Assembly: GCA_023659865.1 (NCBI GenBank)
Contig: JAGXON010000001.1
Span: forward strand, 45,968 to 109,967
Direction of reading: 5' to 3'
DNA: 64,000 nucleotides
Origin: Candidatus Diapherotrites archaeon LH_S9
GTDB lineage: Archaea > B1Sed10-29 > WALL01 > JAGXON01
Shown: piece after piece, positions 1-64,000 of the stretch
Layout of the letters: each line of letters opens with the position of its first letter
Numbering within the stretch: the first letter of the stretch is position 1
Position numbers and translations under genes: made by a program
Notes under the pieces: generated by a model
The model's input: the letters and a program-made list of their open reading frames with translations, nothing else
Databases searched by the model: none
What the model was told of the DNA's origin: nothing

Positions 1-642
1 AAAATTCTTTCCCAGCACGACATTTACTTTCCTTACTCCCCGCAATCTGTTTTATGGGCTCACAACAAGTTCAGCACGATGGAGGTGCTGAAGAGACATA
101 AGTTGCCTGTTCCGCAGACTTACATGGCGGTGAACACTTCTATCGCTAGAGACATAATGAAGGAAGTTGGTTTCCCTTTAATCGTTAAACTGCCTCAGGG
201 AGCTGGAGGTAAGGGCGTGATGTACATCGAGTCAGAAGCGTCTGCAGCCTCGTTGTTTGACACTCTTCACACTCTTGAGCAGCCTTTGTTCATCGAAGAA
301 TTTATTGAAAATCCTGGAGAAGACTTAAGAGTGTTCGTGATTGGTAACGACGCTTATGGCTACAAGCGAGTTGCTAAAGACGGGGAGAAGCGAGCTAACC
401 TGCATTCTGGGGGGAAGGTGGAGAAGTACAGTCTTTCTGAAGAAGAAAAAGAACTTGGTTTCAAGGCTGCCGAGGCAACGAATTGCGATATAGCTGGAGT
501 GGACTTGCTTCATGATCCGGAAGGAGAATCTTATTTAATCGAGGTCAATATTTCTCCTGGATTGAACGGTATTACGAAAGCTACTGGCAAGAACATAGCT
601 AAAAAGATCGTTGACTTCACTTACGATAAAGTAAAGAAGTGA
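1..642 (+). CDS. RimK-family ATP-grasp ligase, 5' end truncated by the window (alpha-L-glutamate ligase-like)
   Basis: The frame is open from position 1 and the product ends at 642. ATP-grasp motifs are present (GxGGKGV, EEFIENPGEDLRVFVIG, EVNISPGL). A DUF785-type partner gene follows immediately. Confidence 0.7.
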   Translation, partial: KILSQHDIYFPYSPQSVLWAHNKFSTMEVLKRHKLPVPQTYMAVNTSIARDIMKEVGFPLIVKLPQGAGGKGVMYIESEASAASLFDTLHTLEQPLFIEEFIENPGEDLRVFVIGNDAYGYKRVAKDGEKRANLHSGGKVEKYSLSEEEKELGFKAAEATNCDIAGVDLLHDPEGESYLIEVNISPGLNGITKATGKNIAKKIVDFTYDKVKK

Positions 643-1043
643 TTTGTATTAAGAAAACTATTGGGTTGACCGAGAAAGTCGTTGTAATCGGAGAAAAAGG
701 TTCGAAGGAAGTAGCTGCGATTTTCGATACCGGTGGAAAAACAACTTCTATAGACAAGAAAATTGCTGAAGAAGTCGGCTTAGGCAAAACTGTTGATACA
801 ACGGAAGTGAAGAACCCTTCTTACTCAGAGCCGATGGAGAGAGAAGTAAAGAAAGCAAAGATAAAGATAGGTGACGAAGTCTACGAAGTGAAAGCAAACA
901 TTCAGGACAGAAGCCATATGACTCACAAGGTTTTGATAGGTAGAAACATAATTCACGGTAACTACATTGTGGACGTTACTTTAAGTCACGAGAATCATAG
1001 CCGGGATTCCTTAAAGAAAAAAGAAGTCAGGAAATTACTCTGA
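639..1043 (+). CDS. RimK-associated putative zinc/aspartic protease-like protein (DUF785, retropepsin-like)
   Basis: It overlaps the rimK-like stop by 4 nt and is 134 aa. The protein resembles the ATP-dependent zinc protease domain (COG4067) usually paired with RimK. Confidence 0.5.
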   Translation: MICIKKTIGLTEKVVVIGEKGSKEVAAIFDTGGKTTSIDKKIAEEVGLGKTVDTTEVKNPSYSEPMEREVKKAKIKIGDEVYEVKANIQDRSHMTHKVLIGRNIIHGNYIVDVTLSHENHSRDSLKKKEVRKLL

Positions 1044-2840
1044 AAGCTTTTTGTCCCAGAGCCAGAACACGAAGAATCCGAAGAAGAACATGAAGAAAAG
1101 TAGTGCACCTCTGTTCTCGCTCAAGACTTTTCCTGACATCGGGAAGTTGAGTGAATTGTCTGGCTTTATCGTGAACTCCGTTGAATTAATGTTTCCAGTT
1201 AAATCAGCTGCAAAACACTTTACAACCGTTTCTTCTCCTGAACCCTTTATTTCTGTGCTGCAATTCTTTTCTCCTTCACAGGCCTTGCTTCCGTCAACCT
1301 TCATCCAGACTTTGCTTGCTTTCTGTGACTTGCAGGACACTGTTGTTTTTTCTTCAGGTTTCAGTAACTCTGGTGTTTCTTCCAGTTTTGCTTCCGGGGC
1401 TTCTGTATCCACTATCAAGTCCAGTTTCCTTTCGATCATGTTGTCTGCTTTATCGTAGCATTTGATGCTTATTGAGTGGTTTCCGTCCTCCAAAGATTTT
1501 TCGAAGCTTTTGACGAACGGTTTTTCCAAAGAGAAGTTAGCGTGTTTTTTTGAGTTGATTCTGACGAAGCACTTGACTTTTTCTGAAAGAGCGTCAGGCG
1601 TGTTGAACTCTATTTTGACTGGGTCTTGAAAAACTCTTTTTCCTAGTGGAAAAGTGAACGATAGTTCGGGCGGAGTATTATCGAGAGTGAAAGAAAACTT
1701 TTGAGAAGAGTTAATGTTTCCTGGTTCGTCTTCTGCTTTAACAAAGAAAGAGTGTTCTCCTTCTCCCATTTCACGTGTTCTGAACATGTAGCTCCATTCA
1801 CCTGCTACTTTCGTGGGCTCAACCGTCTTATTGCCTGAAACTAATTTTATGGAGCTGATGTTCGTTGACTCGTCTTTCGCTGAAACCCTGACTTCGACTT
1901 CAGCTGCTGAGTACTCTTGATTCCCTTTAAGCACTTTGACTTCAGGTGGCGTGTTGTCAACGATTATTTTTCTGGACAAAGTTCTTTTGTTCCCTGCTCT
2001 GTCGAACGCACTTACTGCTATCGAGAGTTCTCCGTCCGTGAACTCAGTTGAATCCAGCTGCGTTGACCACTGGCCTCGGTTGTCTTTTGTAAGATTGGTT
2101 TCCGTGTCTCCTGCCGTTGAATAAACTTCTAAAATTCCTGAAAGTTCGTCTGAAGAAGTTGCTTTAATGTAAAAGTCTTCTTTAACAGGTTCGTTTGCTG
2201 AAGGTGAAAGTATGTCAACTGACGGGGCTGAGAAGTCTGTTGAAAAAGTTTTTTCAGCTGATTCTCCTTTGTTTCCAGCTTCGTCTTCGCATTCTACTTT
2301 CCAGGAGTGCTCGCCTTCCTGTAGCAAGAACTCGTTTTTTTCTTCTTCTCCGGAACTGGTGCTGATTGTTCTCTTTTCTTCTTTGTCAACGAAGAGTTTG
2401 CAGGAGAGTTCTTCCGATAGTTCGTCGGTGGCGTTGAACGAGAGAGCCACCGGGTCTTGAGAGATCCATTTTTTTTCAGGGGAAAGCAGATTGATTTCTG
2501 GTCCTGAGTTATCGGAATAAAAGTAAATTTCTTCGGTTTCCGAGTCTGCTTTGACTTCAAAATAGTATTTTCCGTTGGAAAGAAATTCAGTGTTTATCTT
2601 GGTAGAGAATTCGGTCGTGAGCGGGTTGTTCCACGTGGTGTTGGTGCTGTAAGTGGAGTTGAATACCTTAAATGTGACTTGAGATGGATTGGAGTCTGTT
2701 TCTGCTTTGAATTGCGTTTTGCCTGAAACGAATTGTTTCTTGTCTGGAAACGTTATCTGCAGTGCTGCTGCAGTGCTGAACATAAGGATGACAGAAATTG
2801 CGAAGATCGCTTGTTTTCTCATATTTAATTTAGGTTCCAA
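1035..2840 (-). CDS. Large surface protein with a signal peptide, repeated Ig-like/CARDB-like beta-sandwich modules and a C-terminal TM anchor
   Basis: The N-terminus is hydrophobic (MRKQAIFAISVILMFSTAAA). Repeated motifs (DNTPPE, DFSAPSVDILSP, DTEAPEAKLEE) mark separate domains. The protein ends in a hydrophobic stretch followed by KK. Confidence 0.55.
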   Translation of the reverse strand: MEPKLNMRKQAIFAISVILMFSTAAALQITFPDKKQFVSGKTQFKAETDSNPSQVTFKVFNSTYSTNTTWNNPLTTEFSTKINTEFLSNGKYYFEVKADSETEEIYFYSDNSGPEINLLSPEKKWISQDPVALSFNATDELSEELSCKLFVDKEEKRTISTSSGEEEKNEFLLQEGEHSWKVECEDEAGNKGESAEKTFSTDFSAPSVDILSPSANEPVKEDFYIKATSSDELSGILEVYSTAGDTETNLTKDNRGQWSTQLDSTEFTDGELSIAVSAFDRAGNKRTLSRKIIVDNTPPEVKVLKGNQEYSAAEVEVRVSAKDESTNISSIKLVSGNKTVEPTKVAGEWSYMFRTREMGEGEHSFFVKAEDEPGNINSSQKFSFTLDNTPPELSFTFPLGKRVFQDPVKIEFNTPDALSEKVKCFVRINSKKHANFSLEKPFVKSFEKSLEDGNHSISIKCYDKADNMIERKLDLIVDTEAPEAKLEETPELLKPEEKTTVSCKSQKASKVWMKVDGSKACEGEKNCSTEIKGSGEETVVKCFAADLTGNINSTEFTIKPDNSLNFPMSGKVLSENRGALLFFMFFFGFFVFWLWDKKLSE

Positions 2841-2859
2841 CTGGTTTTTAATTTTACTG

Positions 2860-3525
2860 TTATTTCATGAAAGAAAGGTATTCTTTTATTTCTTCTGAGC
2901 TTATGCTGCATCCGGCGAACCTTACTCCGTAAAGAGCTGCTTCAAGAACTTTTTCTGGTTCCCCGTACCTGTCTAGAAGGCCTTGTTCGTAGGCGTAGGC
3001 AACTATTTCGCTGGATCGGATTACTGAAACGTTCTTGAATTCTTCCATTATTTTCTTGGCTTTGTCTTCGTCCATGTCTATCTGGAACTTGTGTTTTTCT
3101 TCCAGGTATTTTTGTAGCATGTTAAGATCTTCGATTAATAGTCTTGTTGTCCTTTCGTCAAGCATCACGGCGTGAGCGTCCATTTCCTTCAGTAGTGCGA
3201 CCATTTCTGCTTCTCCGCCGTGGACGATGCTTAAGTTCTTCCCTTTGTGGGAGAACAAGGAGTTTGCCATGTTGCTTAGTCTTCTTGCTTCTTTCTTTAC
3301 TTCTTCTTCTCCGACTACTTCGATCATTTCTTCAACGAACTTGGATAACCTAATTGCTTTTAGCTCGAATTTCTTGGTTTTGAGTGGTTTGTCGACGAGT
3401 TCTTCCTTGACTTTTGGAGGGATGAATATCTCTGGTTTTATTTCAGGAATCAGCCAGAGCAAGCAGCATTCGCTGAGGGAGATGAGTGGTCCTGTGTCCG
3501 AGATTATTTTTTTATTCATCTTCAT
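2860..3525 (-). CDS. PIN-like nucleic-acid-binding protein (COG2405/DUF3368-like)
   Basis: The N-terminal IISDTGPLISL...PPKVKEEL pattern is typical of the DUF3368 PIN-like family. The C-terminal ~70 aa is an extension beyond the usual domain. Confidence 0.4.
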   Translation of the reverse strand: MKMNKKIISDTGPLISLSECCLLWLIPEIKPEIFIPPKVKEELVDKPLKTKKFELKAIRLSKFVEEMIEVVGEEEVKKEARRLSNMANSLFSHKGKNLSIVHGGEAEMVALLKEMDAHAVMLDERTTRLLIEDLNMLQKYLEEKHKFQIDMDEDKAKKIMEEFKNVSVIRSSEIVAYAYEQGLLDRYGEPEKVLEAALYGVRFAGCSISSEEIKEYLSFMK

Positions 3526-4072
3526 CCTTCTCGAAAAGTTTTTTGGTTTCCCTGTATCTTTTTTCAGCTTTTTTTGACACGGAGTGCTTCATGTCCGGGA
3601 TGTTAGTGGTTCCGATGTACGAGTATAGCTTGAACAAATCTGCTCCTGTTAGTGAAGCTGCTTTGTCGAAAGATAATCCCATTGCGTAGGCTCTTGATGC
3701 CTGTTTTACTTTAATGTGGTCCACGATGTTTCTGGCGTAGTTGCCGTAGTTTTCGTCTATCTCGTATATGTCTCGAATTACGTCTTTTTTAAGAATGCCT
3801 TTCAGGTCTCTTTCTTCTTTAGACATTCTAACGCTTTCTTTCAGGTCTTTTCGAACGTCTTCCAGGAACTTTCCCCATTTCTCTGTTTCCTGAAAGTGGA
3901 TTTTGGACAAGAGCTTGTATAGAGCGTAAGCTATTATTGATATGTAAACCAGTTCTTTTTCTGAGGTCATTGAAGCTTTTTCTATTGCCTTGTTACTGAT
4001 GTCTTTTAGTCTAGTCATGTTTCTTTGTTCAAACGCGTTCTCCAGCTCTTTTATGAATTCTTTTGTTTCCAT
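3512..4072 (-). CDS. Hypothetical protein (186 aa, helical), overlapping the downstream PIN-like gene
   Basis: ORF only, with a 14-nt overlap with 2860-3525. No motif was recognised. Confidence 0.35.
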   Translation of the reverse strand: METKEFIKELENAFEQRNMTRLKDISNKAIEKASMTSEKELVYISIIAYALYKLLSKIHFQETEKWGKFLEDVRKDLKESVRMSKEERDLKGILKKDVIRDIYEIDENYGNYARNIVDHIKVKQASRAYAMGLSFDKAASLTGADLFKLYSYIGTTNIPDMKHSVSKKAEKRYRETKKLFEKDEDE

Positions 4073-5095
4073 TCACGACCACTTGTTCAGCCTGGACTGT
4101 TTTCCAGTTAAGTCAACGTTCCTTTTAATTCTTTCAACTGCTTTCCTAACTCTTCCTTCAGAGAAATCGTGCTCTCCTGACAAGAATTCTACAGTGTTTT
4201 CTTCGTCGGCTTCTTCCCACGAGATATCGTAGTCTTCGGTCACGTCAGGGTTTTTGAAAAGCTCTCGAATGTGTTCAAGACCTTCTGCCTCCAAATCGTT
4301 TTCTTCGAAAACTTCTTCAGCTTTCTTTCCTTCCCTGACTTTCTTCAAAGCTGTTTTCGGACCCACCCCCTTTATTCCTTCGTGGTAATCAGTTCCAATC
4401 ATGAGCGCTATCTCTATGAGTTCTTCTTTCCTTATCCCGAGCTCTTCTTCAACTTCTTTTAACTTCAAGAGCTCTGGCTTGATAGTTTTGTAAGCATTTT
4501 TGCCAGGTATTTTTCTTCTTCCAGTGACAGTCATGTTCCGCACGAGTGCCGGTGCTCCGAAGAGCATGACGTCAAAATCCTGTGAACCAACAGCCCAAGC
4601 GTCTCCTGCTTCAGCTATTTCTGATGCTTGTGCTTCTCCTTCTGAAGGTGCTTGAACTGAAGGTATTCCTAGATGATCTAAAAGTTCTTTTGATTGCGCC
4701 ACCATCTTTTTAGAGAGCGAGGTTGCTTGCTGAGCGTGCTTCCTGGCCTCTTTTTCTTTTCCTTTCTCTAGGGCTTCTTCCCATTTCTCTCTGGCTTTCT
4801 TCCTGATTTTAACTCTTTTTTTTAGTTCTTCAGATTTTTTTTCAGGCGGTTCTCCATCGAAAACGAACACGGGTTTTATGCCGTTTTCTGTAAGTCTAGA
4901 GGTTCTGTAGAGCAAGCCGCTCAAGTGCGACGTGATTTCTCCTTCGGAGTTGGTTAAAGGAGATCCGTCTCTTTGCCTGATTATCGCTAGGAATTGATAA
5001 AGAGTGTTGTATGCGTCTATAGCGATTATTCTTCCGTTCAGTGCTTCTAGTTCTGTTTCTTTTGCAGGAAGAATGTCCCCTAAATCGACTCCCAT
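4073..5095 (-). CDS. fen: Flap endonuclease 1 (FEN-1)
   Basis: N-domain (GRIIAIDAYNTLYQFL), I-domain and H3TH regions are present. The C-terminus has a PIP-like tail. Length is 340 aa. Confidence 0.85.
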   Translation of the reverse strand: MGVDLGDILPAKETELEALNGRIIAIDAYNTLYQFLAIIRQRDGSPLTNSEGEITSHLSGLLYRTSRLTENGIKPVFVFDGEPPEKKSEELKKRVKIRKKAREKWEEALEKGKEKEARKHAQQATSLSKKMVAQSKELLDHLGIPSVQAPSEGEAQASEIAEAGDAWAVGSQDFDVMLFGAPALVRNMTVTGRRKIPGKNAYKTIKPELLKLKEVEEELGIRKEELIEIALMIGTDYHEGIKGVGPKTALKKVREGKKAEEVFEENDLEAEGLEHIRELFKNPDVTEDYDISWEEADEENTVEFLSGEHDFSEGRVRKAVERIKRNVDLTGKQSRLNKWS

Positions 5096-5136
5096 GAAAG
5101 AGTAATAGGTTCAGTTCAGTTAAAATAGTTGGGGGT

Positions 5137-5511
5137 TTAACCCGAGAGCGGTGTCCCATTTCCTTTTTCTCTTAGCATTAAGAACGCAATCACTAACCCG
5201 ATAGCTACCAGGAAACCTACTGAAACGAATCCGCCTCCTAGTACCATTAACCCTGTTACTGGTACTGAAGGAACTGATTCTGAGCTGAAAGACTGTGTTT
5301 CCTCTGTTCTCGCGGAGGTAATGCAGTCAGAGCAGTTTCCTAGTTCTTTTTCTCCAGCTGTGCATGCTCCGTCTTCATAGCACTGTACTTCTCCGGATAT
5401 TGAGCAGTCTGGACAAGACTTGGTTTCTTTTGAAAGATCACAAATATTGTCGTAGTTGCATGCTGCGAACGCTGTTGAAAGTATCACGAGCAAAGCTAGT
5501 AACTTTTTCAT
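5137..5511 (-). CDS. Small secreted Cys-rich protein with a C-terminal TM anchor
   Basis: There is a signal peptide, eight Cys in the N-terminal half, a Ser/Pro linker and a C-terminal hydrophobic segment followed by REKG. Confidence 0.4.
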   Translation of the reverse strand: MKKLLALLVILSTAFAACNYDNICDLSKETKSCPDCSISGEVQCYEDGACTAGEKELGNCSDCITSARTEETQSFSSESVPSVPVTGLMVLGGGFVSVGFLVAIGLVIAFLMLREKGNGTPLSG

Positions 5512-5553
5512 GTTACTATCTTTTGGGTAAATAATTTATTAAAGCCTTTCTTT

Positions 5554-6852
5554 TTGATTAGTGTGAGACTCATGAACAAATTTGTAGACCTTGATTACGT
5601 GCCAAAAAAAGAGGATTTGATATGCGAGTTCAGCGTGGAACCTTCTGAAAACCTTTCAATGAAAGAAGCTTGCAACAGAATCGCTAAAGAATCATCTATA
5701 GGTACTTGGACGCACGTAGAGCACTTGAACAAAGAAAAAAGAGATAAATTAAGAGCAAGAGTTTACTCGATAGACGGGAACACCGCAAAAGTTGCTTACC
5801 CCCCTGAACTATTTGAAAAAACGAATGTTCCGGGAACACTTGCATCAATAGCTGGAAACATTTTTGGCATGAAAGCACTCAAGAACCTCAGGCTCGAAGA
5901 CGTTTACATCCCTGCATCAATAGACAACGCATTCGAAGGACCGAGATACGGGATTAAAGGAATCAGAGACACTTTCGGAATTGAAGAAAGACCGTTAATA
6001 GGAACAATAGTCAAGCCAAAAGTCGGTCTGAGCTCAGAACAGCACGCTAACATTGCCTTCGAGGCCTGGAAAGGGGGTTGCGATGTTGTGAAAGATGACG
6101 AGAACCTCGTGAACCAGGATTTCAACAAGTTCGAGGAAAGACTTGATCTAACTCTGGAGAAAAGAAAAAAAGCAGAGGAAGAAACCAGTGAAACAAAGGG
6201 CTACATGCCGAACGTGACCGCAGAAACCGAGGAAATGCTGAAGAGAGCGGAGCTCGTGAAAGAAAAAGGCGGCAGATACATGATGATCGACATAGTCACC
6301 GCTGGCTGGAGCGCGCTACAGACTTTAAGGAAACACGGTCCTGACCTACGGATTCACGCTCACAGAGCAATGCACGCTGCCTTGACAAAGAACAAGAAGC
6401 ACGGCATTTCAATGCTCACGATCGCGAAGTTCGCCAGACTCATTGGCGTTGACCAACTACATATTGGAACAGCTGTCGGCAAGATGGAGGGAGAGCCAAC
6501 CGATATCTGGGAAATAGAGCAAGAAGTAGAGAACAAAATAGTTAGAAAGCATGAGGACGATCACGTTCTTGCAGAAGACTGGAGAGACATAAAACCAGTT
6601 TTTGCTGTCAGTTCAGGAGGACTTCACCCTGGACTCGTTCAGCCTTTAATGCAGCTACTGGGAAAAAACATCATTATTCAGGCTGGAGGAGGAATCCACG
6701 GCCATCCAGACGGAACTCGTGCTGGAGCAAGAGCTATGAGGCAAGCTATTGATGCTAGGATGAAAGGAATTGATGTAGAGGAATACGCTGAAGACAGCGA
6801 GGAACTGAAGAAAGCTCTTGACTTATGGGGCGCAGGAAAGACTTACAAGTGA
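5554..6852 (+). CDS. rbcL: Ribulose-1,5-bisphosphate carboxylase large subunit, archaeal form III (or II/III)
   Basis: Motifs include GTWT, KPKVGLS, CDVVKDDENL and AGGGIHGHPDG. Form-III-type insertions are present. The true start may be the internal Met at 5572. Confidence 0.85.
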   Translation: MISVRLMNKFVDLDYVPKKEDLICEFSVEPSENLSMKEACNRIAKESSIGTWTHVEHLNKEKRDKLRARVYSIDGNTAKVAYPPELFEKTNVPGTLASIAGNIFGMKALKNLRLEDVYIPASIDNAFEGPRYGIKGIRDTFGIEERPLIGTIVKPKVGLSSEQHANIAFEAWKGGCDVVKDDENLVNQDFNKFEERLDLTLEKRKKAEEETSETKGYMPNVTAETEEMLKRAELVKEKGGRYMMIDIVTAGWSALQTLRKHGPDLRIHAHRAMHAALTKNKKHGISMLTIAKFARLIGVDQLHIGTAVGKMEGEPTDIWEIEQEVENKIVRKHEDDHVLAEDWRDIKPVFAVSSGGLHPGLVQPLMQLLGKNIIIQAGGGIHGHPDGTRAGARAMRQAIDARMKGIDVEEYAEDSEELKKALDLWGAGKTYK

Positions 6853-6857
6853 TTAAA

Positions 6858-7307
6858 ATGGATTTTGAGAGAGATTGGAAATCAGATTTGAAGGATCGAT
6901 TGCAGGATAACAAGAAAAGAATAGTTGTAGTACTGATAATGATTTTGATGATCGTGTTCCTAGGGTTTTCCGCGAGGACCGCGACCACTACAAAGCCTCT
7001 GGAGCTTAGTTTCCGTAAAAATGATTTGAGTTCAGGAAAAGGAACCACTCTGGAAGTAAGAGTGAACAACATTTACGATGAGGACCTGGATGAGATAACT
7101 GTTTCAGTAAAGCCTGAGAGCAAGGCACTCACTTTTGGTGAAGAAGAAGTAGAGGAAAGTAATGTTGGAGCTGGATCTTACCGAAAGTTTTTTCTCCCGT
7201 TCACTGTTTCTCAGAACGCTACTGCTGGAAGATACAAAGTCAGTGCCACTGCTGAATTAGGTTCTCATGACGTTAGTTCAGTTGCTTACTTGGTTGTAGA
7301 AGACTGA
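6858..7307 (+). CDS. Membrane-anchored protein with a CARDB-like beta-sandwich domain
   Basis: An N-terminal TM helix is followed by a TLEVRVNN...ITVSV domain. I chose the start at 6858, just after the rbcL stop. Confidence 0.4.
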   Translation: MDFERDWKSDLKDRLQDNKKRIVVVLIMILMIVFLGFSARTATTTKPLELSFRKNDLSSGKGTTLEVRVNNIYDEDLDEITVSVKPESKALTFGEEEVEESNVGAGSYRKFFLPFTVSQNATAGRYKVSATAELGSHDVSSVAYLVVED

Positions 7308-7309
7308 TT

Positions 7310-7744
7310 CTAGTCTATGTCGACTTGAACGCCTTCGTCTTCAGTTTCTTCCCGTTCTTTTTTTGGTATCGTGATCTCTAGTACTCCGTTGTTGAACTTG
7401 CTTTCTGCTTTTTCTGAGAATACTTTTGCGGGAAGAGACACGGATCTTTTGAAAACGCTTTTTGATCTTTCTTTGTATTGGTAGTTCTCTTCCTGTTCTT
7501 CTGTAGCTTCTTCTGAACCTGCTTCAATCACTAAAGTGTCTTCAGTGCACCTGACATCGACGTCTTCTTTTTTGACTCCAGGTACTTCTGCGATCACTAT
7601 TACTTTGTCTTTTTTTTCCACGATGTCGATCGGAGGAGTTCTGAAACCGATTTCCGCGCGAGATCTTTTACCTAAAGCGTCTTTGAACATCGAATTCATT
7701 CTTTTCTGCATTCTTTCCATTTTCTCGAAAGGATCCCATACCAT
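7310..7744 (-). CDS. Small heat shock protein, Hsp20/alpha-crystallin family
   Basis: The alpha-crystallin domain signature is present (PPIDIVEKKDKVIVIAEVPGVKKEDVDV ... GVLEITIPK). Confidence 0.8.
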   Translation of the reverse strand: MVWDPFEKMERMQKRMNSMFKDALGKRSRAEIGFRTPPIDIVEKKDKVIVIAEVPGVKKEDVDVRCTEDTLVIEAGSEEATEEQEENYQYKERSKSVFKRSVSLPAKVFSEKAESKFNNGVLEITIPKKEREETEDEGVQVDID

Positions 7745-7791
7745 GTTATCACCTATAGAAAATAGTTGGTCAAAAAACTATAAAAATCTTT

Positions 7792-8103
7792 CTAGTCCCG
7801 GTTAGCTTTCTTAATCCATCTTCGGGCCTTGGCAAAACTTAGGTTTATCACGATTTCTAAGTCGTTCTCATCGTTAAGCAGGATTTCTTGAACTATTCCG
7901 CCCCGGTTCAAGAGAACTGGTTCTTCTAACTCCTGGTTTGATCTCATTCCTAGTGCTCTTTTCGTCATTTCTCTTAAAACTATTCCAGCACAATCGTCGC
8001 AAATCACGTACTCGTTCTCTAGCTCTTTCTGAGCGTTCTTTTCCTTAAGCTTCCATTGATAAGTGGGTTCTTTCTCAGATTTGCATAAACCGCAGTAAAC
8101 CAT
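7792..8103 (-). CDS. Small zinc-ribbon protein, hypothetical
   Basis: Two CxxC pairs are present (CGLC ... CDDC). The ORF is 103 aa. Confidence 0.35.
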   Translation of the reverse strand: MVYCGLCKSEKEPTYQWKLKEKNAQKELENEYVICDDCAGIVLREMTKRALGMRSNQELEEPVLLNRGGIVQEILLNDENDLEIVINLSFAKARRWIKKANRD

Positions 8104-8145
8104 TTGGTTTCATTAACTCACTTGATGTATAAAAAGTTACTTGAC

Positions 8146-9357
8146 TTAAGTTTCTTCAGTCTTTATGTAAGTTATCCTCACTCTGAATTCGCGGTTAGTA
8201 GCGTCTAAGATATCTCGCTGGATTTTTTGCTTGAATCCTGAAGGAGGACTCTGAGTTGAGAGCACTTCAAGAGTCACTTCAGCTTCATCAAAGTCTACGT
8301 TGAATTCTTTTAAAGAACCATTGATAAGGGCAACGTTTTCGTTAACTTCACTGCGTATATTGTTCTTCAGTTGTGATTTCTGGAAAGAAATGTACGAGGT
8401 GTAAGCGAAAGGTACTGAGAAAAGAATTAAAAGCAATGTAGCTACTTTTATGTGGGTGGAGAAAAGTTTTTCCGTAACTTTCACAAGTCCGGACAAGTAA
8501 AATACTAGTCCTCCCCCAATATCTATTGCCAGGCAGTTCACAACAATCACGAGAGCAGTTGAACCAATCAAGTCAACTCCAGTCCTACCGACCATAAAAG
8601 AAAATATGTTTATTCCAAGCGCAGCTATAGGAGGTACTAATGCAGCAGCTATTGCTACTCCTGCAAGCTTCTCGCTTATTTCCGAGATCATGGAAACTCC
8701 AGCTATGAATCCTGCAACTAGAGCAATGGCAACGGTAAGTATGTCCAGTTGAGAAATGCTCATTATCAATGGATTAAGCTGGGGCCAAGGAATAATCAAA
8801 TTGACTAGAAAAGCTGATATTGCGCCAAGGAAGACCGCTACTCCTACTGCTGCTACTCCCCTCAGAAAAAGAATCAGGTCCCCAGCGATAGTTCCGATAG
8901 AAACTGTCATTATCGGTCTTAGTATCGGGAAGATGACCATGGCTCCGATGATGACTACTACGTTTCCTTGAAGTAAGCCAAGAGTTGCTAGTGCAGCTGT
9001 GAGCACGCAGAGTGCCATGTAAGTTAGGGTTATTGATGTTGATTGGTATGCTTCTGCTTTCAGTTCCTCGAAAGGTACTTTTTCGGATTCTTCTCCAGTT
9101 TCCTCTATCCCCGTGAAAGGCTTTTCAGCATTCCAGATCCTTGTGTCGGTTGTTATTCCTTCTTCTTTACTGTAGTTCCCTATTTTCTCGATTATTTCGT
9201 CTACTTTTTCTTTTTCTACTGTTATAGTTACCACGTCTTTATCGCCTTCTGGACTTCCAGCTTTCAGGACCATGGAGTCTTCTGCTCCTTCCCTGTTAGC
9301 TATTTCAGCGATTGCTTTGCCTTCTCCAGATGCCGTGGAAACTTCGATTTTTCTCAT
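8146..9357 (-). CDS. DUF389-family membrane protein (uncharacterized hydrophobic domain)
   Basis: A soluble N-domain is followed by a multi-TM region containing the IGAMVIFPILRP motif, which resembles the DUF389 signature. Confidence 0.45.
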   Translation of the reverse strand: MRKIEVSTASGEGKAIAEIANREGAEDSMVLKAGSPEGDKDVVTITVEKEKVDEIIEKIGNYSKEEGITTDTRIWNAEKPFTGIEETGEESEKVPFEELKAEAYQSTSITLTYMALCVLTAALATLGLLQGNVVVIIGAMVIFPILRPIMTVSIGTIAGDLILFLRGVAAVGVAVFLGAISAFLVNLIIPWPQLNPLIMSISQLDILTVAIALVAGFIAGVSMISEISEKLAGVAIAAALVPPIAALGINIFSFMVGRTGVDLIGSTALVIVVNCLAIDIGGGLVFYLSGLVKVTEKLFSTHIKVATLLLILFSVPFAYTSYISFQKSQLKNNIRSEVNENVALINGSLKEFNVDFDEAEVTLEVLSTQSPPSGFKQKIQRDILDATNREFRVRITYIKTEET

Positions 9358-9391
9358 TAATTAAGTAGAAATAGAGTTTGCTTAAAAAAGT

Positions 9392-11233
9392 TTATCTTTC
9401 GAAGAATTCCTTTATCTCGCGGGCGGGGTCCTCGGCCTTTGTTAGCTGCATGTCTTTCGGGAAGCACTGGAGGTAGTTCTGCCACAAGTATCTTTTGTCC
9501 ATGAACATGACAGCTCCTTTGTCTGACTTGTTTCTTATTAGTCTACCGCTTGCTTGAATGGCTTTTATCATTGCGGGGAACAAGTAGCCGTAGCTCCAGC
9601 CTGCTCCAAATTTGTGTTCGTAGTAGTCGACCAGTGCCTGGGTTTCCAAATCCATTTCTTGTAAAGGGATTCCTACGACGACTACGCCCATCATTTCGGT
9701 TCCAGGGTAATCTATTCCCTCGGATAAAGATCCTCCTGCCACTGCCAGGAGCAGCGCGCCTTCATTGTGGTTTCTTTTGAATCTTCTGACGATTTCCTGG
9801 TTTTGCTCGGGCGTTGATCGTGGTTTCTGGACGAAAGTTTTTGAATCGACGTCAAGTCTCTTGCTTACTTCCTGTAGAACTGAGTAAGACGGGAAGAAGA
9901 TAGCAGTGTTGCCTGAGATAGCTCTAACTACTTGCTCCAGTTCTCCTGACATTTTGGAATACTCTTTTTCTCCTCTTTCAGAGTACCTGGTGGTCGTTGA
10001 ATCCGATATTATATTCATTCGATTGCTTTTTGGGAAAGGTGAAGAGTATTCTCGGGTCACGGCGCCCTGGAACCCCATTATGTCTTCGTACATTTTTTGC
10101 GGTGTCAGTGTTCCGCTCATGGCTATCACGGACCTTGCTCCTTTGATCACGGGCTTGATCGCTGGAGCTGGATCAAGGCATTTGTAGGACAGTGAGTACT
10201 TCCCAGGGTTCAGTGTAGTCATTATTCGGACGTGTTTGTCCGAGTCTTTCTGCCATTCTTCCATGAACTTCATTATTTTGAGGCAGGAGCTTTTGTCTCT
10301 GTTTGTAGCTTCTAGGTAGGTTTTTCCAGTTTCTTTGAGTTCGTTCAACTGGTTTTCCGAGAGCAGTGGAATGCTTTCCTTGCTGCAGAGTTTTTCTTTT
10401 CCATCCATCTCGTCTCCTTGGTTGTGGAAGTATCGGTTCAACCGCTCTAACGGTTTTTTAACGCTAGATCCTGTGACTTTTGCTTCGTTTAAAGCTCTTT
10501 TCAGCATGTAGCTGTTTAAGGTAACGCTCATAACTCTTCTTATTCTTTCTGGAGCGTTGTGTGCCTCGTCTATGATGACGATAGCGTCTTTCAGGTTTTT
10601 TCTTACTTTTGCTAGGAAAACGTCTCGCACTGTTGGTGAGAGAAGGTGGAAGTAGTCACATATTATTGCTTTCGAGTTGTTTGCTTCGAGTACGGTGTAT
10701 TCGTAGGGGCACATGTCGTGTTCTTTACATATTTTCTTTATTTTTTGGGCTCGTTCTATGTTGCTGGTTTTTTTCCTAATTTCTTGCCTGTTCTTTTTTG
10801 CGTCCAGTTTTTCTTTTTTGGTGAATCCTTTTGTTTTCGCGTAGTAATCGCATTCCTCGTTATCTCTTTTTCTTTTGCAGGCTTCGTAGAAGGATTCTGA
10901 GTCCGTGTCTTCGAGTATTTCGTCTGCGCACATGTGTTTTTTTCCGATGACGTCGGTTGCTTTGAATTTGAGGTCGTGTTTTTCTGAAAGTTTTTTTAGT
11001 TCGTTGACTGCTATTCTGTGTTGAGAGATTTTTGGCGTGAGAAAGAATATAGTGGAATTGTTTTCTGTGGCGTGCGTGATTGCTGGTCCGAGCACTGCGC
11101 TGGTTTTCCCTATTCCTGTGGGCGCGTGACAGATGAGGTTTCTTGAGTTTTCCATGCATTTGTACGCGTCTTTAAGTAGTTGTTCCTGGTGTTTTCTGGG
11201 TTGGTCGTGTGAGAAATAGGGTTTTTTCATATT
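9392..11233 (-). CDS. xpd: XPD/Rad3-family 5'-3' DNA helicase with FeS domain
   Basis: Walker A (APTGIGKT), DEAH box (IIDEAHN) and four Cys in the FeS insert are present, along with C-terminal helicase motifs. I placed the start at the internal Met at 11233. The upstream basic extension in the ORF track would overlap the neighbouring gene. Confidence 0.75.
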   Translation of the reverse strand, partial: NMKKPYFSHDQPRKHQEQLLKDAYKCMENSRNLICHAPTGIGKTSAVLGPAITHATENNSTIFFLTPKISQHRIAVNELKKLSEKHDLKFKATDVIGKKHMCADEILEDTDSESFYEACKRKRDNEECDYYAKTKGFTKKEKLDAKKNRQEIRKKTSNIERAQKIKKICKEHDMCPYEYTVLEANNSKAIICDYFHLLSPTVRDVFLAKVRKNLKDAIVIIDEAHNAPERIRRVMSVTLNSYMLKRALNEAKVTGSSVKKPLERLNRYFHNQGDEMDGKEKLCSKESIPLLSENQLNELKETGKTYLEATNRDKSSCLKIMKFMEEWQKDSDKHVRIMTTLNPGKYSLSYKCLDPAPAIKPVIKGARSVIAMSGTLTPQKMYEDIMGFQGAVTREYSSPFPKSNRMNIISDSTTTRYSERGEKEYSKMSGELEQVVRAISGNTAIFFPSYSVLQEVSKRLDVDSKTFVQKPRSTPEQNQEIVRRFKRNHNEGALLLAVAGGSLSEGIDYPGTEMMGVVVVGIPLQEMDLETQALVDYYEHKFGAGWSYGYLFPAMIKAIQASGRLIRNKSDKGAVMFMDKRYLWQNYLQCFPKDMQLTKAEDPAREIKEFFER

Positions 11234-11294
11234 CTTTCCTTTTCTTGGTTGATTTAAATAAGGTTGGGGCGTGTTTTTCCGAAGTTTCCGAAAG

Positions 11295-11873
11295 TTAGAC
11301 TGCTTCTTCAGTTTCTTCCGAATCAGGCTTAAAATCTTCGAGGCGGTCGTCGTTATCTTTGTCCGAAGCGTCAAAGTACCTTACAAGCCTGTAGTTAGAA
11401 ACCTCTCCTAGTTCAACATCTTTTTGGAAAGCATCAGCTATTTTTTCTCTTAATGTTTCTTCTCCGAATCGTTCAACAAGAGCTGAAGGACTGGTATTAG
11501 GTCCGTAAACACCTTTTAGTTCGTTTTCAAAGAGATTGTAATGTTCGTTAACAAAGTCCATCCTTATCTCTGCATTCGCCCACTTGTAGCCTTTTTCTTT
11601 CAGCACCTGCTTTAATTGCGGTCCAGTAAGCCTGAAAACGTCAGGATGAGCAAGTTTTCTTCTTACTTCCTCATCCCAGTTATCCACGTTCTCGAGTACG
11701 TCAACTTTTCTTTCAAAGAATCCTCTGTACCCTATTTCGGATCTTATTTCAGCTTTTTTCTTTTTTTCCTTCCTGGTCTCTTCTCCTAAAACGTCCATAG
11801 CTCTTCGCTTCTTTTCTGGTTTTCCTTCAAAAAGGTCTCTGTCTCCCAACAAATTCTTAAACCACTCGAACAT
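11295..11873 (-). CDS. Hypothetical protein (192 aa)
   Basis: ORF only. The protein is acidic and helical. Confidence 0.35.
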   Translation of the reverse strand: MFEWFKNLLGDRDLFEGKPEKKRRAMDVLGEETRKEKKKKAEIRSEIGYRGFFERKVDVLENVDNWDEEVRRKLAHPDVFRLTGPQLKQVLKEKGYKWANAEIRMDFVNEHYNLFENELKGVYGPNTSPSALVERFGEETLREKIADAFQKDVELGEVSNYRLVRYFDASDKDNDDRLEDFKPDSEETEEAV

Positions 11874-11975
11874 ACTAACATTTTTGTTTTAGAAGTTAAA
11901 AAACTTTATGTTTACGACAACCAAAAAACCGGGGAAAAAACGACGAACAAGAACGAAGAGACGAGGAGATCACTA

Positions 11976-13199
11976 CTAATCCTTGATGTACTTCAAGAGC
12001 GCTTCCCTGCTACGGAAGTCCTTGAGTAACGTGCTTTTTTTCTCCCACTCTTTTCCTAACTCGCTTTCTTTCCGAACGTGACCCAGAGCCTGCTTAAGCG
12101 TGTCTGCTTCAAAATCCGGTTCTTTCATCGCGTTCCGAACGTTTTCTCGAACCTGCCAAACACCAACCGGGCACCAGTAATCCGGAGTTATCTCCCGGTA
12201 AACAATTGCTCCAGCCTGTCTCCGCATATCGCGCAGTTTTTCAGTAACCGCTACTCTTGCAGCGTAGTAACCACCAGTCACCTCGTCAGCGTAGTTAGTG
12301 CGCCCGTCATACCTCTCGAAATCCGTTTTGAACACGGGCTCAGCGTCTTCAGAAACCCATATGTTGCCAGGAACATACGTTTCAATCACTTCAAAACCCC
12401 ATTTGCCAGGGAACAGAATCACAAAGAACTTGTTCCCCCACTTCTCCGAAGAAAAAACCATGTAGTCATTAACTTCCTTAAAGTCACGGACCTCTTTCGT
12501 CATCTCTTTGCTAGCGATGTCGTCAGTGGCCGTGATGCTCCAGCGAGTTGGAACCAGTTTCCTGTTCTGTCTTTCGCCGAGCAATCCAACACTGAATATT
12601 TTGGAGATTTTGCTCACGGGAACGTCGTTGCTTGAAAGTTCTTGAACTCCTTTAACTGCCTTCAAGTCATCGTCGGAAACAATTTTATCAACTTTTCTGG
12701 GCACTGACGGGTTCTCCGTTAACTTGAAATCGCTCAAGCTGCCTGAAGGCCCGTAAGGCGGGGAAACGTCGCTGAAGTTAGTGGAAAGTAAGGGTTTTTT
12801 CCTGAAATGAGTTTCAGTGTCCACAGGATCTTTGCTCATGGCCACTTCCTGTAAAGAAACCAGGTCGTACGATGGATCTGGAGCTGTTTCGACTTCCATT
12901 CCTTTTTTTCCGCGAGCCAGGTCGTATCTCATTCCAACCAGTTCGTTGAGGTTGAAGTCTCCCCATTGTTCAGGCGCGTCCAGGATGTCGGGCTGTCCTG
13001 AGTAAGCTATCATTGGTCCGGAAAAGACTTTTGGGTAACCTATTCGGCCGATGAATACTGATGGGGCTCCAGCGAACAAGTCTTTCTTTATCTTGTCTGA
13101 TTTTTTCTTGGCTTGTCTTTTTTTCTGTATGAGTGGGCACTTGCTTTTCCCGCAGAGCATTTTCGTGCCTTTGCACCTGACGCAATCGTAGTTCTTCAT
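11976..13199 (-). CDS. nreA: NreA-like DNA repair protein (archaeal Nre family, DUF650/DUF651)
   Basis: The N-terminal Zn motif (CVRCKGTKMLCGKSKCP), FAGAPSVFIGRIGYPKV and the overall ~400 aa length match the Nre family. Confidence 0.55.
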   Translation of the reverse strand: MKNYDCVRCKGTKMLCGKSKCPLIQKKRQAKKKSDKIKKDLFAGAPSVFIGRIGYPKVFSGPMIAYSGQPDILDAPEQWGDFNLNELVGMRYDLARGKKGMEVETAPDPSYDLVSLQEVAMSKDPVDTETHFRKKPLLSTNFSDVSPPYGPSGSLSDFKLTENPSVPRKVDKIVSDDDLKAVKGVQELSSNDVPVSKISKIFSVGLLGERQNRKLVPTRWSITATDDIASKEMTKEVRDFKEVNDYMVFSSEKWGNKFFVILFPGKWGFEVIETYVPGNIWVSEDAEPVFKTDFERYDGRTNYADEVTGGYYAARVAVTEKLRDMRRQAGAIVYREITPDYWCPVGVWQVRENVRNAMKEPDFEADTLKQALGHVRKESELGKEWEKKSTLLKDFRSREALLKYIKD

Positions 13200-13259
13200 C
13201 CACTAGTTTTTGGTTCTCGAAAACTTTAAATGTTGTCAGGAGCATGAAATTGAGGGAAG

Positions 13260-14000
13260 ATGGTTAAGATAAATAAGACTGCTAAAGGAAACTTAGGTAT
13301 TTTTTTCCCGGATGAAGTCGTTAAAGAGCTTGGATTAACCGAGAAAGATGAAGTGGAAGTGGAAGTAGTTCACGGAGATGTTGCAGTCCTTTACCCGAAA
13401 GGAAAGACCTCTAGAAAGAAAGGAACAAAGAAGAGCAAGACAAAGAAAGGTGGGAAAGTCATCCAGAAACTGAAGTCGATTCCTTTCTCTCAAAGAACTA
13501 AGGAAAGAGTCGAGAAAGACCTTTCGAAAAAACAGTTAAATAAATTAAAGAATCTGGAGCAGCAGGGAGCAATCAATTTCTACAAGAAAGGGAAGTACGA
13601 AGACAAAGGCGTTTACAGCATCAGTCAAGAGTACTTCGGCCAGCAAGCTAGTGAAGGAAAAAGTAGCGGGATCAAGGAAGAGATCGCTGAAAAAGGTTAC
13701 GTCAAGATTTCGAACAAGAAAAAGATCGGGCAAGCGATCCGAAGCCTTAAGCCTGAAGTGAAGAACGGGAAGATAATCACGGTCAAGGACTTCAAGAAAA
13801 ATCTTTACGCTGTCAAGAACGAGTTGGTTGAGGACCTAGGGAGCAAGATAATCGCTCAGATCGAGAACGGTAACAATGAACTGGAAGAGATACAGAAGAA
13901 CGTTGACGAAGATCCAGGCCTCTGTAAAGCCATCACCGAAATATTGAGAGAATCAGGGGATTTGATTGAAAAAAGAGAGCACGAGTACGAACTGGCCTGA
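13260..14000 (+). CDS. Protein with an N-terminal AbrB/SpoVT-like swapped-hairpin domain and a Lys-rich linker
   Basis: The N-terminus (MVKINKTAKGNLGIFFPDEVVKELGLTEKDEVEVEV) resembles SpoVT/AbrB/PhoU-N DNA-binding folds. Confidence 0.4.
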   Translation: MVKINKTAKGNLGIFFPDEVVKELGLTEKDEVEVEVVHGDVAVLYPKGKTSRKKGTKKSKTKKGGKVIQKLKSIPFSQRTKERVEKDLSKKQLNKLKNLEQQGAINFYKKGKYEDKGVYSISQEYFGQQASEGKSSGIKEEIAEKGYVKISNKKKIGQAIRSLKPEVKNGKIITVKDFKKNLYAVKNELVEDLGSKIIAQIENGNNELEEIQKNVDEDPGLCKAITEILRESGDLIEKREHEYELA

Positions 14001-14391
14001 AAAAGAAGAAGGGAAGACAAACTGGGTTCTAATCCCGATGCTCACAGGTAAAGAGGAACAGGAAAGGTTCTTGAGCAAGGTCAGTGAAAAGAATTCGCGT
14101 GTAGTGCTGGCGAACGTCATTGATTCCACGAGAACTAATTTAAGCCCTCAGGAGCTTGAAGGAAGTATTCAGGAAAAAGATAAAGCTATGGAGGAGGCTG
14201 CGGAATTTCTTAGGATGAAGCGAGTGAACGTTAGCACGGCGGAAGAATGGGGTAAGTTTCCTCAGAAGCTCGTGAATATTTTCAAGAAAGAAGAGCTGGA
14301 TCAAGTTATTGTCTTGAACGACGGAAGAGAAGAAACAGAGCAGAAGATCAAGGAACTTAAGTCAACGGAATTGCCAGTGAAAGTTATATAG
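13966..14391 (+). CDS. Hypothetical protein, possibly USP-like
   Basis: ORF only. The start may be the internal Met at 14038, which avoids overlap with the upstream gene. Confidence 0.3.
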   Translation: MKKESTSTNWPEKEEGKTNWVLIPMLTGKEEQERFLSKVSEKNSRVVLANVIDSTRTNLSPQELEGSIQEKDKAMEEAAEFLRMKRVNVSTAEEWGKFPQKLVNIFKKEELDQVIVLNDGREETEQKIKELKSTELPVKVI

Positions 14392-14448
14392 ATTTCTTCC
14401 TCAAATCCATTGTTAGGCGATAGTGCGAGAAGATATAGTGAACATACT

Positions 14449-15264
14449 TTAATTATTTTTAATCTCAATTGTTTTTCCTACTCCGTATTCTATAAAATTT
14501 TCTTTGTATTCTTCTGCAAACGCCTCTCTAACTGGATCGCCTGTGCAATGAGATGGTGCAACTTTTTTTACTCCAAGTTCTCTAAACTTTTTAACCACAG
14601 CTATAGGGGGATGATGGAAACCTCCCATAACAAGATATGCCTCGTCTTCCTTCATCAAGTCTCTGGCTTTTTTAACAATATTTACAACTCCAGGATGAGC
14701 ACAGCCAGTAATAACTATCAATCCCTTTTCTGAATCTATAATTAGAGATTGCTCTTTTGGAGGCCCATAAAGCTCTCCAGTGGTATAAACAGAATCAGAA
14801 ATTTTTCTAGGGCCAGAAACATCTACAAATTTAGCTCCTTGGCTGGTTATCATATCTCTGATCGAATTAGGAAAAGAACCTGGGATGAATACGGTAACGT
14901 TACTATTTTTCTCTAAAAATCCTTCTAATCCCCCTACGTGATCTTCATGGATATGAGAAATAACTACTTTATTAATTGATTTGGGATCTATATCCTTCTT
15001 CTCTATATTGAAAAGTAAAGTTTCTGCATCTCCTCCAGTATCAAACAATATTAGTTCTTCAGAGGTTTTTATCACGCATCCGAAACCCCAGGCAGTTTTC
15101 AGAGCAGGATCTACTTGGTAGTTATCGTAAACCGAGACTAAGGTTGCTTCAGATATCTCTTTTTTTTCTGGTTCGATATGGATTTCTGGGGAAGTTGCTT
15201 TTTTGGTCTGAATTAAATACCAACTTCCTATTCCTGCTAAGACCAAGATCCCAACTAAAATCAA
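14449..15264 (-). CDS. Metallo-beta-lactamase-fold hydrolase (COG1237-like) with an N-terminal TM/signal
   Basis: The HIHEDHVGG metal-binding motif and a downstream His/Asp are present. It is a tandem paralog of 15287-15928. Confidence 0.65.
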   Translation of the reverse strand: MILVGILVLAGIGSWYLIQTKKATSPEIHIEPEKKEISEATLVSVYDNYQVDPALKTAWGFGCVIKTSEELILFDTGGDAETLLFNIEKKDIDPKSINKVVISHIHEDHVGGLEGFLEKNSNVTVFIPGSFPNSIRDMITSQGAKFVDVSGPRKISDSVYTTGELYGPPKEQSLIIDSEKGLIVITGCAHPGVVNIVKKARDLMKEDEAYLVMGGFHHPPIAVVKKFRELGVKKVAPSHCTGDPVREAFAEEYKENFIEYGVGKTIEIKNN

Positions 15265-15286
15265 GGTTTTGAAATTTTTGTTCGTA

Positions 15287-15928
15287 TTACTCGTCCTCCT
15301 TTATTACTCTTCCTGCTCCTCCTTCAACATATCTCTCTGGAGAAAGAGACTTTATCCCCGACTTATATTGAGTACAATGGGTTGGACAAATCAAATCCAA
15401 GTCCTCCAAAGATTCAGGCCTAGTTCCATGCAAGCCTCCTATAATACCGTAAACCTTGCCAAATTGAGAGGCTACTTGTAGAATATGTGTCATTCTTGGA
15501 TGCGAGCATCCAACTATAACTACAATCCCTTTCTTTGTTTCAATACAGAGCGACTGCTCTATTCCTTCTAACTCGCCTGTGGAGTAAATTCCTTCGTAGA
15601 GCTCTCTGGGGTTTTCTACTTCAATGACTTCTCTTACATTTTTAACCCCTGGAAAAGAAGGAGGAATCCAAACTTTAACTTCGTTATTCACGTTAAGGAA
15701 AGCTGATAAACCTCCAACATGATCAAAATGAGGGTGAGAAATAAATATTTCATGAATTTCTTTAGGATTAATTCCGAGCTTTTGCATATTAGAAAGCAAA
15801 ATATCCCCATTTGCTCCTGTATCAAAGAGTATTTTCCTTCCGTTAGTTTCCACTAGAGCAGAAAAGCCCCAATCAGCTTGAAGGCTTTTTCTATAAGCAG
15901 TATTATCATAAATAATGGTGATTTTCAT
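15287..15928 (-). CDS. Metallo-beta-lactamase-fold hydrolase (COG1237-like), cytoplasmic paralog
   Basis: HPHFDHVGG motif is present, and the architecture is similar to the adjacent gene. Confidence 0.65.
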   Translation of the reverse strand: MKITIIYDNTAYRKSLQADWGFSALVETNGRKILFDTGANGDILLSNMQKLGINPKEIHEIFISHPHFDHVGGLSAFLNVNNEVKVWIPPSFPGVKNVREVIEVENPRELYEGIYSTGELEGIEQSLCIETKKGIVVIVGCSHPRMTHILQVASQFGKVYGIIGGLHGTRPESLEDLDLICPTHCTQYKSGIKSLSPERYVEGGAGRVIKEDE

Positions 15929-16508
15929 TTTTACTACTTAATTTAGTAAGTGTTCATTACTATTTAAGGGGGGGGATCGCTGTATCTTCATCCACACGGA
16001 TGAAGTCTTAGCGACCTCTAGAAGAGGTAAACTCTGCCAATAGTCGCTCGTAGTTCACGATTGCGTATAACGTTCTCAGTGTAAAAGAAGCTCGGCGTAA
16101 GCCGGATTTGAACGAAGCGTAGCCGTTTACACAGCGTTATATGACCTGAATGGTAAGGTTGCAAAGCAACTGCAGTGTTCCGAACCCCGTAAATGTTATT
16201 TTAATCTTTTTTCTTCATATACTTACTGCCTTTAATCTTTTAACTAACTTTTCTGCCTCTGTTTTTGCTCTAACGCTTTCAGGAGGTTTTCCTTTTAGCC
16301 AGGATAAAGAAATGAGGGATACGGCTACAAAGATCTAGGAGTGTTAGAAAAAAAGACAAAAGCAGACCTAAAGACAAAGGAATTAAATCCGAAAAACTAG
16401 AAGAAAAAAGAAGAAGAAAAAAGAAACAAGACGCATTCTAGACTCCTCTTCTTCGCCTCAATATCGTAATCTTCTTTCTTCGTCATCAAACACACAAAAA
16501 GAAACTAG

Positions 16509-17063
16509 TTAACCCCTGTCCCGAAGTTCTTTGAAGTCCTCGAGCAAAACATCTTTCTTGCTTGGATCGTAAGCCACGACAGCCGGATGAAACATTGGGA
16601 TTATTGAAAGACTTCCAGAAAGCCTGTTCACCTGAAAACGTTTTCCGTGAACCCTGCTGATTTTCTCGTTTCCCAGATTATATTTTTCAAGCAAGTACTC
16701 GGTAGCAAAACGCCCGAGAGGAACCAGCACCTCTGGATCAATTTCCTTAATCTGCTGATCCAAGTAAGGTGAACAAGCCTTAATCTCTTTCAAAGTCGGG
16801 TCACGGTTCTTTGAAGGCCTGCACTTCACAACGTTAGTGATGTAAACATCTTCTCTAGAAAAATCAATAGATTCAAGAAGTTCGTCGAGCACGGAACCAG
16901 CTCTTCCAACGAAAGGAAGCCCTTGCTCGTCCTCGTTCCGGCCAGGAGCTTCTCCAACGAACATTATGTTTGCGTTTTCGTCTCCGGCTCCAGGCACTGC
17001 GTTAGTTCTTTTCTCGCTCAACTGGCATCTCGTGCAGTTCAAGATCTCTTCATCCAATTCCAT
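16509..17063 (-). CDS. udg: Uracil-DNA glycosylase, family 4
   Basis: CxxC plus GEAPG and HPA motifs are present (GEAPGRNEDEQGLPFVGRAG ... HPAVV). I placed the start at MELDEE. Confidence 0.8.
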   Translation of the reverse strand: MELDEEILNCTRCQLSEKRTNAVPGAGDENANIMFVGEAPGRNEDEQGLPFVGRAGSVLDELLESIDFSREDVYITNVVKCRPSKNRDPTLKEIKACSPYLDQQIKEIDPEVLVPLGRFATEYLLEKYNLGNEKISRVHGKRFQVNRLSGSLSIIPMFHPAVVAYDPSKKDVLLEDFKELRDRG

Positions 17064-17528
17064 GAAACAACTTTTATTCAAACGAGTTAAATAAACTTGC
17101 ACCAAAAACTTAATACTACCGGCGCTTTCATCCCACAGCTAAAGCAATGGGATTTCCCGCAGTGGTACTAAAAATGTGGGATAAATCCGTTTCTATATAG
17201 TCATGTTTACCTTGAGATGTATGAAAGCCGAAAATCATCAAATAAATAAAATAGGTTAACGCTATTGGTGAATTAGGAGTTTACCAATGATATGGGAAAA
17301 TACTCACAGCTAATGGATGAACACAGCAACAGACGCGCAGGAAAAATACTGAACTACCTAAAGTTCACAATCTGTCCTTCCCAGTTAAACTTCCTTGTGT
17401 TTAAGAAGCAGAGTTAGACGAATAACCGCTAGACGGGGTAGTTGTTGTGCACTCAATTAACAAAGCTATTATGACGATTGAAAGTAAAACCGATATTTTC
17501 ACCTATTTTTTAGACAACACTAGTATCA

Positions 17529-17969
17529 TTAATTTTGTGTCAAAACTTTTAAAGAAATCCCTGTTATTAAAGCATAGAATACAAATATCGCCCACAATTC
17601 AAATAACCATGGGTCTGTTAACAACTTAGTTATTGCTGAAACAAATGCAAAACCAGTTAAAATTCCAGTTGACACTCTCAACCAATTAAAACTCCAATTA
17701 TTGAATTTATGAGAACAAATCCAATCGCATAGTATGGGAAAAGGGAGTACTGCAATAACCCAGATTGGGATGACAGCACCGGTAACAGAAAAAAATAATC
17801 CGGGGACTATTCCCAGATATATACCCAAACAACGAGCACAAATGAATATGTCACATACTTGGATACATTTATAGTATTCCTTTGGTTCATGATGGGAAAG
17901 AAGATAACGTTTAGACTCAATTATCGCGTTGTAGACTTCTTTAAATGTATGTTCAATAGAAGAAGCCAC
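17529..17969 (-). CDS. Multi-pass membrane protein with CxxC motif
   Basis: Four predicted TM segments and a CARC motif. Confidence 0.35.
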   Translation of the reverse strand: MASSIEHTFKEVYNAIIESKRYLLSHHEPKEYYKCIQVCDIFICARCLGIYLGIVPGLFFSVTGAVIPIWVIAVLPFPILCDWICSHKFNNWSFNWLRVSTGILTGFAFVSAITKLLTDPWLFELWAIFVFYALITGISLKVLTQN

Positions 17970-17977
17970 CCTTTCAA

Positions 17978-18403
17978 CTACTTTTCAACATACTTCTTTT
18001 GGAACTCTTCATCTGAAGCAAATAGATAGATTATCCCTTCAACAAATCCGACTATAGTTGGAATCCCAGTCCAACAGAAACATAGATATATGATACCTAA
18101 GGCATTTTTCCCTAAATAGAATTTGTGTATACCTAAACTACCCAATAAGATTCCTAAAATTCCTGCAGTCATTCTATCTTTTTGTGAGGAAGCAAACTTT
18201 TGTCTTTGTGAGGAAGCAGACTTTTGTCTTACGCCGCATTTTGGGCATATTTCAGCTTCTTTTTTGATTATCTCTCCACAACTTTTACAAAAACATTCGT
18301 CCGCTGCCGGTTCTGCTGATGCCATAAGTATCAAATATATAAAAACATTGCAGTTTATAAATGTTTTGAGGTGGGGAGTGCTATTTCTAACCTTTTTTTG
18401 CAT
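17978..18403 (-). CDS. Zinc-ribbon plus TM2-domain membrane protein
   Basis: CKSCGE...CPKCG is followed by a TM2-like GILGILLGSLGIHKFYLGK pair of helices. Confidence 0.45.
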   Translation of the reverse strand: MQKKVRNSTPHLKTFINCNVFIYLILMASAEPAADECFCKSCGEIIKKEAEICPKCGVRQKSASSQRQKFASSQKDRMTAGILGILLGSLGIHKFYLGKNALGIIYLCFCWTGIPTIVGFVEGIIYLFASDEEFQKKYVEK

Positions 18404-18973
18404 AAATATTGTGTATGCCTGAGGAACGGAAAGATGTCAAGACCACGAGGAAAGAGCGGGAAAATACATCCACTCTCCAGAAATAAGCGAGAAAACAAGG
18501 GAAAAGGAGAAATGGCTCGATTTGAACCCAGTTTCTCACTGGAAAGAAATTCAAAACACCATTACGGCGCTCTGCACTACGAAAAATGGAAAGCCTTCAA
18601 AAAATACGTTGAAGACTTCGGAAACCTTGAAGAATACCCCCCAACGCACGTGGTACTATGGGAACTTCCTCGTGTACGCCACGTCACTTGAAGTAGCCGA
18701 AGAAGTGCTAAAAGAAATGGAAAACGTCTTCACAGAACCAACTGAAGGATCAACAGTATACGCAGACGGAAACGTCCAACACTATCACACAGTAGGATTC
18801 TCTAGCTCCCTATCCCCTTCCTAATAAGCCAGAGGTGTTTTGTGGGTGAAGAAGCTGTTTGCTCCAGAGGAGGAATGAGCCGCTGATGCTGGGAAGCAAG
18901 GAGGTCCTGCTGCCAGAGTACATGCCGTTAGAGGCAATCGGCAGGTTCAATAAAATAGAAGAAATAGCGAACG

Positions 18974-19036
18974 CTTAACTTTCACCAATGACTGTGAGTT
19001 AAGGATATTGAGTGCGCAGGGCTCGGCAAAAAGAGC
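18974..19036 (+). pseudogene. Approximately 63-bp degenerate copy of an internal segment of the terminase large-subunit gene (matches 20055-20117)
   Basis: The two segments are about 87% identical by eye. The copy translates to RLTFTNDCELRILSAQG, flanked by stops. Confidence 0.6.
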
Positions 19037-19178
19037 TCAGTGAACGCGGCGGATGCCAGGGGTTTAAAAAGAAAGGACTGGATAATAAGTATAGGTACGT
19101 AATTCTAAAAGATTTAGAGACCAAGAAAACAAAAAAATTACTTTAAGAAGAGATAATGAAAATTAATCAAAAAAATTA

Positions 19179-19631
19179 GTGAGTAATATGACTTATAAAA
19201 ATACTCCGATTCCGGAAGACAAGGACCCAGAAGACTATACCCATAACGAAAGAAGGGCAGAAATACTAAAACATATCATAGATGCTGGCCTAAGCCGTAG
19301 AGTAAATCAGACGGAATTAGCTCAGAGATATGAAGCTTCCCAACCACAGATATCTCGGGACTTTAAAAGGATAAAGGAAGAAATACGGGACACTATTGGA
19401 AACGATATACAGGTGGATGCTTATGCTCTATACCAAAGTTCTATAGCTAAGTTACTTGACCAGGAGAGACCTTATTTAGCTTGTAAGGTTATGGATGACT
19501 ATCTAAAGTTTATATATGGTATAGGAATAGAAAAATCACCTGAAAAAATAGATAGTGAGTGCTCTGATCTTAGGGAACGCTTGTCTGAAGCGGCTAAAAA
19601 AATTGACAAGGAAGATTTTAAGGAGAAGTAA
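19179..19631 (+). CDS. HTH DNA-binding protein, candidate terminase small subunit
   Basis: A winged-helix/HTH segment (LSRRVNQTELAQRYEASQPQISRDFKRI) is present. Its position immediately upstream of terL, separated by 2 nt, supports the call. Confidence 0.4.
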   Translation: MSNMTYKNTPIPEDKDPEDYTHNERRAEILKHIIDAGLSRRVNQTELAQRYEASQPQISRDFKRIKEEIRDTIGNDIQVDAYALYQSSIAKLLDQERPYLACKVMDDYLKFIYGIGIEKSPEKIDSECSDLRERLSEAAKKIDKEDFKEK

Positions 19632-19633
19632 AA

Positions 19634-21025
19634 GTGAATAAAAAGCAAATTACTGAAAACGAAGCAGAGAAATTAATACTCACGAGGAAAGGACGATTTG
19701 CAGTAATTAAAGAAATATTTAATGTACAACCAACACCAGGACAAATGGATATAATAGAATCCATTGCATTAAAGTCTCATTTAAAACGAGTAGTGATCTC
19801 TGCATATACACAATACGGAAAAACGTGGAGCATTGCTATAGGGATATTACTCTATATCTGGCTCCAGGAGAACGATGGTAAAAAAATCGATGTCGTCGCG
19901 CCGAATGAGCAGAGCAAGATACTGGGAGATTATATTGCAAAGCTTATTGCTGGCTGCCCTGTGCTCGGACCTTCACCCCTCAAAAAGACTAACAGGAAAA
20001 GAGAGACCCTTAAGAAAGAAGTCAGCCGTAAACACTTAACTTTCACTAACGACTGTGAATTAAGGATATTGAGTGCACAGGGCCCAGCAGAGAGACTGAT
20101 GGGTCATGGCACGGATTTGCTGGTAATCGATGCAGCTTGTCTGATTGACCCTGAGGTTTATCGCTCTAAGATTAGTCGTGTGTTAGGAGATTCTCCTGAC
20201 ACGAAGCTCGTGGAAACCGGTAATCCATTGAATAAAAATAATCAGATGTGGGAGCATTGGACCGACCCTAATTTCAAAAAAATTCATGTTCCTTACACTG
20301 TTGGTTTAGAAGAAGGACGGGTGAGTGAAGACGTTATAGAAGAGCAACGAAGAGAACTCGACAGTACAACCTTTAAAGTCCTATACAAAGCGGAATTCCC
20401 AGACACTGTCGAGCAAGGACTGATTAGACACTCCTGGAAAGAGAAAGCAGTCCAGAGAGACCCGTTCGACCTAAAAGAAAGCCAGGAAATCGTTGGAATA
20501 GACGTTGCCGAATTCGGTGAAGATAAGACAGTTATAACCACCACAAAACAACTCAATAATAAAGTCAATGTAACAAAAGTAGAATCCTGGGAACGACTAG
20601 ACACCACGGAAACGGCGGATAAAATAGCTGACCACTTAGAAGGACATGAATACCTAGTAGTAGACGCAATAGGGGTTGGGAGCGGCGTAGCTAGCCGCCT
20701 CAAGCAAAAAGGATTCCAAGTAAACGCTATGAAAGTCAATAAAAGTCCCACAAACGAGAAACACAGGTTTACAAACAAGAAAGCGCAATACTATTGGAAA
20801 CTACGCGGTTTATTCGAAGATGGGAGAATCCAACTAAAAGAAGACATGAAAAACAAGGATAAGCTAGAAAAACAATTAAGTCAAATACAATACGAATTCA
20901 ACTCAAAAGAAAAGATTAAGATAAATGACCCACGAAAATCTCCCGATTACGCTGGCTCGTTGATGCTGGCTTGCAGTAAATCCCACGCTGGAACAGGGGG
21001 CGCTATAGTCGGAATTCGTTTTTAA
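19634..21025 (+). CDS. terL: Terminase large subunit (ATPase plus RNase-H-fold nuclease)
   Basis: Walker A (AYTQYGKTWS) and Walker B (DLLVIDAA) are present. The C-terminal nuclease begins VGIDVAEFGEDKTV. The length of 463 aa is typical. Confidence 0.6.
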   Translation: MNKKQITENEAEKLILTRKGRFAVIKEIFNVQPTPGQMDIIESIALKSHLKRVVISAYTQYGKTWSIAIGILLYIWLQENDGKKIDVVAPNEQSKILGDYIAKLIAGCPVLGPSPLKKTNRKRETLKKEVSRKHLTFTNDCELRILSAQGPAERLMGHGTDLLVIDAACLIDPEVYRSKISRVLGDSPDTKLVETGNPLNKNNQMWEHWTDPNFKKIHVPYTVGLEEGRVSEDVIEEQRRELDSTTFKVLYKAEFPDTVEQGLIRHSWKEKAVQRDPFDLKESQEIVGIDVAEFGEDKTVITTTKQLNNKVNVTKVESWERLDTTETADKIADHLEGHEYLVVDAIGVGSGVASRLKQKGFQVNAMKVNKSPTNEKHRFTNKKAQYYWKLRGLFEDGRIQLKEDMKNKDKLEKQLSQIQYEFNSKEKIKINDPRKSPDYAGSLMLACSKSHAGTGGAIVGIRF

Positions 21026-21067
21026 AGAAAAACCATTTTAAAGAAGGTAGTATATAAAGTTAAGTGA

Positions 21068-22342
21068 ATGCATATGAATTTTAAAGAAACACTACAGAAA
21101 CCAGTAAACTATATCAAGAACATGTATCACAAAGACACATCTACCGGCACTGATGCCGGGGACTACAAGATACCACATTTTCCTTATAAAGACCGGTATA
21201 TATACGATGTTGCTAACTACAGCAGTGTCTTGAACAATATTCTTCAAACTATCCAGACCGAGTTATTTAAAAATGGCTGGGAGTTCATTCCCAAGTATGA
21301 ATATATTTGCACCAGCTGCGGGAGAGAGTACGACCACGAGCCCGAACAGAAGAACGATGAAGGCGTACCTATCTGTAGTAACTGCGGTAACATAGTAACC
21401 AAACCCGACAAAAGCAGCATAAGAAACGTGAAGAAACAGCTCAGAAGAGACGTGAACTATAATAATCAAACGCTTACTGAAGTTCTCAAAGAAATCGAAT
21501 GGGACTTAGACGCTTACGACTCCGCTTACTTATATTTAGAGAAGAATTATGAACACGATTCGGACGGCAAACTCGTGAACACTGAAATCGACGAGATAGT
21601 TAAACTGCAACCAATCAGAATGAGAATAATCAAGAACGATAGAGGCATGCCAGCTACTGACCAAAAAGGAGACTCCATCAGATTCTGCCCAGAACATAGG
21701 GGCAAAAAAACAAAGAGAGATTACTGTGAGCAATGCGGACGAGAGACCCTCCCCACCTATTTTGTTAAGGAGAAGGGAGAGGAAAAAAAGTACTTCAGTA
21801 ATGATGAAGTCAAACACCTGAAGAAATACCGCCCGACAGAACCATACGGCTGGAGCCCAGTCATCCCTCTCTGGCAAAAAATACATATCCTTTATTTCAT
21901 GAATAGAGATAAGCCACCGAAGGGCCCCAAGAACTTTGCGAAGTACACAGAAATGAGGAACGGGCTCAAAAAAGAAGTAGATTCAACATACGGAGTCATG
22001 CCATTGTTCCAGGGAAACCTCGAAGGAGTAGGAGGATTGAACAACGAAGGCCAAGAGATTACTATAACCAACAGTGCTATGAGAAAAGGGCAAGAAGTAT
22101 TCAATAAGAAACTATTTCCCTGGCTTTGTGACCAACTGAGTTTAGAACATTGGACCATCGAACTCAATGAAGTCGAAACCAGAGACGTTGCGCAAGAAAA
22201 GCAACAGATTAACCAACGACGTATCCAGAACGCTGTGCAGATGAGTCAGATAGGATTCAACGTAGAATTGGATGAAAAAGAAGATAATAAATACGTCTCA
22301 TTCAAGTATAGCGGGAAAGCGGAAAAACCGAGTGAACAGTAA
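21068..22342 (+). CDS. Portal-like protein (positional inference) with two inserted zinc ribbons
   Basis: A 424-aa protein directly downstream of terL. CTSCG...CSNCGN and CPEH...CEQCG pairs are present. The portal identity is not established by motif. Confidence 0.3.
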   Translation: MHMNFKETLQKPVNYIKNMYHKDTSTGTDAGDYKIPHFPYKDRYIYDVANYSSVLNNILQTIQTELFKNGWEFIPKYEYICTSCGREYDHEPEQKNDEGVPICSNCGNIVTKPDKSSIRNVKKQLRRDVNYNNQTLTEVLKEIEWDLDAYDSAYLYLEKNYEHDSDGKLVNTEIDEIVKLQPIRMRIIKNDRGMPATDQKGDSIRFCPEHRGKKTKRDYCEQCGRETLPTYFVKEKGEEKKYFSNDEVKHLKKYRPTEPYGWSPVIPLWQKIHILYFMNRDKPPKGPKNFAKYTEMRNGLKKEVDSTYGVMPLFQGNLEGVGGLNNEGQEITITNSAMRKGQEVFNKKLFPWLCDQLSLEHWTIELNEVETRDVAQEKQQINQRRIQNAVQMSQIGFNVELDEKEDNKYVSFKYSGKAEKPSEQ

Positions 22343-22464
22343 AAACCTACAACACCCGATACCATTTTTCAGTAAGACAGCCCACTCAAATTAAAAAAAC
22401 ACTCGGAAAAGAACCGAATAAGGCGCGTGAGGAAGTACAGAACCAGATCGAGAAAGAAACGGAC

Positions 22465-22722
22465 GTGAATCTATTTATAAGCAAAGAAGACCTAAGCCAG
22501 AACTTTAGTGAACTTCTTAACGAGCTCTGGAACAAGAGATACAAAAGCCTTTACAAAGACCTTTCTCAGGATAAAAGCAAAGAAGAGAAAGAATGGTGTG
22601 AAGCTGCCATGGCGTTCTGCAATGCATGCGAAGAACTGGGCAGGGAACCTGCGGAGTCGTTGCTTCAAGCAAGAGGGTTGGAAGAGGCAGCTAAAACTAT
22701 AAACTTCACTCCTTCTTTTTAG
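22465..22722 (+). CDS. Hypothetical small protein
   Basis: ORF only. Confidence 0.25.
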   Translation: MNLFISKEDLSQNFSELLNELWNKRYKSLYKDLSQDKSKEEKEWCEAAMAFCNACEELGREPAESLLQARGLEEAAKTINFTPSF

Positions 22723-23164
22723 TTTTATCTTTAGCTCTCAATGCGAAGTGACCAATTATAACAAATACAATCCCTAAAAAGAAACCGATTACTCCCGCAA
22801 TAATCGTGATAACCCCCCCGCCAACCCCGGCACCAATTACTTCTGCTGCATCACTTACATTAACATTAGCTGCAGTATAATTTATAGTATAAATTATCGC
22901 TACAATTGGCATCAAAAAGAATTCAATTGCAAGAGCAACTGATGCCCATCCAAACATTCTTCGAAGGTCATTAACTCGATATAATCCGTATGAAAATCCA
23001 ATCCAACTAATAAAAAACAACGAAACAAGGATAATAAAAAACAACCAAACGGGAGCACCTACAGTGGCGATACCTGTCAACATACACAAAAATAATCCTA
23101 ATATGAATCCAAAAAATGTTGCAAGTCCAATCAGTTTTAGTTTACTGAAATCCATATAACACAC
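22706..23164 (-). CDS. Small multi-pass membrane protein
   Basis: Four hydrophobic helices. Confidence 0.35.
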   Translation of the reverse strand: MCYMDFSKLKLIGLATFFGFILGLFLCMLTGIATVGAPVWLFFIILVSLFFISWIGFSYGLYRVNDLRRMFGWASVALAIEFFLMPIVAIIYTINYTAANVNVSDAAEVIGAGVGGGVITIIAGVIGFFLGIVFVIIGHFALRAKDKTKKKE

Positions 23165-23212
23165 CTAATTACTATTTTTGCGTCTAAATTTACTAATCCA
23201 CTTGTTATATTC

Positions 23213-24319
23213 TCAATTTAAAGGAACACTGAACTCGAATTCATCTTGCAAGAATCCACCACCTTTAAAACGGAATGTACCTGTTCCTGAATCCTTTGGA
23301 ATATTTTTAAATGTCCATGAACCACTTTTAGTTGCTCCAGGTAGTAAAGTGCTACTATAAGTATCGACCTCACATGAAAAACATGGAGAAACATCGTACT
23401 GATGTTTGTCAGAATCTAAAATAAGAATAGAACGAGGTCGGAAATACCAGGTTTTATTACGAATATTTTTAACATCGAATTCAATTTTATAATCATCCCC
23501 ATCAAATCCAGCATATTTAACCGTAAATTTAAATTCATCGCTAGCTACAGTTTTGTCTATAGTATGTTTGGTACTTTCATAATCCCCTGTCACTTCTACA
23601 TTATTTAAGTCATCACTTGATGTTACCTCTTCACCATATAACGCCAACCATACTTCACCATCTTCCTCTCGTTCAAATGCAAGGACAGGTTTGGAATCAG
23701 ACGAATCTACTTCAAATGCCATCCATCCTTCCTGAGCTGAACCTGGATAGAGAGATGTACCAAATTGAGGGTCAGGTTCAACAATCGAACCCCACTCATT
23801 GTACACTCTTCCTGATTCTGACACTACATCAAATTCATAATGTGTAGCATCAAATGCATCATCATCTTCCATAGAAATTAATTCAAATTTTATTTTCGCC
23901 AATATGTAATCCTTATCTGGCTTCGGTGCCTCATTTACCATGCTGGCTTCTTCAATCATTGACCATGCAGCACTTCCGCGTTTTATATCAGTGACAGTTA
24001 TCTTAGCTGAACCTGTTCCACAGAACAAATCAAAATTAGAGATTAGAGGAGTTCCAATCGGAGATGGATTTGCTCTTGAATTAGTAGTTTGAGGATGGGT
24101 GTTGCCGTTGGAATTTGCGTTGGCCTCGGAGTCACTGTTAGAGGTAGCAGAAACGCTGGAACTTGCGTTGGTTGACTGAGGACAATCCTGTGGATTCGAC
24201 ACAGTTGAACCATCTGAACAAACATAGTTAGTTGAACTAACATTAGTTGAACTAACACATCCAGCTAAAACTACAACTCCAATGATAACTAATAGTAGAC
24301 TTAAACGCATGATGAACAC
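23213..24319 (-). CDS. Secreted lipoprotein-like protein with two DUF4352-like beta-sandwich domains
   Basis: A signal/lipobox-like LAGCVSS is followed by a Ser/Thr/Asn-rich linker. Two domains end in the PGxxxxGW motif typical of DUF4352. Confidence 0.5.
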   Translation of the reverse strand: MFIMRLSLLLVIIGVVVLAGCVSSTNVSSTNYVCSDGSTVSNPQDCPQSTNASSSVSATSNSDSEANANSNGNTHPQTTNSRANPSPIGTPLISNFDLFCGTGSAKITVTDIKRGSAAWSMIEEASMVNEAPKPDKDYILAKIKFELISMEDDDAFDATHYEFDVVSESGRVYNEWGSIVEPDPQFGTSLYPGSAQEGWMAFEVDSSDSKPVLAFEREEDGEVWLALYGEEVTSSDDLNNVEVTGDYESTKHTIDKTVASDEFKFTVKYAGFDGDDYKIEFDVKNIRNKTWYFRPRSILILDSDKHQYDVSPCFSCEVDTYSSTLLPGATKSGSWTFKNIPKDSGTGTFRFKGGGFLQDEFEFSVPLN

Positions 24320-24737
24320 CTGCTTTTACTTTTGGTGTTATATAAACATAAAAACATTACTTAATTTCGTAGCATTTTCTAGAATCCCCCACGCCATTTC
24401 TTTCTCACGAGGATTGTCACTAACTGCATACTCCAGACATATTTGTTGATTTGGCGCGTTTTGTTGTTCGTTTGAGTAATTTTGAAAATGCGTTCCCATC
24501 CATTCTTGTTGCATACGTTTTTGATTGCTTCCCAAATTTAAGGGGAAAAAAGGGCATCCCTCTTCTTGTTCAACGATGGGAATCCACCCACAACCTCCCT
24601 CAAGAAAAATTAGCCACTGCACAAGCCCGGAAAGACGGAAGCAAGCAGATAGACATTCCTTTTGAAGACGGAACCCTTTTCAAGTCAGAAAAACCTCGCG
24701 AAGCACACGAAATTAGAGTATTCATCAAAAAGTAATC

Positions 24738-24774
24738 AAAACCTTTAAAAACCATAATGAATACAAATTCATAT
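24738..24774 (+). promoter_or_regulatory. Archaeal promoter (TATA-like CTTTAAAAA) followed by the 8-4-8 palindrome TAATGAAT-ACAA-ATTCATAT, overlapping the predicted TSS
   Basis: The 37-nt block is nearly identical to 29613-29649. Confidence 0.55.
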
Positions 24775-24775
24775 C

Positions 24776-24928
24776 ATGACTAACGGAAGAGGAAGAAAAG
24801 GCGGAAAAGCCCTCGGGCCAGGAGGACAATGCGTTTGCCCTGAATGCGGGAAAAAAGTACCGCACGAGAGAGGCGTCCCCTGCTACAAAAAAAACTGCCC
24901 AAAATGTGGAAGCAAAATGACGAGGTAA
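24776..24928 (+). CDS. 50-aa zinc-ribbon protein with a Gly/Arg-rich N-terminus, not in the ORF track
   Basis: Translation is MTNGRGRKGGKALGPGGQCVCPECGKKVPHERGVPCYKKNCPKCGSKMTR. Two CxxC pairs are present. It ends 4 nt before the next gene and begins just after the operator. Confidence 0.5.
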   Translation: MTNGRGRKGGKALGPGGQCVCPECGKKVPHERGVPCYKKNCPKCGSKMTR

Positions 24929-24932
24929 AAAA

Positions 24933-25424
24933 ATGAAAATAGCAATACCCTCAACAGGAAAATCGATAGACAGCACGATAAGTAACATCTTTGGAAGATG
25001 CCCAGTATACATAATAGCCGAGATAAAAGAAGATCCAGAAACAGGAAAAAAAGAGATAGGAAAAGCAGAAGCCATAGAAAACCCTGCTGTCGGACAAAGA
25101 GGAGGAGCAGGAATAATGGCATCCCAAACGCTCGGCAACGAAGACGTGGACATAGTAATAGCCCCAAGAATAGGGCCAAGAGCATTCAACGTACTCCAAA
25201 AAATAGGCATAGAGATATACCAAGCCTCCGGAAACACCGTGAAACAAAACCTGGACAACTTCCTTGAAAACAAACTAAACAAGATAAACTCTCCCGGCCA
25301 GATGGGCATGGGCCCAAAACCAGGAGCTGGAAGAGGCGCAGGCAGAGGCCAGGGCGCTGGACAAGGAAGAGGACAAGGCGGTGGAGCCGGACAAGGAAAA
25401 GGTAGAGGACAAGGAAGAAAATGA
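24933..25424 (+). CDS. NifX/NafY-like (Nitro_FeMo-Co family, PF02579) protein with a C-terminal Gly/Arg/Gln-rich tail
   Basis: MKIAIPSTGKSIDSTISNIFGRCPVYIIAEI matches the dinitrogenase FeMo-cofactor-binding fold. The tail is GAGRGAGRGQGAGQGRGQGGGAGQGKGRGQGRK. Confidence 0.6.
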   Translation: MKIAIPSTGKSIDSTISNIFGRCPVYIIAEIKEDPETGKKEIGKAEAIENPAVGQRGGAGIMASQTLGNEDVDIVIAPRIGPRAFNVLQKIGIEIYQASGNTVKQNLDNFLENKLNKINSPGQMGMGPKPGAGRGAGRGQGAGQGRGQGGGAGQGKGRGQGRK

Positions 25425-26668
25425 GCGATAACCTAAAGAAAGGAGAGGACGCAGCAGGAAAAGTGAGCATAGTTACTTTTCTTCTAGCTGCAGGGAAAGG
25501 AATCGCTGGAGTGATGACTGGAAGCATAGCTTTGCTCACAGACGCTCTTCACTCCACTGTCGACTTAGTCGTGGCGGTTGCTTCCTGGCTTAGTCTAAAG
25601 CTTTCTCAAAGAGAAGCCGATGAACAGTTCCAGTACGGGTACTACAAAGCAGAGAACCTGGCAGCGTTCGTAATCTCTTTTTTCATCCTCTACGCAGCTT
25701 TCAACTTTGCAATAGAAGGTATAAAAAGGCTCTCGGTTGTAGAACCAATAAAACTGCCTTTCCTGGCAATGGGAGCTACGCTAGTATCAGCAATCGTTTC
25801 CGGATACCTAGTGAAATACTTAAGGGAAAAAGGAGAGGAAACAGGATCTGCATCGCTTTTGGCGAACGCAAAAGAAACTCTTGCAGACGTAATGTCTTCA
25901 TTAGTTGTCTTCGTCGCCATAGTGTGCACTTACCTAGAGATACCTTACGTTGAAGGAGTAGTCACAATAGGAATATCGTTATTTATATTCAAAGAAGGTT
26001 TCGAAACCATTAAAGACTCTTCTTTTGCTTTAATGGACGTCAGCCCAAGCAAAAAACTAGAAAAAGAAGTTGCAGAAGCAGCTAAAAAAGTGAACGGAGT
26101 CAAAGAAGTCAATAACCTGAAACTAAGAAAATCCGGTCCATTCATCCTGGGCGACCTGGACGTTCAGATAAGTAAGTCAGCCGACGTGGAAAGAGCTCAC
26201 ACAGTAGCAGACGAGATAGAGGAAAAAGCAAAAAGAAACGTGAAAGAACTTGAATCAATAGCCGTGCAAGTCGAGCCATTCAAACCAAAGGAAAGAACAG
26301 TTGCAATACCTGTAAAAGAAGATAAAGGAATGAAATCAGAGGTGAGCAATCACCTGGGAAGATGCGAACACATCGTTTTCCTGAACATCACTCCAGAAGA
26401 AAAAACAATAGAAAAAATCATGAAGAACGAGTACAAACAAAAGAAAGTTAGAGCTGGATTATCGCTGTCAAGAGAGTTATGCGAGCAAAAAACAGATGCA
26501 GTAGTAGTGCAAAGAATCGGAGAGATAAGCTTCCACACGCTAAGAGACTGTTTCACCGACATATACAAAACCGAGGGAAAAACAGTGGAAGAAGTATCAA
26601 AAAAAGTAAGGAAAAACCAGCTAAAGCTCTTGAAAGAACCTACAAAAAGATCAGGAGCCAAAAAATGA
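25421..26668 (+). CDS. Cation diffusion facilitator (CDF) metal efflux transporter fused to a C-terminal NifX-like domain
   Basis: Six TM segments with the HSTVDLV motif and a cytoplasmic CDF domain. The C-terminal ~110 aa contain IAIPVKEDKGMKSEVSNHLGRCEHIVFLNI, a Nitro_FeMo-Co pattern. An ATGA overlap links it to the upstream gene. Confidence 0.6.
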   Translation: MSDNLKKGEDAAGKVSIVTFLLAAGKGIAGVMTGSIALLTDALHSTVDLVVAVASWLSLKLSQREADEQFQYGYYKAENLAAFVISFFILYAAFNFAIEGIKRLSVVEPIKLPFLAMGATLVSAIVSGYLVKYLREKGEETGSASLLANAKETLADVMSSLVVFVAIVCTYLEIPYVEGVVTIGISLFIFKEGFETIKDSSFALMDVSPSKKLEKEVAEAAKKVNGVKEVNNLKLRKSGPFILGDLDVQISKSADVERAHTVADEIEEKAKRNVKELESIAVQVEPFKPKERTVAIPVKEDKGMKSEVSNHLGRCEHIVFLNITPEEKTIEKIMKNEYKQKKVRAGLSLSRELCEQKTDAVVVQRIGEISFHTLRDCFTDIYKTEGKTVEEVSKKVRKNQLKLLKEPTKRSGAKK

Positions 26669-27030
26669 AAGTAGCCATACCCACAGACTCAGGAAAAGTC
26701 GCTCCTCACTTCGGAAGAGCCCCAGAATACACTATCGCCATCATCGAAGAAAAAGAAGTCAGCAAAAAACAAAAAATAGATAATCCTGGCCACAAACCAG
26801 GTTATCTGCCGAAATTCTTCAACGAAAAAGGCGTAGACGTCATGCTGGTTAAAGGGATAGGAAGAAGAGCAGTTTCCTTGTTCAACCAGTTCGACATCGA
26901 TATTGTGACAGGAGCTCAAGGCAAGATAGATGAAGTGCTCGAAAAATTCGTTGAAGAAGAACTAGATGAAAAAAGCAATCCATGCAAACCAGGTAAAGGA
27001 AAAGACTACGGAATAGAAAAGGAGGATTAA
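26665..27030 (+). CDS. NifX/NafY-like (Nitro_FeMo-Co family) protein
   Basis: MKVAIPTDSGKVAPHFGRAPEYTIAIIEE is present. I placed the start at 26665, coupled to the CDF stop, rather than the longer track ORF. Confidence 0.6.
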   Translation: MKVAIPTDSGKVAPHFGRAPEYTIAIIEEKEVSKKQKIDNPGHKPGYLPKFFNEKGVDVMLVKGIGRRAVSLFNQFDIDIVTGAQGKIDEVLEKFVEEELDEKSNPCKPGKGKDYGIEKED

Positions 27031-27031
27031 A

Positions 27032-27775
27032 TTGACCAAACTAATGATGATCCTGGCAGCAAGTCTTCTTTCAGCCGTTCTCTGCAGCCTAGGCGTCCTA
27101 GTCATCTGGAGATTCAGAGAATTCGGCGAAAAATCAATGAATTACTTCATGTACTTTGCTTCAGGAGTACTAGTATCAGCTGCATTCATGATAGCTGCTC
27201 CAAAAGCATTCAGCATGAACGAATACGGTCCCATGTTCATGTTGCTCGGTTTCTTATCCATCTTCCTTCTGGACAGATTCATAAACCTTTACGTTTGCCA
27301 CGGTCACACAAAAAAATGTACAAGAGGATTCAGAATAAGCGTAGTAGCGGCAATAGGAATAGCGCTTCATTCATTCGTTGACGGAATAATATACTCAACA
27401 ACATTCACCGTATCCTCCTTCCTTGGTGTGATGACCACTCTAGGACTGATATTCCACGAATTTCCTGAAGGGATAATAACATTCATACTATTCCTTAAAG
27501 GAGGGTTCAGTGAAAAAAAATCCTTGATTTACTCAATACTGATAGCAGCATTAACCACCCCCCTAGGAGCAATAATTAGTTACCCATTCATAAGCACGCT
27601 GAGAGGACCTAAACTAGGAGCAATGGTAGGCCTAACAGCTGGAGTGCTCGCATTCGTAGGAGCATCACACCTGCTGCCGGAAGCGGAAAGAAAAAGCAAG
27701 AAGTACGGAATAATAGCTTTCCTGCTCGGAATAGCAGTAGCATCAGTTCTGGTTGTGGTAAAAGGAGGAGTATGA
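27032..27775 (+). CDS. ZIP-family metal (Zn/Fe) transporter
   Basis: The HEFPEG motif, His-containing TM helices and a length of ~247 aa are consistent with the ZIP family. Confidence 0.65.
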   Translation: MTKLMMILAASLLSAVLCSLGVLVIWRFREFGEKSMNYFMYFASGVLVSAAFMIAAPKAFSMNEYGPMFMLLGFLSIFLLDRFINLYVCHGHTKKCTRGFRISVVAAIGIALHSFVDGIIYSTTFTVSSFLGVMTTLGLIFHEFPEGIITFILFLKGGFSEKKSLIYSILIAALTTPLGAIISYPFISTLRGPKLGAMVGLTAGVLAFVGASHLLPEAERKSKKYGIIAFLLGIAVASVLVVVKGGV

Positions 27776-27847
27776 AAACAAACGCGAAAAACAAAGCTAG
27801 CATTAATCCTGACATCATTAATCGCTCTCGCAATATACGTGAATCAA

Positions 27848-27875
27848 TTGAAAAGATTTCAACACTGAATTTCAA
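27848..27875 (+). promoter_or_regulatory. Palindromes TTGAAA-AGA-TTTCAA and TGAA-T-TTCA upstream of the MinD-ferredoxin ATPase pair
   Basis: Both are perfect inverted repeats 13-40 nt upstream of the ATG at 27888. Confidence 0.35.
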
Positions 27876-27887
27876 GGAGAAAATAAA

Positions 27888-28718
27888 ATGAAGATAGCTG
27901 TAACAGGGGGAAAAGGCGGAACAGGAAAAAGCACAGTAGCAACAGCCCTAGCAACACAACTAGCAAAAGAAAATAAAGTCTTGCTTGTAGATGCAGACGT
28001 TGACTGTCCTGACGACGACCTAATCCTCTCCATAAAGACCCGGAAGACGAAAGACGTTGAAAACATGATACCGGAAATAAATGAAGAAAAATGCATCAAA
28101 TGCGGAAAATGCGCTGAAGCATGTAAAGAAAACGCTTTAGTTCAAGTAAAAAAACAAACTCCGTTTCTCGTTGAAGACCAGTGCACTGGCTGCAAAGCAT
28201 GCAAATACACGTGCCCAGTTAACGCGATAACGGAATCAAAACAAAAAATAGGCGAGATAAGCAGAGGAGAAAACAGCAAGATAAGTTTAGTGAAAGCAGA
28301 CCTCAAACCAGGAATAGAGGAATCAAGCCTCGTTGTCAACGCCTTAAAACGATACGTGGAAAAAGAAGAAGACAAATACGACCACATCATAATCGACACG
28401 GCAGCTGGAACCCACTGCCCCGTAATAGCAGCATTAACAGGAGCAGAAAAAGCTCTGGCCGTGACAGAACCAACACCACTCGGAAACCATGACCTGAAAC
28501 TAATTCTAGAGCTTCTGAAAAAGCTCGAAGTTCCAGCGAAAACAGTTATAAACCGTTCAGACATCTCAAGCAAGAAAGAAACTGAAGAAATAGCAGAAGA
28601 ATTCAGTTCACCTGTGATAACTGGGATACCTTACAGTAAAAAAATCCAGGAAGACTACGCAGCAGGAAAACCGATCGAACACGAACAAATAAATAAAATA
28701 GCGGAGGCGATAAAATGA
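27888..28718 (+). CDS. MinD/ParA-superfamily P-loop ATPase with an inserted 2x[4Fe-4S] ferredoxin domain (COG1149-like)
   Basis: The deviant Walker A GGKGGTGKST is present, as are CIKCGKCAEAC and CTGCKACKYTCP. Confidence 0.75.
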   Translation: MKIAVTGGKGGTGKSTVATALATQLAKENKVLLVDADVDCPDDDLILSIKTRKTKDVENMIPEINEEKCIKCGKCAEACKENALVQVKKQTPFLVEDQCTGCKACKYTCPVNAITESKQKIGEISRGENSKISLVKADLKPGIEESSLVVNALKRYVEKEEDKYDHIIIDTAAGTHCPVIAALTGAEKALAVTEPTPLGNHDLKLILELLKKLEVPAKTVINRSDISSKKETEEIAEEFSSPVITGIPYSKKIQEDYAAGKPIEHEQINKIAEAIK

Positions 28719-29602
28719 AGGAACTGACAGTACTATCAGGAAAAGGAGGAACAGGAAAAAGCAGTATAACAGCATCACTTGCAGCAATCTTATCAGAAGA
28801 AAAAGAAATAGTCACAACGGACTGCGACGTGGACGCCTCGAACCTGTCCATACTTTTAGGAAACAAGAGACCGTACAGCACTAAAGAAATATCCACGAAC
28901 GAGAAAGCCTTTGTGAAAAACCCGGAGAACTGCAGAGGAAAAAACTGTAAGAAGTGCGTGGACCTGTGCGCATTCTCAGCAATCGAATGGAACGAAGAAA
29001 AAGAAATACCGGAGATAAACAAGTTCCTGTGCGAAGGGTGTGGCTCCTGCAAAATAGCGTGTCCAGAAGACGTCTTCGAACTGAAAAAAGTGAATAACGC
29101 TACTCTAACCGAAACAGATACTGATTACGGATTTCCTCTAGTATCAGGACAGCTGAAGATGGGAGAAGCAGGCTCAGGAAAAGTAGTAGACCTCATAAAA
29201 AAGATAGCAAAAGAAAAAAACAGAGAAATACTCCTATCAGATTCCGCAGCCGGAATAAGCTGCCCAGTAATAGCTTCAGTAAGAGACAGTGACTACGTTG
29301 TAGCAGTCACCGAACCATCGCCAGCGGCTTTAAGCGACCTGAAAAAAGCTCTAGAAATAGTTGAGCACTTTGGAATAAGCTACGGGATAATCATAAACAA
29401 GTACGACTTGAACAAAAAATCCACTGAAGAAATAGAAAAATTTGCAGAAGAAAAAGACGCCAAAATCCTTGGAAAAATTCCTTTCGACAAAAAATTCGTG
29501 GAATCGCTGGTGAAGATGAAACCAGTAGTGGAAGAAAGCAAGGAACATCGAAAGATGTTCTCCAGTATTCTGGAAAAAATCATGGAAGACTCCAAATTAT
29601 GA
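28715..29602 (+). CDS. MinD/ParA-superfamily P-loop ATPase with an inserted ferredoxin domain (paralog)
   Basis: GKGGTGKSS is present, plus CRGKNCKKCVDLCAF and CEGCGSCKIACP. An ATGA overlap links it to the upstream paralog. Confidence 0.75.
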   Translation: MKELTVLSGKGGTGKSSITASLAAILSEEKEIVTTDCDVDASNLSILLGNKRPYSTKEISTNEKAFVKNPENCRGKNCKKCVDLCAFSAIEWNEEKEIPEINKFLCEGCGSCKIACPEDVFELKKVNNATLTETDTDYGFPLVSGQLKMGEAGSGKVVDLIKKIAKEKNREILLSDSAAGISCPVIASVRDSDYVVAVTEPSPAALSDLKKALEIVEHFGISYGIIINKYDLNKKSTEEIEKFAEEKDAKILGKIPFDKKFVESLVKMKPVVEESKEHRKMFSSILEKIMEDSKL

Positions 29603-29612
29603 ATACCTAACC

Positions 29613-29649
29613 AAAACCTTTATAAAGTATAATGAATACAAATTCATTA
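29613..29649 (+). promoter_or_regulatory. Archaeal promoter (CTTTATAAA) plus the perfect 8-4-8 palindrome TAATGAAT-ACAA-ATTCATTA
   Basis: Near-identical to 24738-24774. It sits about 25 nt upstream of the ATG at 29675. Confidence 0.55.
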
Positions 29650-29674
29650 AAGTTTTTATGGAGGTGAACAAAAA

Positions 29675-30061
29675 ATGCCATTTGGAGACGGAACAGGCCC
29701 AAGAGGCCAAGGACCAATGACAGGAAGAGGATTAGGGTTCTGCGCAGGCTTTAACAACCCAGGATTCACCCAAGCAGCACCAAGAAGAGGGCTCGGAAGA
29801 GGCCAAGGTTTCGGAAGAGGCCAAGGTTTCGGAAGAGGTCGAGGTTTCGGAAGAGGACCTGGATTTGGAGCAAGATTTGCCCCATCAACTGCAAGAACTC
29901 CTGCAAGAACTCCTGTAAGAGCACCTGCTCAGAGGATGACAAAAGAAGATGAAACGAATCTACTGAATCAGGAGAAACAAGCAGTGGAAAGAGAGCTGGA
30001 AACGCTCAAAAACGAGCTCGAAAATATAAAAGAGAGAATAAACAAAATAAGTGAAGAATAA
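29675..30061 (+). CDS. DUF5320-like protein with a Gly/Arg/Phe-rich N-terminal half and a C-terminal coiled coil
   Basis: MPFGDGTGPRGQGPMTGRGLGFCAGF is followed by GRGQGFGRGQGFGRGRGFGRGPGFG. The C-terminal heptad-like segment is EKQAVERELETLKNELENIKERI. Confidence 0.55.
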   Translation: MPFGDGTGPRGQGPMTGRGLGFCAGFNNPGFTQAAPRRGLGRGQGFGRGQGFGRGRGFGRGPGFGARFAPSTARTPARTPVRAPAQRMTKEDETNLLNQEKQAVERELETLKNELENIKERINKISEE

Positions 30062-30362
30062 CATGACTCGACCTAGAAAACCACGAACAGTAAGAAGAAA
30101 GCCAGGAGCCACATACTTCAAACCAAGAGCAGTTCCCCTGTCCACCTTGAAAGAGGTTACGATATCAGTGGGCGAGCTCGAAGCAATACACTTATCTGAT
30201 GCAGAAGGAAAAGACCAGAAAGAAGCAGCAGAAGAAATGAACATCTCGCAACCAACTTTCAGCAGGCTCCTGGCGTCAGCAAGAAAAAAAGCAGCGGAAG
30301 CTCTGTACAAAGGAAAAGCAATAAAAGTAGAAGGGGGAGAATACAAGCTAAAGGAGGATTAA
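30051..30362 (+). CDS. DUF134/UPF0251-family predicted DNA-binding regulator (sigma-70 region-4-like HTH)
   Basis: The sequence RPRKPRTVRRKPGATYFKPRAVPL...ELEAIHLSDAEGKDQKEAAEEMNISQPTFSRLLASARKKAAEAL matches the family. Confidence 0.65.
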   Translation: MKNNMTRPRKPRTVRRKPGATYFKPRAVPLSTLKEVTISVGELEAIHLSDAEGKDQKEAAEEMNISQPTFSRLLASARKKAAEALYKGKAIKVEGGEYKLKED

Positions 30363-30363
30363 A

Positions 30364-30570
30364 ATGCCTGAAGGCGTGCCAAGAACTGATGAAGAAAGAA
30401 AAGAAAGACATGAAGAGAAGTACGGAGATACTAACATACCTGAAGAGCGTAAGGGAAAAGCATCAGAGGCACTGGAACAAAAGAAAAACTTAACTCCTGG
30501 AATAGAAATAATCCTTGTGATAGCAATCCTAATTTCATTATGGATAATCGCTCAAAGATGGATCATCTGA
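30364..30570 (+). CDS. Small protein with a C-terminal TM helix
   Basis: 68 aa with a charged N-terminus and a hydrophobic C-terminus. Confidence 0.3.
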   Translation: MPEGVPRTDEERKERHEEKYGDTNIPEERKGKASEALEQKKNLTPGIEIILVIAILISLWIIAQRWII

Positions 30571-30613
30571 ACAAACTTTTATATAATCTAATAAGATCAA
30601 AAAGTAAGAAAAG

Positions 30614-32017
30614 ATGAATCTAAAAAAATTGTTTTTTGGACTCTTAACGATACTTATATTATTTGCACCAGCAGCAACAGCAGCAAAAACTTGCACAACC
30701 TACTTCACTGGAGTGGGATGCCCACACTGCGCTAAAGCAGACCCGGTAGTTCTTGAAGACTACCCACAAGACTTCAATAGCTTAGTTGTAATAGAGTACG
30801 AGATATACCAAAAACAATCCAATGCACCTCTTCTCTACAACTTCAACTCAAATTATAACTCGGGCCTAGGCGTGCCTGCCCTCATATTCGGGGAAGACAA
30901 TTCACTTGTTGGAGATCGGCCAATACTTCAGAAAGGGGAAAAATCAGTTTCTGATCACGAAGGAAACGCTTGTCCAACCTCGATAGGTAAAATAAAGTTC
31001 GATAGCCTTGATTTATCAAAACTCGAGGGCTACCCCAAGATCTGGGCCAACAAAAGAGTAATCCTTGGCAAGCCTGATAATTCAAGCTCGAGCGAAGTTC
31101 TGAAATCGCTCTTGTTCGAGGAAAATCTAGTAGAAGAACTGGAAAAAATGAACAAAACCTCTAAAAGCCCTTCCTCAGTCCCGTTATCCGGAAAAAGCGT
31201 TAACTTTGATAACGCCGTCCAGATAGATGGAGCAACACTTCAATGGAATGGGAAAGGATTGGAAAAGCAAGGAAATGGGACCAGTGCCACCAGACCACAA
31301 GGAGATTACTCCAGGATCAGTCCTGACCTCACTTTGCCAAAGATAGTTGGACTAGCTGCAGTAGATGCTGTCAACCCGTGCGCTCTAGCAGTTCTGAGCC
31401 TCATGCTTATCTCAATAATCACTTACAATCCAAAAGAAAAGAGGAACATACTCCTGGCAGGACTGGCGTTCGTTGCATCTGTTTTCGTCATGTACCTGTT
31501 CTACGGCCTAGTTATAGTGAAATCATTTCAGTTGATTCAAGCATTAACATCAGTTAGAGTAATGCTTTACAAAGCTCTAGGTGTTCTAGCGATAGTTCTT
31601 GGTATACTTAACTTAAAGGACTTCGTGCACTACAAGCCCGGAGGATTTGGCACGGAGATGCCGAAGTTCCTAAGACCGAAAGTGAAGAAAATAATCTCTG
31701 GAATTACTTCACCTAAAGGCGCTTTCCTGGTCGGTGCTTTCGTAACGCTGTTCCTTTTACCATGCACAATCGGCCCCTACGTCATAGCCGGAGGAGTACT
31801 ATCCACACTAGGTTTACTTAAAACTCTTCCAGCGCTGTTACTCTACAACGCAATCTTCGTTCTTCCAATGCTAGCGATAACCATAATCGTTTACATGGGA
31901 ATGAGTTCAATAGAAGACGTCTCAGAATGGAGAGAGAACAACATACGCTACCTGCACTTAATCGCAGGAGCAATCATCTTAGGGCTTGGAATCGCAATGG
32001 TTCTAGGGCTGGTATAA
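30614..32017 (+). CDS. Thiol:disulfide interchange membrane protein (CcdA/DsbD family) with an N-terminal thioredoxin-like CPHC domain
   Basis: There is a signal peptide. GCPHCAK is present, plus the transmembrane Cys motifs AVNPCALAVL and LLPCTIGPY. Confidence 0.6.
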   Translation: MNLKKLFFGLLTILILFAPAATAAKTCTTYFTGVGCPHCAKADPVVLEDYPQDFNSLVVIEYEIYQKQSNAPLLYNFNSNYNSGLGVPALIFGEDNSLVGDRPILQKGEKSVSDHEGNACPTSIGKIKFDSLDLSKLEGYPKIWANKRVILGKPDNSSSSEVLKSLLFEENLVEELEKMNKTSKSPSSVPLSGKSVNFDNAVQIDGATLQWNGKGLEKQGNGTSATRPQGDYSRISPDLTLPKIVGLAAVDAVNPCALAVLSLMLISIITYNPKEKRNILLAGLAFVASVFVMYLFYGLVIVKSFQLIQALTSVRVMLYKALGVLAIVLGILNLKDFVHYKPGGFGTEMPKFLRPKVKKIISGITSPKGAFLVGAFVTLFLLPCTIGPYVIAGGVLSTLGLLKTLPALLLYNAIFVLPMLAITIIVYMGMSSIEDVSEWRENNIRYLHLIAGAIILGLGIAMVLGLV

Positions 32018-32065
32018 TGCCTTAATCGGTAAAAGTCTAGTCCTCTACTTTTTTTGTAAAGCTCT

Positions 32066-32494
32066 CTAAATCAAGGGATTTCGTTCCTTCCATTTCTCTA
32101 TCTTTGAAGGGAAATCTATCATAACTTTTGCAATGTTCCTCCAGTCTTCTTTAGTTAATTCCCTGTTATCCCTCATTGCTTCTGAAGCCTTCCGGCCATG
32201 AAAAACATGTAGAAGGTGTACTGCTGCTTCCTTAATTTCTTCAGGATCTAAATCTCTGTTTGAAGCGTCTTGTACGGCTGCAGGGGATTTTCCTTCTTCT
32301 TCCTCTATTGCTTGAAGCAAGCTGTTCAACCCTGGTTCATTTATCTCAAATTCTTCTTGGAGAACTTGTTCAGAGTTCTTGGTTGTAGTTTCTACTACGT
32401 TAAATAAAGCGTCCTTGAATGCATCACGTTCCTCTGAATCAATTTCATTAGGCATAACCAAGTTAGAAAGATTCAAATATTTAATCCTTCCCAA
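32066..32494 (-). CDS. Hypothetical acidic protein
   Basis: ORF only. Confidence 0.3.
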   Translation of the reverse strand: MGRIKYLNLSNLVMPNEIDSEERDAFKDALFNVVETTTKNSEQVLQEEFEINEPGLNSLLQAIEEEEGKSPAAVQDASNRDLDPEEIKEAAVHLLHVFHGRKASEAMRDNRELTKEDWRNIAKVMIDFPSKIEKWKERNPLI

Positions 32495-32553
32495 AAAACC
32501 TTAAGGATAAATTTTAATACCTGCCTTCTGTATTCAGAACAGGTGAAAACAAA

Positions 32554-33111
32554 ATGATTGTATGGATACTTCTCGCAATCCTAGTGGTCCTCGGAGTCAT
32601 TGCACTAGCTTTCCTGCTAATGTACAACTCCTTCGTGGTACTGGGAGCAAGAATAGACAACGCATGGGCTCAGATAGACGTTCAAACCAAAAGACGGCAC
32701 GACCTGGTCCCAAACCTCGTTGAAACCGTTAAAGGTTACGCAAAACACGAAAAAGGCGTTTTCAAGCAAGTGACTGAAGCAAGAGCAAAAACAACAAAAG
32801 CAGAAACACCGAAAGAAAAAGCAGAAGCAGAGAACATGCTTTCAAGCGCTTTAAAGAGCTTGTTCGCAGTAGCAGAAGACTACCCGGACCTGAAAGCAAG
32901 TAAGAACTTCCAGATGCTGCAAGAAGAACTGTCAAGCATCGAGAACAAAATAGCTTACGCAAGACAATTCTACAACGATGCCGTGATGAAATGGAACCAG
33001 AAAACAAAACTATTCCCAACAAAGATCGTGGCAGCAATGCTCGGATTCAAAGAAAAAGAGTACTTTGAAGCAGAAGAAGAAGAAAGAAAAGCAGTTAACG
33101 TGAACTTCTAA
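32554..33111 (+). CDS. lemA: LemA-family membrane protein
   Basis: An N-terminal TM helix is followed by the conserved NxxxxxIDxxWAQID...[20 protein letters not shown] region. Confidence 0.75.
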
Positions 33112-34016
33112 TGCCAAAAGAATACTACGAAGCTGTAAAAGACAGCAAGAGAAGAACCTGGCTACTTTTTGCAATATTCATAATCCTGATCTTGGCCATC
33201 GGCTGGATAGCAGGACTGTGGCTAGGTTCAGAGATACTTGGAACAGGAATAGCAATCGTCGTGGCCGTAATATGGGGCCTGATAAGCTGGTACGCTGGAG
33301 ACAAAATAATTCTTTCAGTTAGTGGAGCAGGAAAAGCAAGTGAAGACGATTACCCTCGCTTGTTTAACACTGTTGAAGCGCTCGCGATCGGAGCTGGAAT
33401 TCCAAAACCAGAGATTTACGTGATAAATGATCCTGCACCGAACGCTTTTGCAACTGGCAGAGACCCAGATAACGCTAAAATAGCTGTTACAACAGGTTTA
33501 TTGGAGAAAATGGATAAAGACGAGCTTGAAGGAGTTATCGCACACGAGGTAAGCCACATCAGAAACGAGGATATCAGGGTAATGATGCTTGCGGCAGTGC
33601 TCACAGGCATAATAGTTTTGCTCGGGCACCTGTTTTTGCGGATGATGCTTTTTTCAGGAGGAGGAAGAAAAAAAGGTGGCGCGGTAATGCTGCTGATTGG
33701 ACTTGCTTTTGTGATAGCATCGCCTTTTGTCGCTCAGCTGATAAAGCTCGCTATTTCAAGAAGAAGAGAGTACTTGGCTGACGCTAGCGCGGTCGACCTA
33801 GCGCGTAACCCGGACGGATTGATAGGTGCCTTGCGGAAACTCGATGAAGACAAAACCAAGTTATCGAGAGCGAACGGGGCAACAGCTCATCTGTACATAG
33901 AGGACCCGATGAAGAAAGAAGAAGGATTCTTCGCCAAACTCGGAGGCCTTTTTTCAACTCATCCTCCTCTCGAAGACAGAATAAACCGTTTACAGGAAAT
34001 GGCGGCAATTGGTTAG
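33111..34016 (+). CDS. htpX: HtpX-like M48 zinc metalloprotease
   Basis: HEXXH (HEVSHIRNED) and multiple TM helices are present. The pairing with LemA is common. Confidence 0.75.
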   Translation: MPKEYYEAVKDSKRRTWLLFAIFIILILAIGWIAGLWLGSEILGTGIAIVVAVIWGLISWYAGDKIILSVSGAGKASEDDYPRLFNTVEALAIGAGIPKPEIYVINDPAPNAFATGRDPDNAKIAVTTGLLEKMDKDELEGVIAHEVSHIRNEDIRVMMLAAVLTGIIVLLGHLFLRMMLFSGGGRKKGGAVMLLIGLAFVIASPFVAQLIKLAISRRREYLADASAVDLARNPDGLIGALRKLDEDKTKLSRANGATAHLYIEDPMKKEEGFFAKLGGLFSTHPPLEDRINRLQEMAAIG

Positions 34017-34221
34017 GTGAATTACCCACCGCCAAATCTTCTATTTGGAAGTGGACTTCTTGGCTACAAAAAAGGTTAAAACGTTTTTTTGTCTTCGGAG
34101 CTATTTGGTTCATATCTTCAAGATTTTCTCTAGCTTTTCTCTGTTTAACTTCTTTAGGTAAGGAGGTTTTTCAGGGGTCATCACCAGTTTAATGCAGTAA
34201 GTGGCAAAAAAAGTAGTTGGA

Positions 34222-34325
34222 TGGGTCCGCCCGGAGTTGAACCGGGGATCTTCTGCACGTCAAGCAGACGTCTTAACTACCCTTCCCGCAAAGGAACGCG
34301 GAAAACCGGGCTAGACCACGGACCC
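34222..34325 (-). tRNA. tRNA-Val (anticodon GAC) with an approximately 29-nt insertion (putative intron) in the D-loop
   Basis: Minus-strand read: acceptor GGGTCCG/CGGACCC, D-stem GTCT/AGAC, anticodon arm TCTGC-TTGACGT-GCAGA, T-arm CCCGG-TTCAACT-CCGGG, discriminator A73. Total length is 104 nt. Confidence 0.55.
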
Positions 34326-34373
34326 AGAATCCATATACAGTTTTTTGCTAGCTTTTTTCTAAAAAAAGCTGAG

Positions 34374-34465
34374 TGGACCTGAGGGGAGTTGAACCCCTGA
34401 CCTCGTCCACTTTGTCGAATTCTTCCGTCGCCAAGGACGCGCTCTTCCAACTGAGCTACAGGCCC
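34374..34465 (-). tRNA. tRNA-Ala (anticodon GGC) with a canonical-position intron of about 19 nt and a G3:U70 pair
   Basis: Minus-strand read: GGGCCTG-TA-GCTC-AGTTGGAA-GAGC-G-CGTCC-TTGGCG[intron]T-GGACG-AGGTC-AGGGG-TTCAACT-CCCCT-CAGGTCC-A. The G3:U70 pair is the alanine identity element. Confidence 0.65.
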
Positions 34466-34473
34466 AAGCGGTT

Positions 34474-34710
34474 TTATGGGGATATGTAGGTTATGTTGTC
34501 GCCTCTTAAGAACACAGAGCCTAGTTTTTGTTTGACTTGATCGTTTTCTAGTTTTTCTGCGTCCTCTAAGAAGGCGTTTATGTGGACGTCGAAGGTCTTT
34601 AGCGTTCCTCTGTATTTTGAGCCGTTCTTTAGCTTTATTAGTACTTTGTTGTCGATTGCGTTGTTCAAAAAGTCGAAAGGTCTTTTGTCTACCATTGTTT
34701 TTTTCACCAT
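34474..34710 (-). CDS. Sm-like archaeal protein (LSm/SmAP)
   Basis: Sm1/Sm2 motifs are present (VLIKLKNGSKYRGTLKTFDVHINAFLEDAE ... VFLRGDNI). Confidence 0.75.
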   Translation of the reverse strand: MVKKTMVDKRPFDFLNNAIDNKVLIKLKNGSKYRGTLKTFDVHINAFLEDAEKLENDQVKQKLGSVFLRGDNITYISP

Positions 34711-34735
34711 TGATGAGTTTTGTTTTATTTAGTAT

Positions 34736-35524
34736 TTATAAGTTTAATAGTTCTTTTATTCTTTTTATTATTCCTTTGGTTTCCTTCGGTTTCTTGATTC
34801 TTTCTGGAGGCTCTTCGTCAAGCAGGTCTGCCGCTAGCCCGATTATTGCCTTGGCCGCTGGATTCTGTGGATTGGTTAAAACTATTGGTTCCCCTTTCAT
34901 CGTGGATTCTCTTGTTTCAGAGTCTTCGGATATTGTTGCAAGTACGTCGGTTTGCACGGTCTTCCTTATCTCTTCGTTGTCCATTTCTTTTCTCATTCCT
35001 TTTTTCATGTTCACTACCGTGCCCAGAATGTCTAGTCCGAGTTTTCTTTCAGCTATTACTGCCATTTTCATGGAGTCCGTAACTGCTGACGGTTCCGGCA
35101 TGGTGACAATCATGGCTTCGTCTGAAGAATTAAGTGCTGCTAAAGTGCTTTCTTCTACTCCTGGCGCCGTATCAATAAGTATAATGTCTGCGTTAGGTGA
35201 AATAGTGTCTATTATTTTCTTGAACTTCTTTCCATCTATTTCTTCGATGTTTTCTTCCGATAAAGCAGCAGGCATGTACATCGTGTTCTCGTTTATCTCG
35301 TATAAAGCGTCTTCTACGTCTGCTTGTCCTATTAAAACGTCCTGAAGACTTATTGGTGTTCCTTTTTTTCCTAGCATCAGCGAAATGTTCGCCATCCTTA
35401 TGTCCGCGTCAACTATTATCACTTTTTTGTCGAATTCGGCGAGCGCTAGGCCTAGGTTGATTGCAAGAGTTGTTTTTCCTACCCCCCCTTTTCCTGAGGT
35501 TATTGCTATTTTTCTTGCCATCAT
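34736..35524 (-). CDS. minD: MinD/ParA-family cell-division/partition ATPase
   Basis: The deviant Walker A KIAITSGKGGVGKTT and a length of 262 aa are consistent with MinD/ParA. Confidence 0.8.
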   Translation of the reverse strand: MMARKIAITSGKGGVGKTTLAINLGLALAEFDKKVIIVDADIRMANISLMLGKKGTPISLQDVLIGQADVEDALYEINENTMYMPAALSEENIEEIDGKKFKKIIDTISPNADIILIDTAPGVEESTLAALNSSDEAMIVTMPEPSAVTDSMKMAVIAERKLGLDILGTVVNMKKGMRKEMDNEEIRKTVQTDVLATISEDSETRESTMKGEPIVLTNPQNPAAKAIIGLAADLLDEEPPERIKKPKETKGIIKRIKELLNL

Positions 35525-36111
35525 TTTTCCTCCAGGTACTCGTTCATTTTCTTTTCAACTTTTTCCGCGGATTGTTCTCCTGACGTAAGTTTTTTCTCGA
35601 ACTCTATTGCTTTTTCTTCCTCGGTCTTGGCCTCGAAGTCAGGTATGTTGTATTGCTTGAGTATTTCTTCCCTGGTCTTTTCTGCTTCTTCTACCTCGTT
35701 TTCTTCGTACTCGTAGCTGAACGACATTGGAATCGAGGCGTCTGTCCTCTCTTTGCTTCTGGGTTCAAGCAGCAGGAAGTCCTCGTTGAACACTTTCATC
35801 AATTCGCATTGTTCTCCTGAAACAGTGTAAATTTCGTAAATTCCTTGTTCAGCGTCCAAAGCGTTCAAGCACCTTTTCAAAGCTTTTTCAGCTACGTAAT
35901 CACTTTCGTAGTTCAAGTAATCGTAGTGAGCTCCTATGACCCTTCCTTTCTCTATTACAAATATTCCTTCCTCCATCCCCGTTCTTCCTTTCAGGGTTAT
36001 AGTCATGTATCCAGTTTTTTCTTTGGATAGAACTTGCAGCAGGTCCTGTATTGCTGAATCTCCCTCGATTTTCCTGTTCTTTATCGAACATTTACCTACA
36101 GGTATCTTCAT
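35521..36111 (-). CDS. Hypothetical protein translationally coupled upstream of minD, with an acidic C-terminus
   Basis: Shares a 4-nt overlap with minD. No firm motif was found. Confidence 0.35.
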   Translation of the reverse strand: MKIPVGKCSIKNRKIEGDSAIQDLLQVLSKEKTGYMTITLKGRTGMEEGIFVIEKGRVIGAHYDYLNYESDYVAEKALKRCLNALDAEQGIYEIYTVSGEQCELMKVFNEDFLLLEPRSKERTDASIPMSFSYEYEENEVEEAEKTREEILKQYNIPDFEAKTEEEKAIEFEKKLTSGEQSAEKVEKKMNEYLEEK

Positions 36112-36590
36112 TCTTCTGCCTCTTCGACTTCACCCATCATTACTACTTCATCAGCAGTATTTTTTAATGCTGTGGAAAACCCGGGCTCGACCCCTAAGAC
36201 GATAGTGTTCTTTCCTTTGGACTTGGCCTTCATCAGAACCGGTTGAAAATCAGCGTCTCTAGTCATCAGAGCAATTGTGTCTATCGCAGGATTGAAAACT
36301 AGTACTATTGCTTCAGCAGCCATGGCCACATCCACGTCCGTGCCGGTTACGATTGGTTCAAAGCCTTGTGTGGTTACTGCTTCGATGAGTTTATCTGACG
36401 CGTACTGGTCGAGAAAAACTTTCCCAACCTTCATGGTGCCATAATCCTCTATCTTTTCTTTTACTTCCTTCAGATTTATGTTGAATTCTTTTCTCAAGAT
36501 GTTTGGGCCGTCTATTAATATGCCTACCTTCTCCTGTTTTTTAACTAGCCCTAGCTTGTCTTTAACTTCTTCTAATACAATAAAAATCAC
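36108..36590 (-). CDS. NYN-domain (LabA-like) predicted RNase
   Basis: GILIDGPNI...TGTDVDVAMAAEA...MTRDADFQPV matches the NYN/LabA fold acidic residues. Confidence 0.6.
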   Translation of the reverse strand: MIFIVLEEVKDKLGLVKKQEKVGILIDGPNILRKEFNINLKEVKEKIEDYGTMKVGKVFLDQYASDKLIEAVTTQGFEPIVTGTDVDVAMAAEAIVLVFNPAIDTIALMTRDADFQPVLMKAKSKGKNTIVLGVEPGFSTALKNTADEVVMMGEVEEAEE

Positions 36591-36690
36591 CTACGAACGA
36601 AATCAAAACAATTGTATTTCTTTTTACTTGAAGAGTATTTATAATGATTTTGAAAAAAGATTAAATATTCGGGTTCAGTGAATAAAACGA

Positions 36691-37737
36691 ATGAACGAAA
36701 AAGTAAAAGCAATAGCCTCAACTTTCATCGTAGGCGCAGTCATACTCTCCTTAATCCTTTGGATACTAGGACCTCAAGAGATAGCAGCAAAGCTGATGAA
36801 AGGAGACGGTTTATTAATCCTCTTAGCTCTCTTCGTTCAACTAGTAAGCCTCTCAATCCTTTTCACTAGATGGAACTACCTTGTAAACGCAGCCGGAGTG
36901 AAAACCACCTGGAAAAACGTTAGCAAAATAGGTTTAGCGGGTCAAGCTTTGAATGCAGTGACCCCGAGCACCAGACTTGGAGGAGAACCACTGAAAGCGT
37001 ATCTGCTGAAAAAAAGAACTGATTCACGCCTCGGAGTCGCGATGGCAACTCTAGTGATGGAAAAAATAGTGGACCAAGCAGCTTTTCTTTTCATTGCCCT
37101 AGGTTCAGTAACTTTTGCAGTACTATTCCTCGATCTCTCAGGTTACATAATTCTTTTACTGATCATTGCAACCCTCTTCTCTTTCGCGATACTTACTGGT
37201 CTGATCTACGTGTGTTTCGGTAGAAGGATAAAGTCGAAGACCATTGTCGACCTTCTTGAAAGACATGATTGGATAACAAACAAAATTCCTTTTGTTGGCC
37301 ATTACAAAAATAAGATGACTGATTCTTTGCTTAACTACTATTCTCATATAGCAAAGATAGGTTCAAATCCAAGAGTATGGTCCGTTGGAATATTATTATC
37401 CTTAATGTACTGGGGAGCAGAAATAACTAGGGCATGGGTTCTTTTCAGAGCCTTTGGAGCAGAAGTAGCTTTTGCAGTGATTGCAACTGCTTACATTCTT
37501 TCTGCGATAATAGGTTCGTTCCCACTGCTACCAGGAGATCTTGGCATAGTTGAGAGCGCAATGATACTTATTTATTCCTCGGCTCACATAAACTCTGTAA
37601 CCGGCGGGTTAGTCACTTTAATTGACCGACTGTTCTCTTACTGGTTCGTAATACTGGTTGGAGTACCGCTCGCTTGGTACTTAGGATTTATGAATTACGC
37701 AGGTGATTTCGATTCCGAAGAAAATGGGACAGATTAG
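36691..37737 (+). CDS. Flippase-like membrane protein (UPF0104/LPG-synthase TM-domain family)
   Basis: Eight TM segments and the conserved GGEPLKAYLL motif. Confidence 0.55.
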   Translation: MNEKVKAIASTFIVGAVILSLILWILGPQEIAAKLMKGDGLLILLALFVQLVSLSILFTRWNYLVNAAGVKTTWKNVSKIGLAGQALNAVTPSTRLGGEPLKAYLLKKRTDSRLGVAMATLVMEKIVDQAAFLFIALGSVTFAVLFLDLSGYIILLLIIATLFSFAILTGLIYVCFGRRIKSKTIVDLLERHDWITNKIPFVGHYKNKMTDSLLNYYSHIAKIGSNPRVWSVGILLSLMYWGAEITRAWVLFRAFGAEVAFAVIATAYILSAIIGSFPLLPGDLGIVESAMILIYSSAHINSVTGGLVTLIDRLFSYWFVILVGVPLAWYLGFMNYAGDFDSEENGTD

Positions 37738-38095
37738 AGACTTGAAAAAAGGAAGTTACATTTTGATAGATAACGCTCCATGCAAAGTGAAAAAGATACA
37801 GAAAAGTAAACCGGGAAAACACGGTTCCACAAAAGCAAGAATAAGCGCAGTAGGTATATTCGACGACCAAAAAAGAAACATAGTTGACTCAGTTAACTCC
37901 AAATGCGAGATACCGGTCGTGGAAAGAAAAACCGGGCAATTAGTTGCAGACATAGGAAACAAACTCCAAATCATGGACATGGAAGACTACAACACGTTCG
38001 AAGTAGACAAACCAGACTTTGACGTGAACCAAGGAGAGAAAGTAGAATACCTTGAATCACTAGGACAAAAAAAACTCATCCGGAAAAAGTCATGA
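37724..38095 (+). CDS. eif5a: Translation initiation factor 5A (aIF5A)
   Basis: The hypusine-loop region (KSKPGKHGSTKARI) and the OB domain are present. I placed the start at the internal Met. Confidence 0.85.
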   Translation: MGQIRDLKKGSYILIDNAPCKVKKIQKSKPGKHGSTKARISAVGIFDDQKRNIVDSVNSKCEIPVVERKTGQLVADIGNKLQIMDMEDYNTFEVDKPDFDVNQGEKVEYLESLGQKKLIRKKS

Positions 38096-38868
38096 AAACA
38101 AGACAGAACTGCTTGATCTGGCAAAACATCATAGAACCGGAAGAAGCAGAACTTTTCTTGCTCGGCATACCTTTTGACTCCACAGTCACTGGCACGCCAG
38201 GAACAAGAAAAGCACCAACCGCAATCCGGCACCAAGTAAACGACTTAAGTTCTTTCGACCCAGATAACGGTTCTTTCCAGGAAGTCAAACTCTTCGACGC
38301 CGGAAACGTGGAAACGATTCCAGGCAACCCAAAAAAGACCTGGAAAAACATTGAAGAAACCGTTAAAGAACTTGTTGAAATCAATCCAGAAGCTAAATTC
38401 TTGTTTCTCGGAGGAGAGCACTCAATAACTTTTCCGATAGCCAGAGCACTGAATGAAGAAAAAAGTTTTGACTACCTTTGTTTTGACGGGCACTGGGATC
38501 TCCTGAACAACTGGAAAGGAGTGAAGGAATCTCACGCTGCCGTTAACCAGAGAGTTTCAGAGCTTTTAGGAAAAGAAAAAATGGAAGTCAAAGGAGTTGT
38601 GGACGGAAGCAAAGAAGAATGGAGGAAAAGCCAGGAGCTCGGGAAAGCAAAAGACCCTGTTTACTTGTCCGTGGACGTGGACGTTCTCAAGAACGTTCCT
38701 TGCAGCACTCCAGTCGCAGCGGAACTGGAACTTCCAGAACTATGGAATGAAATAAAAAATAGAGAGTTAGTTGCTGCTGACGTCTGCGAGTACAACCCCT
38801 TAGCCGGAAAAAGCGCTCTGCCAGCAGACCTCGTCAAAAAACTTATTCTAAAGCTTGGGAAAAATTGA
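38092..38868 (+). CDS. speB: Arginase-family protein, likely agmatinase
   Basis: Mn-binding motifs (GGEHSIT, DGHWD, SVDVDVL) are present. The gene is coupled to aIF5A, as in many archaea. Confidence 0.7.
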   Translation: MKTRQNCLIWQNIIEPEEAELFLLGIPFDSTVTGTPGTRKAPTAIRHQVNDLSSFDPDNGSFQEVKLFDAGNVETIPGNPKKTWKNIEETVKELVEINPEAKFLFLGGEHSITFPIARALNEEKSFDYLCFDGHWDLLNNWKGVKESHAAVNQRVSELLGKEKMEVKGVVDGSKEEWRKSQELGKAKDPVYLSVDVDVLKNVPCSTPVAAELELPELWNEIKNRELVAADVCEYNPLAGKSALPADLVKKLILKLGKN

Positions 38869-38961
38869 GGTCCTTTCGACCACTTTTCTCCAGCTACAAT
38901 ACCAAAAAAAAAGCGCGACCTCTCCCTTTCTAGTGCTTTCAGGTGTTTTCTAGCTAATTTA

Positions 38962-39279
38962 TCAGTGTATTCTGGCGCCTGGCTCTATATCACACTCGAC
39001 CAGCTTAATCGTTCCGTCTTTCTCTCCGGCCAGTACCATGCCCTCTGATTTCATGCCGTACATTTCTTTTGGCTCAAGGTTCGCGAGGTAAGCGACTGTT
39101 TTTCCTTTAAGATCTTCTTTGTCTAGGTATGGCTTGAGTCCAGCGGCTACTGTTCGTTTCCCTAAGGAGCCTACGTCCAAACTTATCTTGAACAGTTTGT
39201 CTGCTCCTTCAACTTCTTCAACGTTCTTTACTTTAGCGGCTCTTAAATCAAGTTTTTGGAAGTCCTGAAATTCAATCAT
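38962..39279 (-). CDS. Stand-alone tRNA-binding domain protein (Trbp111/EMAP-like, the C-terminal domain of MetRS encoded separately)
   Basis: LDLRAAKVKNVEE...PKEMYGMKSEGMVLAG matches the OB-fold tRNA-binding domain. The start overlaps the metG stop with ATGA. Confidence 0.65.
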   Translation of the reverse strand: MIEFQDFQKLDLRAAKVKNVEEVEGADKLFKISLDVGSLGKRTVAAGLKPYLDKEDLKGKTVAYLANLEPKEMYGMKSEGMVLAGEKDGTIKLVECDIEPGARIH

Positions 39280-40814
39280 ATTTGACTCCTCTTTTCCTCT
39301 TCTTTTGTTTGAACATCTCTTTTTTTGAACAAAGGCTCTGGTTCACCGATCTCGTGATCTGATAACTCGAAGTCTTTTGCATCCTCCCATTCTTTGGATC
39401 TGATGCTCTCATCTATTCCTAGCTGCTCCCAGATTTTTTCAGCGCAGTCAGGCAGGAACGGGAACAAAATTATTGAAATATTTTTGCATAAGTTACCACA
39501 AACATTTAAAACGTTCGGAGCTCTTCCCTCGTTATTCCACGGCTCGTTAGCGTTCAAGTACTGGTTTCCTTTCTTGCTTAAGGCCATAACTTTTTCGAGA
39601 GCCGTGTTAAGGCTTAGTTCTTCAAGGTCTTTTCCTGCTTCGTCAACAGTTCTCCTGGTTTCTTCCACCAGTTCTTCATCCGATTCAGTGAATTCCTCTC
39701 TCTCAGGAATGCCTCCATCAAAGTTGCTGTTGAGGAACGAGAGCGTTCGGTGAACGAAGTTACCTAAGTTGTCTGCAAGCTCGTTGTTCAATTTTTTGAC
39801 CAGCAGTTCCTCGGAAAAATCGCTGTCCTCGCCAATAGATCCTCCGCTAAGCAAAGAGTACCTCAATGCATCGGTTCCGTAAGCTTCAACGAGTTCAAAC
39901 GGGTCAAGGACGTTTCCCTTGGACTTGCTCATTTTTTCTCCGCCCAGGTTCAGGAAACCGTGCGCACAAACAGTTTCAGGCAAGTCAACTCCAAGAGACA
40001 TCAGCATGGCAGGCCAGATAACAGCATGGAACCAAGTGATATCTTTTCCTATCATATGAACGTTTGCAGGCCAGTATTTATTGAATTTATCGCCTTCTGG
40101 GTATCCTAGAGCCGTGATGTAATTTGATAGGGCGTCTACCCAGACGTAAGTTGTGTAATCATCGTCTATCGGGAAAGGAACTCCCCATTCGAAAGCTGAT
40201 CGTGTTATGCAGAGGTCTCTTAAGCCGTCCTCGATTCTGTTCAAGAGTTCTTTCTTTCTGCTTTCAGGGAAAACGAAATCAGGTTTCTGATCGTAAAGTT
40301 CTAAGAGGTCTTCCTCGTATTTCGAGAGTCTGAAGAAGTATCCTTCTTCCTTCTTTTTTTCTACTTCTCTGTTGCATTCCGGGCACTTCCCTTCATCTAA
40401 TTGTTTGTCCGTCCAGTAGCTTTCGCATGGAACGCAGTACCATCCCTCGTACTCTCCTTTGTATATGTCCCCTTTCTCGTGCATGGCTTTAACTATTTTC
40501 TTGTTAGCTTCTTCGTGGCGTGAATGAGTTGTTCGGATGAAGTCATCGTTCTCCACGCTTAAAATCGTGCATAAGTTCCTGAAGCGTTCTGAAATATCGT
40601 CAACGAATTTCTGAGGGTCCTCTCCTTTTTTCTTAGCTGCCTTGAAAACTTTTTCCCCGTGCTCATCCGTTCCAGTCAAAAAGAAAACGTCTTTGCCTCT
40701 AGCCTTCTGGAATCTGGCGATTACGTCTGTGAGTACCTTTTCGTAAGCGTGACCGATGTGTGGCTTATCGTTCGCGTAATCTATGGCGGTGGTAATGTAA
40801 AAAGTATCTTTCAA
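39276..40814 (-). CDS. metG: Methionyl-tRNA synthetase catalytic core
   Basis: HIGH (PHIGHAYE), a Zn knuckle (CVPCESY...CPECN) and KMSKS are present. The protein is 512 aa and lacks the C-terminal tRNA-binding domain. Confidence 0.85.
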   Translation of the reverse strand: MKDTFYITTAIDYANDKPHIGHAYEKVLTDVIARFQKARGKDVFFLTGTDEHGEKVFKAAKKKGEDPQKFVDDISERFRNLCTILSVENDDFIRTTHSRHEEANKKIVKAMHEKGDIYKGEYEGWYCVPCESYWTDKQLDEGKCPECNREVEKKKEEGYFFRLSKYEEDLLELYDQKPDFVFPESRKKELLNRIEDGLRDLCITRSAFEWGVPFPIDDDYTTYVWVDALSNYITALGYPEGDKFNKYWPANVHMIGKDITWFHAVIWPAMLMSLGVDLPETVCAHGFLNLGGEKMSKSKGNVLDPFELVEAYGTDALRYSLLSGGSIGEDSDFSEELLVKKLNNELADNLGNFVHRTLSFLNSNFDGGIPEREEFTESDEELVEETRRTVDEAGKDLEELSLNTALEKVMALSKKGNQYLNANEPWNNEGRAPNVLNVCGNLCKNISIILFPFLPDCAEKIWEQLGIDESIRSKEWEDAKDFELSDHEIGEPEPLFKKRDVQTKEEEKRSQI

Positions 40815-40981
40815 CCTCTTTTCACCTTTTTCGACAGAGAAACCCTTAATCTAGATTTATTTAATGCAGGAACCCATTTTAAATACTTTGGAAAAATACA
40901 TCCATCAAAACCTATAATCTAAGGGGTTTGGAAATCCGACCACCAACTCATAAATAATCGTTTTTTCATAAACTTCTATCC

Positions 40982-43039
40982 ATGGAACTAGAAGAATTCT
41001 TCAGAGACGAGTACCAAGAAGAGCTCGAAAAAATCGGTGAAGAGTACCCTGACAAGAAAAGCATTCAAATGGACTTCAGCGACCTCGAGTCCTACGATTA
41101 CAACACTGCAGACGAACTGATAGAAAAACCAGACAAAATGCTGAGAAGAGCAGAAGAAGAACTCGAGGCAATCGGAATACACGACCAAGAAAACAACGAG
41201 ATAGTTCCAAACATCAGATTCTTCAACCTCCCGGAAGAACGCACCTTCTTAATCCGAGATATCAACAGCGACCACCTGAACCAGTTAATCGCCACCGAAG
41301 GCGTTATCACCAAGATAACAGACGTGAGACCAAAAGTAAACGAAGGCGTGTTCGAATGTCGCAGATGCGGAAGAACACAGACCATTGAACAAGACCAGCA
41401 CTCGTTCGGGAAACTAAAAGAACCAGCAAAGTGCGCCTGTAAACGCAAGGACTTCAAACTCAAAGAAAACGAAAGCAAATTCATAGACATGCAAAAAATG
41501 GAAATACAGGAACCATTAGAAGCACTGGTTAAAGGAGAGCAAGCAAAAACCATCGACGTATGGCTCGAAGACGACTTAACCAACAAGCTCTACCCTGGAG
41601 ACAAAGTGATAGTTACTGGAGTCGTAAAACTCAGATCACCTTCAAAAAAGAGTTCAGCCGTTTACGACATCTACCTGGACTCGATCCACATTCAACAAGT
41701 CGAAAAAGAATTCGAAGAAATAGAAATCACTCAAGAAGAAGAAAAAGAAATAGAAGAACTAGCAAAAGACCCTGAAATATATCAAAAGATAATCAACTCA
41801 ATTGCTCCAACAATCTACGGCCACAGAGAAATCAAAGAAGCAATAGCGCTCCAGTTGTTCGGTGGAACAAAAAATAAGGTGTTCCCCGACCAATCAAACA
41901 TACGGCCAGACGTTCACGTGCTTTTAATCGGTGATCCAGGAACAGCTAAATCCATGATCCTCGAGTACCTGAACCAGCTAGCGCCAAAAGGGATCTTTGT
42001 TTCAGGAAAATCCGCTACTGGAGCCGGACTAACTGCATCAGCAGAAAAAGACGAGTTCGGAGAAGGAGGATGGACCCTCAAAGCTGGAGCCCTGGTACTG
42101 GCGAGCGGTGGACACGCAGCAATCGACGAATTCGATAAAATGACTACAGACGACAGGTCAAGCATGCACGAAGCCATGGAACAACAGACCATCAGCGTTG
42201 CAAAAGCAGGAATAGTCACAACCTTCAAAGCTAAGACCGCCGTCCTGGCCGCAGCCAACCCTAAGTACGGTCGTTTCGATCCTCATGAACCTCCTGCAAA
42301 ACAATTCGACATCCCTCCAACACTGCTTTCAAGATTCGACCTGATATTCCCGATAAAAGACGTTATGGACGAAGAAAGAGATCGAGAGATGGCGGACCAC
42401 ATCCTTAATTCTCATCAAGCAGCAGGCATCAAGACCGACAGCCCTGAAGTACTTTCAGAAGACGAGCTTGACAAAGCCATACAAGAGATCGAGCCAGTGC
42501 TCGACATAGACCTGCTCAGGAAATACATATCTTACACTAGAAAGCACTGCCACCCTGTTCTGACGAAAGATGCAATAAGAAAAATTAAAGAATACTACAC
42601 TGACCTGCGGATGACCGGAGAACAATCAGGAGCAGTACCAATAACTCCAAGACAGCTGGAAGCTCTCGTTCGACTAGCAGAAGCTTCAGCAAAAGGAAGA
42701 CTAAGTGAAGAAGTCCAGCTAGAGGACGCGAGAAGAGCTATAAAGCTGCATAAGTTCGTGATGAGAGAAATTGGCGTGGATCAAGAGACAGGCAGGATGG
42801 ACATAGACATAATCGCAACAGGAAAACCAAAATCCAAGATAGACAAAGTTAAAACGCTTTACGCGGCAATAAAAGATCTTTCACAAGAATACGATAAAGT
42901 AACTCACGACCAGATAGTGGACGAGGCAGAAGAACTTGGAATAGAGCCCGAAAAAGTCAATGACTTGCTCTCAATCCTCAAGAAAAAAGGAGACATATAC
43001 TCCCCTAAGCACGGAGAATACAAGATAGCAGGACAATAA
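40982..43039 (+). CDS. mcm: MCM replicative helicase
   Basis: Zn finger CRRCG...CAC, Walker A GDPGTAKS, Walker B IDEFDKM and the SRFDL arginine finger are present. Length is 685 aa. Confidence 0.9.
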   Translation: MELEEFFRDEYQEELEKIGEEYPDKKSIQMDFSDLESYDYNTADELIEKPDKMLRRAEEELEAIGIHDQENNEIVPNIRFFNLPEERTFLIRDINSDHLNQLIATEGVITKITDVRPKVNEGVFECRRCGRTQTIEQDQHSFGKLKEPAKCACKRKDFKLKENESKFIDMQKMEIQEPLEALVKGEQAKTIDVWLEDDLTNKLYPGDKVIVTGVVKLRSPSKKSSAVYDIYLDSIHIQQVEKEFEEIEITQEEEKEIEELAKDPEIYQKIINSIAPTIYGHREIKEAIALQLFGGTKNKVFPDQSNIRPDVHVLLIGDPGTAKSMILEYLNQLAPKGIFVSGKSATGAGLTASAEKDEFGEGGWTLKAGALVLASGGHAAIDEFDKMTTDDRSSMHEAMEQQTISVAKAGIVTTFKAKTAVLAAANPKYGRFDPHEPPAKQFDIPPTLLSRFDLIFPIKDVMDEERDREMADHILNSHQAAGIKTDSPEVLSEDELDKAIQEIEPVLDIDLLRKYISYTRKHCHPVLTKDAIRKIKEYYTDLRMTGEQSGAVPITPRQLEALVRLAEASAKGRLSEEVQLEDARRAIKLHKFVMREIGVDQETGRMDIDIIATGKPKSKIDKVKTLYAAIKDLSQEYDKVTHDQIVDEAEELGIEPEKVNDLLSILKKKGDIYSPKHGEYKIAGQ

Positions 43040-43043
43040 AAAA

Positions 43044-43838
43044 ATGAAGCTAGCACCAAAACTAATCTCAATATTTCTAGCGATCCAGTTAGCCGGGATC
43101 TACCTAGGTTCAAAACTCATTCAAGTACCTGAACTAGAGCCAGAAACAAGCGCTGCAGCAGGACCCCTCATATTCATCTACCTTCTCGTGGTCACAGCAA
43201 TAGTTCTACTGATAATAAAATACTTCTCAGGATTCATGAAAGGCTTCGAATTAATAGCCGTTTTCTTCGGATCAGAAATCTTCTTCGAAACACTCTTCAT
43301 GGGCTTCATCAAACAAAGCCAGGCATTCATGATAGCGCTCGTGCTCGCAGCCGCACTCACCGGAATAAGGCACAAGAAAAGAAACCTATGGACTCAAAAC
43401 ACAGCAATAACACTATCAGCAATAGGAATAGGATCACAACTAGGAGCATCACTAGGAATATGGCCAATACTAATACTCATATCGCTGTTAGCCGTTTATG
43501 ACGTTGTAGCAGTTTTCAAAACAAAACACATGGTGACAATGGCTAAAGAAATAATCAAGCAAAAACTAGCGTTCACGCTCGCCATCCCCACACAAGACAG
43601 AGTGTTCCAGATAGGTGGCGGAGACCTGATAATGCCGATAATTCTCGAAGTGAGCATACTGCGATACGGAGGCATAGTCCCCGCAATAGCTGCAATGATA
43701 GGAGGACTTATTGGCGTGACCGGTCTAGTAATCTATCTGAACAAAAAACCAGGCAGGCCGATGCCTGCGCTTCCGCCGATAGTGCTTGGATTGCTTACTG
43801 GTTTTGCTTTATACTTAGGAACTCAATTAATAGGGTGA
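43044..43838 (+). CDS. Presenilin/signal-peptide-peptidase-family intramembrane aspartyl protease homolog
   Basis: The YD motif (LLAVYDVVAVF), GxGD (IGGGDLIMP) and PAL (MPALPP) lie in a multi-TM protein. Confidence 0.7.
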   Translation: MKLAPKLISIFLAIQLAGIYLGSKLIQVPELEPETSAAAGPLIFIYLLVVTAIVLLIIKYFSGFMKGFELIAVFFGSEIFFETLFMGFIKQSQAFMIALVLAAALTGIRHKKRNLWTQNTAITLSAIGIGSQLGASLGIWPILILISLLAVYDVVAVFKTKHMVTMAKEIIKQKLAFTLAIPTQDRVFQIGGGDLIMPIILEVSILRYGGIVPAIAAMIGGLIGVTGLVIYLNKKPGRPMPALPPIVLGLLTGFALYLGTQLIG

Positions 43839-43842
43839 TCGC

Positions 43843-44301
43843 ATGAAAAGAAGTCCAGCAAAAAGAATTTGGATAAAAAACCTGAGAGAAGGAAAGTACT
43901 CCCCGTCTTCAGGAGGTTACAACCCGAACAAACTCATCTACGATGGAGAAGAATTCATCAGAGTCAGAGTACTAGGAACCGTGGTAGACACATACGATTC
44001 AGACAAGTTCTCAGCCATCACAGTAAAAGACGAGACAGGAGAAATTAGTGTAAGGTTCTTCCAGGACGATACGGAATGGACTGAAAACATCACTGAAGGA
44101 GATTTAGTGAGAGCAATAGGAAAAGTCAGAGAAAGAGAGGATGAGATAGTGCTGAACGGAGAGATCGTCAGAAAACTAGAAAACCCGGCCTGGATAGAGC
44201 TACATCAAAAACAATTAAAAGACATGGAAACAAAAGAAAACAACACAGAAACCAAGGAAACCAAAGAAAGTAATACTGAAATAGAAGAAACGGAGATTTG
44301 A
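43843..44301 (+). CDS. OB-fold nucleic-acid-binding protein (RPA/SSB-like)
   Basis: VRVLGTVVDTYDSDKFSAITVKDETGEISVRFF is an OB-fold pattern. The C-terminal tail is acidic. Confidence 0.4.
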   Translation: MKRSPAKRIWIKNLREGKYSPSSGGYNPNKLIYDGEEFIRVRVLGTVVDTYDSDKFSAITVKDETGEISVRFFQDDTEWTENITEGDLVRAIGKVREREDEIVLNGEIVRKLENPAWIELHQKQLKDMETKENNTETKETKESNTEIEETEI

Positions 44302-44302
44302 A

Positions 44303-44713
44303 ATGGAAGACTACGAAAAAATGCTGAAAAAAGTCCAGAAAGACGTACCGGACGAAGTAAGCAAATCAACACGGTTCAAGATGCCAAAATTTGATTCACA
44401 CATCCAAGGAAAAAAAACATTCATCAAGAACTTCAAAAACGTTGCAGACAAACTAAGAAGAGACCCAGATCACCTGATGAAGTACCTGGCAAAAGAATGC
44501 GGAGTACCAGCAGAAATGAAGAACGGTCGGCTCTTGCTCAAAGGAAAATTCAGGCAAAGAAAACTCAACAAAGAACTAAAGATGTACGTGAACGAATACG
44601 TGCTCTGCAAAGAATGCGGGAAACCAGACACCAAATTCACAACACAGAAAGGCGTAACCTACATGAGATGCGAATCCTGCGGTGGAAGAAGCCCAGTAAA
44701 ACCCATAAAGTGA
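44303..44713 (+). CDS. eif2b: Translation initiation factor 2 beta subunit (aIF2-beta)
   Basis: The conserved core is followed by a C4 zinc ribbon CKECGKPDT...CESCGG. Confidence 0.8.
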   Translation: MEDYEKMLKKVQKDVPDEVSKSTRFKMPKFDSHIQGKKTFIKNFKNVADKLRRDPDHLMKYLAKECGVPAEMKNGRLLLKGKFRQRKLNKELKMYVNEYVLCKECGKPDTKFTTQKGVTYMRCESCGGRSPVKPIK

Positions 44714-44718
44714 TTCAA

Positions 44719-45015
44719 ATGATTTCAAAGATACACGAACAACAGAAAAAAATCGTGTTAGCAGCATGCGACAAAGAACTGCTTGAAAAAACATTTGAAG
44801 ACAAAAAAGCACGAATAGAAATCACAGAAAACTTCTACGGAACAAAAGAAACAACTGAAGAAGAGCTTTCAGAAAATCTGGAGGAAGCAGACATAATCAA
44901 TCTCGTAGGAGAAAAAACAATTGCTATAGCAATCAAAAACGGTCTAGCAGACCCAGATCAAACACTTAAAATAGATGGAATCCCACACGCTCAAATAGTT
45001 AAGATAAAGGAGTAA
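44719..45015 (+). CDS. Conserved hypothetical small protein (about 98 aa)
   Basis: I placed the start at MISKIHEQ. The longer track ORF at 44497 is an out-of-frame overlap with aIF2-beta. Confidence 0.4.
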   Translation: MISKIHEQQKKIVLAACDKELLEKTFEDKKARIEITENFYGTKETTEEELSENLEEADIINLVGEKTIAIAIKNGLADPDQTLKIDGIPHAQIVKIKE

Positions 45016-45019
45016 AAAA

Positions 45020-45322
45020 ATGGCAAAAAAAGACGAAGAAAAAAAGCAAAGAACCAGGATGCCAAGAGGAAAACAAGTAATCGGTAGAGTAGACGACCTT
45101 CTAGGCGCAAAAAGAATGAGAGTAGAATGCTCGGACGGAAGAACACGAATGTGCCGCATCCCAGGAAAAGCACAGAGAAGAATGTGGATAAAAGAAGGAA
45201 ACTACGTTATAGTAGAACCGTGGAAAATACAGGGAGACGAAAAAGGCGACATCACCTGGAAATACAGAAAACATCAAGTACAAGAACTAAGAAGAAAAGG
45301 AATGCTCGACGAAATAGAATGA
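45020..45322 (+). CDS. eif1a: Translation initiation factor 1A (aIF1A)
   Basis: The S1-like OB domain is present (GKQVIGRVDDLLGAKRMRVECSDGRTRMCRIPGK). Confidence 0.85.
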   Translation: MAKKDEEKKQRTRMPRGKQVIGRVDDLLGAKRMRVECSDGRTRMCRIPGKAQRRMWIKEGNYVIVEPWKIQGDEKGDITWKYRKHQVQELRRKGMLDEIE

Positions 45323-45981
45323 AAACAGGAGCACTATTCTCAGGCGGAAAAGACAGCGCTTACGCAATATACTGGGCTCTAAATCAAGCCTGGAACGTAA
45401 ACTGCCTGATAAACATAAAAACAGAAAACCCTCATTCTTTCATGTTCCATCACCCGAACCAAAAGCTGATCGAACTACAGGCAAAAAAAGCAGGAATCCC
45501 GTTAATCCAGCTTGAGACACCAGGAGAAAAAGAAGAAGAGCTCGAAGCACTGGAAAAAGCCGTTAAAAAAGCAAAAAAAGAATTTGACCCAGACGCAGTA
45601 ATCAGCGGAGCAGTCGCGTCCAGCTACCAGAAAAAAAGAGTGGACAACATCTGCCACAAACAAGAAATAAAGTCCTTCGCCCCATTATGGACTAAAAAAC
45701 AAAACACGCTAATGCAATACATCCTAAAAGCTGACTTCGACGTGAGAATCAGCGCAGTAGCAGCAGAAGGCCTGACAAAAGACTGGCTCGGCAAAAAAAT
45801 CACTGAAGAAACAGTCCAAGAACTAAAAGAAATGAAGGGAATGAACATCGCTGGCGAAGGAGGAGAGTGGGAGAGCACCGTACTAAACGCTCCTTTCTTC
45901 AAAGAAAAAATAGTCGTGAAAAAAGCAAGAAAAGAATGGAAAAAAAACAGAGGAAACTGGATAATAGAGGAAGCTAGATAG
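45320..45981 (+). CDS. Diphthine-ammonia ligase-like ATP pyrophosphatase (Dph6/MJ0570 family)
   Basis: LFSGGKDSAY PP-loop is present. I placed the start at MKTGALF. The track ORF extends upstream in frame through aIF1A. Confidence 0.6.
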
Positions 45982-48355
45982 AAACGTCTACACTTGTCTC
46001 TCCTGCCTCTAAATCGCCTTCTCCCTCAGAAAAAACAATTTCTTCAGCATTCAAAGTGTCCTTAAAGTCCTTCTCCCAGTTCTGCAAGTCACTGTAAACT
46101 GCTAGTTCCTCGATCTCCTTGTTCAACGGAAGACCATTATCAGATTTAAACTTCCTAACAGCTGAAATCACGTCCAAAGCTTCCTCAAAACCTTTAGGCG
46201 CTTCAACATCCAGTTTTTCCGGCCAAGATGCTTTGTGAACTGATCGAAGTCCAGTGAACTTCTTCAAGTACTTTTCGTGCACTTCTTCAGTGATGTGCGG
46301 GACGAAGGGCGCTAGCATAAAAGTAACTCTTTTAAGCACGTTCAGCAACGTTTGCTGAGCGGCTTCTTTCCTCCAGTCTTCAGTATTGTAAAGCCTGTAC
46401 TTCACCATCTCCAGGTAGTAATCGCAGAACTCGTGCCAGAAAAAATCACGCAAAAGCTTCATAGCCCTGCAAAACTCGTAATCATCCAAAAAACCAGTGG
46501 CTTGTTCCACGACTTCGTCAGTCCTGTAAAGAATCCATTCATCCGCAGGCCTTAACTTGCTCACTTCTTTTTCTTCTTCAGGCAAGTGCATGTCCACAAA
46601 GTAAGAGGCATTCCAGTACTTCTCCTGGAATTTTTCAGCGTATTTCAGCTCCTTCCAGGAAAAAGGATAGTCTTTTCCAAGAGAAGCGTTCAGCGCCCAC
46701 TGTCGAAGCGCATCAGTTCCGTGTTCATCCAACGCTTCTTCAGGAGGTATGACATTACCAAAACTCTTGCTCATCTTCCTGCCGTCAGGCCCAGCGACCA
46801 TGCCGTTGACCACAACTTCCTCGAACGGAATATCGTCCGTTAAGAGCAAGGACCTGAAAATCGTGTAGAAAGCCCAGGTTCGAATTATTTCATAACCCTG
46901 AGGCCTCATTGAGTTTGGGTAAGCTTTCTTGAAGTAATTCTTGTTTTCTTTCCATCTAGATACCTTTAAAGGAGTTATGGAACTGTCTACCCAGCAATCG
47001 CAAACGTCTTGAGCTCCAACTATTTTTCCTCCGCACTCGCAAGTTTCTTCTGGAGCTTCATCTATTCTTGGATCCACTGGCAAATCATCTTTGTCTGGCT
47101 CGATTATTTTACCGCAGTCTTCACAGAACCAGAAAGGTATTGGCGTTCCGTAAGTTCGTTGACGGGAAATTATCCAATCCCAGTCAAGCGAGTCACACCA
47201 ATTGAAAAGTTTTTGCTTCATGTAACCAGGATACCAGTCCATTTCATCGGCCGCTTCCTTGACTGCATCCGTCTTGTCCTGTACTTTAATGAACCACTGT
47301 TTTTTCGGTAAAAGCTCTATTGGAGCTTTGCAGGCAGATCTTTCCACGTGACAGAGCACGTTATGCTGATAATCCTCTTTTTTCTTCAGGAAACCTTTTT
47401 CTTTGAACCATTTAGCCATTTTTTTTCTGGCTTCCTTGGCTTTCATACCTGCAAATTCTCCTGCTAGGTCAGTGAGTCTTCCTTCTTCGTCAACTATTTT
47501 GAATATAGGTAAATCGTATTTTTGCTGCCACTTGATGTCCATTTCGTCTCCAAAAGTGCACAAGTAGACGACTCCAGTACCGAAATCCGTGTCCACGTCC
47601 TCGTCAGCAATTATTGGTACTTCCCTGTCAACCATCGGGACCAATACTTTCTTTCCTTCCAAGTGTGCGTGTTCCTCGTCCTCCGGATGGATTAGGACTG
47701 CGGCGCATGCAGGAGTCATTTCAGGCCTCGTGGTCGCTATGGTTATGGTTTCATCTGAGTCCTTGATCGGGAACTCCAAGTACCATAATCCTCCTGCCAT
47801 TGAAACGTGATCGACTTCCGCTTGAGCTAACGCTGTATTGCATTCAGGGCACCAGAGCACAGGGTGCTTATCTCGATATATCCTGTCTATATCATTGAAT
47901 TCAAGCAACGAAAGCTGAACAAGCCGCTTGTATTCATCTGAACGGGTTTCGTAGTATTCGTTCCAATCTGCAGAGTATCCTAGAGCCTTGTACTGCTCGT
48001 TCATTTTTTCTATGGCTTCGTCCGTCCATTCATCGCATTTTTTCACGAATTCTTTCGTGTCTTCTTTGGAGACATCAAATTCTTTTTCAACCTTCATCTC
48101 CGTTGGAAGACCGTGACAGTCGTAGCCCACCGGTAATAGCACGCTGTATCCCTGCATTCTCTTGTATCTGGCTGCAAAATCAATCCAAACATGGTTCAGT
48201 ACGTGACCCATGTGCAGTGTTCCGCTTGTGAAGCTGGGAGGGTTGTCTATCGAGTAAACTGGTTTGTTTTCATCCACGTTGAAACTATAGATGTCTTCTT
48301 CCTGCCATTCCTTTTGCCATTTTTCTTCTATTTCCTTTGGATTGTACTTGGGCAT
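45974..48355 (-). CDS. valS: Class I aminoacyl-tRNA synthetase, most likely valyl-tRNA synthetase (short form)
   Basis: The HMGH motif sits in PPSFTSGTLHMGHVLNH, and KMSKS in RKMSKSFGNVI. A CxxC Zn motif is in the editing region. At 793 aa it is shorter than LeuRS or IleRS. Confidence 0.6.
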   Translation of the reverse strand: MPKYNPKEIEEKWQKEWQEEDIYSFNVDENKPVYSIDNPPSFTSGTLHMGHVLNHVWIDFAARYKRMQGYSVLLPVGYDCHGLPTEMKVEKEFDVSKEDTKEFVKKCDEWTDEAIEKMNEQYKALGYSADWNEYYETRSDEYKRLVQLSLLEFNDIDRIYRDKHPVLWCPECNTALAQAEVDHVSMAGGLWYLEFPIKDSDETITIATTRPEMTPACAAVLIHPEDEEHAHLEGKKVLVPMVDREVPIIADEDVDTDFGTGVVYLCTFGDEMDIKWQQKYDLPIFKIVDEEGRLTDLAGEFAGMKAKEARKKMAKWFKEKGFLKKKEDYQHNVLCHVERSACKAPIELLPKKQWFIKVQDKTDAVKEAADEMDWYPGYMKQKLFNWCDSLDWDWIISRQRTYGTPIPFWFCEDCGKIIEPDKDDLPVDPRIDEAPEETCECGGKIVGAQDVCDCWVDSSITPLKVSRWKENKNYFKKAYPNSMRPQGYEIIRTWAFYTIFRSLLLTDDIPFEEVVVNGMVAGPDGRKMSKSFGNVIPPEEALDEHGTDALRQWALNASLGKDYPFSWKELKYAEKFQEKYWNASYFVDMHLPEEEKEVSKLRPADEWILYRTDEVVEQATGFLDDYEFCRAMKLLRDFFWHEFCDYYLEMVKYRLYNTEDWRKEAAQQTLLNVLKRVTFMLAPFVPHITEEVHEKYLKKFTGLRSVHKASWPEKLDVEAPKGFEEALDVISAVRKFKSDNGLPLNKEIEELAVYSDLQNWEKDFKDTLNAEEIVFSEGEGDLEAGETSVDVSI

Positions 48356-48426
48356 ACTGGTACACCTCTCTAGAGTAGTTGAATCAGCCGTTGCTGGTTC
48401 AGGATAAGTTTAGCCCCTTTTACTTA

Positions 48427-49251
48427 TTAATCTTTGTTGTGCTTTTTGCCCACGTGGATTTTCAGGCCTTTCTCGGAGTCGAACTCTTTTCCGCATTCAC
48501 TGCAGACAAAAACGTCTTTCTTTTTTCTGGATAAGAGCAGTGCTGCTAAACCAATTACGATTATTGCACTGATGACCCCGATAAAGAGGAGTGAAGTGTC
48601 GTCTTCTTGTTCTTCAGTCTCTGGCTGTGTTTTGTTTTCTGCCTTGTCTTCTTCGCACTTTCCTTTGTAAGCTATCTTAACGTCATCGCATTCAGCAAAG
48701 CATTTGTTGGAATAAGTTTCTCCGTTCACTCCGCAAACTGGATCCCAGTATTCTGCGCAGAAGCATCCTTTTTCCGTCTCGTTCTCTGTTGGAGCACTAA
48801 CGTTCTCTTCCGGAGGCATCTCAGGAGCTACTTCTTCTTCCATCACTTCGATAACTTCTGTTTCCACGTTGAAAGGTGGTTCAGCAGGGTTGGTCGCGTA
48901 GTACATCAGCCAATCGTAGTACTGATCCATCTTTGGCTTCAGGTCGTAGTAGTCAGAGTTCGATAAGCAAGTGTTCACCTTAGCCGTTGAAGGGTTGTAG
49001 TAGTACAGAGCCGTCGGTTTCTCGGAGTTGTCCGCTATATACCTTTCTCCTTGCTCGTTCATCGGCAGATACTTTTTTTCCGCTTTCCTTGCTGCCTTTA
49101 AGTAATTGTAAAGGCAGTCATTCCATTGTTCGGCTTCCTTATAACAGTCTCCTGCATCCACATACTTGTCTTGTTCCACGAGATCTTGGCAGGAAGCTGC
49201 TATAACTCCTGAAATCAGGAGCATCGCTATCAGCAAAGTTTTCTTCAACAT
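48427..49251 (-). CDS. Type I membrane protein with an extracellular Kazal-type serine-protease-inhibitor domain and a cytoplasmic C2H2 zinc finger
   Basis: There is a signal peptide. The Kazal signature CAEYWDPVCGVNGETYSNKCFAEC...C follows the C-x7-C-x6-Y-x3-C-x3-C pattern. A TM helix is followed by CSECGKEFDSEKGLKIHVGKKH, a C-x2-C-x12-H-x4-H finger. Confidence 0.6.
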   Translation of the reverse strand: MLKKTLLIAMLLISGVIAASCQDLVEQDKYVDAGDCYKEAEQWNDCLYNYLKAARKAEKKYLPMNEQGERYIADNSEKPTALYYYNPSTAKVNTCLSNSDYYDLKPKMDQYYDWLMYYATNPAEPPFNVETEVIEVMEEEVAPEMPPEENVSAPTENETEKGCFCAEYWDPVCGVNGETYSNKCFAECDDVKIAYKGKCEEDKAENKTQPETEEQEDDTSLLFIGVISAIIVIGLAALLLSRKKKDVFVCSECGKEFDSEKGLKIHVGKKHNKD

Positions 49252-49260
49252 TTAATTCAC

Positions 49261-50403
49261 CTAAAGGTATTCTTTTAAATCACGGTTCGTGGTTTCCCAG
49301 GAAAACTCTGGCAGGTTGCGGCCGAAGTGACCGTAGCAAGCTGTCTTCCTGTATATTGGTCTTAAGAGATCTAATCGTTTTATTATTTTGCCTGGTTTTA
49401 GCACGAATTCTTTTTGAACTATTTCTTTTATTTCATGATGCGTCAGGTCGCTGGTTCCGAAGGTATCTATCAGAACTCCTACTGGCTCAGGAACACCTAG
49501 GGCGTACGATAACTGGACTTCGCATTCGTCTGCCAGTCCTGAAGCCACTATGTTTTTGGCTATGTACCTGGCCATGTAGGTTCCTGATCTGTCAACTTTT
49601 GACGGGTCTTTTCCGGAGAAGCATCCTCCTCCGTGAGATCCTTTTCCTCCGTAAGTATCGACAATGATTTTTCTGCCTGTCAAGCCTGAATCGGCTGGTG
49701 GACCCCCTTTCACGAATCTTCCGCTCTCGTTAACGAAAATCTTGGTGTCTTCATCCAAGTAACTGCCGAGAACTGGTTTTACAACGTCTTCTTCAACGTC
49801 TTTTTTGAGCGTTTCTCTTTCAACGTCTGGCTCTGTCTGTGCTGCGATCACTACTGCTTCAGCTCTTTTTGGTTCCCCGTCATCGTACTCTACAGTAACC
49901 TGTGATTTTCCGTCAGGCCTGAGGTACGGGAGGACTTCTTTTTTTCTGGCTTCAGCGAGATTCATTGACAGTTCGTGAGCTAGAGTTATAGGTAAAGGCA
50001 TCAGTTCCGGTGCTTCGTCGATTGCGTAGCCGAACATTATCCCTTGGTCCCCTGCTCCTTGTTCCCCTATATCTTCCGAGTTAACTCCTTGAGCTATGTC
50101 AGAACTCTGCTGGTGTATTGAGTTCGAGATGTTGCAAGAGTCGTATGTAAAACCGTATTCAGGTTCAGTATACCCTATTTCTTTCAAGGTTTCTCTAGCG
50201 ACTTCATTGTAATCGATGGTTGCTTCAGAAGTTACTTCTCCTGCCATGAAAACCATGCCATTCGTCACAAGCGTTTCAACAGCTACTCGGGATCCTGGGT
50301 CTCTATCGATGAGTTCGTCTAAAACCGCGTCAGATATCTGGTCAGCTATCTTGTCCGGGTGTCCTTCAGTCACTGATTCCGAAGTGTAATAATATTTTTC
50401 CAT
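49261..50403 (-). CDS. metK: S-adenosylmethionine synthetase of the bacterial/eukaryotic MetK type
   Basis: SESVTEGHPDKIADQISDAVLD, GAGDQGIMFGYA and DTYGG...GGGAFSGKD-like motifs are diagnostic of MetK rather than the archaeal-type MAT. Confidence 0.8.
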   Translation of the reverse strand: MEKYYYTSESVTEGHPDKIADQISDAVLDELIDRDPGSRVAVETLVTNGMVFMAGEVTSEATIDYNEVARETLKEIGYTEPEYGFTYDSCNISNSIHQQSSDIAQGVNSEDIGEQGAGDQGIMFGYAIDEAPELMPLPITLAHELSMNLAEARKKEVLPYLRPDGKSQVTVEYDDGEPKRAEAVVIAAQTEPDVERETLKKDVEEDVVKPVLGSYLDEDTKIFVNESGRFVKGGPPADSGLTGRKIIVDTYGGKGSHGGGCFSGKDPSKVDRSGTYMARYIAKNIVASGLADECEVQLSYALGVPEPVGVLIDTFGTSDLTHHEIKEIVQKEFVLKPGKIIKRLDLLRPIYRKTACYGHFGRNLPEFSWETTNRDLKEYL

Positions 50404-50485
50404 GAAATCCTCTCAACAATTCAAGGGGTTACTATAATAAATAAGTAACAACTTTCCTAAATAAACAAAAACTGGAGGTAATCAA

Positions 50486-51016
50486 TTGAAGCAAATAAGG
50501 TTCCACGGACGAGGAGGCCAAGGTGCAGTAACCGCAGCCGAAATCCTTGGCTTAGCAGCCAGCGAAGAAAAAAAATGGTGTCAAGCATTCCCTTTCTTTG
50601 GAGTTGAAAGAAGAGGAGCACCAGTAAAAGCATTCACACGAATAAGTGACGAGTACATAAAAACAAGACAACAGATATACAAACCAGATTACGTTGTCGT
50701 CCTGGATTCCACTTTGATGGACGTGGTAGACACTGAAGAAGGAAACCCGTCAACAATCGTTGTGAACACGAAAAGAACTCCTGAAGAACTCGATCTGAGT
50801 ACAGGAGACGTGCAAACAATCCATGCAACAAAAATAGCTTTAGACGAGATAGGGAAACCTTTTGCAAACACTCCAATGCTGGGAGCGCTCGCAGCAGCCA
50901 CAGGCGTGGTCAAACCAGAATCCTTGAAAAAAGCAATAAAAGAAAAATACCCAGGAAAAATAGGAGAAAAAAACGCTAACGCGATTCAAAAAGCTTACGA
51001 GGAGCTGAAAAAATGA
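50486..51016 (+). CDS. porG: Pyruvate/2-oxoacid:ferredoxin oxidoreductase gamma subunit
   Basis: 176 aa, GRGGQGAVTAAEILG. It is first in the porGDAB order. Confidence 0.75.
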   Translation: MKQIRFHGRGGQGAVTAAEILGLAASEEKKWCQAFPFFGVERRGAPVKAFTRISDEYIKTRQQIYKPDYVVVLDSTLMDVVDTEEGNPSTIVVNTKRTPEELDLSTGDVQTIHATKIALDEIGKPFANTPMLGALAAATGVVKPESLKKAIKEKYPGKIGEKNANAIQKAYEELKK

Positions 51017-51276
51017 CTGAAACAACTACAGGCGGAACAATAAAAGATCCGAAGTCGTCCAAAAAGAACAAGACAGGGACCTGGAGAACATTCAAACCAA
51101 ACGTGGACAAAGAAAAATGCATCAAGTGCGGAAAATGCGGAGAACTCTGCCCGGAAGGCGCGATAAGAATAACTGAAGAAGGAGCAAAAGTAAACATGGA
51201 TTACTGCAAAGGATGCGGCATATGCGCAAAAGAATGTCCAGTAAAAGCAATAAAAATGGAAAAGGAGGAGAAATGA
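51013..51276 (+). CDS. porD: Pyruvate:ferredoxin oxidoreductase delta subunit (2x[4Fe-4S] ferredoxin)
   Basis: CIKCGKCGELCP and CKGCGICAKECP are present. Confidence 0.8.
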   Translation: MTETTTGGTIKDPKSSKKNKTGTWRTFKPNVDKEKCIKCGKCGELCPEGAIRITEEGAKVNMDYCKGCGICAKECPVKAIKMEKEEK

Positions 51277-52446
51277 ATGGAAGTAAAACAAGGAGCACAA
51301 GCAATAGCTCACTCAGTAAAAAAATGTAAACCAGATGTTTGCTCGATGTACCCGATAACTCCCTCAACCGAGCTTCCTGAAGAAATAGCTCAGTTGGTTG
51401 CAGACGGAGAACTAGACGCAACAATAATAAGAGTCGAATCCGAATTTTCAGCCATATCAGGATGTGTTGGAGCATCAGCAGCAGGATCAAGAGCATACAC
51501 AGCAACCAGCTCGCAAGGACTGGCGCTGATGACTGAAGTACTGTTTGCAGCATCAGGAATGCGGCTACCAATAGTCATCAACGTGGTCAACAGAGCATTA
51601 AGTGCTCCAATAAACATTTGGAACGATCAACAAGATTCAATCAGTCAAAGAGATAATGGATGGCTTCAAATATACTGCGAAAGCAACCAAGAAGCAGTTG
51701 ACACGACCATACAATCCTTTAAAATAGCTGAAGACGAGGACGTGCTTCTTCCAATAATGTGCTGCACTGACGGATACATCCTGAGCCATACTTACGAGCC
51801 AGTAGAACTCCCGGACGAAGAAGAAGTGCAGGAGTTCCTACCGGAATACGATCCAGATCACGCTTACCTCGATCCAGAGAATCCGATGACGCAAGGACCT
51901 TTCGCGTACCCAAAACCCTACGCTGCACTAAGGAAAGACTTGAGCGATGCAGTTAATGGGTCCAAAGAAATCGTTAAAAGAGTTCACGACGAATTCGCGG
52001 AAAAATTCGGAAGAAGCTACGGAAACGGATTGATAGAAGAATACAAAAACGATAAAGATACTGCACTAGTTTCAATGGGAAGCATATGCGGAACCATCAA
52101 AAGCACTCTAGACAACAGAAACGATGCCGGCCTAATGAGAATAAGGTGCTACCGCCCGTTCCCTGAAGAAGAAATCAAGAAAGCTCTTGAAGGAAAAGAT
52201 CAAGTCATAGTACTGGAGAAAAACGTTTCCATGGGTCACGGGTCAGGAGCCCTATACAACGAAATTAAAAGCATTTTACCTAGAAGTACAACCGTTCACG
52301 ATATCGTAGTTGGACTTGGAGGAACGGACATAGCTGAAGAAGACATAAACAACATGATCGATTCCTTGAGCAACAAAGAAAATGGAGTAAAACGTTGGTT
52401 GCTTGAGAAAGGTGGAAAACTTCAGAAGAACAGAGGTGAAAAATAA
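51277..52446 (+). CDS. porA: Pyruvate:ferredoxin oxidoreductase alpha subunit
   Basis: 389 aa, with the conserved SMYPITPSTE N-terminus. Confidence 0.8.
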   Translation: MEVKQGAQAIAHSVKKCKPDVCSMYPITPSTELPEEIAQLVADGELDATIIRVESEFSAISGCVGASAAGSRAYTATSSQGLALMTEVLFAASGMRLPIVINVVNRALSAPINIWNDQQDSISQRDNGWLQIYCESNQEAVDTTIQSFKIAEDEDVLLPIMCCTDGYILSHTYEPVELPDEEEVQEFLPEYDPDHAYLDPENPMTQGPFAYPKPYAALRKDLSDAVNGSKEIVKRVHDEFAEKFGRSYGNGLIEEYKNDKDTALVSMGSICGTIKSTLDNRNDAGLMRIRCYRPFPEEEIKKALEGKDQVIVLEKNVSMGHGSGALYNEIKSILPRSTTVHDIVVGLGGTDIAEEDINNMIDSLSNKENGVKRWLLEKGGKLQKNRGEK

Positions 52447-53339
52447 TGGAAGACGATTTATTTGCTTCAGGCCACCGAGCGTGCGCTGGATGCGGATCCG
52501 CTCTGGCTTTACGGCACTTGACAAAAGCCGCTGGCAAGAACAGTGTTTTCACTATAGCAACGGGCTGCATGGAAGTAGTTTCAACTCAGTACCCAACAAC
52601 TGCTTGGGGAGTCCCATTAATTCACACTACTTTCGAGAACGCGGCTTCAGTAGCTGCTGGAATCAAAGAAGCACTTAACCAGCAAGGAAAAGAAGATACC
52701 AATGTTATAGCTCTTGCTGGTGATGGCGGGATGGTGGACATTGGTTTCAGAGCGCTCAGTGGTTCTTTGGAAAGAGGCCATGACGTTCTTTACGTTTGCT
52801 ACGATAACGGTGCTTACATGAACACTGGAGTCCAGAAATCTGGAGCAACTCCTTTCGGAGCTTCTACGACCACTACTCCAGCTGGAAAACAATCTCACGG
52901 TAAAAGCGAGTGGCAGAAGAACGTTCCTTTCATTGCACTGATGCATGGCGTCAATTACGTTGCTACTGCATCTATAGCAGATCTTGATGACTTCAAGAAA
53001 AAAGTTAAGAAAGCTCTTGAAGTCGAGGGACCGAAATATATTCACGTGCATTGCCCTTGTCCGATTGGATGGGGTTTTGACACTAGTGAAACAATAGATC
53101 AGGGTAGGAAAGCCGTTGAGTCGGGAGCCTGGGTACTTTACGAGATAGAGGACGGAAATTTCTCGATTAGCTACAAGCCTAGTGAGAGGATTCCTGTAAA
53201 AGATTATCTTTCAGGCCAGAAAAGGTTCAAGCACTTGGATGAAGACGATGTTGAAACGATTCAAGATCATGTGGACAGGAACTGGGAAGAGCTTAAGAAA
53301 CTAGAGGGTTTGGACTTGGATTTACTGAAACTATTGTAA
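52446..53339 (+). CDS. porB: Pyruvate:ferredoxin oxidoreductase beta subunit (TPP-binding)
   Basis: CAGCG and the GDGG TPP motif (LAGDGGMVDIG) are present. Confidence 0.8.
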   Translation: MEDDLFASGHRACAGCGSALALRHLTKAAGKNSVFTIATGCMEVVSTQYPTTAWGVPLIHTTFENAASVAAGIKEALNQQGKEDTNVIALAGDGGMVDIGFRALSGSLERGHDVLYVCYDNGAYMNTGVQKSGATPFGASTTTTPAGKQSHGKSEWQKNVPFIALMHGVNYVATASIADLDDFKKKVKKALEVEGPKYIHVHCPCPIGWGFDTSETIDQGRKAVESGAWVLYEIEDGNFSISYKPSERIPVKDYLSGQKRFKHLDEDDVETIQDHVDRNWEELKKLEGLDLDLLKLL

Positions 53340-55106
53340 TTGCTCGAATTGTTTTTGCAGGTCAACTATTTTTGACATTAAGTTCCGTGCTTTTTCTAAA
53401 TCCTGTCCTTCAATTGCAGATTCAAGCGAAACTATTCCAAGGTCTTCTTTGCTGAGTATCATGTTCAGTTTCGAGACTTCTTCATCTTTTTCCTTAAGTT
53501 CCGAGATTTTTTCTTTGTTGGTCTCAAGCATCTTGTCAGCGTAAGCTGTTATTTCTTTTTGGCCTCTACTCCAAACTAGATCAGGTTTTGATGCTGATTT
53601 TACTTGCTTCTGGAATTCGTTGAACTTGCTTATAAGATCTTTTCTTCTTACTTTGTCCGGGACTTCTATTTTTTCTTCTCTAGAAACATCTTCTACGCTT
53701 GGCTTTTCTATCATTTCTTCTTCTTTCTTCATCTCTTCCTTCAGAACGCCCCCAGTAGCTATCTCTCCTTCTTTTTCCTTTTTCCCTTCAGCTTCCTTCC
53801 CCTTTTTTCCTTCAGCCTCCTTTTCCTCTTTTCCTTCAGCTTCTTTTTTCTTAGTTTCTTTCTTTCCCTCTTCTTTTTCGGCTTTTTTCTTTAGTTCTTC
53901 AGTGCCTTCAGGCGCCTCTTCCTCAGTTTCTTCTGGCTCTTCTCCTTTTTCTTCCGGTTCCTCTGACTTTTCTTTTTTTTCTTCTGGTTTTTTCTTAACT
54001 TTCTTTTTCTTCTTTGGGGTTGTTTCTCCTGCAATCTTCTCAAGTTCTTCTCTCACCTGCTTGAGGCCTTTTTCAACGCGTTCTTCTGGAACTTCTTCTA
54101 GTTCGTCCAGGTCTTCGAGTTCTTTCTCGAATTTTTCTTTTGAGACCATGGTTTGCACGCCTTCTCTGACAAGATCTTTTAGCTCTCTGTCGAATTTTTT
54201 CATTTGCTCTTGTTCTTTCCTAAGTTTTTCTTCTCTTTCCTCAATCTCTTCGAGTTCTTCTGTGACTTCTGAGAGGGATTCAGCTAATGTGGATACTTTT
54301 TGCTCTGTTTTCTTTGATTTTATGTCTTTTACTATTTTTTTTGCTCTGAAAAGATTCTTTTTGTTTTTCTTGGTTTTTTCCTCCCATCCTTCAAGTTCTT
54401 TATTCATTCTTTTCAGGTCTTGCCTGATTTTGCTTAACTTGGTTGTTTTTTTCCCTACGGAAGCGTAAAGTTCGTCAAAGTTCTCTTCATGCTTTTCTAG
54501 TGTGCTTCTAAGTCCTTTGAGTTTTTTCAAACTATCTGAAAGGTTTCTAGCTTCTTTTTGAAGTTTTTTCATCCGTGGTTTCATTTTGGATTCTTCCTTC
54601 TCGGAAGAAAGCTCTTTCATTCTGTTCGATAAATTCCTTATTCTCTGAGAATTTTCTTTTGTCTCGTCTTCCCAGCCCTTTATCTCTTTCTCTATTCTTT
54701 CTAGAGTTCTTTGTATCCTTAATTCAGGAGAAGTCTGTCCTGAAGGCTTTTGAGGTTCTGGTTCTTCAACTTCTTTTTCAGACTTTTCTTTTTCTAGTGA
54801 GAATTCTTCTTCCTCTATAAGTTCTGCGGGTTCTTCCAGCTCTTCCTCGGTTTCAGAAGTTTTTTTTGGCTTCGGAGTTTTTTCTTCTAGTTTTTGAGGT
54901 TTCTCCATATGTTCTGGCTCTTTTTCTTGCTTCTCAACTAAGGCGAAGATCTGGTCTATCTTTTTCTTGGATTTTCCCATTTCTCTCAAAGTATTTTTTA
55001 TATCCCCTTCAGTGAATCCTTCGTCTCTAAGTGATTTTATTTCCTCTAATAGCTCTTTCGTTTCCGCTCCTGTTTCCTCACGTCCTTCAGCTTTCTCTTC
55101 TTCCAT
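53331..55106 (-). CDS. Large (591 aa), highly charged Lys/Glu-rich coiled-coil protein with tandem KEAEGK-type repeats
   Basis: The whole ORF is hydrophilic with heptad-like periodicity. A repeat block reads KKETKKKEAEGKEEKEAEGKKGKEAEGKKEKEGE. No catalytic motif was found. Confidence 0.45.
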   Translation of the reverse strand: MEEEKAEGREETGAETKELLEEIKSLRDEGFTEGDIKNTLREMGKSKKKIDQIFALVEKQEKEPEHMEKPQKLEEKTPKPKKTSETEEELEEPAELIEEEEFSLEKEKSEKEVEEPEPQKPSGQTSPELRIQRTLERIEKEIKGWEDETKENSQRIRNLSNRMKELSSEKEESKMKPRMKKLQKEARNLSDSLKKLKGLRSTLEKHEENFDELYASVGKKTTKLSKIRQDLKRMNKELEGWEEKTKKNKKNLFRAKKIVKDIKSKKTEQKVSTLAESLSEVTEELEEIEEREEKLRKEQEQMKKFDRELKDLVREGVQTMVSKEKFEKELEDLDELEEVPEERVEKGLKQVREELEKIAGETTPKKKKKVKKKPEEKKEKSEEPEEKGEEPEETEEEAPEGTEELKKKAEKEEGKKETKKKEAEGKEEKEAEGKKGKEAEGKKEKEGEIATGGVLKEEMKKEEEMIEKPSVEDVSREEKIEVPDKVRRKDLISKFNEFQKQVKSASKPDLVWSRGQKEITAYADKMLETNKEKISELKEKDEEVSKLNMILSKEDLGIVSLESAIEGQDLEKARNLMSKIVDLQKQFEQLQ

Positions 55107-55279
55107 TTTTTTCCTCCTAGTTTTTTTCTTTTTCTAGGAAAACTTCTTCCTCAACCAGTTCTTTTGATAGTTTTTCTTCAGATTCCTCTTCATCTTTTTT
55201 TCTTCAAGTTCTTTTTTCCTCACAAGGGAAGCCCATAAAAATCATTCATTACTAAACCCATTTAACTTAAAAGGATTGT

Positions 55280-55942
55280 TCATAAATTCTTCTTCGCATT
55301 CTCAAAAACTCCTTTCATCGTCCGAACCTCTCTCGGTGTAACAAAAGCTCTTGAAACAACGTCTCTAAACATCTTCGTTGCATTATCTGGATTACGGAAA
55401 CCAATCTCTTCAGATGCAGCTAAACTCCTGAAAGAATTAATCAATCCTTCTTTATCCGATCTTCTGACTCTTTCTTTCTCTTCAGTCTCTTTCCTGAACA
55501 TTTCATAAAAAAATATGACTGCTGCATGACTCACATTCAACGTACCGTACTCTTCAGACGCAGGAACGTACGAAACCAAATCGCACTCCCTTATCTCATC
55601 GTTGGTCAAACCAATATCCTCTCTTCCAAAAACCAGGCCGATATCCCCTTTCCTTTCCGAGGACTTCTCAGCTACTTTTTCTGGAGTAAGACCTTTCGGG
55701 TTCGAAGTCGTGGCTACACTAATGTCTACTTCTTTCAAAGCATCTTCAAGACTGCCGAAAACTTTTGAGTTCTTCAGAACGTCTTCTGCGTGCATCGCCC
55801 TCGCTTTTGAATCTCCATCGATTTCGCAAGACGGATTAACGATAATTAGCTCGTTTAACCTGAAGTTCTTCATCGATCTGGCCATGAACCCTATGTTGCC
55901 GGAAGTTTGAGGTTCTACAAAAATTACTTTGGTGTTCATCAC
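55280..55942 (-). CDS. trmJ: SPOUT-class RNA 2'-O-methyltransferase (TrmJ/LasT-like)
   Basis: VIFVEPQTSGNIGFMARSMKNFRLNELIIVNP matches TrmJ/LasT. Confidence 0.6.
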   Translation of the reverse strand: MMNTKVIFVEPQTSGNIGFMARSMKNFRLNELIIVNPSCEIDGDSKARAMHAEDVLKNSKVFGSLEDALKEVDISVATTSNPKGLTPEKVAEKSSERKGDIGLVFGREDIGLTNDEIRECDLVSYVPASEEYGTLNVSHAAVIFFYEMFRKETEEKERVRRSDKEGLINSFRSLAASEEIGFRNPDNATKMFRDVVSRAFVTPREVRTMKGVFENAKKNL

Positions 55943-55989
55943 TGTGTTAATGTGGCATCAATTTTTTATAGCTTGTCTGAATATTTGAA

Positions 55990-57330
55990 ATGATGAGAAA
56001 AAAAGTTTTTTTACTGGCTTCATTGCTGGTGATCTCTTCAGCAGTGTACGCGGCCGTTTCTTTCAATAAAGCTGGGAACATGGTAGCTTCGGAATTCCCT
56101 GAATTAGGTTCCCCGAACAGCGTGCACTCGTACACTATAAAAGTAAGCAACGGAAGCTACTTCGTCTACGAATTTGAGGAAGAAGGAGTTTGGGTGGCTG
56201 TAGATCAGGAAAAAGGTGACATGGCTTCTGGAGACGTTATCAAACCTGTTTTTTCTGTTTATTATTCTATCAAGAACATTAGGGCTCAGAAAGAAAGCGA
56301 AGGCTATCCTGGAAAAAGCTTTGTAACCATATCCAGGATGCATGGAGACGTTAAATCACAGGTAAGTTACATAAAAACCTGGCAGCAGGACCTACCGGAA
56401 GAACTTTCTGAAGAAACAGACTCGCTCTTAAAAGCAGCTGAAGAACTGGACAGTGCCTTCTCAAAACTTTCGAACGAGAAAGGAGACCTAGAGCAATCAG
56501 AAGAAGCCTTGCTGGAAAGCAGTTCCTCAACTCAGGACGTGGAGAACTGGAAGAGAGACTTTTCGGACGTGCTAACGGCAAAAGCCAACATGATAGAAAA
56601 AGCTTACGCTTACGAGAACGAGAGCCAAGAATTTATAGGATCTGCTTCAGACTTCAAATCAAAGAACGACACTGAACTAAACCAAAAAAAGGCTGTGAAC
56701 AGTTTTCTTTCAGGCATAAGCATATCCCGGATACCTGGATCTCTGCCTGGCATGGAATCAACCTTGAACAAGTGGGAAAACTGGTTCCAAACCACTTTAT
56801 CCGAAGAAAAAACAAAGGAAGAAGCAGAAAGGAGAAAAAGCAATTACGAAGAAATTTTATCAGAAAAAACAGTTGAAGACAGGAAAGAAGAGGCCACGAA
56901 CCTGATAGAACAAACATCACCAAAAGTAGAAGCGCTGAAGAACAAGCTAGAAGTTTGCTCGTCGGAACTCGATATCCCAACTCAGAAGAACTTCGGAGAA
57001 ATGAAAGACAAAATGGAGAAAGCTCAAAACTCTTATCAGGAAGCTAAAACCCTTTATCAAGAATCAGAGTACGATGCAGCAAAAGAAGGATACTTGAACG
57101 CTTTCAGTTACGCTGAAGACGCGGAAGAACAAGCTGGAAAGCTCGAGGGAACCAATTGTCCTGAAGAAGAGTCTGAACCTCAAGGTATCGGCGAGATACT
57201 GGCCAATTTCGTGTCCTCGATTTGGGGACTAGCTTTCTTTGTTTTGGTGATAGCATTAATAGTAATCTGGGTAATAAGTCATAGAGGAGGTGAAGAATAT
57301 GAAGAAGACTACGATTATTATGATTACTAG
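55990..57330 (+). CDS. Secreted protein with a helical ectodomain, a C-terminal TM anchor and a Tyr/acidic tail (EEYEEDYDYYDY)
   Basis: There is a signal peptide. A hydrophobic segment near the C-terminus is followed by the acidic Tyr-rich tail. Confidence 0.4.
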   Translation: MMRKKVFLLASLLVISSAVYAAVSFNKAGNMVASEFPELGSPNSVHSYTIKVSNGSYFVYEFEEEGVWVAVDQEKGDMASGDVIKPVFSVYYSIKNIRAQKESEGYPGKSFVTISRMHGDVKSQVSYIKTWQQDLPEELSEETDSLLKAAEELDSAFSKLSNEKGDLEQSEEALLESSSSTQDVENWKRDFSDVLTAKANMIEKAYAYENESQEFIGSASDFKSKNDTELNQKKAVNSFLSGISISRIPGSLPGMESTLNKWENWFQTTLSEEKTKEEAERRKSNYEEILSEKTVEDRKEEATNLIEQTSPKVEALKNKLEVCSSELDIPTQKNFGEMKDKMEKAQNSYQEAKTLYQESEYDAAKEGYLNAFSYAEDAEEQAGKLEGTNCPEEESEPQGIGEILANFVSSIWGLAFFVLVIALIVIWVISHRGGEEYEEDYDYYDY

Positions 57331-58012
57331 TCTCTTGATGACTTTAACTGCTTCTGCAGCTTCTTTAGAGTTACAGCAAAAGCACGTGTTCACTTCAGAA
57401 GAGTTTGAAGTCGAGGTAACCCAGCACGCTCCGTTCGATGGAACATTAGAGCTTGCTTTCAACGGTGAAACAAAGAAGATATCGATAGAGAACCTGGAAC
57501 AAGGTTACTTTACTCAAACCCTGACCCTGAAAGCTCCACCTTACCCCGGGACCTATACTATAAAAGGAGATTTTGAAAAAGAAATCGGGATAGAGGAAAA
57601 CCCTCTACAAATAGAGAGCCTGGAAACTGATCCAAGCACGATCGATCCAAGAGAAACCACAAAACTCAAGTACAGGATAACCAACACCGGGAAAACAGAT
57701 GTATACAATGTAGAAGTAAAAGTAAACGCTTTCGGAGGAGAAAGATTTCTTGAAATAGCTGGATCTGAAAGCAAGCAAGAAAAAATGGCTCCAGAAGAAT
57801 CTTCAAGCAAGGTAGTGAACATAAAAGCAAAACCTTCGTCTGAAGGAAATTACAATATCGTTCTAAGAGTAAGTTACGAGTTCAATGAAGAAACTCACGT
57901 TATCTCTTCTTCCACCGACATGAACGTCGGAGGGTCAAACAACATAGAAATAGTTTTGATCGGACTAATAGTGCTTCTTGGACTTGGTATAGCAATAAAA
58001 AACTACATTTAG
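57290..58012 (+). CDS. Secreted CARDB-like domain protein with a C-terminal TM anchor
   Basis: Signal peptide. ETTKLKYRITNTGKTDVYNVEVKVNAFG resembles the CARDB fold. The C-terminus is hydrophobic. Confidence 0.45.
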   Translation: MKNMKKTTIIMITSLLMTLTASAASLELQQKHVFTSEEFEVEVTQHAPFDGTLELAFNGETKKISIENLEQGYFTQTLTLKAPPYPGTYTIKGDFEKEIGIEENPLQIESLETDPSTIDPRETTKLKYRITNTGKTDVYNVEVKVNAFGGERFLEIAGSESKQEKMAPEESSSKVVNIKAKPSSEGNYNIVLRVSYEFNEETHVISSSTDMNVGGSNNIEIVLIGLIVLLGLGIAIKNYI

Positions 58013-58503
58013 TCCATTAAAACCTCTGCCAGATCTCCTTCACAATTAGAATAATCGCTTACCTCCTGAGATTCTCCTCCAACAATATCAAAAACACATT
58101 TCATCTTCATACCCCCCTCTTCTTCTCCTGAAGCCTTTTTTGATTCAACAAAAACTATACACTCTCCGATCCCTCTCTGGATTGTGTAAACTCGTTCAGT
58201 ACCTGCATAAGAACTCTTGTACTCTCCTTTAACACACTTTCTTTTCTTGCTCAGGCAAAAAGGTTTAGAGCATTCAGTAGGTTCTTCTGCTACAAGAAAA
58301 GGAACAGCGTACCCCACTATCAAAAGTAAAACAATCCCTGCAACTATCACTGATCCTATCCTCAAGCTTTTTTTCCGGGCCTCGCTTTCCTCATCAGGCT
58401 GTTCTTTAAGCTCTTCCGAAGATTTTTGTTTCTCCTCCTCTTTTTCTTCCTCGGAAAGTTCAAAACCTTCTTTTGAAAGATCTATTTCTTCACCCATCGT
58501 CAC
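58009..58503 (-). CDS. Small single-pass membrane protein with an acidic N-terminus and a Cys-containing C-domain
   Basis: ORF plus a single TM helix. Confidence 0.3.
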   Translation of the reverse strand: MTMGEEIDLSKEGFELSEEEKEEEKQKSSEELKEQPDEESEARKKSLRIGSVIVAGIVLLLIVGYAVPFLVAEEPTECSKPFCLSKKRKCVKGEYKSSYAGTERVYTIQRGIGECIVFVESKKASGEEEGGMKMKCVFDIVGGESQEVSDYSNCEGDLAEVLMD

Positions 58504-58647
58504 TCAAACTCCTCTAGCTCGTTTTATCTTAGACAAGATTTTTTCACTGCTTTTTCTCACAAGATTCAATGAATTGTTTTGACTTGTCTTGTTTTAACTC
58601 TTTCCCCCCCACTTTTCGGAAGGAGACTTCTCGCCAGTTATGTTAAA

Positions 58648-59700
58648 TCACCTCAGCTCCACAACATCCTCGTCACAAAGCTCGTGAGACAATCCTACTT
58701 TTTGACCGCCGAACTTCGCGCTCTCACCCCAAATTCTTGCTTCATCAAAGCTTGAATGAATCTTTTCAGCTGCTTCGTCGATACTGGCGCCTTGATTAAC
58801 TATCAAAGGCTCATCGTAATCCGGGTCCTCCCCCCTCCTCTTCATGTAAATCCTTATGAGCCCAAGAGGCTGAAAAATATTTTCTTTTAATTCTTCAAGA
58901 CCTTTTTCTTCTTTCGCGCTTATTCCTATGTCAAAATCGTCGCTCACTTCATCAACTAAATCAATTTTGTTCGCAACCTTGACTGAAGGAAGATACTTCC
59001 TGTTTTTCCTCGCAGCATCTTCCAACCGCTCTAAATTAAGGTCCTCGTTTATCGTGACCACTGCATTTATTACGCCGTACTCTTTCAAGAACGCTTTAAC
59101 AGTTTCCTCATCCAAATTGGATTGTTCCACTGTACTTCTCACTTCTAATCCCCCTCTCCCTCTTTTCCTGATCCTGACGTCAGGCGGGTCCTGATCCAGC
59201 CTGATCCCTGTTTTTTCGAGCTCTTGAACAGTTTTCTCTAATCGGTCGGGCTCGCTGGCATCAACAACAATCACGATCAGATCAGCTGATCTTGCCAGAC
59301 TAAGAACTTCTTTTCCTTCTCCTTTCCCTTTCGCGGCTCCGATAATAATCCCAGGAACATCAAAAATCTGGATCTTGGCTCCTTTATACGTGAGCATGCC
59401 TGGAATAACCTCAAGAGTAGTAAACTGATACTCAGCTACTTCTGGTTCCGCGTTTGTTAACTCGTTAAGTATCGTGCTTTTCCCAACGGACGGAAATCCA
59501 GTCAAGAGCACCGTAGCGTCTCCAGTCTTTTGCGGAGCGTACCCCTGAGTCGATCCGCCTGAAGATTTCTCTTTTTTCTCCTTTAATCGAGCTATCCTAG
59601 CCTTAAGTTCACCTACATGACGCATCGTGGCCTTGTTGTACGGAGTTTCCCTGATTTCTTTTTCCAGTTCTTTTATCTTTTCTTCAACGCCCATTTTCAC
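58648..59700 (-). CDS. drg: Obg-family GTPase of the DRG/Rbg1 type with a C-terminal TGS domain
   Basis: G1 (GFPSVGKST), G3 (DVPG), G4 (NKID) and a TGS-like C-terminus are present. Confidence 0.8.
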   Translation of the reverse strand: MKMGVEEKIKELEKEIRETPYNKATMRHVGELKARIARLKEKKEKSSGGSTQGYAPQKTGDATVLLTGFPSVGKSTILNELTNAEPEVAEYQFTTLEVIPGMLTYKGAKIQIFDVPGIIIGAAKGKGEGKEVLSLARSADLIVIVVDASEPDRLEKTVQELEKTGIRLDQDPPDVRIRKRGRGGLEVRSTVEQSNLDEETVKAFLKEYGVINAVVTINEDLNLERLEDAARKNRKYLPSVKVANKIDLVDEVSDDFDIGISAKEEKGLEELKENIFQPLGLIRIYMKRRGEDPDYDEPLIVNQGASIDEAAEKIHSSFDEARIWGESAKFGGQKVGLSHELCDEDVVELR

Positions 59701-60265
59701 TCGCTCCGTACACTCTTAGTTTTTCCCAAGGGATTTTTTTCTCTTCCTCGATCCAGAAGTTCATTCCTTTTTGCTTAAGGATTTCTTCTGTCTTCCTGAA
59801 GTCGTTTAAGGATGATTGCACAAAAAAAGCTTTGCCTCCGTCAGCCAAATAATCTCTAAAATGATTCAGGAACCTGTCCAACAGCTCTCTACCTTTCTTG
59901 CCCCCGTCAAGGTCCTGATGCCCTTCTTTTCCTGGTAAGTAAGGAGGATTAAAAAATATCAGGTCGAATTCGCTGCTTATTTCGCTGAACAAATCGCTTT
60001 GAACAAAAGATGTCTGCAGGTCGCCTGCGTTCTCTTCAGCCAGCTTCAGAGTAGTTTCGCTAACATCAGATGAAACTACTTCAGAGCCGTTAGAGGCTGC
60101 AACAATTCCCTGGATTCCGGAACCAGTCCCAAGATCCAGCACTCGCTTGCCTTTACCTGAATGTTTTTTCACTACCTTGGCTAGCAAGAAAGAGTCTTCT
60201 CTAGGAGAGTAAACACCTTCTTTTTCCTTGAACTCAAATTCATCAAAAAATACTGTCATCTGCAA
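59684..60265 (-). CDS. Class I SAM-dependent methyltransferase, HemK/PrmC (Mtq2-like) protein-glutamine N5-methyltransferase
   Basis: VLDLGTGSGIQGI and the NPPY motif (IFFNPPYLP) are present. Confidence 0.65.
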   Translation of the reverse strand: MQMTVFFDEFEFKEKEGVYSPREDSFLLAKVVKKHSGKGKRVLDLGTGSGIQGIVAASNGSEVVSSDVSETTLKLAEENAGDLQTSFVQSDLFSEISSEFDLIFFNPPYLPGKEGHQDLDGGKKGRELLDRFLNHFRDYLADGGKAFFVQSSLNDFRKTEEILKQKGMNFWIEEEKKIPWEKLRVYGASENGR

Positions 60266-60285
60266 AAAAGTTTTCTTGTGCGAGT

Positions 60286-60936
60286 TTATCCGCCTGGCTC
60301 GCCAGTGAAGTAAACTCCAACAGTCACAAAAACAACTGAAGTGAGCAAGTACATTGCTCCAGTAACCATCAGTATAACTCCTTCAGTTATAGAACCGAAG
60401 TCAAGAGCCATAACTTGAGGAGTAACGTTGAAAACAGCGTGACCAGCTAAGAACAGTCCAAAAATAAAGAATACGACTGCAACGATAAGCCTGAGTTTTG
60501 AAGGTCCTGCTAGGAGGTTATCAACATCTGTTCTGAGCAATTCAACTTTTTTCCTTAGTTTCACGTTCTCTTCTCTTATTTTCTTCGTGGAGAGTGAGAG
60601 GTTGTCAATTTTTTCATTCATCTTTCTCGCAAACTCCCCCATTTTTGTTTCAGCTCGAGAGTAAACTTGATCCTCTATATCCCCCATTTCCTCTTCTAAC
60701 TTGTCTTCAACCATTGAATCGATCATGTCTCGGTTGTCCTTTATTCTCTTCTGGATGAATTGGGACATTTCTCCTTTGAACTTGGCGTAGACGTCTTTTT
60801 CAGCTATTTCCATTACTTCGTCTACTTCTTCGTCAGATAAACTCATCTGGCTCAGATTATTGCGAATCTCGTTGTCGGAAAGTCCTTTGCTTCTCATGTC
60901 CGTAACTATTCTGAGCAGTTTTGGTTTTTCAGCCAA
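60286..60936 (-). CDS. Coiled-coil protein with C-terminal TM helices
   Basis: ORF only. Helical N-domain and two C-terminal hydrophobic segments. Confidence 0.3.
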   Translation of the reverse strand: MAEKPKLLRIVTDMRSKGLSDNEIRNNLSQMSLSDEEVDEVMEIAEKDVYAKFKGEMSQFIQKRIKDNRDMIDSMVEDKLEEEMGDIEDQVYSRAETKMGEFARKMNEKIDNLSLSTKKIREENVKLRKKVELLRTDVDNLLAGPSKLRLIVAVVFFIFGLFLAGHAVFNVTPQVMALDFGSITEGVILMVTGAMYLLTSVVFVTVGVYFTGEPGG

Positions 60937-61006
60937 ATTATCATCCTCGGCAAAAAATATAAGTATGTAAACTATTTAAAAGTTATCATAACAAAAAGGA
61001 GATAAA

Positions 61007-61438
61007 ATGAAAATTCCTCGCCACATCATCGTATCGCTGAACTCCATAATCGTTCTAATCATATTCACAATAGCAGTAGTATCTGGAATAGTCTACTTTC
61101 TGCCTAAGTACACTGGATCACCTAACGCTCCCGAACTAGACATCAAAGCAAGATACCCCAAGCAAGCAAACACAGGAAGCGAGTGGGCTGTTAACATCTC
61201 CGTAGAAAACCAGGGAGAAAAGACAGTGAATAACTTGTTCGCTGAAATTCGTGAAAACGATTACGTTGAAACGGCAGAAGCAGGAGAACTAGAACTGCCT
61301 CCAGAAAACAAGACCACGCTCTTACTGAACTCAAAAGTATTTAATAGCGCTGAAAAAGGTGAAGCGAACATTACAGTGCTCGTTAAATCCAAGAGACTCG
61401 AAGGAAAAAAGACCGTCCTCCCAATAACAATCCCTTGA
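61007..61438 (+). CDS. Membrane-anchored CARDB-like domain protein
   Basis: An N-terminal TM helix is followed by the beta-rich domain WAVNISVENQGEKTV. Confidence 0.4.
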   Translation: MKIPRHIIVSLNSIIVLIIFTIAVVSGIVYFLPKYTGSPNAPELDIKARYPKQANTGSEWAVNISVENQGEKTVNNLFAEIRENDYVETAEAGELELPPENKTTLLLNSKVFNSAEKGEANITVLVKSKRLEGKKTVLPITIP

Positions 61439-61469
61439 TTTCAACAAATTAACGAAAGAAACTTCGGTG

Positions 61470-62950
61470 AACTACCACCACCAAAATCAAAGATTTTGGG
61501 GGTGGCTTCCTGATTCAACCACTTGACTTGCAGGAACGTGTTGCAGTTCTTGTAGAGGTTTAGTGTCCACAGGCGTAGATTCGGGTCGTCCCGACCCTAG
61601 TTTATCTATTCCTTTTTCTAAGATGTTTAGTGAGGCGTTGTAGTCACGGTCGATGTCTTGGCCGTGTTTGTGTTCTTGCGAAGTGCCTTGTGGGTTCACT
61701 TTGATTACTGTCTTACCAGCTCTTTCAGCCTTGTAGGATAGCAGCTCTGTGAATTTGTTCCACGAGGCATCAGTTATCCCTCTCGCAAGATAAGGGTTTT
61801 TAGTCATGTTCTTGATGTTTAGGTCTTCAACCGCAATCAAATCGTAGTTATCGACATAGTAGTGTGAAAGCTTGTGCAAAAAATCATTGCGTTGATTTTC
61901 AATTCGCTCGTGCTGTCGAGCTACGCGAACACGCTGTTTATCGCTGTTGTTCGAACCGTGCTCCATCCTTGAAAGCTTTTTCTGTCTGCGTTCAAGTTTC
62001 TTTGCCGACTTCTCTAAGTACTCTGGATTCTCAAACTGTCGACCATCACTGTCAGAACAATAGTATTTTAGCCCGACGTCGATACCGACAGCTTTCTCTA
62101 TCGGCTGTTCAGCAACTTCGTTCTCCTGTTCCACCATGATAGAAGCATACCATTTGCCAGACCGATAGTGCTTGATAACTACTTGTTTTATATCACCCTT
62201 GACAGGTCGGTGCATCCTCATCGGTAAATTGCCGACTTTAGAAATGTGTAGTTTATCTAAGCGGTTTCCTGTTTCCAGTATCTTGAAGCCGGATTGGTTG
62301 TAATGGATTGTTTTGAAACTTTGGCTCGACTTGAAACGCAGTCTTCCTACCTTGTTTCCTTTTTTCTTTGATTGAGACAGTGCATGAAGATTATGGAACA
62401 AACGGTGAACCTCATACTGCAGAGCCTTAGAGTACACTTGTTTTAGTTCAGGGTGTTCTTGTTTTAATGACGGTAGCTTATTCTGTAACTCATACTTATT
62501 TATCTCGTCCTGTTCATTCAACCATCCAAGAAGAGTGTTGTAAACATACCTACAGATCTCGAGGTTGTGGGATAGGGTTTCTTCTTGTTCTTTCGATGGA
62601 TACAGACGGAATTTGTAGGTTTTGTGCATTATTTTTCTCTCCCTGACTTTCTACGTATTTTTTTCAGTTGGTCAAGTGTTGCTTGTCCTGTTGTAGTAAG
62701 ACAAATCCTTCTGAAATACTCGTGTCCTCTCTTTTTTAGTTCGTTTGTTATATCTTTGTTGGTAAATACGTTTCTACGATGCTTTTTTATACATGACTGG
62801 ATGATAGGTCAATGTGAATACAGTGTGGGAAGGACTTATCGAAATCGTGGTAACTTTTTGGTTTTGATGGCATATGATACACATACCCTATTACCAACTG
62901 CTATATAAACATTGTGCCAATTCATCCTCCACCAAAATCTTTGATTTCGG
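61470..62950 (-). mobile_element. IS200/IS605-family, tnpB-only (IS1341-like) insertion sequence of about 1.48 kb
   Basis: A single tnpB ORF is flanked by similar subterminal hairpins that share CCACCAAAATC. One is at 61476-61506 (CCACCACCAAAATC-AAA-GATTTTGGGGGTGG) and one at 62921-62940 (CCAAAATC-TTT-GATTTCGG). Confidence 0.55.
61487..62629 (-). CDS. tnpB: TnpB-like (OrfB_IS605) RuvC-fold nuclease lacking the usual C-terminal zinc finger
   Basis: RuvC-I is GIDVGLKYY, RuvC-II is IAVEDLNIKNM, and RuvC-III is DRDYNASLNIL. Only about 7 aa (HKHGQDI) separate TSQE from DRD, whereas canonical TnpB has a roughly 30-aa CxxC...CxxC insert there. Confidence 0.7.
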   Translation of the reverse strand: MHKTYKFRLYPSKEQEETLSHNLEICRYVYNTLLGWLNEQDEINKYELQNKLPSLKQEHPELKQVYSKALQYEVHRLFHNLHALSQSKKKGNKVGRLRFKSSQSFKTIHYNQSGFKILETGNRLDKLHISKVGNLPMRMHRPVKGDIKQVVIKHYRSGKWYASIMVEQENEVAEQPIEKAVGIDVGLKYYCSDSDGRQFENPEYLEKSAKKLERRQKKLSRMEHGSNNSDKQRVRVARQHERIENQRNDFLHKLSHYYVDNYDLIAVEDLNIKNMTKNPYLARGITDASWNKFTELLSYKAERAGKTVIKVNPQGTSQEHKHGQDIDRDYNASLNILEKGIDKLGSGRPESTPVDTKPLQELQHVPASQVVESGSHPQNL

Positions 62951-63008
62951 AAGTAGACTTCTTGGCGAAACAGTTAAATATTAAAAAACTAGTTCTCTAA
63001 CTAAAAAC

Positions 63009-63689
63009 ATGAAAAAACTACAGCAAAAGATAGCTGGAGAAATCACTTTATCAACCGACCCAGGCGCAAGCATGAAAAAATGGAGGAACATTTTCGGTTT
63101 CACGCAAACAGAAGTAGCAGAATACTTGGATTTAACCCCTTCCACTATCAGCGACTACGAGAGCAACAGGAGAAGATCTCCAGGCATAAAAGTCATAAAA
63201 AGATTTGTTGAAGCCCTCCTAGAATTAGATCAGAAAAGAGGGAGTAAAATAATAAACAAGATGACGGAAGAAACTCCTCAATTCTTTGAAGTAAAAGACT
63301 TCCCAAAAAGAGTGAAAGCCACAGAATTCGCGGAAAAAATCAATGCAAAACCAGAAACAGGGAAAAGAAGAATAAAAGACATACAAATAACCGGATACTC
63401 CATAATAGACAGCCTGAAAGCCATCACACAGCTTCCAGTAGAAGAATTCAAAAAAATATATGGAACCTCAACCGACAGAGCCCTCATATTCACAAAAGTC
63501 AGTGTAGGACGAAGCCCGATGGTAGCAATCAGAGTAACAAAACTCAGGCCAAACATCGTCGTTTACCAAGGCCTTGACGAAATGAAGGACAAAATAGCTA
63601 GAAAGATTTCAGAAGTGGAAAAGATCCCGATACTGACAACGCAGATGAAACCAGAAGAGATAAAAAAGAAACTGAAAAGATTTGAGTGA
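63009..63689 (+). CDS. HTH (XRE-type) transcriptional regulator with a C-terminal conserved domain (COG1395-like)
   Basis: FGFTQTEVAEYLDLTPSTISDYESNRR is an HTH. The C-terminal domain is typical of archaeal COG1395 regulators. Confidence 0.55.
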   Translation: MKKLQQKIAGEITLSTDPGASMKKWRNIFGFTQTEVAEYLDLTPSTISDYESNRRRSPGIKVIKRFVEALLELDQKRGSKIINKMTEETPQFFEVKDFPKRVKATEFAEKINAKPETGKRRIKDIQITGYSIIDSLKAITQLPVEEFKKIYGTSTDRALIFTKVSVGRSPMVAIRVTKLRPNIVVYQGLDEMKDKIARKISEVEKIPILTTQMKPEEIKKKLKRFE

Positions 63690-63694
63690 GTCCA

Positions 63695-64000
63695 TGTGGT
63701 TCGCACTAGCATTAATAGCAATGACCTGCTTTGGCCTGCAGAATTTTCTTCTTAAAGTAGCTGGCGAACGAAAATACGACTCGAAAATAACTGTTTTTTC
63801 TTTTTTCTTCGTAGGAGCCATCCTAGCAATAATAATCTTCTTGGCGTCTCCCTTGGAAGTAACCAATCTTCCTTTTTTAGTTGGAATAGCAATCATCCAA
63901 GTCACTTTCTTCCTCACAGCAAGCTTGCTTAAGCTAGAGTCAATGAAACACACTGCTTCACTAAGAGCCTTCCCCATATTTGGAACACACGGAGCAATAA
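63695..64000 (+). CDS. EamA/DMT-family transporter, 3' end truncated by the window
   Basis: Consecutive TM helices with an EamA-like pattern. The ORF runs off the window end. Confidence 0.45.

Follow-up and report, generated by a model that had tools for sequence, protein, structure and literature searches.

Three adjoining genes of an archaeal chromosome, encoding an HTH protein, a terminase large subunit (TerL) and a portal protein, most probably (with a probability of about 0.8) represent the decaying remnant of a provirus of an archaeal tailed virus (Caudoviricetes). This interpretation rests on the identity of the genes, on the lesions found in the module and on the lack of other virus genes in the window, that is, in the whole 64-kb stretch of DNA analysed, all of which were observed directly. 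The sequence-only reading of the same DNA had described a remnant tailed-virus packaging module that was either decayed or domesticated. The three genes were indeed recovered in the expected order, and the lesions in TerL and the portal protein, the debris around the module and the lack of an orthologue elsewhere favour the first of the two options.

Organization of the locus

The trio occupies positions 19179-22342 on the forward strand, in the order HTH gene, terL, portal gene (Table 1). The three ORFs are co-directional and tightly spaced, in an operon-like manner, the stop codon of the HTH gene lying 2 nt before the start of terL, and all of them are still open (150, 463 and 424 codons). 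The unit had previously been taken to start at 18830, which has to be corrected: the HTH ORF begins at 19179 or 19188, and the interval 18830-19178 holds a TerL fragment. With a G+C content of 0.41, the module hardly departs from the window (0.42), and the compositional anomaly that the sequence-only reading had suggested as a check is thus absent. As that reading had also stated, the genes downstream of the module lie on the opposite strand and encode a membrane protein and a DUF4352 protein. The rest of the 64-kb window is archaeal chromosome, and the host contig is apparently metagenome-assembled.

Table 1. Features of the packaging remnant and of the adjoining DNA (positions in the window)
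Feature	Position	Strand	Size or basis
DUF2207-family membrane-protein gene, frameshifted 3' fragment	18434-18824	+	Pfam DUF2207_C
Second TerL allele, isolated 22-codon fragment	18969-19034	+	Direct repeat, tblastn, HMM
HTH protein, small-terminase position	19179-19631	+	150 aa; 147 aa from ATG at 19188
Terminase large subunit (TerL)	19634-21025	+	463 aa, full length
Portal protein	21068-22342	+	424 aa with internal deletion of ~60 residues
Unassignable tail of the remnant, including orphan ORF 22465-22722 (85 aa)	22343-22722	+	

TerL and its lesions

The TerL protein matches phrog_2 (E 6.6e-29) and the Pfam family Terminase_6C (30.7 bits, cut-off 22.6), and more weakly Terminase_6N (18.2 bits, below the cut-off of 22). 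Alignments with 45 relatives (433-505 aa) cover 84-98% of its length and reach 50% identity, and the TerL domains 8dkr and 4zni of the PDB are matched as well. Both the terminase ATPase and the nuclease domain are thus matched, a point on which the sequence-only reading had made its assignment depend. Virus contigs with members of this TerL clade come from Bathyarchaeota, Aenigmatarchaeota and other archaea.

The Walker A motif is present (AYTQYGKT, nt 19802-19825), with G62 and K63 in invariant columns, and D166 is kept in the Walker B region (LLVIDA, nt 20117-20134). However, Ala follows at position 167 of the window TerL (DE changed to DA), where all 26 relatives in an alignment of 27 TerLs have Glu; the DE pair corresponds to D149-E150 in the ATPase of P74-26 TerL (PDB 4zni). 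The Walker A/B motifs reported earlier are therefore confirmed as far as Walker A and the Walker B Asp are concerned, but the catalytic Glu is replaced. In lambda, every change of the equivalent residue, Glu179, is described as lethal (PMC6379665). A further change affects the nuclease motif, which reads SPDYAGS in place of the SPDYADS of the family: Gly441 (nt 20954-20956) is unique to the window TerL among the 27 aligned sequences, at a position where Asp is otherwise invariant and is retained even in the distant TerL of PDB entry 8dkr. The nuclease residues D290, D297, D344 and D438 are conserved. By analogy with the DxxD motif of RuvC, D441 is a putative metal ligand. In the P-loop, the Arg equivalent to R39 of P74-26 is Gln60, and one relative (P0005) likewise has Gln.

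In a leave-one-out comparison the window TerL deviated at 6 of the 58 conserved sites (R60Q, R98G, E167A, M183V, M325T and D441G); distant relatives deviated at 5-16, so that the window TerL is no outlier. Since this number is unexceptional for the degree of divergence, the argument for inactivation of TerL rests on which residues have changed and not on how many.

The portal protein and its internal deletion

The 424-aa protein encoded downstream of terL, which had been assigned from its position and for which a portal relationship had been named as decisive, is a portal homologue. It matches phrog_18178, an HVTV-1/Druskaviridae-like family (E 3.5e-41), gives tblastn matches of ~1e-20 to the annotated portals of the Haloarcula viruses HCTV-1, HCTV-5 and HVTV-1, and scores 332 bits against an HMM built from its relatives only. 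PF04860, which the relatives carry, is matched with 16.7 bits, under the cut-off of 39.1. Word-indexed protein searches returned only 2-4 portal relatives.

Two putative zinc-binding motifs are found in the protein. The first is the Cys4 ribbon reported by the sequence-only reading (C81, C84, C103 and C106; nt 21308-21385), while the second, reported as another Cys4 ribbon, is of the form CxxH...CxxC (C207, H210, C220 and C223; nt 21686-21736). Both motifs are conserved in relatives, and they are therefore a trait of this portal lineage and not the oddity for which they had been taken.

The portal lacks ~60 residues that are retained by 84 of 84 relatives (4/4 from databases and 80/80 from IMG/VR). 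That is, the HMM matches it in two parts (profile positions 47-300 and 373-500), the 72 profile positions in between (301-372) being replaced by 11 residues, and the anchors on either side are 48 aa apart as against 106-109 aa in the 80 IMG/VR relatives, which match straight through. The deletion junction lies at residues 281-291 (nt 21908-21940). On the phage 812 portal, whose clip spans residues 286-342, the gap maps onto residues 277-284, 291-331 and 336-347, a mapping that draws on a remote alignment (E 9e-4) and on low-confidence models. As predicted from this alignment and these models, the deletion takes most of the clip domain together with the adjoining ends of two stem helices, and the complete wing-stem-clip-stem-wing-crown architecture is not found in the window portal. 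The deletion is in frame, and the wing, stem remnants and crown can still be aligned. In the phage 812 portal, the clip lies outside the capsid, where it is inserted in the adaptor.

The fold searches are supportive only, as just five sequences were in the alignment used for structure prediction and the models were poor. The AlphaFold2 model of the window portal (pLDDT 56) had portals as its best PDB matches, but at E 0.012 and TM 0.25; the best matches of the poor models (pLDDT 56 and 50) were the portals of HFTV1 (8qsy) and phage 812 (8qem). The model of one portal relative (P0002) matched the phage 812 portal with E 3.6e-5.

The HTH protein

With its 150 aa and its gene directly before terL, the HTH protein is what would be expected of a TerS, although its HTH signals are weak (HTH_37, E 0.045; phrog_2339, 7e-4). 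Its sole strong match was to phrog_15023 (E 1.8e-31), a haloarchaeal-virus family of unknown function, and no homology was found to any characterised TerS family. Homologues annotated as hypothetical occur in the haloarchaeal viruses phiH, phiCh1, HCTV-2, HHTV-2 and HSTV-1, and in HCTV-2 the homologue sits upstream of terL. The HTH protein showed no similarity to the GP3_package-type protein encoded upstream of the closest TerL relative.

Gene debris and boundaries of the module

On the left side, the module is adjoined by a piece of a DUF2207 gene in which DUF2207_C is matched over profile positions 195-228 in one frame (E 8.6e-8) and over 215-247 in the next; the remainder of the family is absent at 18434-18824. 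This frameshifted fragment shows that deletions have occurred at the locus. Between it and the HTH gene, a stretch of terL sequence was detected (18969-19034) that repeats 20031-20095 directly, at 86% identity, and corresponds to TerL residues 133-154. It was found both by tblastn (E 1.8e-6) and by an HMM of TerL from which the window sequence had been left out (E 3.3e-6). Within the 16 codons of identical meaning the two copies show 4 differences, all of them synonymous, and the fragment has neither a start codon nor homologous flanks. From this remnant of a second, diverged allele of terL, it seems that a related virus either resided at this spot at some time or recombined there.

On the right side, the 22343-22722 tail had no relative except itself among 1.84 billion representative proteins and no similarity to the genes that follow the portal gene in relatives, and the best hit of a relaxed BLAST against those genes (E 0.086, in a tiny database) was not significant. 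Somewhere in this tail the viral DNA comes to its right-hand end. The flanking TM2, UDG, MBL and DUF4352 genes have generic, domain-level PHROG matches only; the provirus might have reached into them.

Missing virus genes and relatives of the module

In related virus contigs, the HTH gene, terL, a portal gene with Mu-F, a protease gene and a capsid protein gene follow each other in a row; in one of them (L057) phrog_18178 is matched unbroken and is followed by the major head protein phrog_24667. In agreement with the sequence-only reading, the search of the 64-kb window turned up no gene for a capsid, protease, tail or integrase protein. More precisely, tblastn with the proteins of five related virus contigs revealed no relic of capsid, protease or tail genes, HMM searches revealed no further piece of TerL or portal in the window, and a Pfam scan of 60 ORFs along it showed no integrase domain. 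No flanking direct repeats (att) were found around the module, no tRNA lies within 11 kb of it, and an Rfam search of 17500-24500 at a permissive threshold returned no tRNA fragment and no other RNA. The promoter and terminator scan was of bacterial type and is uninformative for an archaeon.

No close relative or full-length copy of the module was found by protein searches or in IMG/VR, where scans with single proteins gave nothing above 47% identity. A BLAST search for head genes at 36 genome loci with TerL relatives found none, BLAST being too insensitive for this purpose.

Probable decay of a provirus and alternative explanations

The ancestral provirus would have carried an HTH/small-terminase-like gene, terL, a portal gene with a Mu-F-like gene, and genes for protease, major capsid protein and tail. 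Deletions would have taken everything downstream of the portal gene and whatever lay upstream, any integrase included, and the three surviving open frames would no longer encode a packaging machine. TerL has lost the Glu that activates water for ATP hydrolysis as well as an invariant acidic nuclease residue, the portal has lost its clip domain, the part protruding from the capsid, and the packaging remnant has no capsid to fill. We infer the loss of function and the order of events from established knowledge of motifs in the terminases and portals that have been studied.

A point that speaks against decay is that the three ORFs are still open, which implies either recent inactivation or some selection on the frames. 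The host could have exapted the trio to serve some new purpose other than packaging, as for example if a dead TerL and a clip-less portal co-assembled with, and poisoned the packaging of, related superinfecting viruses. The three long uninterrupted ORFs with their tight operon spacing would fit such domestication, as would the in-frame portal deletion that leaves the other domains alignable, and a G+C content indistinguishable from that of the host suggests long residence. However, no orthologue was found in other genomes: TerL, the portal, the HTH protein and 8 of 8 neighbours (13.2-25.4 kb) are all singletons at 90% identity among ~15 billion proteins, so that no sign of domestication is available, and the best relatives (50% identical for TerL, 37% for the portal) are all on virus-like contigs. 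Moreover, gene debris lies on both sides of the module and there is no known system made of these three genes alone. Decay is preferred over domestication because TerL has lost the Glu and the nuclease Asp and the portal its clip, and because the module, which has no orthologue in other genomes, is adjoined by part of a second TerL gene and by a frameshifted gene fragment. We therefore regard domestication as improbable, and its specific form of a selected interference device, in which the ATPase-dead TerL and the clip-less portal would poison the portal ring or packaging motor of a superinfecting virus, as more improbable still.

About as improbable as domestication in general is an assembly artefact, in which part of the genome of a free or polymorphic virus would have been joined to host sequence and the truncation would be unreal. 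An independent assembly, the Logan assembly of SRR14170863, ends a contig at 22472 and begins the next at 22443, and this overlap (22443-22472), of the k-1 type typical of an assembly-graph branch, falls within the unassignable tail. Furthermore, the corresponding contig of the sister genome (GCA_023659035.1, ~98% nucleotide identity) begins only at window position 25252 and so does not confirm the junctions. On the other hand, both assemblies give the left junction and the complete module (11074-22472) as one unbroken, identical sequence, the deposited contig passes exactly from the one Logan contig into the other, and Logan contigs break in ordinary host genes too, e.g. at 26683. An active virus is also unlikely to have a Glu-less TerL, a clip-less portal and a stray terL fragment, and the composition of the module matches that of the host.

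A satellite-like, helper-dependent element with its own small terminase, TerL and portal, taking capsid and tail from a helper virus, could explain why packaging genes alone were kept, with the flanking TM2 and DUF4352 genes, which have relatives in phage protein families, as possible accessories, but it is the least credible alternative, given the loss of TerL catalytic residues and of the portal clip, the lack of an integrase, a replication gene or att repeats, and the lack of a second copy or relative elsewhere.

Comparison with known systems

As a probable decaying provirus remnant, the module adds a record of an uncultured archaeon infected in the past by a tailed virus, one with a portal of the Druskaviridae/marine-archaeal-virus type. 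It also carries a lesson for annotation, in that terminase and portal ORFs that look intact may be functionally dead; beyond these two points it alters nothing in the knowledge of virus packaging. Gene transfer agents and capsid-forming phage-inducible islands are likewise virus packaging genes in a chromosome without a complete virus genome. Unlike the module, they keep the capsid protein, the protease and usually connectors or tails, and have active terminases and conservation across related genomes, none of which was seen here. With the Glu lost and the clip deleted despite open ORFs, it would be wrong to count modules of this kind among active proviruses or gene transfer agents.

The window TerL shares with the Terminase_6N/6C TerLs (phrog_2; nearest solved structures P74-26/G20c) the two-domain arrangement of an ATPase and an RNase H-like nuclease, the GKT of Walker A, the Walker B Asp and the nuclease residues Asp290 and Asp344, but differs from them in having Ala for the Glu after Walker B, Gly for Asp441 and Gln for the P-loop Arg. 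The window portal is homologous to those of the Druskaviridae (HVTV-1, HCTV-1 and HCTV-5; phrog_18178) and to the IMG/VR relatives over the wing, stem ends and crown, and has in common with portals of this type the Cys/His zinc motifs inserted in the wing and an adjoining terL. It differs in having no clip and no C-terminal tail or Mu-F-like domain, at 26-37% identity.

Among known systems, a close parallel is provided by the defective (cryptic) proviruses of archaea and bacteria, which, like the module, consist of a short block of morphogenesis genes among cellular genes, lacking integrase, capsid and tail genes and accompanied by inactivating lesions and gene fragments. Unlike those, the module keeps the packaging trio only, with its ORFs open, its damage lies in catalytic residues and one domain, and it is adjoined by a fragment of a second terL allele.

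Identity of the packaging genes

The locus at 19179-22342 consists of three ORFs running in the same direction with near-zero gaps. From its profile matches, the product of the second is assigned as a terminase large subunit (TerL). That is, it matches phrog_2 (6.6e-29) and Pfam Terminase_6C (30.7 bits against a cut-off of 22.6), with a weak match to Terminase_6N; its alignment with 45 relatives in the database (433-505 aa, up to 50% identical) spans the full length; and the profile of its family matches the solved ATPase and nuclease domains of 4zni (P74-26) and 8dkr, in line with the domains proposed by the sequence-only reading. The portal identity put forward there for the third product was likewise borne out: this predicted portal matches phrog_18178 (3.5e-41), the annotated portals of the Haloarcula viruses HCTV-1, HCTV-5 and HVTV-1 (tblastn, ~1e-20) and, at 332 bits, an HMM built from four relatives with the window sequence left out, while PF04860 is present in its relatives. 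The clade of which the window portal is a member is of Druskaviridae type and clusters with viruses of marine Euryarchaeota, Thaumarchaeota and Thermoplasmata (PMC8651126). The first product falls into phrog_15023 (1.8e-31), a family without known function, and has homologues in phiH, phiCh1, HCTV-2, HHTV-2 and HSTV-1, that of HCTV-2 being encoded upstream of terL. Its HTH signal is weak, and it is labelled a candidate small terminase from size and position only.

Coordinates of the module and of other features in the window
Feature	Coordinates	Strand	Remark
MBL-fold gene	14449-15264	-	tandem with next
MBL-fold gene	15287-15928	-
TM2/zinc-ribbon gene	17978-18403	-
24-nt tandem repeats	18181-18228		two copies, 96% identical
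DUF2207-family fragment	18434-18824	+	frameshifted 3' part
terL island	18969-19034		66 nt
HTH-protein ORF	19179-19631	+	150 aa
terL ORF	19634-21025	+	463 aa
portal ORF	21068-22342	+	424 aa
orphan ORF	22465-22722	+	85 aa, after portal gene
DUF4352 gene	23213-24319	-
ZIP transporter gene	27032-27775
tRNA match, borderline	34222-34286	-	29.8 bits
tRNA	34374-34465	-	92 nt, 57 bits (Rfam)
Methionine adenosyltransferase gene	49261-50403	-	bacterial type
TnpB / IS605 OrfB-type gene	61487-62629	-
HTH_3 protein gene	63009-63689		adjoins TnpB-type gene

Lesions in TerL and portal

An alignment of the window TerL with 26 relatives (27 sequences) shows that Walker A GKT and Walker B Asp166 are retained, as are Asp290, Asp297, Asp344 and Asp438 of the nuclease. 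Directly after the Walker B Asp, the window protein has Ala where the 26 relatives have Glu, and the nuclease motif SPDYADS has become SPDYAGS in the window alone. In the TerL ATPase of P74-26 (4zni, with the register fixed via the R139A mutant entry 4znj), it is the Walker B Asp-Glu to which the family's Asp-Glu pair aligns, and every change of the residue equivalent to the lost Glu, Glu179 of lambda terminase, is lethal (PMC6379665). The Arg of the P-loop makes contact with the gamma-phosphate in P74-26 (PMC5389665); in the window TerL and in one relative it is Gln. Overall, the window protein deviates at 6 of 58 conserved sites, compared with 5-16 in distant relatives, which is ordinary for a TerL of such divergence, so that the case rests on which residues changed.

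The portal HMM match is broken into two pieces (profile positions 47-300 and 373-500), with 11 residues replacing 72 profile positions; all four database relatives and 80 of 80 IMG/VR relatives match without interruption across the missing region. The spacing of two sequence anchors is 106-109 residues in the 30 relatives where both could be located, versus 48 in the window portal. Aligned by profile with the phage 812 portal (solved structure 8q7d, E 9e-4), the missing part corresponds to residues 277-284, 291-331 and 336-347 of that protein. The clip domain of the phage 812 portal (286-342, with stem helices at 264-285 and 343-363) lies outside the capsid, where it is inserted into the adaptor (PMC12886913). 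The AlphaFold2 models of the window portal and of its relative P0002 are poor (pLDDT 56 and 50), yet their best PDB matches are portals and the order of secondary structures agrees: helix, strand-helix-strand-strand and helix in P0002, and two helices with a six-residue loop between them in the window protein. The portal clip is also the docking site of the terminase during packaging. On these alignments, the surviving TerL lacks the catalytic Glu and the surviving portal the clip domain, so that both fail the functional hallmarks tested.

Two Cys4 zinc ribbons in the portal had earlier been called atypical. Residues C81, C84, C103 and C106 are common to the window portal, the relatives P0002 and P0003 and the HCTV-5 portal, with aligned Cys also in the relative P0050, and this first motif is absent only from a further relative, P0049. 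C207, C220 and C223 do not vary among the database relatives and the HCTV-5 portal; in HCTV-5, Cys takes the place of His210 of the window protein. The Cys4 description therefore fits the first motif but not the second (CxxH...CxxC), and the two motifs, being conserved in relatives and HCTV-5, are by sequence comparison a trait of the portal lineage.

Complete relatives

The contigs that bear TerL relatives (44-47% identity) are virus genomes. In them, an HTH gene and terL are followed, in this order, by a portal with a fused Mu-F-like domain, a protease, a major capsid protein (SU10-type or phrog_24667) and tail genes. One IMG/VR contig (L057, 36.9 kb) carries both a TerL of the window clade (45%) and a portal of the window portal family, which matches phrog_18178 unbroken (66-569). 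The portal that accompanies the closest TerL relative, P0006, is unrelated, and the small terminase there is of the GP3_package type; the window module is thus a mosaic, as tailed-virus modules usually are. In other archaeal MAG chromosomes (loci L028, L029 and L036; Thermococci, Bathyarchaeota) only C-terminal pieces of TerL relatives were found; such decayed pieces of terminase seem to be a common feature of archaeal genomes.

Surroundings and debris

Outside the module, the 64 kb are archaeal chromosome, encoding MCM, Nre, XPD, Fen1, type III RuBisCO, archaeal PorA, ValRS, MetRS, aIF5A and diphthamide synthase. Immediately left of the module lie TM2/zinc-ribbon, DUF2085, UDG and two metallo-beta-lactamase (MBL)-fold genes, all on the (-) strand. 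On the right, a membrane protein gene and the DUF4352 gene, both on the (-) strand as the sequence-only reading had it, are followed by metal-transporter genes together with genes for Nitro_FeMo-Co (dinitrogenase iron-molybdenum cofactor) domain proteins.

The reported lack of capsid, protease, tail and integrase genes was upheld: tblastn with all ORFs of at least 60 aa from five related virus contigs detected no capsid, protease or tail relics in the window, and a Pfam scan of 60 window ORFs detected no integrase domain. TerL and portal HMMs run on the six-frame translation recovered, besides the three genes, nothing but a single short terL fragment. No direct repeats flanking the module were found, the closest tRNA lies at a distance of 11 kb, and an Rfam search with a permissive threshold gave no match within 17500-24500. 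A G+C anomaly, which had been proposed as a check, was not seen (0.41 in the module versus 0.42 in the window), and tetranucleotide usage is only mildly deviant (z 1.3-2.2).

Left of the module, the terL island is 86% identical to terL 20031-20095. All four differences in 16 identical codons are synonymous, which in this small sample suggests that the island derives from a separate allele, under purifying selection while diverging from the resident terL, rather than from local duplication. The nearby DUF2207-family fragment covers about the last 50 positions of the DUF2207_C profile, of which 195-228 match in one frame and 215-247 in the following one; no more of the gene is present. On the right, the viral block stops where the portal crown ends, and the following 380 nt match nothing. 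For the orphan ORF there, 1.84 billion representative proteins yielded no relative, and relaxed BLAST of the stretch against genes 3' of the portal in relatives gave nothing significant.

The TM2/zinc-ribbon protein, whose gene contains the tandem repeats, matches phrog_10680 (8e-27) and the DUF4352 protein matches phrog_806 (7e-10). These flanking genes might be leftover provirus accessory genes, in which case the true provirus borders could be wider. Both MBL-fold genes resemble, below the threshold, Apyc1, the anti-Pycsar nuclease of phages (PF23023, E 3e-3 and 7e-5).

Other features of the window

The TnpB-type gene has OrfB_IS605, HTH_OrfB_IS605 and Cas12f1-like TNB domains. The 92-nt tRNA probably contains an intron, since ARAGORN names no anticodon. 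The methionine adenosyltransferase (TIGR01034 metK, 557 bits) is of bacterial type on an otherwise archaeal chromosome.

Conservation, assembly and origin of the locus

We assign a probability of about 0.8 to the locus being a provirus that deletions would have whittled down to its packaging genes, with key catalytic and docking elements lost from these. The sequence-only reading had left decay and domestication side by side; lesions and debris favour the former. Domestication of the packaging module would fit the still open reading frames but is unlikely, given the dead motifs, the debris on either side and the lack of orthologues: at 90% identity among ~15 billion proteins, each of the module's three proteins and of the eight neighbours tested (13.2-25.4 kb) forms a singleton cluster.

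All tested proteins of the 12 kb at 13260-25424, plus Nre just to the left, are without a 90%-identity partner in the sister MAG (GCA_023659035.1), and seven tested proteins at 32.5-52.4 kb have one. The sister contig (L050) is ~98% identical in DNA and begins at 25252 of the window; the absence of the left part may reflect a strain-variable region or an incomplete bin. Its start, at 25252, is an 87-nt inverted copy of 26007-26093, and it lacks 415 nt (27167-27581) of the ZIP transporter gene, at L050 position 1999. In Logan, an independent assembly of run SRR14170863, 11074-22472 and 22443-26683 are recovered exactly, but as two contigs overlapping by 30 nt, which points to an assembly-graph branch inside the unassignable tail after the portal. 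Logan also breaks at 26683 among host genes, and the break in the tail is thus weak evidence of anything special. Chimeric assembly, i.e. an artificial join of viral and host sequence, is unlikely, as the left junction is the same in two assemblies and TerL and portal carry lesions; for the same reasons, a helper-dependent satellite is unlikely too, and the least probable origin.

A decayed provirus of this kind is of some value as a cautionary example for provirus and gene transfer agent (GTA) annotation. The locus works like the known defective provirus remnants and, on our preferred reading, is one; its TerL and portal, although without the catalytic Glu and the clip domain, are members of their families by descent.

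Follow-up and report, generated by a model that had tools for sequence, protein, structure and literature searches.

Two 20-bp palindromes in the 64-kb stretch of DNA analyzed here (the window), at positions 24755–24774 and 29630–29649, are likely operators of an autoregulated DUF134 repressor that would occlude the core promoters of two operons. We propose that a DUF134 dimer reads the two TGAAT half-sites of this palindrome (TGAA-N6-TTCA), referred to below as the DUF134 box, via a helix-turn-helix (HTH) domain of the sigma-70-region-4/DeoR type, and that the box-bound protein blocks recruitment of RNA polymerase. Repression of operon 1 would affect a Cys-rich ribbon protein, IssA-like NifX proteins, a CDF-NifX fusion, a ZIP transporter, a small ORF and two MinD/ferredoxin ATPases, and that of operon 2 would affect DUF5320, DUF134 itself and a 68-aa protein. 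Because the DUF134 gene lies inside operon 2, the circuit would be autoregulated. The regulated genes probably serve iron and iron-sulfur handling, and the signal is probably iron, iron-sulfide or Fe-S status, which would be perceived via the ribbon protein and perhaps also DUF5320. In kind, such a system would be an autoregulated HTH repressor of the classical type, with a palindromic operator that overlaps the promoter. The features of the two promoters and operons are as follows.

24738..24743, + strand: A-rich BRE-like element AAAACC of promoter 1, found also before the TATA box of other window promoters and in related loci
24744..24751, + strand: TATA box TTTAAAAA of promoter 1, 32 nt before the ATG, like other leaderless-type promoters of the window
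24755..24774, no strand: putative operator O1 (DUF134 box) TAATGAATACAAATTCATAT, 20-bp palindrome containing the 18-mer repeat; 21.7 bits
24776..24928, + strand: 50-aa Cys6-His ribbon protein (from the translation), heads operon 1; possible sensor partner of DUF134
24933..25424, + strand: NifX-domain protein with Gly/Arg-rich C-terminal tail (IssA-like); PF02579, 67.6 bits
25421..26668, + strand: fusion of a CDF cation-efflux transporter with a NifX domain; PF01545, PF16916, PF02579
26665..27030, + strand: second NifX-domain protein; PF02579, 69.9 bits; similar to the C-terminal domain of MrpORP
27032..27775, + strand: ZIP-family metal transporter, ZupT-like; PF02535, 85.3 bits
27772..27891, + strand: 39-codon ORF coupling the ZIP gene to the first MinD gene; Shine-Dalgarno AGGAGGA just 5'
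27888..28718, + strand: MinD/Mrp-type P-loop ATPase with 4Fe-4S ferredoxin insert; PF01656, PF10609, Fer4
28715..29602, + strand: second MinD/Mrp-type ATPase with ferredoxin insert, last gene of operon 1; PF01656, PF10609, Fer4_7
29597..29616, no strand: possible auxiliary partial box TTATGAATACCTAACCAAAA, only the left half perfect; 11.6 bits, a score not significant by itself
29619..29626, + strand: TATA box TTTATAAA of promoter 2, with AAAACC just before it (29613–29618)
29630..29649, no strand: putative operator O2 (DUF134 box) TAATGAATACAAATTCATTA, 20-bp palindrome containing the 18-mer repeat; 24.0 bits
29675..30061, + strand: DUF5320 protein, first gene after O2; PF17253, 87.3 bits
30063..30362, + strand: DUF134/UPF0251 HTH protein, 99 aa, proposed repressor; PF02001, 91.4 bits
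30364..30570, + strand: 68-aa protein with a C-terminal hydrophobic helix, 1-nt gap after DUF134; homologues in three related loci

A preliminary description of this DNA had pointed to two similar 37-nt blocks, at 24738–24774 and 29613–29649, and both strings read as quoted there, with 32 of the 37 nt identical. It treated TATA box and palindrome as one shared unit; this holds for the palindrome, which is specific to the two sites, and not for the BRE/TATA part, which is generic to the genome. The specific part of the block is the palindrome TAATGAAT-ACAA-ATTCAT(AT/TA), present as TAATGAAT-ACAA-ATTCATAT at site 1 (24755–24774) and as TAATGAAT-ACAA-ATTCATTA at site 2 (29630–29649). Its 18-mer TAATGAATACAAATTCAT occurs exactly twice in the 64-kb window (24755–24772 and 29630–29647), and allowing up to three mismatches still returns these two matches, where 0.11 are expected and none of 100 shuffles reaches two. 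In a repeat search the similarity extended over 49 nt at 84% identity, in direct orientation (family D8). Against a weight matrix derived from other genomes, O2 scored 24.0 bits and O1 21.7 bits, compared to 11.6 bits for the next match in the window and a maximum of 16.3 bits in 50 shuffles. The block begins with 14 nt (AAAACC followed by TTTAWAAA) that represent a generic BRE/TATA element, since ordinary promoters of the genome look alike, and near-matches to this part are present elsewhere in the window. In the 70 nt 5' of every long ORF of the window, an A-rich stretch is followed by TTTAWA about 30–32 nt before the ATG, a distance that indicates leaderless transcripts.

At both sites the palindrome begins 3 nt after the TATA octamer, instead of about 8 nt as previously described, with the spacer CCA at promoter 1 (TTTAAAAA-CCA-TAATG) and GTA at promoter 2 (TTTATAAA-GTA-TAATG). 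The start codons had been placed correctly, at 24776 and 29675, as had the distance of 25 nt between O2 and its ATG. At site 1, however, the palindrome ends 1 nt before the ATG and not 4 nt, a layout which is that of leaderless DUF134 genes elsewhere (d = 9–12). A Shine-Dalgarno sequence, GGAGGTG, is found at 29660–29666, between O2 and the DUF5320 gene. In archaeal promoters the TATA box is centered about 26 nt before the transcription start, and this spacing places the predicted start at or just past the end of the box. Hence promoter 1 should give rise to a leaderless mRNA and promoter 2 to a transcript with a leader of about 25 nt. The partial box at 29597–29616 lies 33 nt upstream of O2, which fits the spacing of second sites in other genomes (22–25 and 33–34 nt). 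A right half-site upstream of O1 (ATTCATCA, 24720–24727) was rejected; it has no left partner and scores −0.1 bits. A scan of the cluster for sigma-70 promoters and terminators gave no signal above shuffles.

Pfam searches confirm the gene annotation given in the preliminary description. All junctions between 24776 and 29602 are overlaps or gaps of 1–4 nt, and are thus most simply explained by a single operon, so that operon 1 probably extends from the ribbon gene to the second MinD gene. For example, the start of the CDF-NifX gene overlaps the stop of the preceding NifX gene, and that of the second MinD gene (28715) overlaps the stop of the first. An apparent gap of 112 nt before the MinD genes is filled by the 39-codon ORF, whose ATG overlaps the ZIP stop and whose stop overlaps the MinD ATG, both as ATGA. 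A different palindrome had been assigned to the MinD pair at 27848–27862; this sequence, TTGAAAAGATTTCAA, is located at 27849–27863, inside the translationally coupled ORF. We rejected it as a variant box (TGAA-N5-TTCA): its best score is −11.5 bits and there is no TATA box at the right distance. For the MinD pair itself there is neither a promoter nor an operator. In operon 2 the gene for the 68-aa protein, which matches no Pfam family, is probably the last one, and the next gene, at 30614, has its own TATA box and lacks the DUF134 box.

The tail of the first NifX protein (24933–25424), GAGRGAGRGQGAGQGRGQGGGAGQGKGRGQGRK, comprises 30–40 Gly/Arg/Lys-rich residues without cysteine, and the DUF5320 protein combines an N-terminal MPxGDGTGP motif with GRG repeats and a C-terminal coiled coil. 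The nearest NCBIfam models for the CDF-NifX protein (25421–26668) are MamM/MamB, MntE and FieF, i.e., iron/manganese-type transporters, all below their cut-offs. That an importer (ZIP) and an exporter (CDF) would be repressed together follows no simple homeostatic logic, which counts against the repressor reading. Within about 10 kb of the cluster the annotation shows no gene for any other transcription factor, which speaks for DUF134 as the regulator. The neighboring genes for aIF5A, an Sm-like protein and MetRS indicate a cellular archaeal chromosome.

Conservation of the box was analyzed in other genomes and metagenome contigs, together about 200. Its consensus elsewhere is TTATGAAT-ATAT-ATTCATAA, located directly 5' of DUF134 or of a DUF5320-DUF134 pair. 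Contigs with the box belong to DPANN archaea, Bathyarchaeia, Methanomicrobia and Methanosarcinales, and also include contigs labelled Patescibacteria. For a forward test, 80 loci from different species were fetched via a DUF134 alignment, and their ORFs were labelled by BLASTP against the window proteins. A strict box (at most one mismatch in the ten outer positions plus a symmetric core, within −700 to +90 of the gene) was found near DUF134 in 43 of the 80 genome loci, and strict boxes are about 70-fold denser near the gene (0.78 per kb) than beyond 2.5 kb (0.011 per kb). Under loose criteria (two mismatches, up to 1.8 kb upstream) 68 of the 80 loci carry a box; this count is noisy, with 0.31 sites per stretch expected by chance, and our conclusions therefore rest on the strict count. 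Five of the 12 loci that have no box even under loose criteria offer less than 650 nt of upstream sequence. As in the window, several genomes carry boxes before at least two transcription units of the cluster (ribbon, NifX, MinD, DUF5320 or DUF134).

Since its loci were picked for DUF134, the forward test carries a bias, most of which is removed by a reverse test in which metagenomes were scanned for the exact 20-mer TTATGAATATATATTCATAA without regard to genes, yielding at least 120 stretches. The preliminary description had named occurrence of the motif at many unrelated loci as an argument against its reading, and no such spread was observed: among the matches listed, 105 of 120 have a cluster-family gene that reads away from the box within 3 kb. 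DUF134 itself is present in 84 of the 120 matches listed, and DUF5320, DUF134, MinD or NifX starts within 120 nt of it in 71. In 15 more of the matches listed the neighbor is a divergent DUF5320-like ORF, while other neighbors are sporadic; the listed stretches that lack a cluster gene are mostly short contigs with the box near an end. Near-duplicate contigs are present, and removal of duplicates leaves 195 distinct sites. In viral contigs the 20-mer was found once in 2.9 million, indicating that the box is not a viral element. The box is thus tied to DUF134 genes in both search directions, which supports the earlier proposal that the two operons form one regulon.

Alignment of these promoters reveals a fixed module of an A-rich BRE, TTTAWATA, 3 nt and the box. 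The distance between the end of the TTTAWAWA octamer and the box is 3 nt in 74 and 4 nt in 23 of the 195 distinct sites, and both window sites share the 3-nt spacing. Many DUF134 genes start 0–2 nt past the box, much like the ribbon gene at 24776. Two other layouts were found on contigs of bacterial type. In 18 sites TTGACA is located exactly 8 nt upstream of the box, so that the central TATATT of the box becomes a −10 element with a spacing of 17 nt, and in ten sites TTGACA lies 19 nt upstream, a distance at which the −10 element falls on the box's left edge. The box therefore covers the region occupied by polymerase in both transcription systems, which argues for repression. In the window it reaches from 3 nt past the TATA box to the start predicted from TATA spacing, and a protein bound there would block polymerase recruitment. 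This fixed position in the core promoter, together with the DeoR-like geometry described below, supports the suggestion of the preliminary description that the palindrome serves as an operator located where transcription should begin.

Several archaeal repressors, e.g., MDR1, LrpA, Phr, NrpR and TrmB, bind just downstream of the TATA box, are often autoregulated and are expected to block recruitment of RNA polymerase; they belong to the DtxR, Lrp, ArsR-like, NrpR and TrmB families. The predicted operator placement in the DUF134 system is like that of these TATA-proximal repressors, whereas its fold and its box are unrelated to theirs, and the DUF134 box, unlike their operators, is also found in sigma-70-type bacterial promoters. 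Archaeal activators bind upstream of the TATA box. About one sixth of the strong sites have a second box, with spacings that cluster at 22–25 and 33–34 nt and positions that are sometimes upstream of the TATA box, and the window has its partial site upstream of the TATA box of promoter 2. Moreover, DUF134 is related to sigma-70 region 4, which is a polymerase-recruiting domain. These observations would fit a DUF134 protein that binds the box as an activator or dual regulator, which we nevertheless consider unlikely: in promoters of the archaeal type the primary box always lies between TATA box and start codon, and in those of the bacterial type it covers the −10 region. Both positions are associated with occlusion. 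The choice between activator and repressor is the least certain point of our model.

Linkage by itself cannot separate a regulator from its targets, and DUF5320 is the gene found most frequently directly behind the box in other genomes. We compared the recognition helices of 154 distinct DUF134 proteins from the compared loci with their boxes. Glutamine at residue 63 (ISQPT or ISQST) goes along with T at box position 8 and TGAAT half-sites in 118 of 121 cases, arginine (ISRPT) with C at position 8, i.e., TGAGC or TGAAC, in 15 of 18, and HQST helices with TGCAT in three of three; this covariation largely follows clades (archaea and CPR versus Chloroflexota and other bacteria), so that the cases are not independent events. 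One contig (L058) encodes two DUF134 paralogues with different helices, each behind its own cognate box type. Specificity thus tracks the helix, as for an autoregulated factor, among cases that are phylogenetically non-independent.

Given these data, binding of the box by DUF5320, by the ribbon protein or by an unlinked metal regulator of the Fur/DtxR kind, with DUF134 merely a regulated gene, appears quite improbable. The half-site TAATGA presumably resembles Fur-box half-sites, and like Fur and Zur boxes the DUF134 box is an AT-rich inverted repeat that precedes metal-handling genes. A Fur box, however, is a 19-bp inverted repeat in a 7-1-7 (or 9-1-9) arrangement, whereas the DUF134 box has TGAAT-N4-ATTCA within a 20-bp repeat and, unlike Fur and Zur boxes, tracks the DUF134 helix. 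There is no gene of the Fur family, nor of the DtxR kind, near the cluster. Many loci have the box directly before DUF134 and no DUF5320 nearby, and neither DUF5320 nor the ribbon protein has a DNA-binding fold recognizable in Pfam.

A comparison with DeoR likewise points to DUF134 as the protein that binds. A PDB search found no solved member of the DUF134 family; the nearest structures are the DNA-binding domain of Bacillus subtilis DeoR and sigma-factor region 4. The profile match to DeoR (7bhy_A) has an E-value of 4.4e-5 with about 40% identity over about 40 residues, and Foldseek superimposes the DUF134 model on the DeoR DNA-binding domain with an rmsd of 0.7–1.2 Å over 41–42 residues; DUF134 has the N-terminal HTH of the DeoR subclass. 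The recognition helices read NISRPTVSRLL in DeoR and NISQPTFSRLL in DUF134, and the left half of the DeoR operator, ATTGAACAAAATTTCAAT, has the TGAA-N6-TTCA geometry in common with the DUF134 box. DeoR acts as a dimer on a palindrome, as proposed here for DUF134, and its operator overlaps the promoter.

In DeoR-DNA structures (PDB 7bhy, 8r7y), R39 contacts the G of TGAA and R34 the base that adjoins the half-site on its spacer side (PMC11229326). A HMMER alignment matches R39 with R68 of DUF134, which is invariant, and R34 with residue 63, the site of the Q/R switch. In the box, the base contacted by R34 corresponds to position 13, whose partner is position 8, and hence to the switching base pair; this mapping uses a 3.7 Å structure and assumes that base numbering follows the printed strand. 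By analogy, DUF134 probably reads DNA like DeoR. A Q63R exchange in DUF134 would be expected to shift its preference to TTATGAGC/GCTCATAA or TGAAC boxes. Outside the HTH the two proteins differ: DeoR has about 313 aa, including a large sugar-phosphate effector domain that makes tetramers, whereas DUF134, found in both archaea and bacteria, has 99 aa with a conserved N-terminal RPR...TYFKP segment and a beta-hairpin at its C-terminus. Neither Pfam nor NCBIfam detects a SorC effector domain (about 250 aa) in DUF134, which is therefore not a member of the SorC/DeoR family. Taken together, the two-way linkage, the covariation of recognition helix and box and the operator geometry of DeoR favor DUF134 as the binder, as the preliminary description had suggested.

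That the shared block is a duplicated strong promoter, with the palindrome a passive promoter or initiator element that has no dedicated regulator, is in our view very unlikely. BRE and TATA box do lie within the shared block, and the unusual center ACAA in both window copies suggests a common origin. However, other promoters of the window have BRE and TATA box and no palindrome, sigma-70-type promoters contain this palindrome too, at offsets that differ, and its occurrence is restricted to a single gene cluster across hundreds of contigs. An RNA hairpin at the transcript 5' end, acting on stability or translation, is hardly credible: although a stem of 6–8 base pairs is possible and part of the promoter 2 palindrome might be transcribed, folding predictions give weak hairpins (−3.5 and −5 to −6 kcal/mol, z-scores −0.75 and −0.43), an Rfam search gave no match, the half-sites are conserved in sequence with no compensatory changes, and in leaderless genes, with their ATG 0–2 nt past the box, the box lies upstream of the RNA.

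The proposed repressor, DUF134 at 30063–30362, belongs clearly to its family (91.4 bits against PF02001, cut-off 27). Its 99-aa form with an ATG start is identical to protein P0001, while an exact look-up of a 103-aa form with a GTG start returned no match. The invariant columns of an alignment of 33 DUF134 sequences are kept, namely the N-terminal RPR...TYFKP segment, the ISQPTF.RLL..ARKK helix and the C-terminal GKAI.(I/V).GG; the recognition helix, ISQPTF.RLL.SARKK, is near invariant across the aligned proteins. An AF2 model shows an HTH like that of sigma-70 region 4 and the DeoR DNA-binding domain. Matches to sigma factors are of the region-4 type only (residues ~34–81) and region 2 is absent according to Pfam and NCBIfam, so that DUF134 is not a sigma factor of the sigma-70/ECF type. 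One search returned more than 1,200 homologues in archaea and anaerobic bacteria, the best of them from DPANN-type archaeal MAGs, with a top identity of 62% among genome representatives. In Pfam (2025 copy) the function of PF02001 is given as unknown, and in NCBIfam (June 2026) PRK04217 is listed as a hypothetical protein. No account of function turned up in full-text literature searches for DUF134, UPF0251, COG1342, PF02001 and MTH1178 or for the box sequence, nor in those for DUF5320, IPR002852 and PRK04217, though further papers may exist. The two window sites would thus belong to a widespread and apparently undescribed DUF134 regulon with a defined operator.

The gene content of the cluster is similar to that of the anaerobe-specific orp operons of Desulfovibrio vulgaris, which combine NifX-domain ('Di-Nase') proteins with MinD/Mrp-type Fe-S ATPases (PMC6345978); the window cluster adds the CDF and ZIP transporters and DUF5320. 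Titles of works cited in that paper (PMC6345978) indicate control of the orp operons by sigma-54, a cognate activator and IHF, as opposed to a DUF134 repressor. The IssA clade is defined by a NifX-type domain (IPR003731/PF02579) and a Gly-rich cationic C-terminal tail, and Pyrococcus furiosus IssA (SipA) is a thioferrate iron-sulfur storage protein for which the same paper does not name a regulator (PMC5524996). The protein at 24933–25424 has both features, the domain (PF02579, 67.6 bits) and the tail, and is likened to IssA by these features; a difference is that the tail of the window protein has no cysteine.

The biology and control of NifX/MinD-ATPase clusters in archaea have been listed as open questions (PMC8351635), and DUF134 is the first candidate regulator proposed for the anaerobe-specific NifX-domain/MinD-ATPase clusters, which are related to IssA and to the orange-protein complex. 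DUF134/UPF0251, an old and very widespread family, would gain a regulon, a precisely defined operator and a residue that determines specificity, and its function becomes directly testable. Moreover, the presence of one operator in TATA-type and in sigma-70-type promoters would be a natural example of a single repressor-operator pair that works on both transcription machineries.

How the signal reaches the box is suggested by gene fusions. In two DUF134 proteins (P0064 and P0025) a C-terminal extension is 59–62% identical over 39 aa to the window ribbon (24776–24928). This extension consists of a GRG-rich linker and the ribbon GPGG-C-x-C-P-x-C-G...H..G-x-P-C....C-P-x-C-G, and the ribbon family conserves six Cys and one His. 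Joint action of ribbon and DUF134 is predicted by these fusions, which make the ribbon a candidate metal or Fe-S sensing module and add to the evidence for DUF134 as the protein that binds the box. The window DUF134 has no cysteine and no ligand-binding domain; given that it is devoid of cysteine and fused to the ribbon elsewhere, the signal is most likely sensed via the ribbon protein. More tentatively, DUF134 and the Cys6-His ribbon, two separate proteins in the window and one chain in P0064 and P0025, could form a two-part sensor-repressor in which an Fe-S cluster or iron-sulfide on the ribbon sets the affinity for the box, as an ancient switch controlling IssA-like storage and trafficking. 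Such a switch would be a previously unrecognized, ancient and iron-sulfur-responsive one that governs IssA-like iron-sulfur storage and trafficking, with an operator common to DPANN and methanogenic archaea and CPR bacteria, and with a variant differing by one residue and one base pair in Chloroflexota and other anaerobic bacteria. Further DUF134 proteins carry a different tail, of the form CxxC...CxxC.

Comparison of the DUF134 box, the 20-bp palindrome proposed as the DUF134 operator, with the recognition helices of DUF134 proteins at other loci showed that the archaeal-type TGAAT box and ISQST or ISQPT helices are found in contigs that are either labelled Patescibacteria/CPR or carry TTGACA −35 elements (L004, L022, L047, L061, L135, L137, L151, L175, L181, L182, and others). 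In contrast, Chloroflexota, Nitrospirota, and Zixibacteria pair a TGAGC box with an ISRPT helix. Thus, the distribution of box and helix sequences suggests that regulator and operator were transferred together between DPANN archaea and CPR bacteria. One archaeal contig, L058, encodes two DUF134 paralogues:

L058, 978-1280, minus strand: DUF134 paralogue
L058, 4804-5139, plus strand: DUF134 paralogue

The paralogue with an ISRTT helix is preceded by the box TTATGCAC-AAAT-GTTCAAAA and the one with a VSQPT helix by two TGAAT boxes. These different helix-box combinations suggest that the paralogues would control separate regulons without cross-talk in one cell.

Low-complexity segments of the GRG type, rich in Gly and Arg, recur four times. 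One occurrence is the linker between DUF134 and the ribbon in the fusion proteins P0064, P0025, and P0069 from other genomes; the other three are in proteins of the window, namely the Cys6-His ribbon protein, DUF5320, and the first NifX protein (in its tail), encoded at:

24776-24928: ribbon protein
25330-25424: first NifX tail
29675-29880: DUF5320

The DUF5320 motif MPRGDGTGP is also the N-terminal start of many stand-alone ribbon proteins. A Gly/Arg-rich tail of this type has been reported as thioferrate-binding in IssA (PMC5524996).

Operon 1 combines, under one operator, a CDF metal exporter fused to a NifX domain (25421-26668) and a ZIP metal importer (27032-27775). Such common control of an exporter and an importer has no simple homeostatic explanation. 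ZIP is followed, ahead of the first MinD gene, by an unannotated ORF:

27772-27891: 39-codon ORF, MKTNAKNKASINPDIINRSRNIRESIEKISTLNFKEKIK

Both of its ends overlap the neighbouring genes as ATGA, and it has its own Shine-Dalgarno sequence. The apparent intergenic promoter region before the first MinD gene is occupied by this ORF.

The cluster is flanked by the following features:

19179-22342: virus-like packaging module, 2.4 kb upstream of the cluster
30571-32017: 467-aa SfLAP/DsbD_2-like membrane protein, after operon 2
34373-34465, minus strand: 93-nt tRNA-like gene (ARAGORN)
34736-36590, minus strand: operon of a third ParA/MinD-type ATPase without ferredoxin insert, DUF2226, and NYN-domain proteins

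The genes of the packaging module code for a small HTH protein matching phrog_15023, the large subunit of a terminase (phrog_2, E = 7e-29), and a portal protein (phrog_18178, E = 4e-41). None was recognised as a capsid gene, and the module may be a provirus remnant. The 467-aa membrane protein is a conserved DUF134 neighbour, as its homologue lies immediately 3′ of DUF134 in many other genomes. Its gene has its own upstream TATA element, AAACTTTTATATAA, and no DUF134 box was found before it or at the ParA/MinD-DUF2226-NYN operon. ARAGORN gave the tRNA-like gene, possibly an intron-containing archaeal tRNA, a four-base anticodon without assigned identity; an Sm-like (LSM) gene (34474-34710) adjoins it.

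Follow-up and report, generated by a model that had tools for sequence, protein, structure and literature searches.

The best solved match to the CDF protein described here is FieF/YiiP of E. coli and Shewanella (2qfi, 3h90, 5vrf, 8f6e), a member of the Fe/Zn group of CDFs, which has a six-helix membrane domain and a ZT_dimer cytoplasmic domain (CTD) and ends after the CTD. To our knowledge, CDFs transport only bare divalent cations, and we know of no earlier CDF with a regulatory domain of the cofactor-carrier type. A DAxHxxxD pattern in TM2 is common among Zn CDFs. In TMD V, the Zn and Fe/Zn CDFs carry HxxxD and the Mn-CDFs carry DxxxD (PMC1868760).

For the non-nitrogenase NifX-like proteins (MTH1175, TM1290, TM1816, and ORP), structures have been available for two decades and the function is not agreed. 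Pyrococcus furiosus IssA, an iron-sulfur storage protein, combines an IPR003731 domain with a cationic Gly/aromatic tail that binds thioferrate, and it contains one Zn per monomer (PMC5524996). Binding of Fe-S species by NifX-domain proteins has been reported for both IssA (PMC5524996) and MrpORP (PMC6345978). IssA homologues also rise in FeS2-grown Methanococcus voltae. The ORP complex of Desulfovibrio includes Orp3 and Orp4, which are MinD-like with 2x[4Fe-4S], Orp8, which is ORP (2wfb), and MrpORP, and an HxPGxxP motif was described in the same work (PMC6345978). So far, only loose links with cell division and with Fe-S maturation have been drawn for the ORP cluster of anaerobes.

Here, a CDF and a NifX-like domain were found in a single protein, encoded in a 64,000-nucleotide stretch of the genome of Candidatus Diapherotrites archaeon LH_S9 (the window). 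The fusion gene (25421..26668, + strand, as for all features below) starts with ATG, stops with TGA, and encodes 415 aa. Its six-helix CDF membrane domain (aa 17-205; 25469..26035) matched Cation_efflux PF01545 with an E value of 3.5e-49 (167.7 bits against a cut-off of 26.6), and membership of the CDF family was also supported by model TIGR01297 (223.7 bits against 82.35). The ZT_dimer domain follows (PF16916; aa 209-287; 26045..26281; E 2.8e-16). The NifX-like domain (PF02579/IPR003731) was placed at aa 292-410 (26294..26650) from Pfam, the profile search, and the structure model; within it, the Nitro_FeMo-Co match covered aa 305-397 and profile positions 2-93 of 94, with an E value of 9e-11 and 42.4 bits against a gathering threshold of 26.3. 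The three-domain protein is genuine, as the initial annotation had proposed, and the C-terminal extension does score as Nitro_FeMo-Co. The peptide quoted there was misread, however; the sequence is TVAIPVKEDKG... rather than IAIPV....

In the AF2 prediction, which represents the monomer only (pTM 0.63), helices at residues 2-33, 36-62, 75-105, 113-141, 144-171, and 177-204 are followed by an alpha-beta-beta-alpha-beta CTD. This is the organization of FieF/YiiP, the match being supported by profile comparison (E 1.5e-36) as well as by fold, and the fusion adds about 125 aa beyond the point at which YiiP ends. The fused NifX-like domain modelled alone reached a pLDDT of 92.2. When this domain-only model was searched with Foldseek, TM scores of 0.61-0.89 were obtained to 2yx6, 1o13, 2re2, 2wfb, 1rdu, 1p90, 1eo1, and 9ian_F, and below an E value of 1e-3 there was no match outside NifX-like structures. 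The profile of the fusion family likewise matched NifX-like proteins of the PDB, with E values from 2e-17 to 9e-6.

Two stand-alone NifX genes flank the fusion and could in principle have invited a sequencing or assembly frameshift that ran CDF and NifX genes together; no positive evidence of such an event was found. This reading, raised in the initial annotation as a ground for refutation, was checked and excluded, and its probability is negligible. The best 120 database homologues, from independent assemblies, all have the same three domains in one continuous protein (42-100% identity, mostly at 98-100% coverage), and so do all 80 species-level genome loci. The junction between P286 and P297 (26276..26311) contains exactly 10 intervening residues in 117/117 aligned homologues, while its sequence varies. 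At 50% identity, the flanking pattern was found in 70 of 104 representatives, and the 10-residue spacing was kept in 66 of these 70. Furthermore, the fused domain belongs to a paralogue group of its own, distinct from the flanking NifX genes.

The fusion was called unusual in the initial annotation. This holds for CDFs overall, among which it is rare, but the protein belongs to a conserved family: among 50%-identity representatives found by the CDF core alone, the NifX-like domain was present in 104 of the best 150. The family is found, among other groups, in DPANN archaea, Thermoplasmata, Bathyarchaeia, and Patescibacteria, and the fusion homologues in the closest genomes, one MAG from the Micrarchaeota and one unclassified archaeal MAG, are 67-68% identical. 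A literature search for a CDF joined to Nitro_FeMo-Co, NifX, PF02579, or IPR003731 retrieved no paper describing the fusion. This is thus a widespread fusion family that is apparently undescribed in the literature. A magnetosome paper mentions both domains, on separate proteins, and in a gene list of an ANME-2a paper a CDF stands next to genes of the NifX family and to 4Fe-4S and P-loop genes, with speculation on nickel and F430 that is given without evidence.

The fused domain is most similar to the non-nitrogenase branch of its family. With TM1816 (1o13/1t3v), PH0822 (2yx6), Ta1041m (2re2), TM1290 (1rdu), MTH1175 (1eo1), and MJ0327 (2qtd) it shares the same fold (TM 0.69-0.89), significant sequence similarity, and the motifs IPV, S, HFGR, N, G, and GxLxxL; the ORP structure gave a TM score of 0.83-0.86. 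The NifX/NafY/NifB C-terminal domain (1p90, 9ian) has the same fold and belongs to the same Pfam family (TM 0.61-0.70), but these are the least similar members, at 12-13% identity. The non-nitrogenase proteins are free-standing, with about 105-125 aa, whereas the fused domains form a separate paralogue group: in 80/80 cases the nearest neighbour of a fused domain was also fused, and fused domains were 44% identical among themselves but only 23-27% identical to stand-alone neighbours. Positions conserved in the fused domain are P297, S306, HLGR at 311-314, N336, G346, G367, F371-H372-x-L-R375-D376, and T408.

A Cys-ligated Fe-S cluster of the kind proposed for MrpORP's Di-Nase domain is unlikely here, because cysteine is absent from the fused domain in 96/117 homologues. 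The histidine of the canonical HFG motif, counterpart of the cofactor-binding His of the nitrogenase carriers, was present in only 78/117. H372 and D376 were considered as metal ligands, being retained in 112/117 and 111/117 sequences of the close alignment. Among the 104 representatives at 50% identity, however, they were found in only 53 and 55, so a universal role was rejected and the two residues are candidates for the closer subfamily only. The motif GEISFHTLRD is also that subfamily's own. In about 20 of 117 homologues, the fused domain is prolonged by an Arg/Trp/Gly tail (e.g., RRRGPWWGRW), which is the chemical signature of the thioferrate-binding tail of IssA (PMC5524996). The fusion in the window has only 7 residues beyond T408, and the IssA-type tail is absent from it. 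It shares its domain family with IssA, which was compared by description and is described as a soluble protein with no link to a transporter, whereas the fusion is predicted to be membrane-bound.

Transport site A was assigned by alignment to D45/D49/H153/D157 of YiiP and consists of H44 and D48 in TM2 and E152 and D156 in TM5, so that H,D/E,D in the fusion stands against D,D/H,D in YiiP. D48 corresponds to D49, and D156 to D157. The census of 117 homologues gave HD-ED in 46, HD-EH in 32, DD-DD in 17, and ED-DD in 7; rarer types were ND-DD (5), HD-DD (5), DD-ED (4), and HD-DN (1). D48 was kept in every sequence and H44 in 84. At the first TM5 position, Glu was found in 82 and Asp in 35, and His was never found; at residue 156, Asp occurs in 84 sequences and His in 32, so that one or the other is present in 116/117. 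The signature residues of CDFs, F70, G73, K76, and E78, were also invariant among the 117. In the CTD, the metal-site residues H260, D264, E267, and E285 are retained in the fusion, two of them (H260 and E285) as in YiiP, and at least 110/117 homologues conserve the residues of the site; position 283 is Gln in the fusion and His in 110/117. The invariance of D48 and of the CDF signature, together with the kept CTD sites, points to selection on transport itself.

The description of the CDF core as canonical thus needs some adjustment. The six TM helices and the cytoplasmic domain are as described, but in TM5 the first ligand is Glu152 instead of the His of Zn and Fe/Zn CDFs. The HxxxD of those two groups is absent, and TMD V of the window's fusion reads ExxxD, which is not the DxxxD of Mn CDFs either. 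The DAxHxxxD pattern of TM2 is retained. Compared with the Mn-CDF pattern, the fusion has H44/D48 with E152/D156, and DD-DD, ED-DD, or ND-DD sites occur in roughly a third of the family, DD-DD and ND-DD being typical of Mn CDFs. The NCBIfam models ranked as MamM (165 bits), MamB (155), MntE (133), and FieF (122), well ahead of Cdf31 (96), ZitB (70), and DmeF (51), although all equivalog scores lie far below their cut-offs, which are 350-500 bits for MamM, MamB, and MntE (for example, 133 against 500 for MntE, and 122 against 420 for FieF). The CTD also resembles the MamM CTD structures. In contrast to the fusion, MamM, MamB, and MntE have no NifX-like domain, and, unlike those of MamM and MamB, the fusion loci have no magnetosome gene context. 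Read from site residues and sub-threshold model scores, which are indicative only of metal specificity, the transported cation would be hard and divalent, Fe(II) being the most likely and Mn(II) a possibility, because the TM5 ligand is always Glu or Asp and never His, because the core is nearer to MamM, MamB, MntE, and FieF than to the Zn exporters, and because all independent gene contexts concern iron or Fe-S.

The fusion lies in a nine-gene operon, and this context, which the initial annotation did not mention, was the most informative point of the analysis. The operon begins with a 50-aa zinc-ribbon protein with two CxxC pairs (24776..24928), which has no Pfam or NCBIfam match of its own; a phmmer cross-match to the DUF134 seed shows its homology to the C-terminal region of the long DUF134 proteins that related loci encode, and in these loci the zinc-ribbon gene recurs beside the fusion. 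It is followed by an IssA/IssX-like NifX protein (24933..25424; Nitro_FeMo-Co E 1.2e-18) with a 52-aa Gly/Arg tail (pI 12, 38% Gly), whose design of domain plus tail is that of IssA and whose tailed orthologues also stand upstream of the fusion in related loci. Downstream of the fusion, a second stand-alone NifX paralogue of 121 aa (26665..27030; Nitro_FeMo-Co E 2.3e-19) carries the HxPGxxP motif, and a ZIP-family divalent metal importer (27032..27775; PF02535 E 5.9e-24) is ZupT-like, with ZupT as its best NCBIfam model (E 2.7e-17, below the cut-off). Two MinD/ParA-type ATPases follow: the first, a P-loop protein of Orp3/Orp4-like architecture, contains a 2x[4Fe-4S] ferredoxin domain as an insertion (27888..28718; CbiA, ParA, and Fer4), and the second has [4Fe-4S] motifs (28715..29602; CbiA/ParA and Fer4). 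The last two genes encode a DUF5320 protein (29675..30061; PF17253 E 1.6e-24), with a Gly/Arg/Phe-rich N-terminal half of pI 12 and a coiled-coil-like C-terminus, and DUF134 (30051..30362; PF02001 E 5.6e-26), a sigma-70 region-4-like HTH protein that is the probable regulator of the cluster. The literature was searched for these two families as well, and most of what came back concerned unrelated DUF13xx families.

The genes overlap by 4 nt between 24933..25424 and the fusion, between the fusion and 26665..27030, and between the two ATPases, and the operon is translationally coupled and conserved. Across the 80 loci, stand-alone NifX genes were present in 62, MinD/Fer4 genes in 60 (as a pair in 52), DUF134/Zn-ribbon genes in 53, DUF5320 in 32, and ZIP in 9. 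Eleven loci had no recognisable cluster genes nearby. Among the loci without the cluster, three had SufC-SufBD neighbours, one had FecCD, a binding protein, and FmdE adjoining the fusion, and one had ferritin and peroxiredoxin beside the fusion, near VIT1. The operon contains no nif genes, and none were found in the 80 related loci to the extent that these were screened. The context points to the handling of iron and iron-sulfide, in archaea and bacteria with an anaerobic way of life, rather than of nitrogenase-type metalloclusters.

By description, the operon resembles the ORP cluster of Desulfovibrio: both have two MinD-type [4Fe-4S] ATPases and several single-domain NifX-like proteins. The product of 26665..27030 matches MrpORP's Di-Nase domain (NF041136, model positions 266-365), although at 84.7 bits this is far below the cut-off of 450; NF041136 was matched only in parts, and the Mrp/NBP35-NifX fusion of the MrpORP type is absent from the operon. 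The ORP complex also differs in that no membrane transporter has been described for it, and its regulation is by sigma-54 and an enhancer-binding protein, whereas that of the operon is probably by DUF134.

In the best explanation, which we hold tentatively and place slightly short of an even chance, the fusion would be a homodimer-type CDF antiporter for Fe(II) (or Mn) efflux whose CTD is extended by a non-nitrogenase NifX-like domain of the MTH1175/TM1816/ORP/IssA type, with this domain acting as regulator and the whole tied to iron-sulfide storage. The NifX-like domain may sense the loading of a cytoplasmic iron-sulfide pool, made up of IssA/thioferrate-type or ORP-type species, or it may instead bind the soluble NifX paralogues. 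In either case it would pull the C-termini of the two subunits towards each other and so gate efflux, much as metal binding is proposed to do at the ordinary CTD. The operon could then serve as an iron/iron-sulfide homeostat, with uptake by ZIP, storage by the IssA-like protein, and release of excess by the CDF.

The initial annotation offered direct hand-off from a carrier or a sensor domain as the role of the extension, and both are conceivable. For hand-off, the fused domain would be a built-in metallochaperone acceptor that takes metal or metal-sulfide from soluble NifX/IssA-like carriers and feeds the transport site. Genes for such soluble paralogues lie on both sides with 4-nt overlaps and stand-alone NifX genes recur in most loci, and NifX-family proteins are known to pass clusters to partners (PMC5524996; NifX bound to NifEN, 9ian). 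However, the junction to the end of the CTD is fixed at 10 residues and is not a flexible tether, and the domain has neither conserved Cys nor a family-wide His/Asp set. Hand-off of metal-sulfide is also difficult to reconcile with the bare divalent cations that, as far as we know, are all that CDFs carry, and we consider this reading unlikely. The invariant junction, the retained metal-site residues of the CTD, and the near absence of cysteine tilt the evidence towards a module for regulation or docking that is rigidly coupled, rather than a flexible hand-off arm.

It is rather improbable that the fusion is a Zn(II) exporter opposing the co-encoded ZIP, with a Zn-sensing or structural NifX-like domain and an incidental Fe-S link. 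The TM2 pattern does resemble that of Zn CDFs, with H44 in most homologues, the ZIP neighbour scores best against ZupT, the operon encodes zinc-ribbon proteins, and IssA itself carries Zn (PMC5524996). Nevertheless, no family member keeps the TM5 His of Zn and Fe/Zn CDFs, the Zn-type models score lowest, Suf, ferritin, VIT1, and FecCD make up the independent contexts, and ZIP is a rare neighbour. The CDF part could also serve mainly to hold a soluble ORP/IssA-type complex or an iron-sulfide nanoparticle at the membrane by way of the NifX-like domain, together with the cationic tail of that domain in some members, with transport secondary. The IssA-like tails in some homologues would fit such an anchor, as would a related CDF (P0134) in which a Gly/Arg tail comes straight after the CTD, without a NifX domain. 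In addition, ORP components interact physically, MrpORP is polar, and Orp3/4 have MinD-like membrane helices (PMC6345978). The invariance of D48 and of the CDF signature, the Asp or His at residue 156, and the kept CTD site residues argue against a secondary role for transport, and we regard this reading as very unlikely.

A bolder proposal, to which we give a low probability, is that the fusion acts as a membrane-anchored IssA that couples Fe(II) transport to a mineral at the inner membrane face. The NifX-like domain would nucleate or dissolve an anionic thioferrate-like iron-sulfide polymer, assisted by its own Arg/Trp/Gly tail in some lineages or by a co-translated tailed paralogue, and the CDF would move the Fe(II) released or required, by a logic analogous to that of MamM/MamB in magnetosome formation. 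If this were true, ultra-small anaerobes would possess a mineral-coupled transport device, and the ORP/NifX-like clusters would gain a concrete job in iron-sulfide homeostasis. More generally, a NifX-like paralogue joined to an assayable transporter, together with ZIP and IssA-like genes, provides an experimental handle on this protein family. It also bears on how small-genome DPANN archaea and Patescibacteria manage iron in sulfidic habitats.

Terminase and portal genes lie just upstream of the operon. A reading of the operon as viral auxiliary genes was rejected, since dozens of unrelated genomes carry this operon on the chromosome. An intron-containing tRNA was also seen.

The fusion gene (25421-26668, + strand) runs from an ATG start to a TGA stop and encodes 415 aa. 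Pfam searches placed Cation_efflux at aa 17-205 (E 3.5e-49), ZT_dimer, the cytoplasmic dimerization domain (CTD), at aa 209-287 (E 2.8e-16), and Nitro_FeMo-Co at aa 305-397 (E 9e-11; 42.4 bits versus a gathering score of 26.3). The protein scored 223.7 bits against the general NCBI cation diffusion facilitator (CDF) model, for which the cut-off is 82. In the full-length AlphaFold2 model, built with 117 homologs (mean pLDDT 85.9), six long helices were followed by an alpha-beta-beta-alpha-beta CTD and an extra alpha/beta domain. Thus, the initial annotation was correct in assigning a CDF core, a cytoplasmic domain, and a Nitro_FeMo-Co domain to a single protein. In the peptide it quoted for the last of these, one residue was misquoted, the true start being TVAIPV.

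Among 5.8 billion proteins, 330 relatives were found. All three Pfam domains were present in each of the top 120, which shared 42-100% identity with the query, in most cases over 98-100% of its length; the source records call such homologs merely "cation diffusion facilitator family transporter." A one-genome-per-species scan yielded 323 relatives, with the fusion encoded at all of the 80 best loci. When only aa 1-290, the CDF part, were searched against 1.84 billion 50%-identity representatives, the NifX-like domain was present in 104 of the best 150 matches, and several of the remainder were truncated. Between P286, which closes the CTD motif, and P297, located in the opening strand of the added domain, 117/117 aligned proteins have exactly 10 residues, variable in sequence. 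A false join of two genes by a frameshift, the artifact considered initially, was therefore excluded, since the architecture recurred in 120/120 best homologs and 80/80 loci and the junction length was constant in the aligned proteins. According to record titles, with labels as deposited, the fusion occurs in DPANN-type archaea (Aenigmatarchaeota, Woesearchaeota, Iainarchaeum, Micrarchaeota, and Parvarchaeota), in other archaea (Thermoplasmata/Methanomassiliicoccales, Bathyarchaeia, and Methanosarcinales bins), and in bacteria (Patescibacteria groups, Actinomycetota/Humimicrobiaceae bins, and Zixibacteria). One close CDF relative of 319 aa (P0134) lacks the NifX-like domain and carries a Gly/Arg tail, SPRSRGRAKGGPRGRKARAGGGR, directly after the HVEP motif at the CTD end.

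The solved structures closest to the CDF core were E. coli FieF/YiiP and Shewanella YiiP. By alignment to YiiP, the transport site (site A) is formed by two TM2 residues, H44 and D48, together with E152 and D156 of TM5. The site A quartets were HD-ED (46/117), HD-EH (32/117), DD-DD (17/117), ED-DD (7/117), ND-DD (5/117), HD-DD (5/117), DD-ED (4/117), and HD-DN (1/117), and the first TM5 ligand was Glu or Asp in all 117. As reported previously, the TMD V motif is HxxxD in every Zn or Fe/Zn CDF, Mn CDFs have DxxxD there, and carboxylates are preferred by hard ions (Montanini et al., PMC1868760). Named NCBIfam models all scored below their cut-offs (MamM, 165 bits; MamB, 155; MntE, 133; FieF, 122; Cdf31, 96; ZitB, 70; DmeF, 51). 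The CTD metal-site residues H260, D/E264, E267, H283, and E285 were each kept in at least 110 of the 117 homologs, and position 283 of the protein in the window is Gln. The core resembles that of a functional transporter whose site A is shifted toward carboxylates, and Fe(II) or Mn(II) would accordingly be favored over Zn(II).

The added domain alone (aa 291-415) gave sequence matches to TM1816, PH0822, MTH1175, and TM1290. The family profile matched the same four proteins at E values of 2e-17 to 2e-12, and MJ0327 and the Desulfovibrio orange protein (ORP) more weakly. The domain-only model (pLDDT 92.2) superposed at TM scores of 0.61-0.89 on PH0822, TM1816, Ta1041m, ORP, MJ0327, TM1290, the NafY core, MTH1175, and NifEN-bound NifX; a structural search with it returned no fold outside these NifX-family structures below E 1e-3. 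Among the NifX-like sequences of the 80 loci, the nearest neighbor of every fused domain was another fused domain, with 44% identity within the group versus 23-27% to stand-alone neighbors. Judged from these sequences, the fused domain is an old, separate paralog, and recent capture of the flanking gene was rejected.

In the close alignment (n = 117), N336, G346, G367, H372, R375, D376, and T408 were nearly invariant, the HFG-motif His was present in 78 fused domains, and cysteine was absent from 96. Only P297, N336, G346, G367, and L374 stayed above about 80% in more distant 50% representatives. H372 and D376 fell to about half there, and therefore no defined ligand set is claimed. In about 20 of the 117 homologs, the domain is lengthened by 25-49 residues with ends such as RRRGPWWGRW or GRGRFGGRGPRWGR; in effect, these are fusions of a CDF with IssA, the iron-sulfur storage protein of P. 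furiosus.

The fusion gene is the third of nine closely packed + strand genes (24776-30362), with 4-nt ATGA overlaps at three junctions. These encode a 50-aa zinc ribbon (24776-24928), a NifX-like protein ending in 52 aa of Gly/Arg tail (24933-25424; pI 12, 38% Gly), the fusion, a 121-aa NifX paralog with an HxPGxxP motif (26665-27030), a ZIP transporter (27032-27775), a pair of MinD/ParA-type ATPases with two [4Fe-4S] motifs (27888-28718 and 28715-29602), a DUF5320 protein rich in Gly-Arg-Phe repeats (29675-30061), and a DUF134 helix-turn-helix (HTH) protein (30051-30362). The DUF5320 repeat, GRGQGFGRGQGFGRGRGFGRGPGFG, is of the IssA-like-tail kind and is followed by a coiled-coil-like C terminus. 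The zinc ribbon matches the C-terminal part of the long DUF134 proteins (~165 aa) encoded at other loci; DUF134 appears to be split in the window, with the zinc ribbon at the operon head and the HTH part at its end.

Genes on the same strand within 6 kb of the fusion were surveyed at 80 loci by phmmer with seeds from the window. A stand-alone NifX gene was found at 62 loci, at least one MinD/Fer4 ATPase at 60 (two at 52), DUF134 or zinc ribbon at 53, and DUF5320 at 32; at 11 loci, none of these nor ZIP was matched. Gene order varies between loci. Where at least 3 kb was available on each side, the cluster context was present in 36 of 43 loci. Where it was missing, the neighbors were SufC-SufBD at L058, L061, and L023; L018 had genes for an FecCD permease, FmdE, and a binding protein, and L002 had ferritin and peroxiredoxin genes not far from VIT1. 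A Zixibacteria locus (L083) has an apparent NifX-DUF5320 fusion and a 425-aa MrpORP-like ORF matching the NifX and MinD seeds. At L048, L054, and L057, the NifX tail ends in a DUF5320-type coiled-coil motif; L015, L040, and L041 encode long NifX proteins (244-295 aa), and at these loci a MinD gene flanks the CDF fusion on each side.

The operon matches the parts list of the Desulfovibrio ORP complex, in which the MinD-like Orp3 and Orp4 carry two [4Fe-4S] motifs, the NifX-family protein Orp8 holds a Mo-Cu-sulfide cluster, and MrpORP consists of an Mrp/NBP35 domain fused to a [3Fe-4S]-binding domain of the NifX family (PMC6345978). The 121-aa paralog resembles this last domain, Di-Nase (84.7 bits). 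The product of 24933-25424, a NifX-like domain with a Gly/Arg tail, fits the published description of IssA/IssX. Its tail consists of GRG/GQG repeats and lacks aromatic residues; elsewhere, tails such as GMGRGFGRGGFGRGRRW are usual on the gene directly upstream of the fusion, and orthologs there often have aromatic GFGRG/GMGRG tails with a terminal W or F. MTH1175 belongs to the same clade as IssA (PMC5524996), and IssA homologs are expressed more highly in pyrite-grown Methanococcus voltae (PMC8516115).

We tentatively read the fusion as an exporter of Fe(II), possibly Mn(II), with a regulatory or docking NifX-like domain, in an operon where ZIP would serve uptake, the IssA-like protein iron-sulfide storage, and the CDF release. 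The C-terminal ends of a CDF dimer are adjacent to each other. If its NifX-like domains paired in response to a ligand or partner, the CTDs could be drawn closed and transport switched, an extension of ordinary CTD allostery. Self-association does occur among NifX-like domains, the dimer being the main elution form of the MrpORP domain (PMC6345978).

Direct hand-off, as proposed initially, in which soluble NifX/IssA-like carriers would pass metal through the fused domain, seems unlikely. Such carriers are plausibly encoded beside the fusion, and the fused domain mostly lacks cysteine. A zinc exporter opposing the co-encoded ZIP importer is harder still to credit with a carboxylate-shifted site A, and ZIP is near the fusion at 9/80 loci. 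That the CDF part chiefly tethers a NifX-like domain complex to the membrane is the most doubtful of the three, the core resembling a working transporter. The remaining probability falls to explanations beyond the iron or manganese exporter and these alternatives.

Full-text literature searches found no description of a CDF joined to a NifX-like domain. The closest report, an ANME-2a network paper, lists a CDF together with genes for NifX-family, 4Fe-4S, and P-loop proteins and offers speculation on nickel. The fusion is present in precomputed domain tables and so is already known to databases. What appears to be undescribed so far is that it forms a family, with a rigid junction, an atypical site A, and an ORP/IssA context.

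The operon is preceded, at a distance of 2.4 kb, by a viral packaging module (19179-22342, +), which may be a provirus remnant in the archaeal genome. Its genes encode a phrog_15023 protein (19179-19631), the large subunit of a terminase (19634-21025; phrog_2, E 6.6e-29; Terminase_6C), and a portal protein into which zinc ribbons are inserted (21068-22342; phrog_18178, E 3.5e-41). Directly 3' of the operon, 30614-32017 (+) encodes a membrane protein of 467 aa, in which a thioredoxin-like region with CxxC at the N terminus is combined with a transmembrane domain of the DsbD/SfLAP type; the protein may act in thiol-disulfide transfer. An archaeal MinD-type ATPase without ferredoxin motifs (34736-35524, -), about 5 kb downstream beside a 196-aa acidic protein, is, as far as seen, unconnected with the operon. 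A tRNA of 92-93 nt (34373-34465, -) was detected by ARAGORN, which assigned no anticodon, and by Rfam (57 bits), and is probably intron-containing in the archaeal manner; a marginal second match (34222-34286, -; 29.8 bits) adjoins it.
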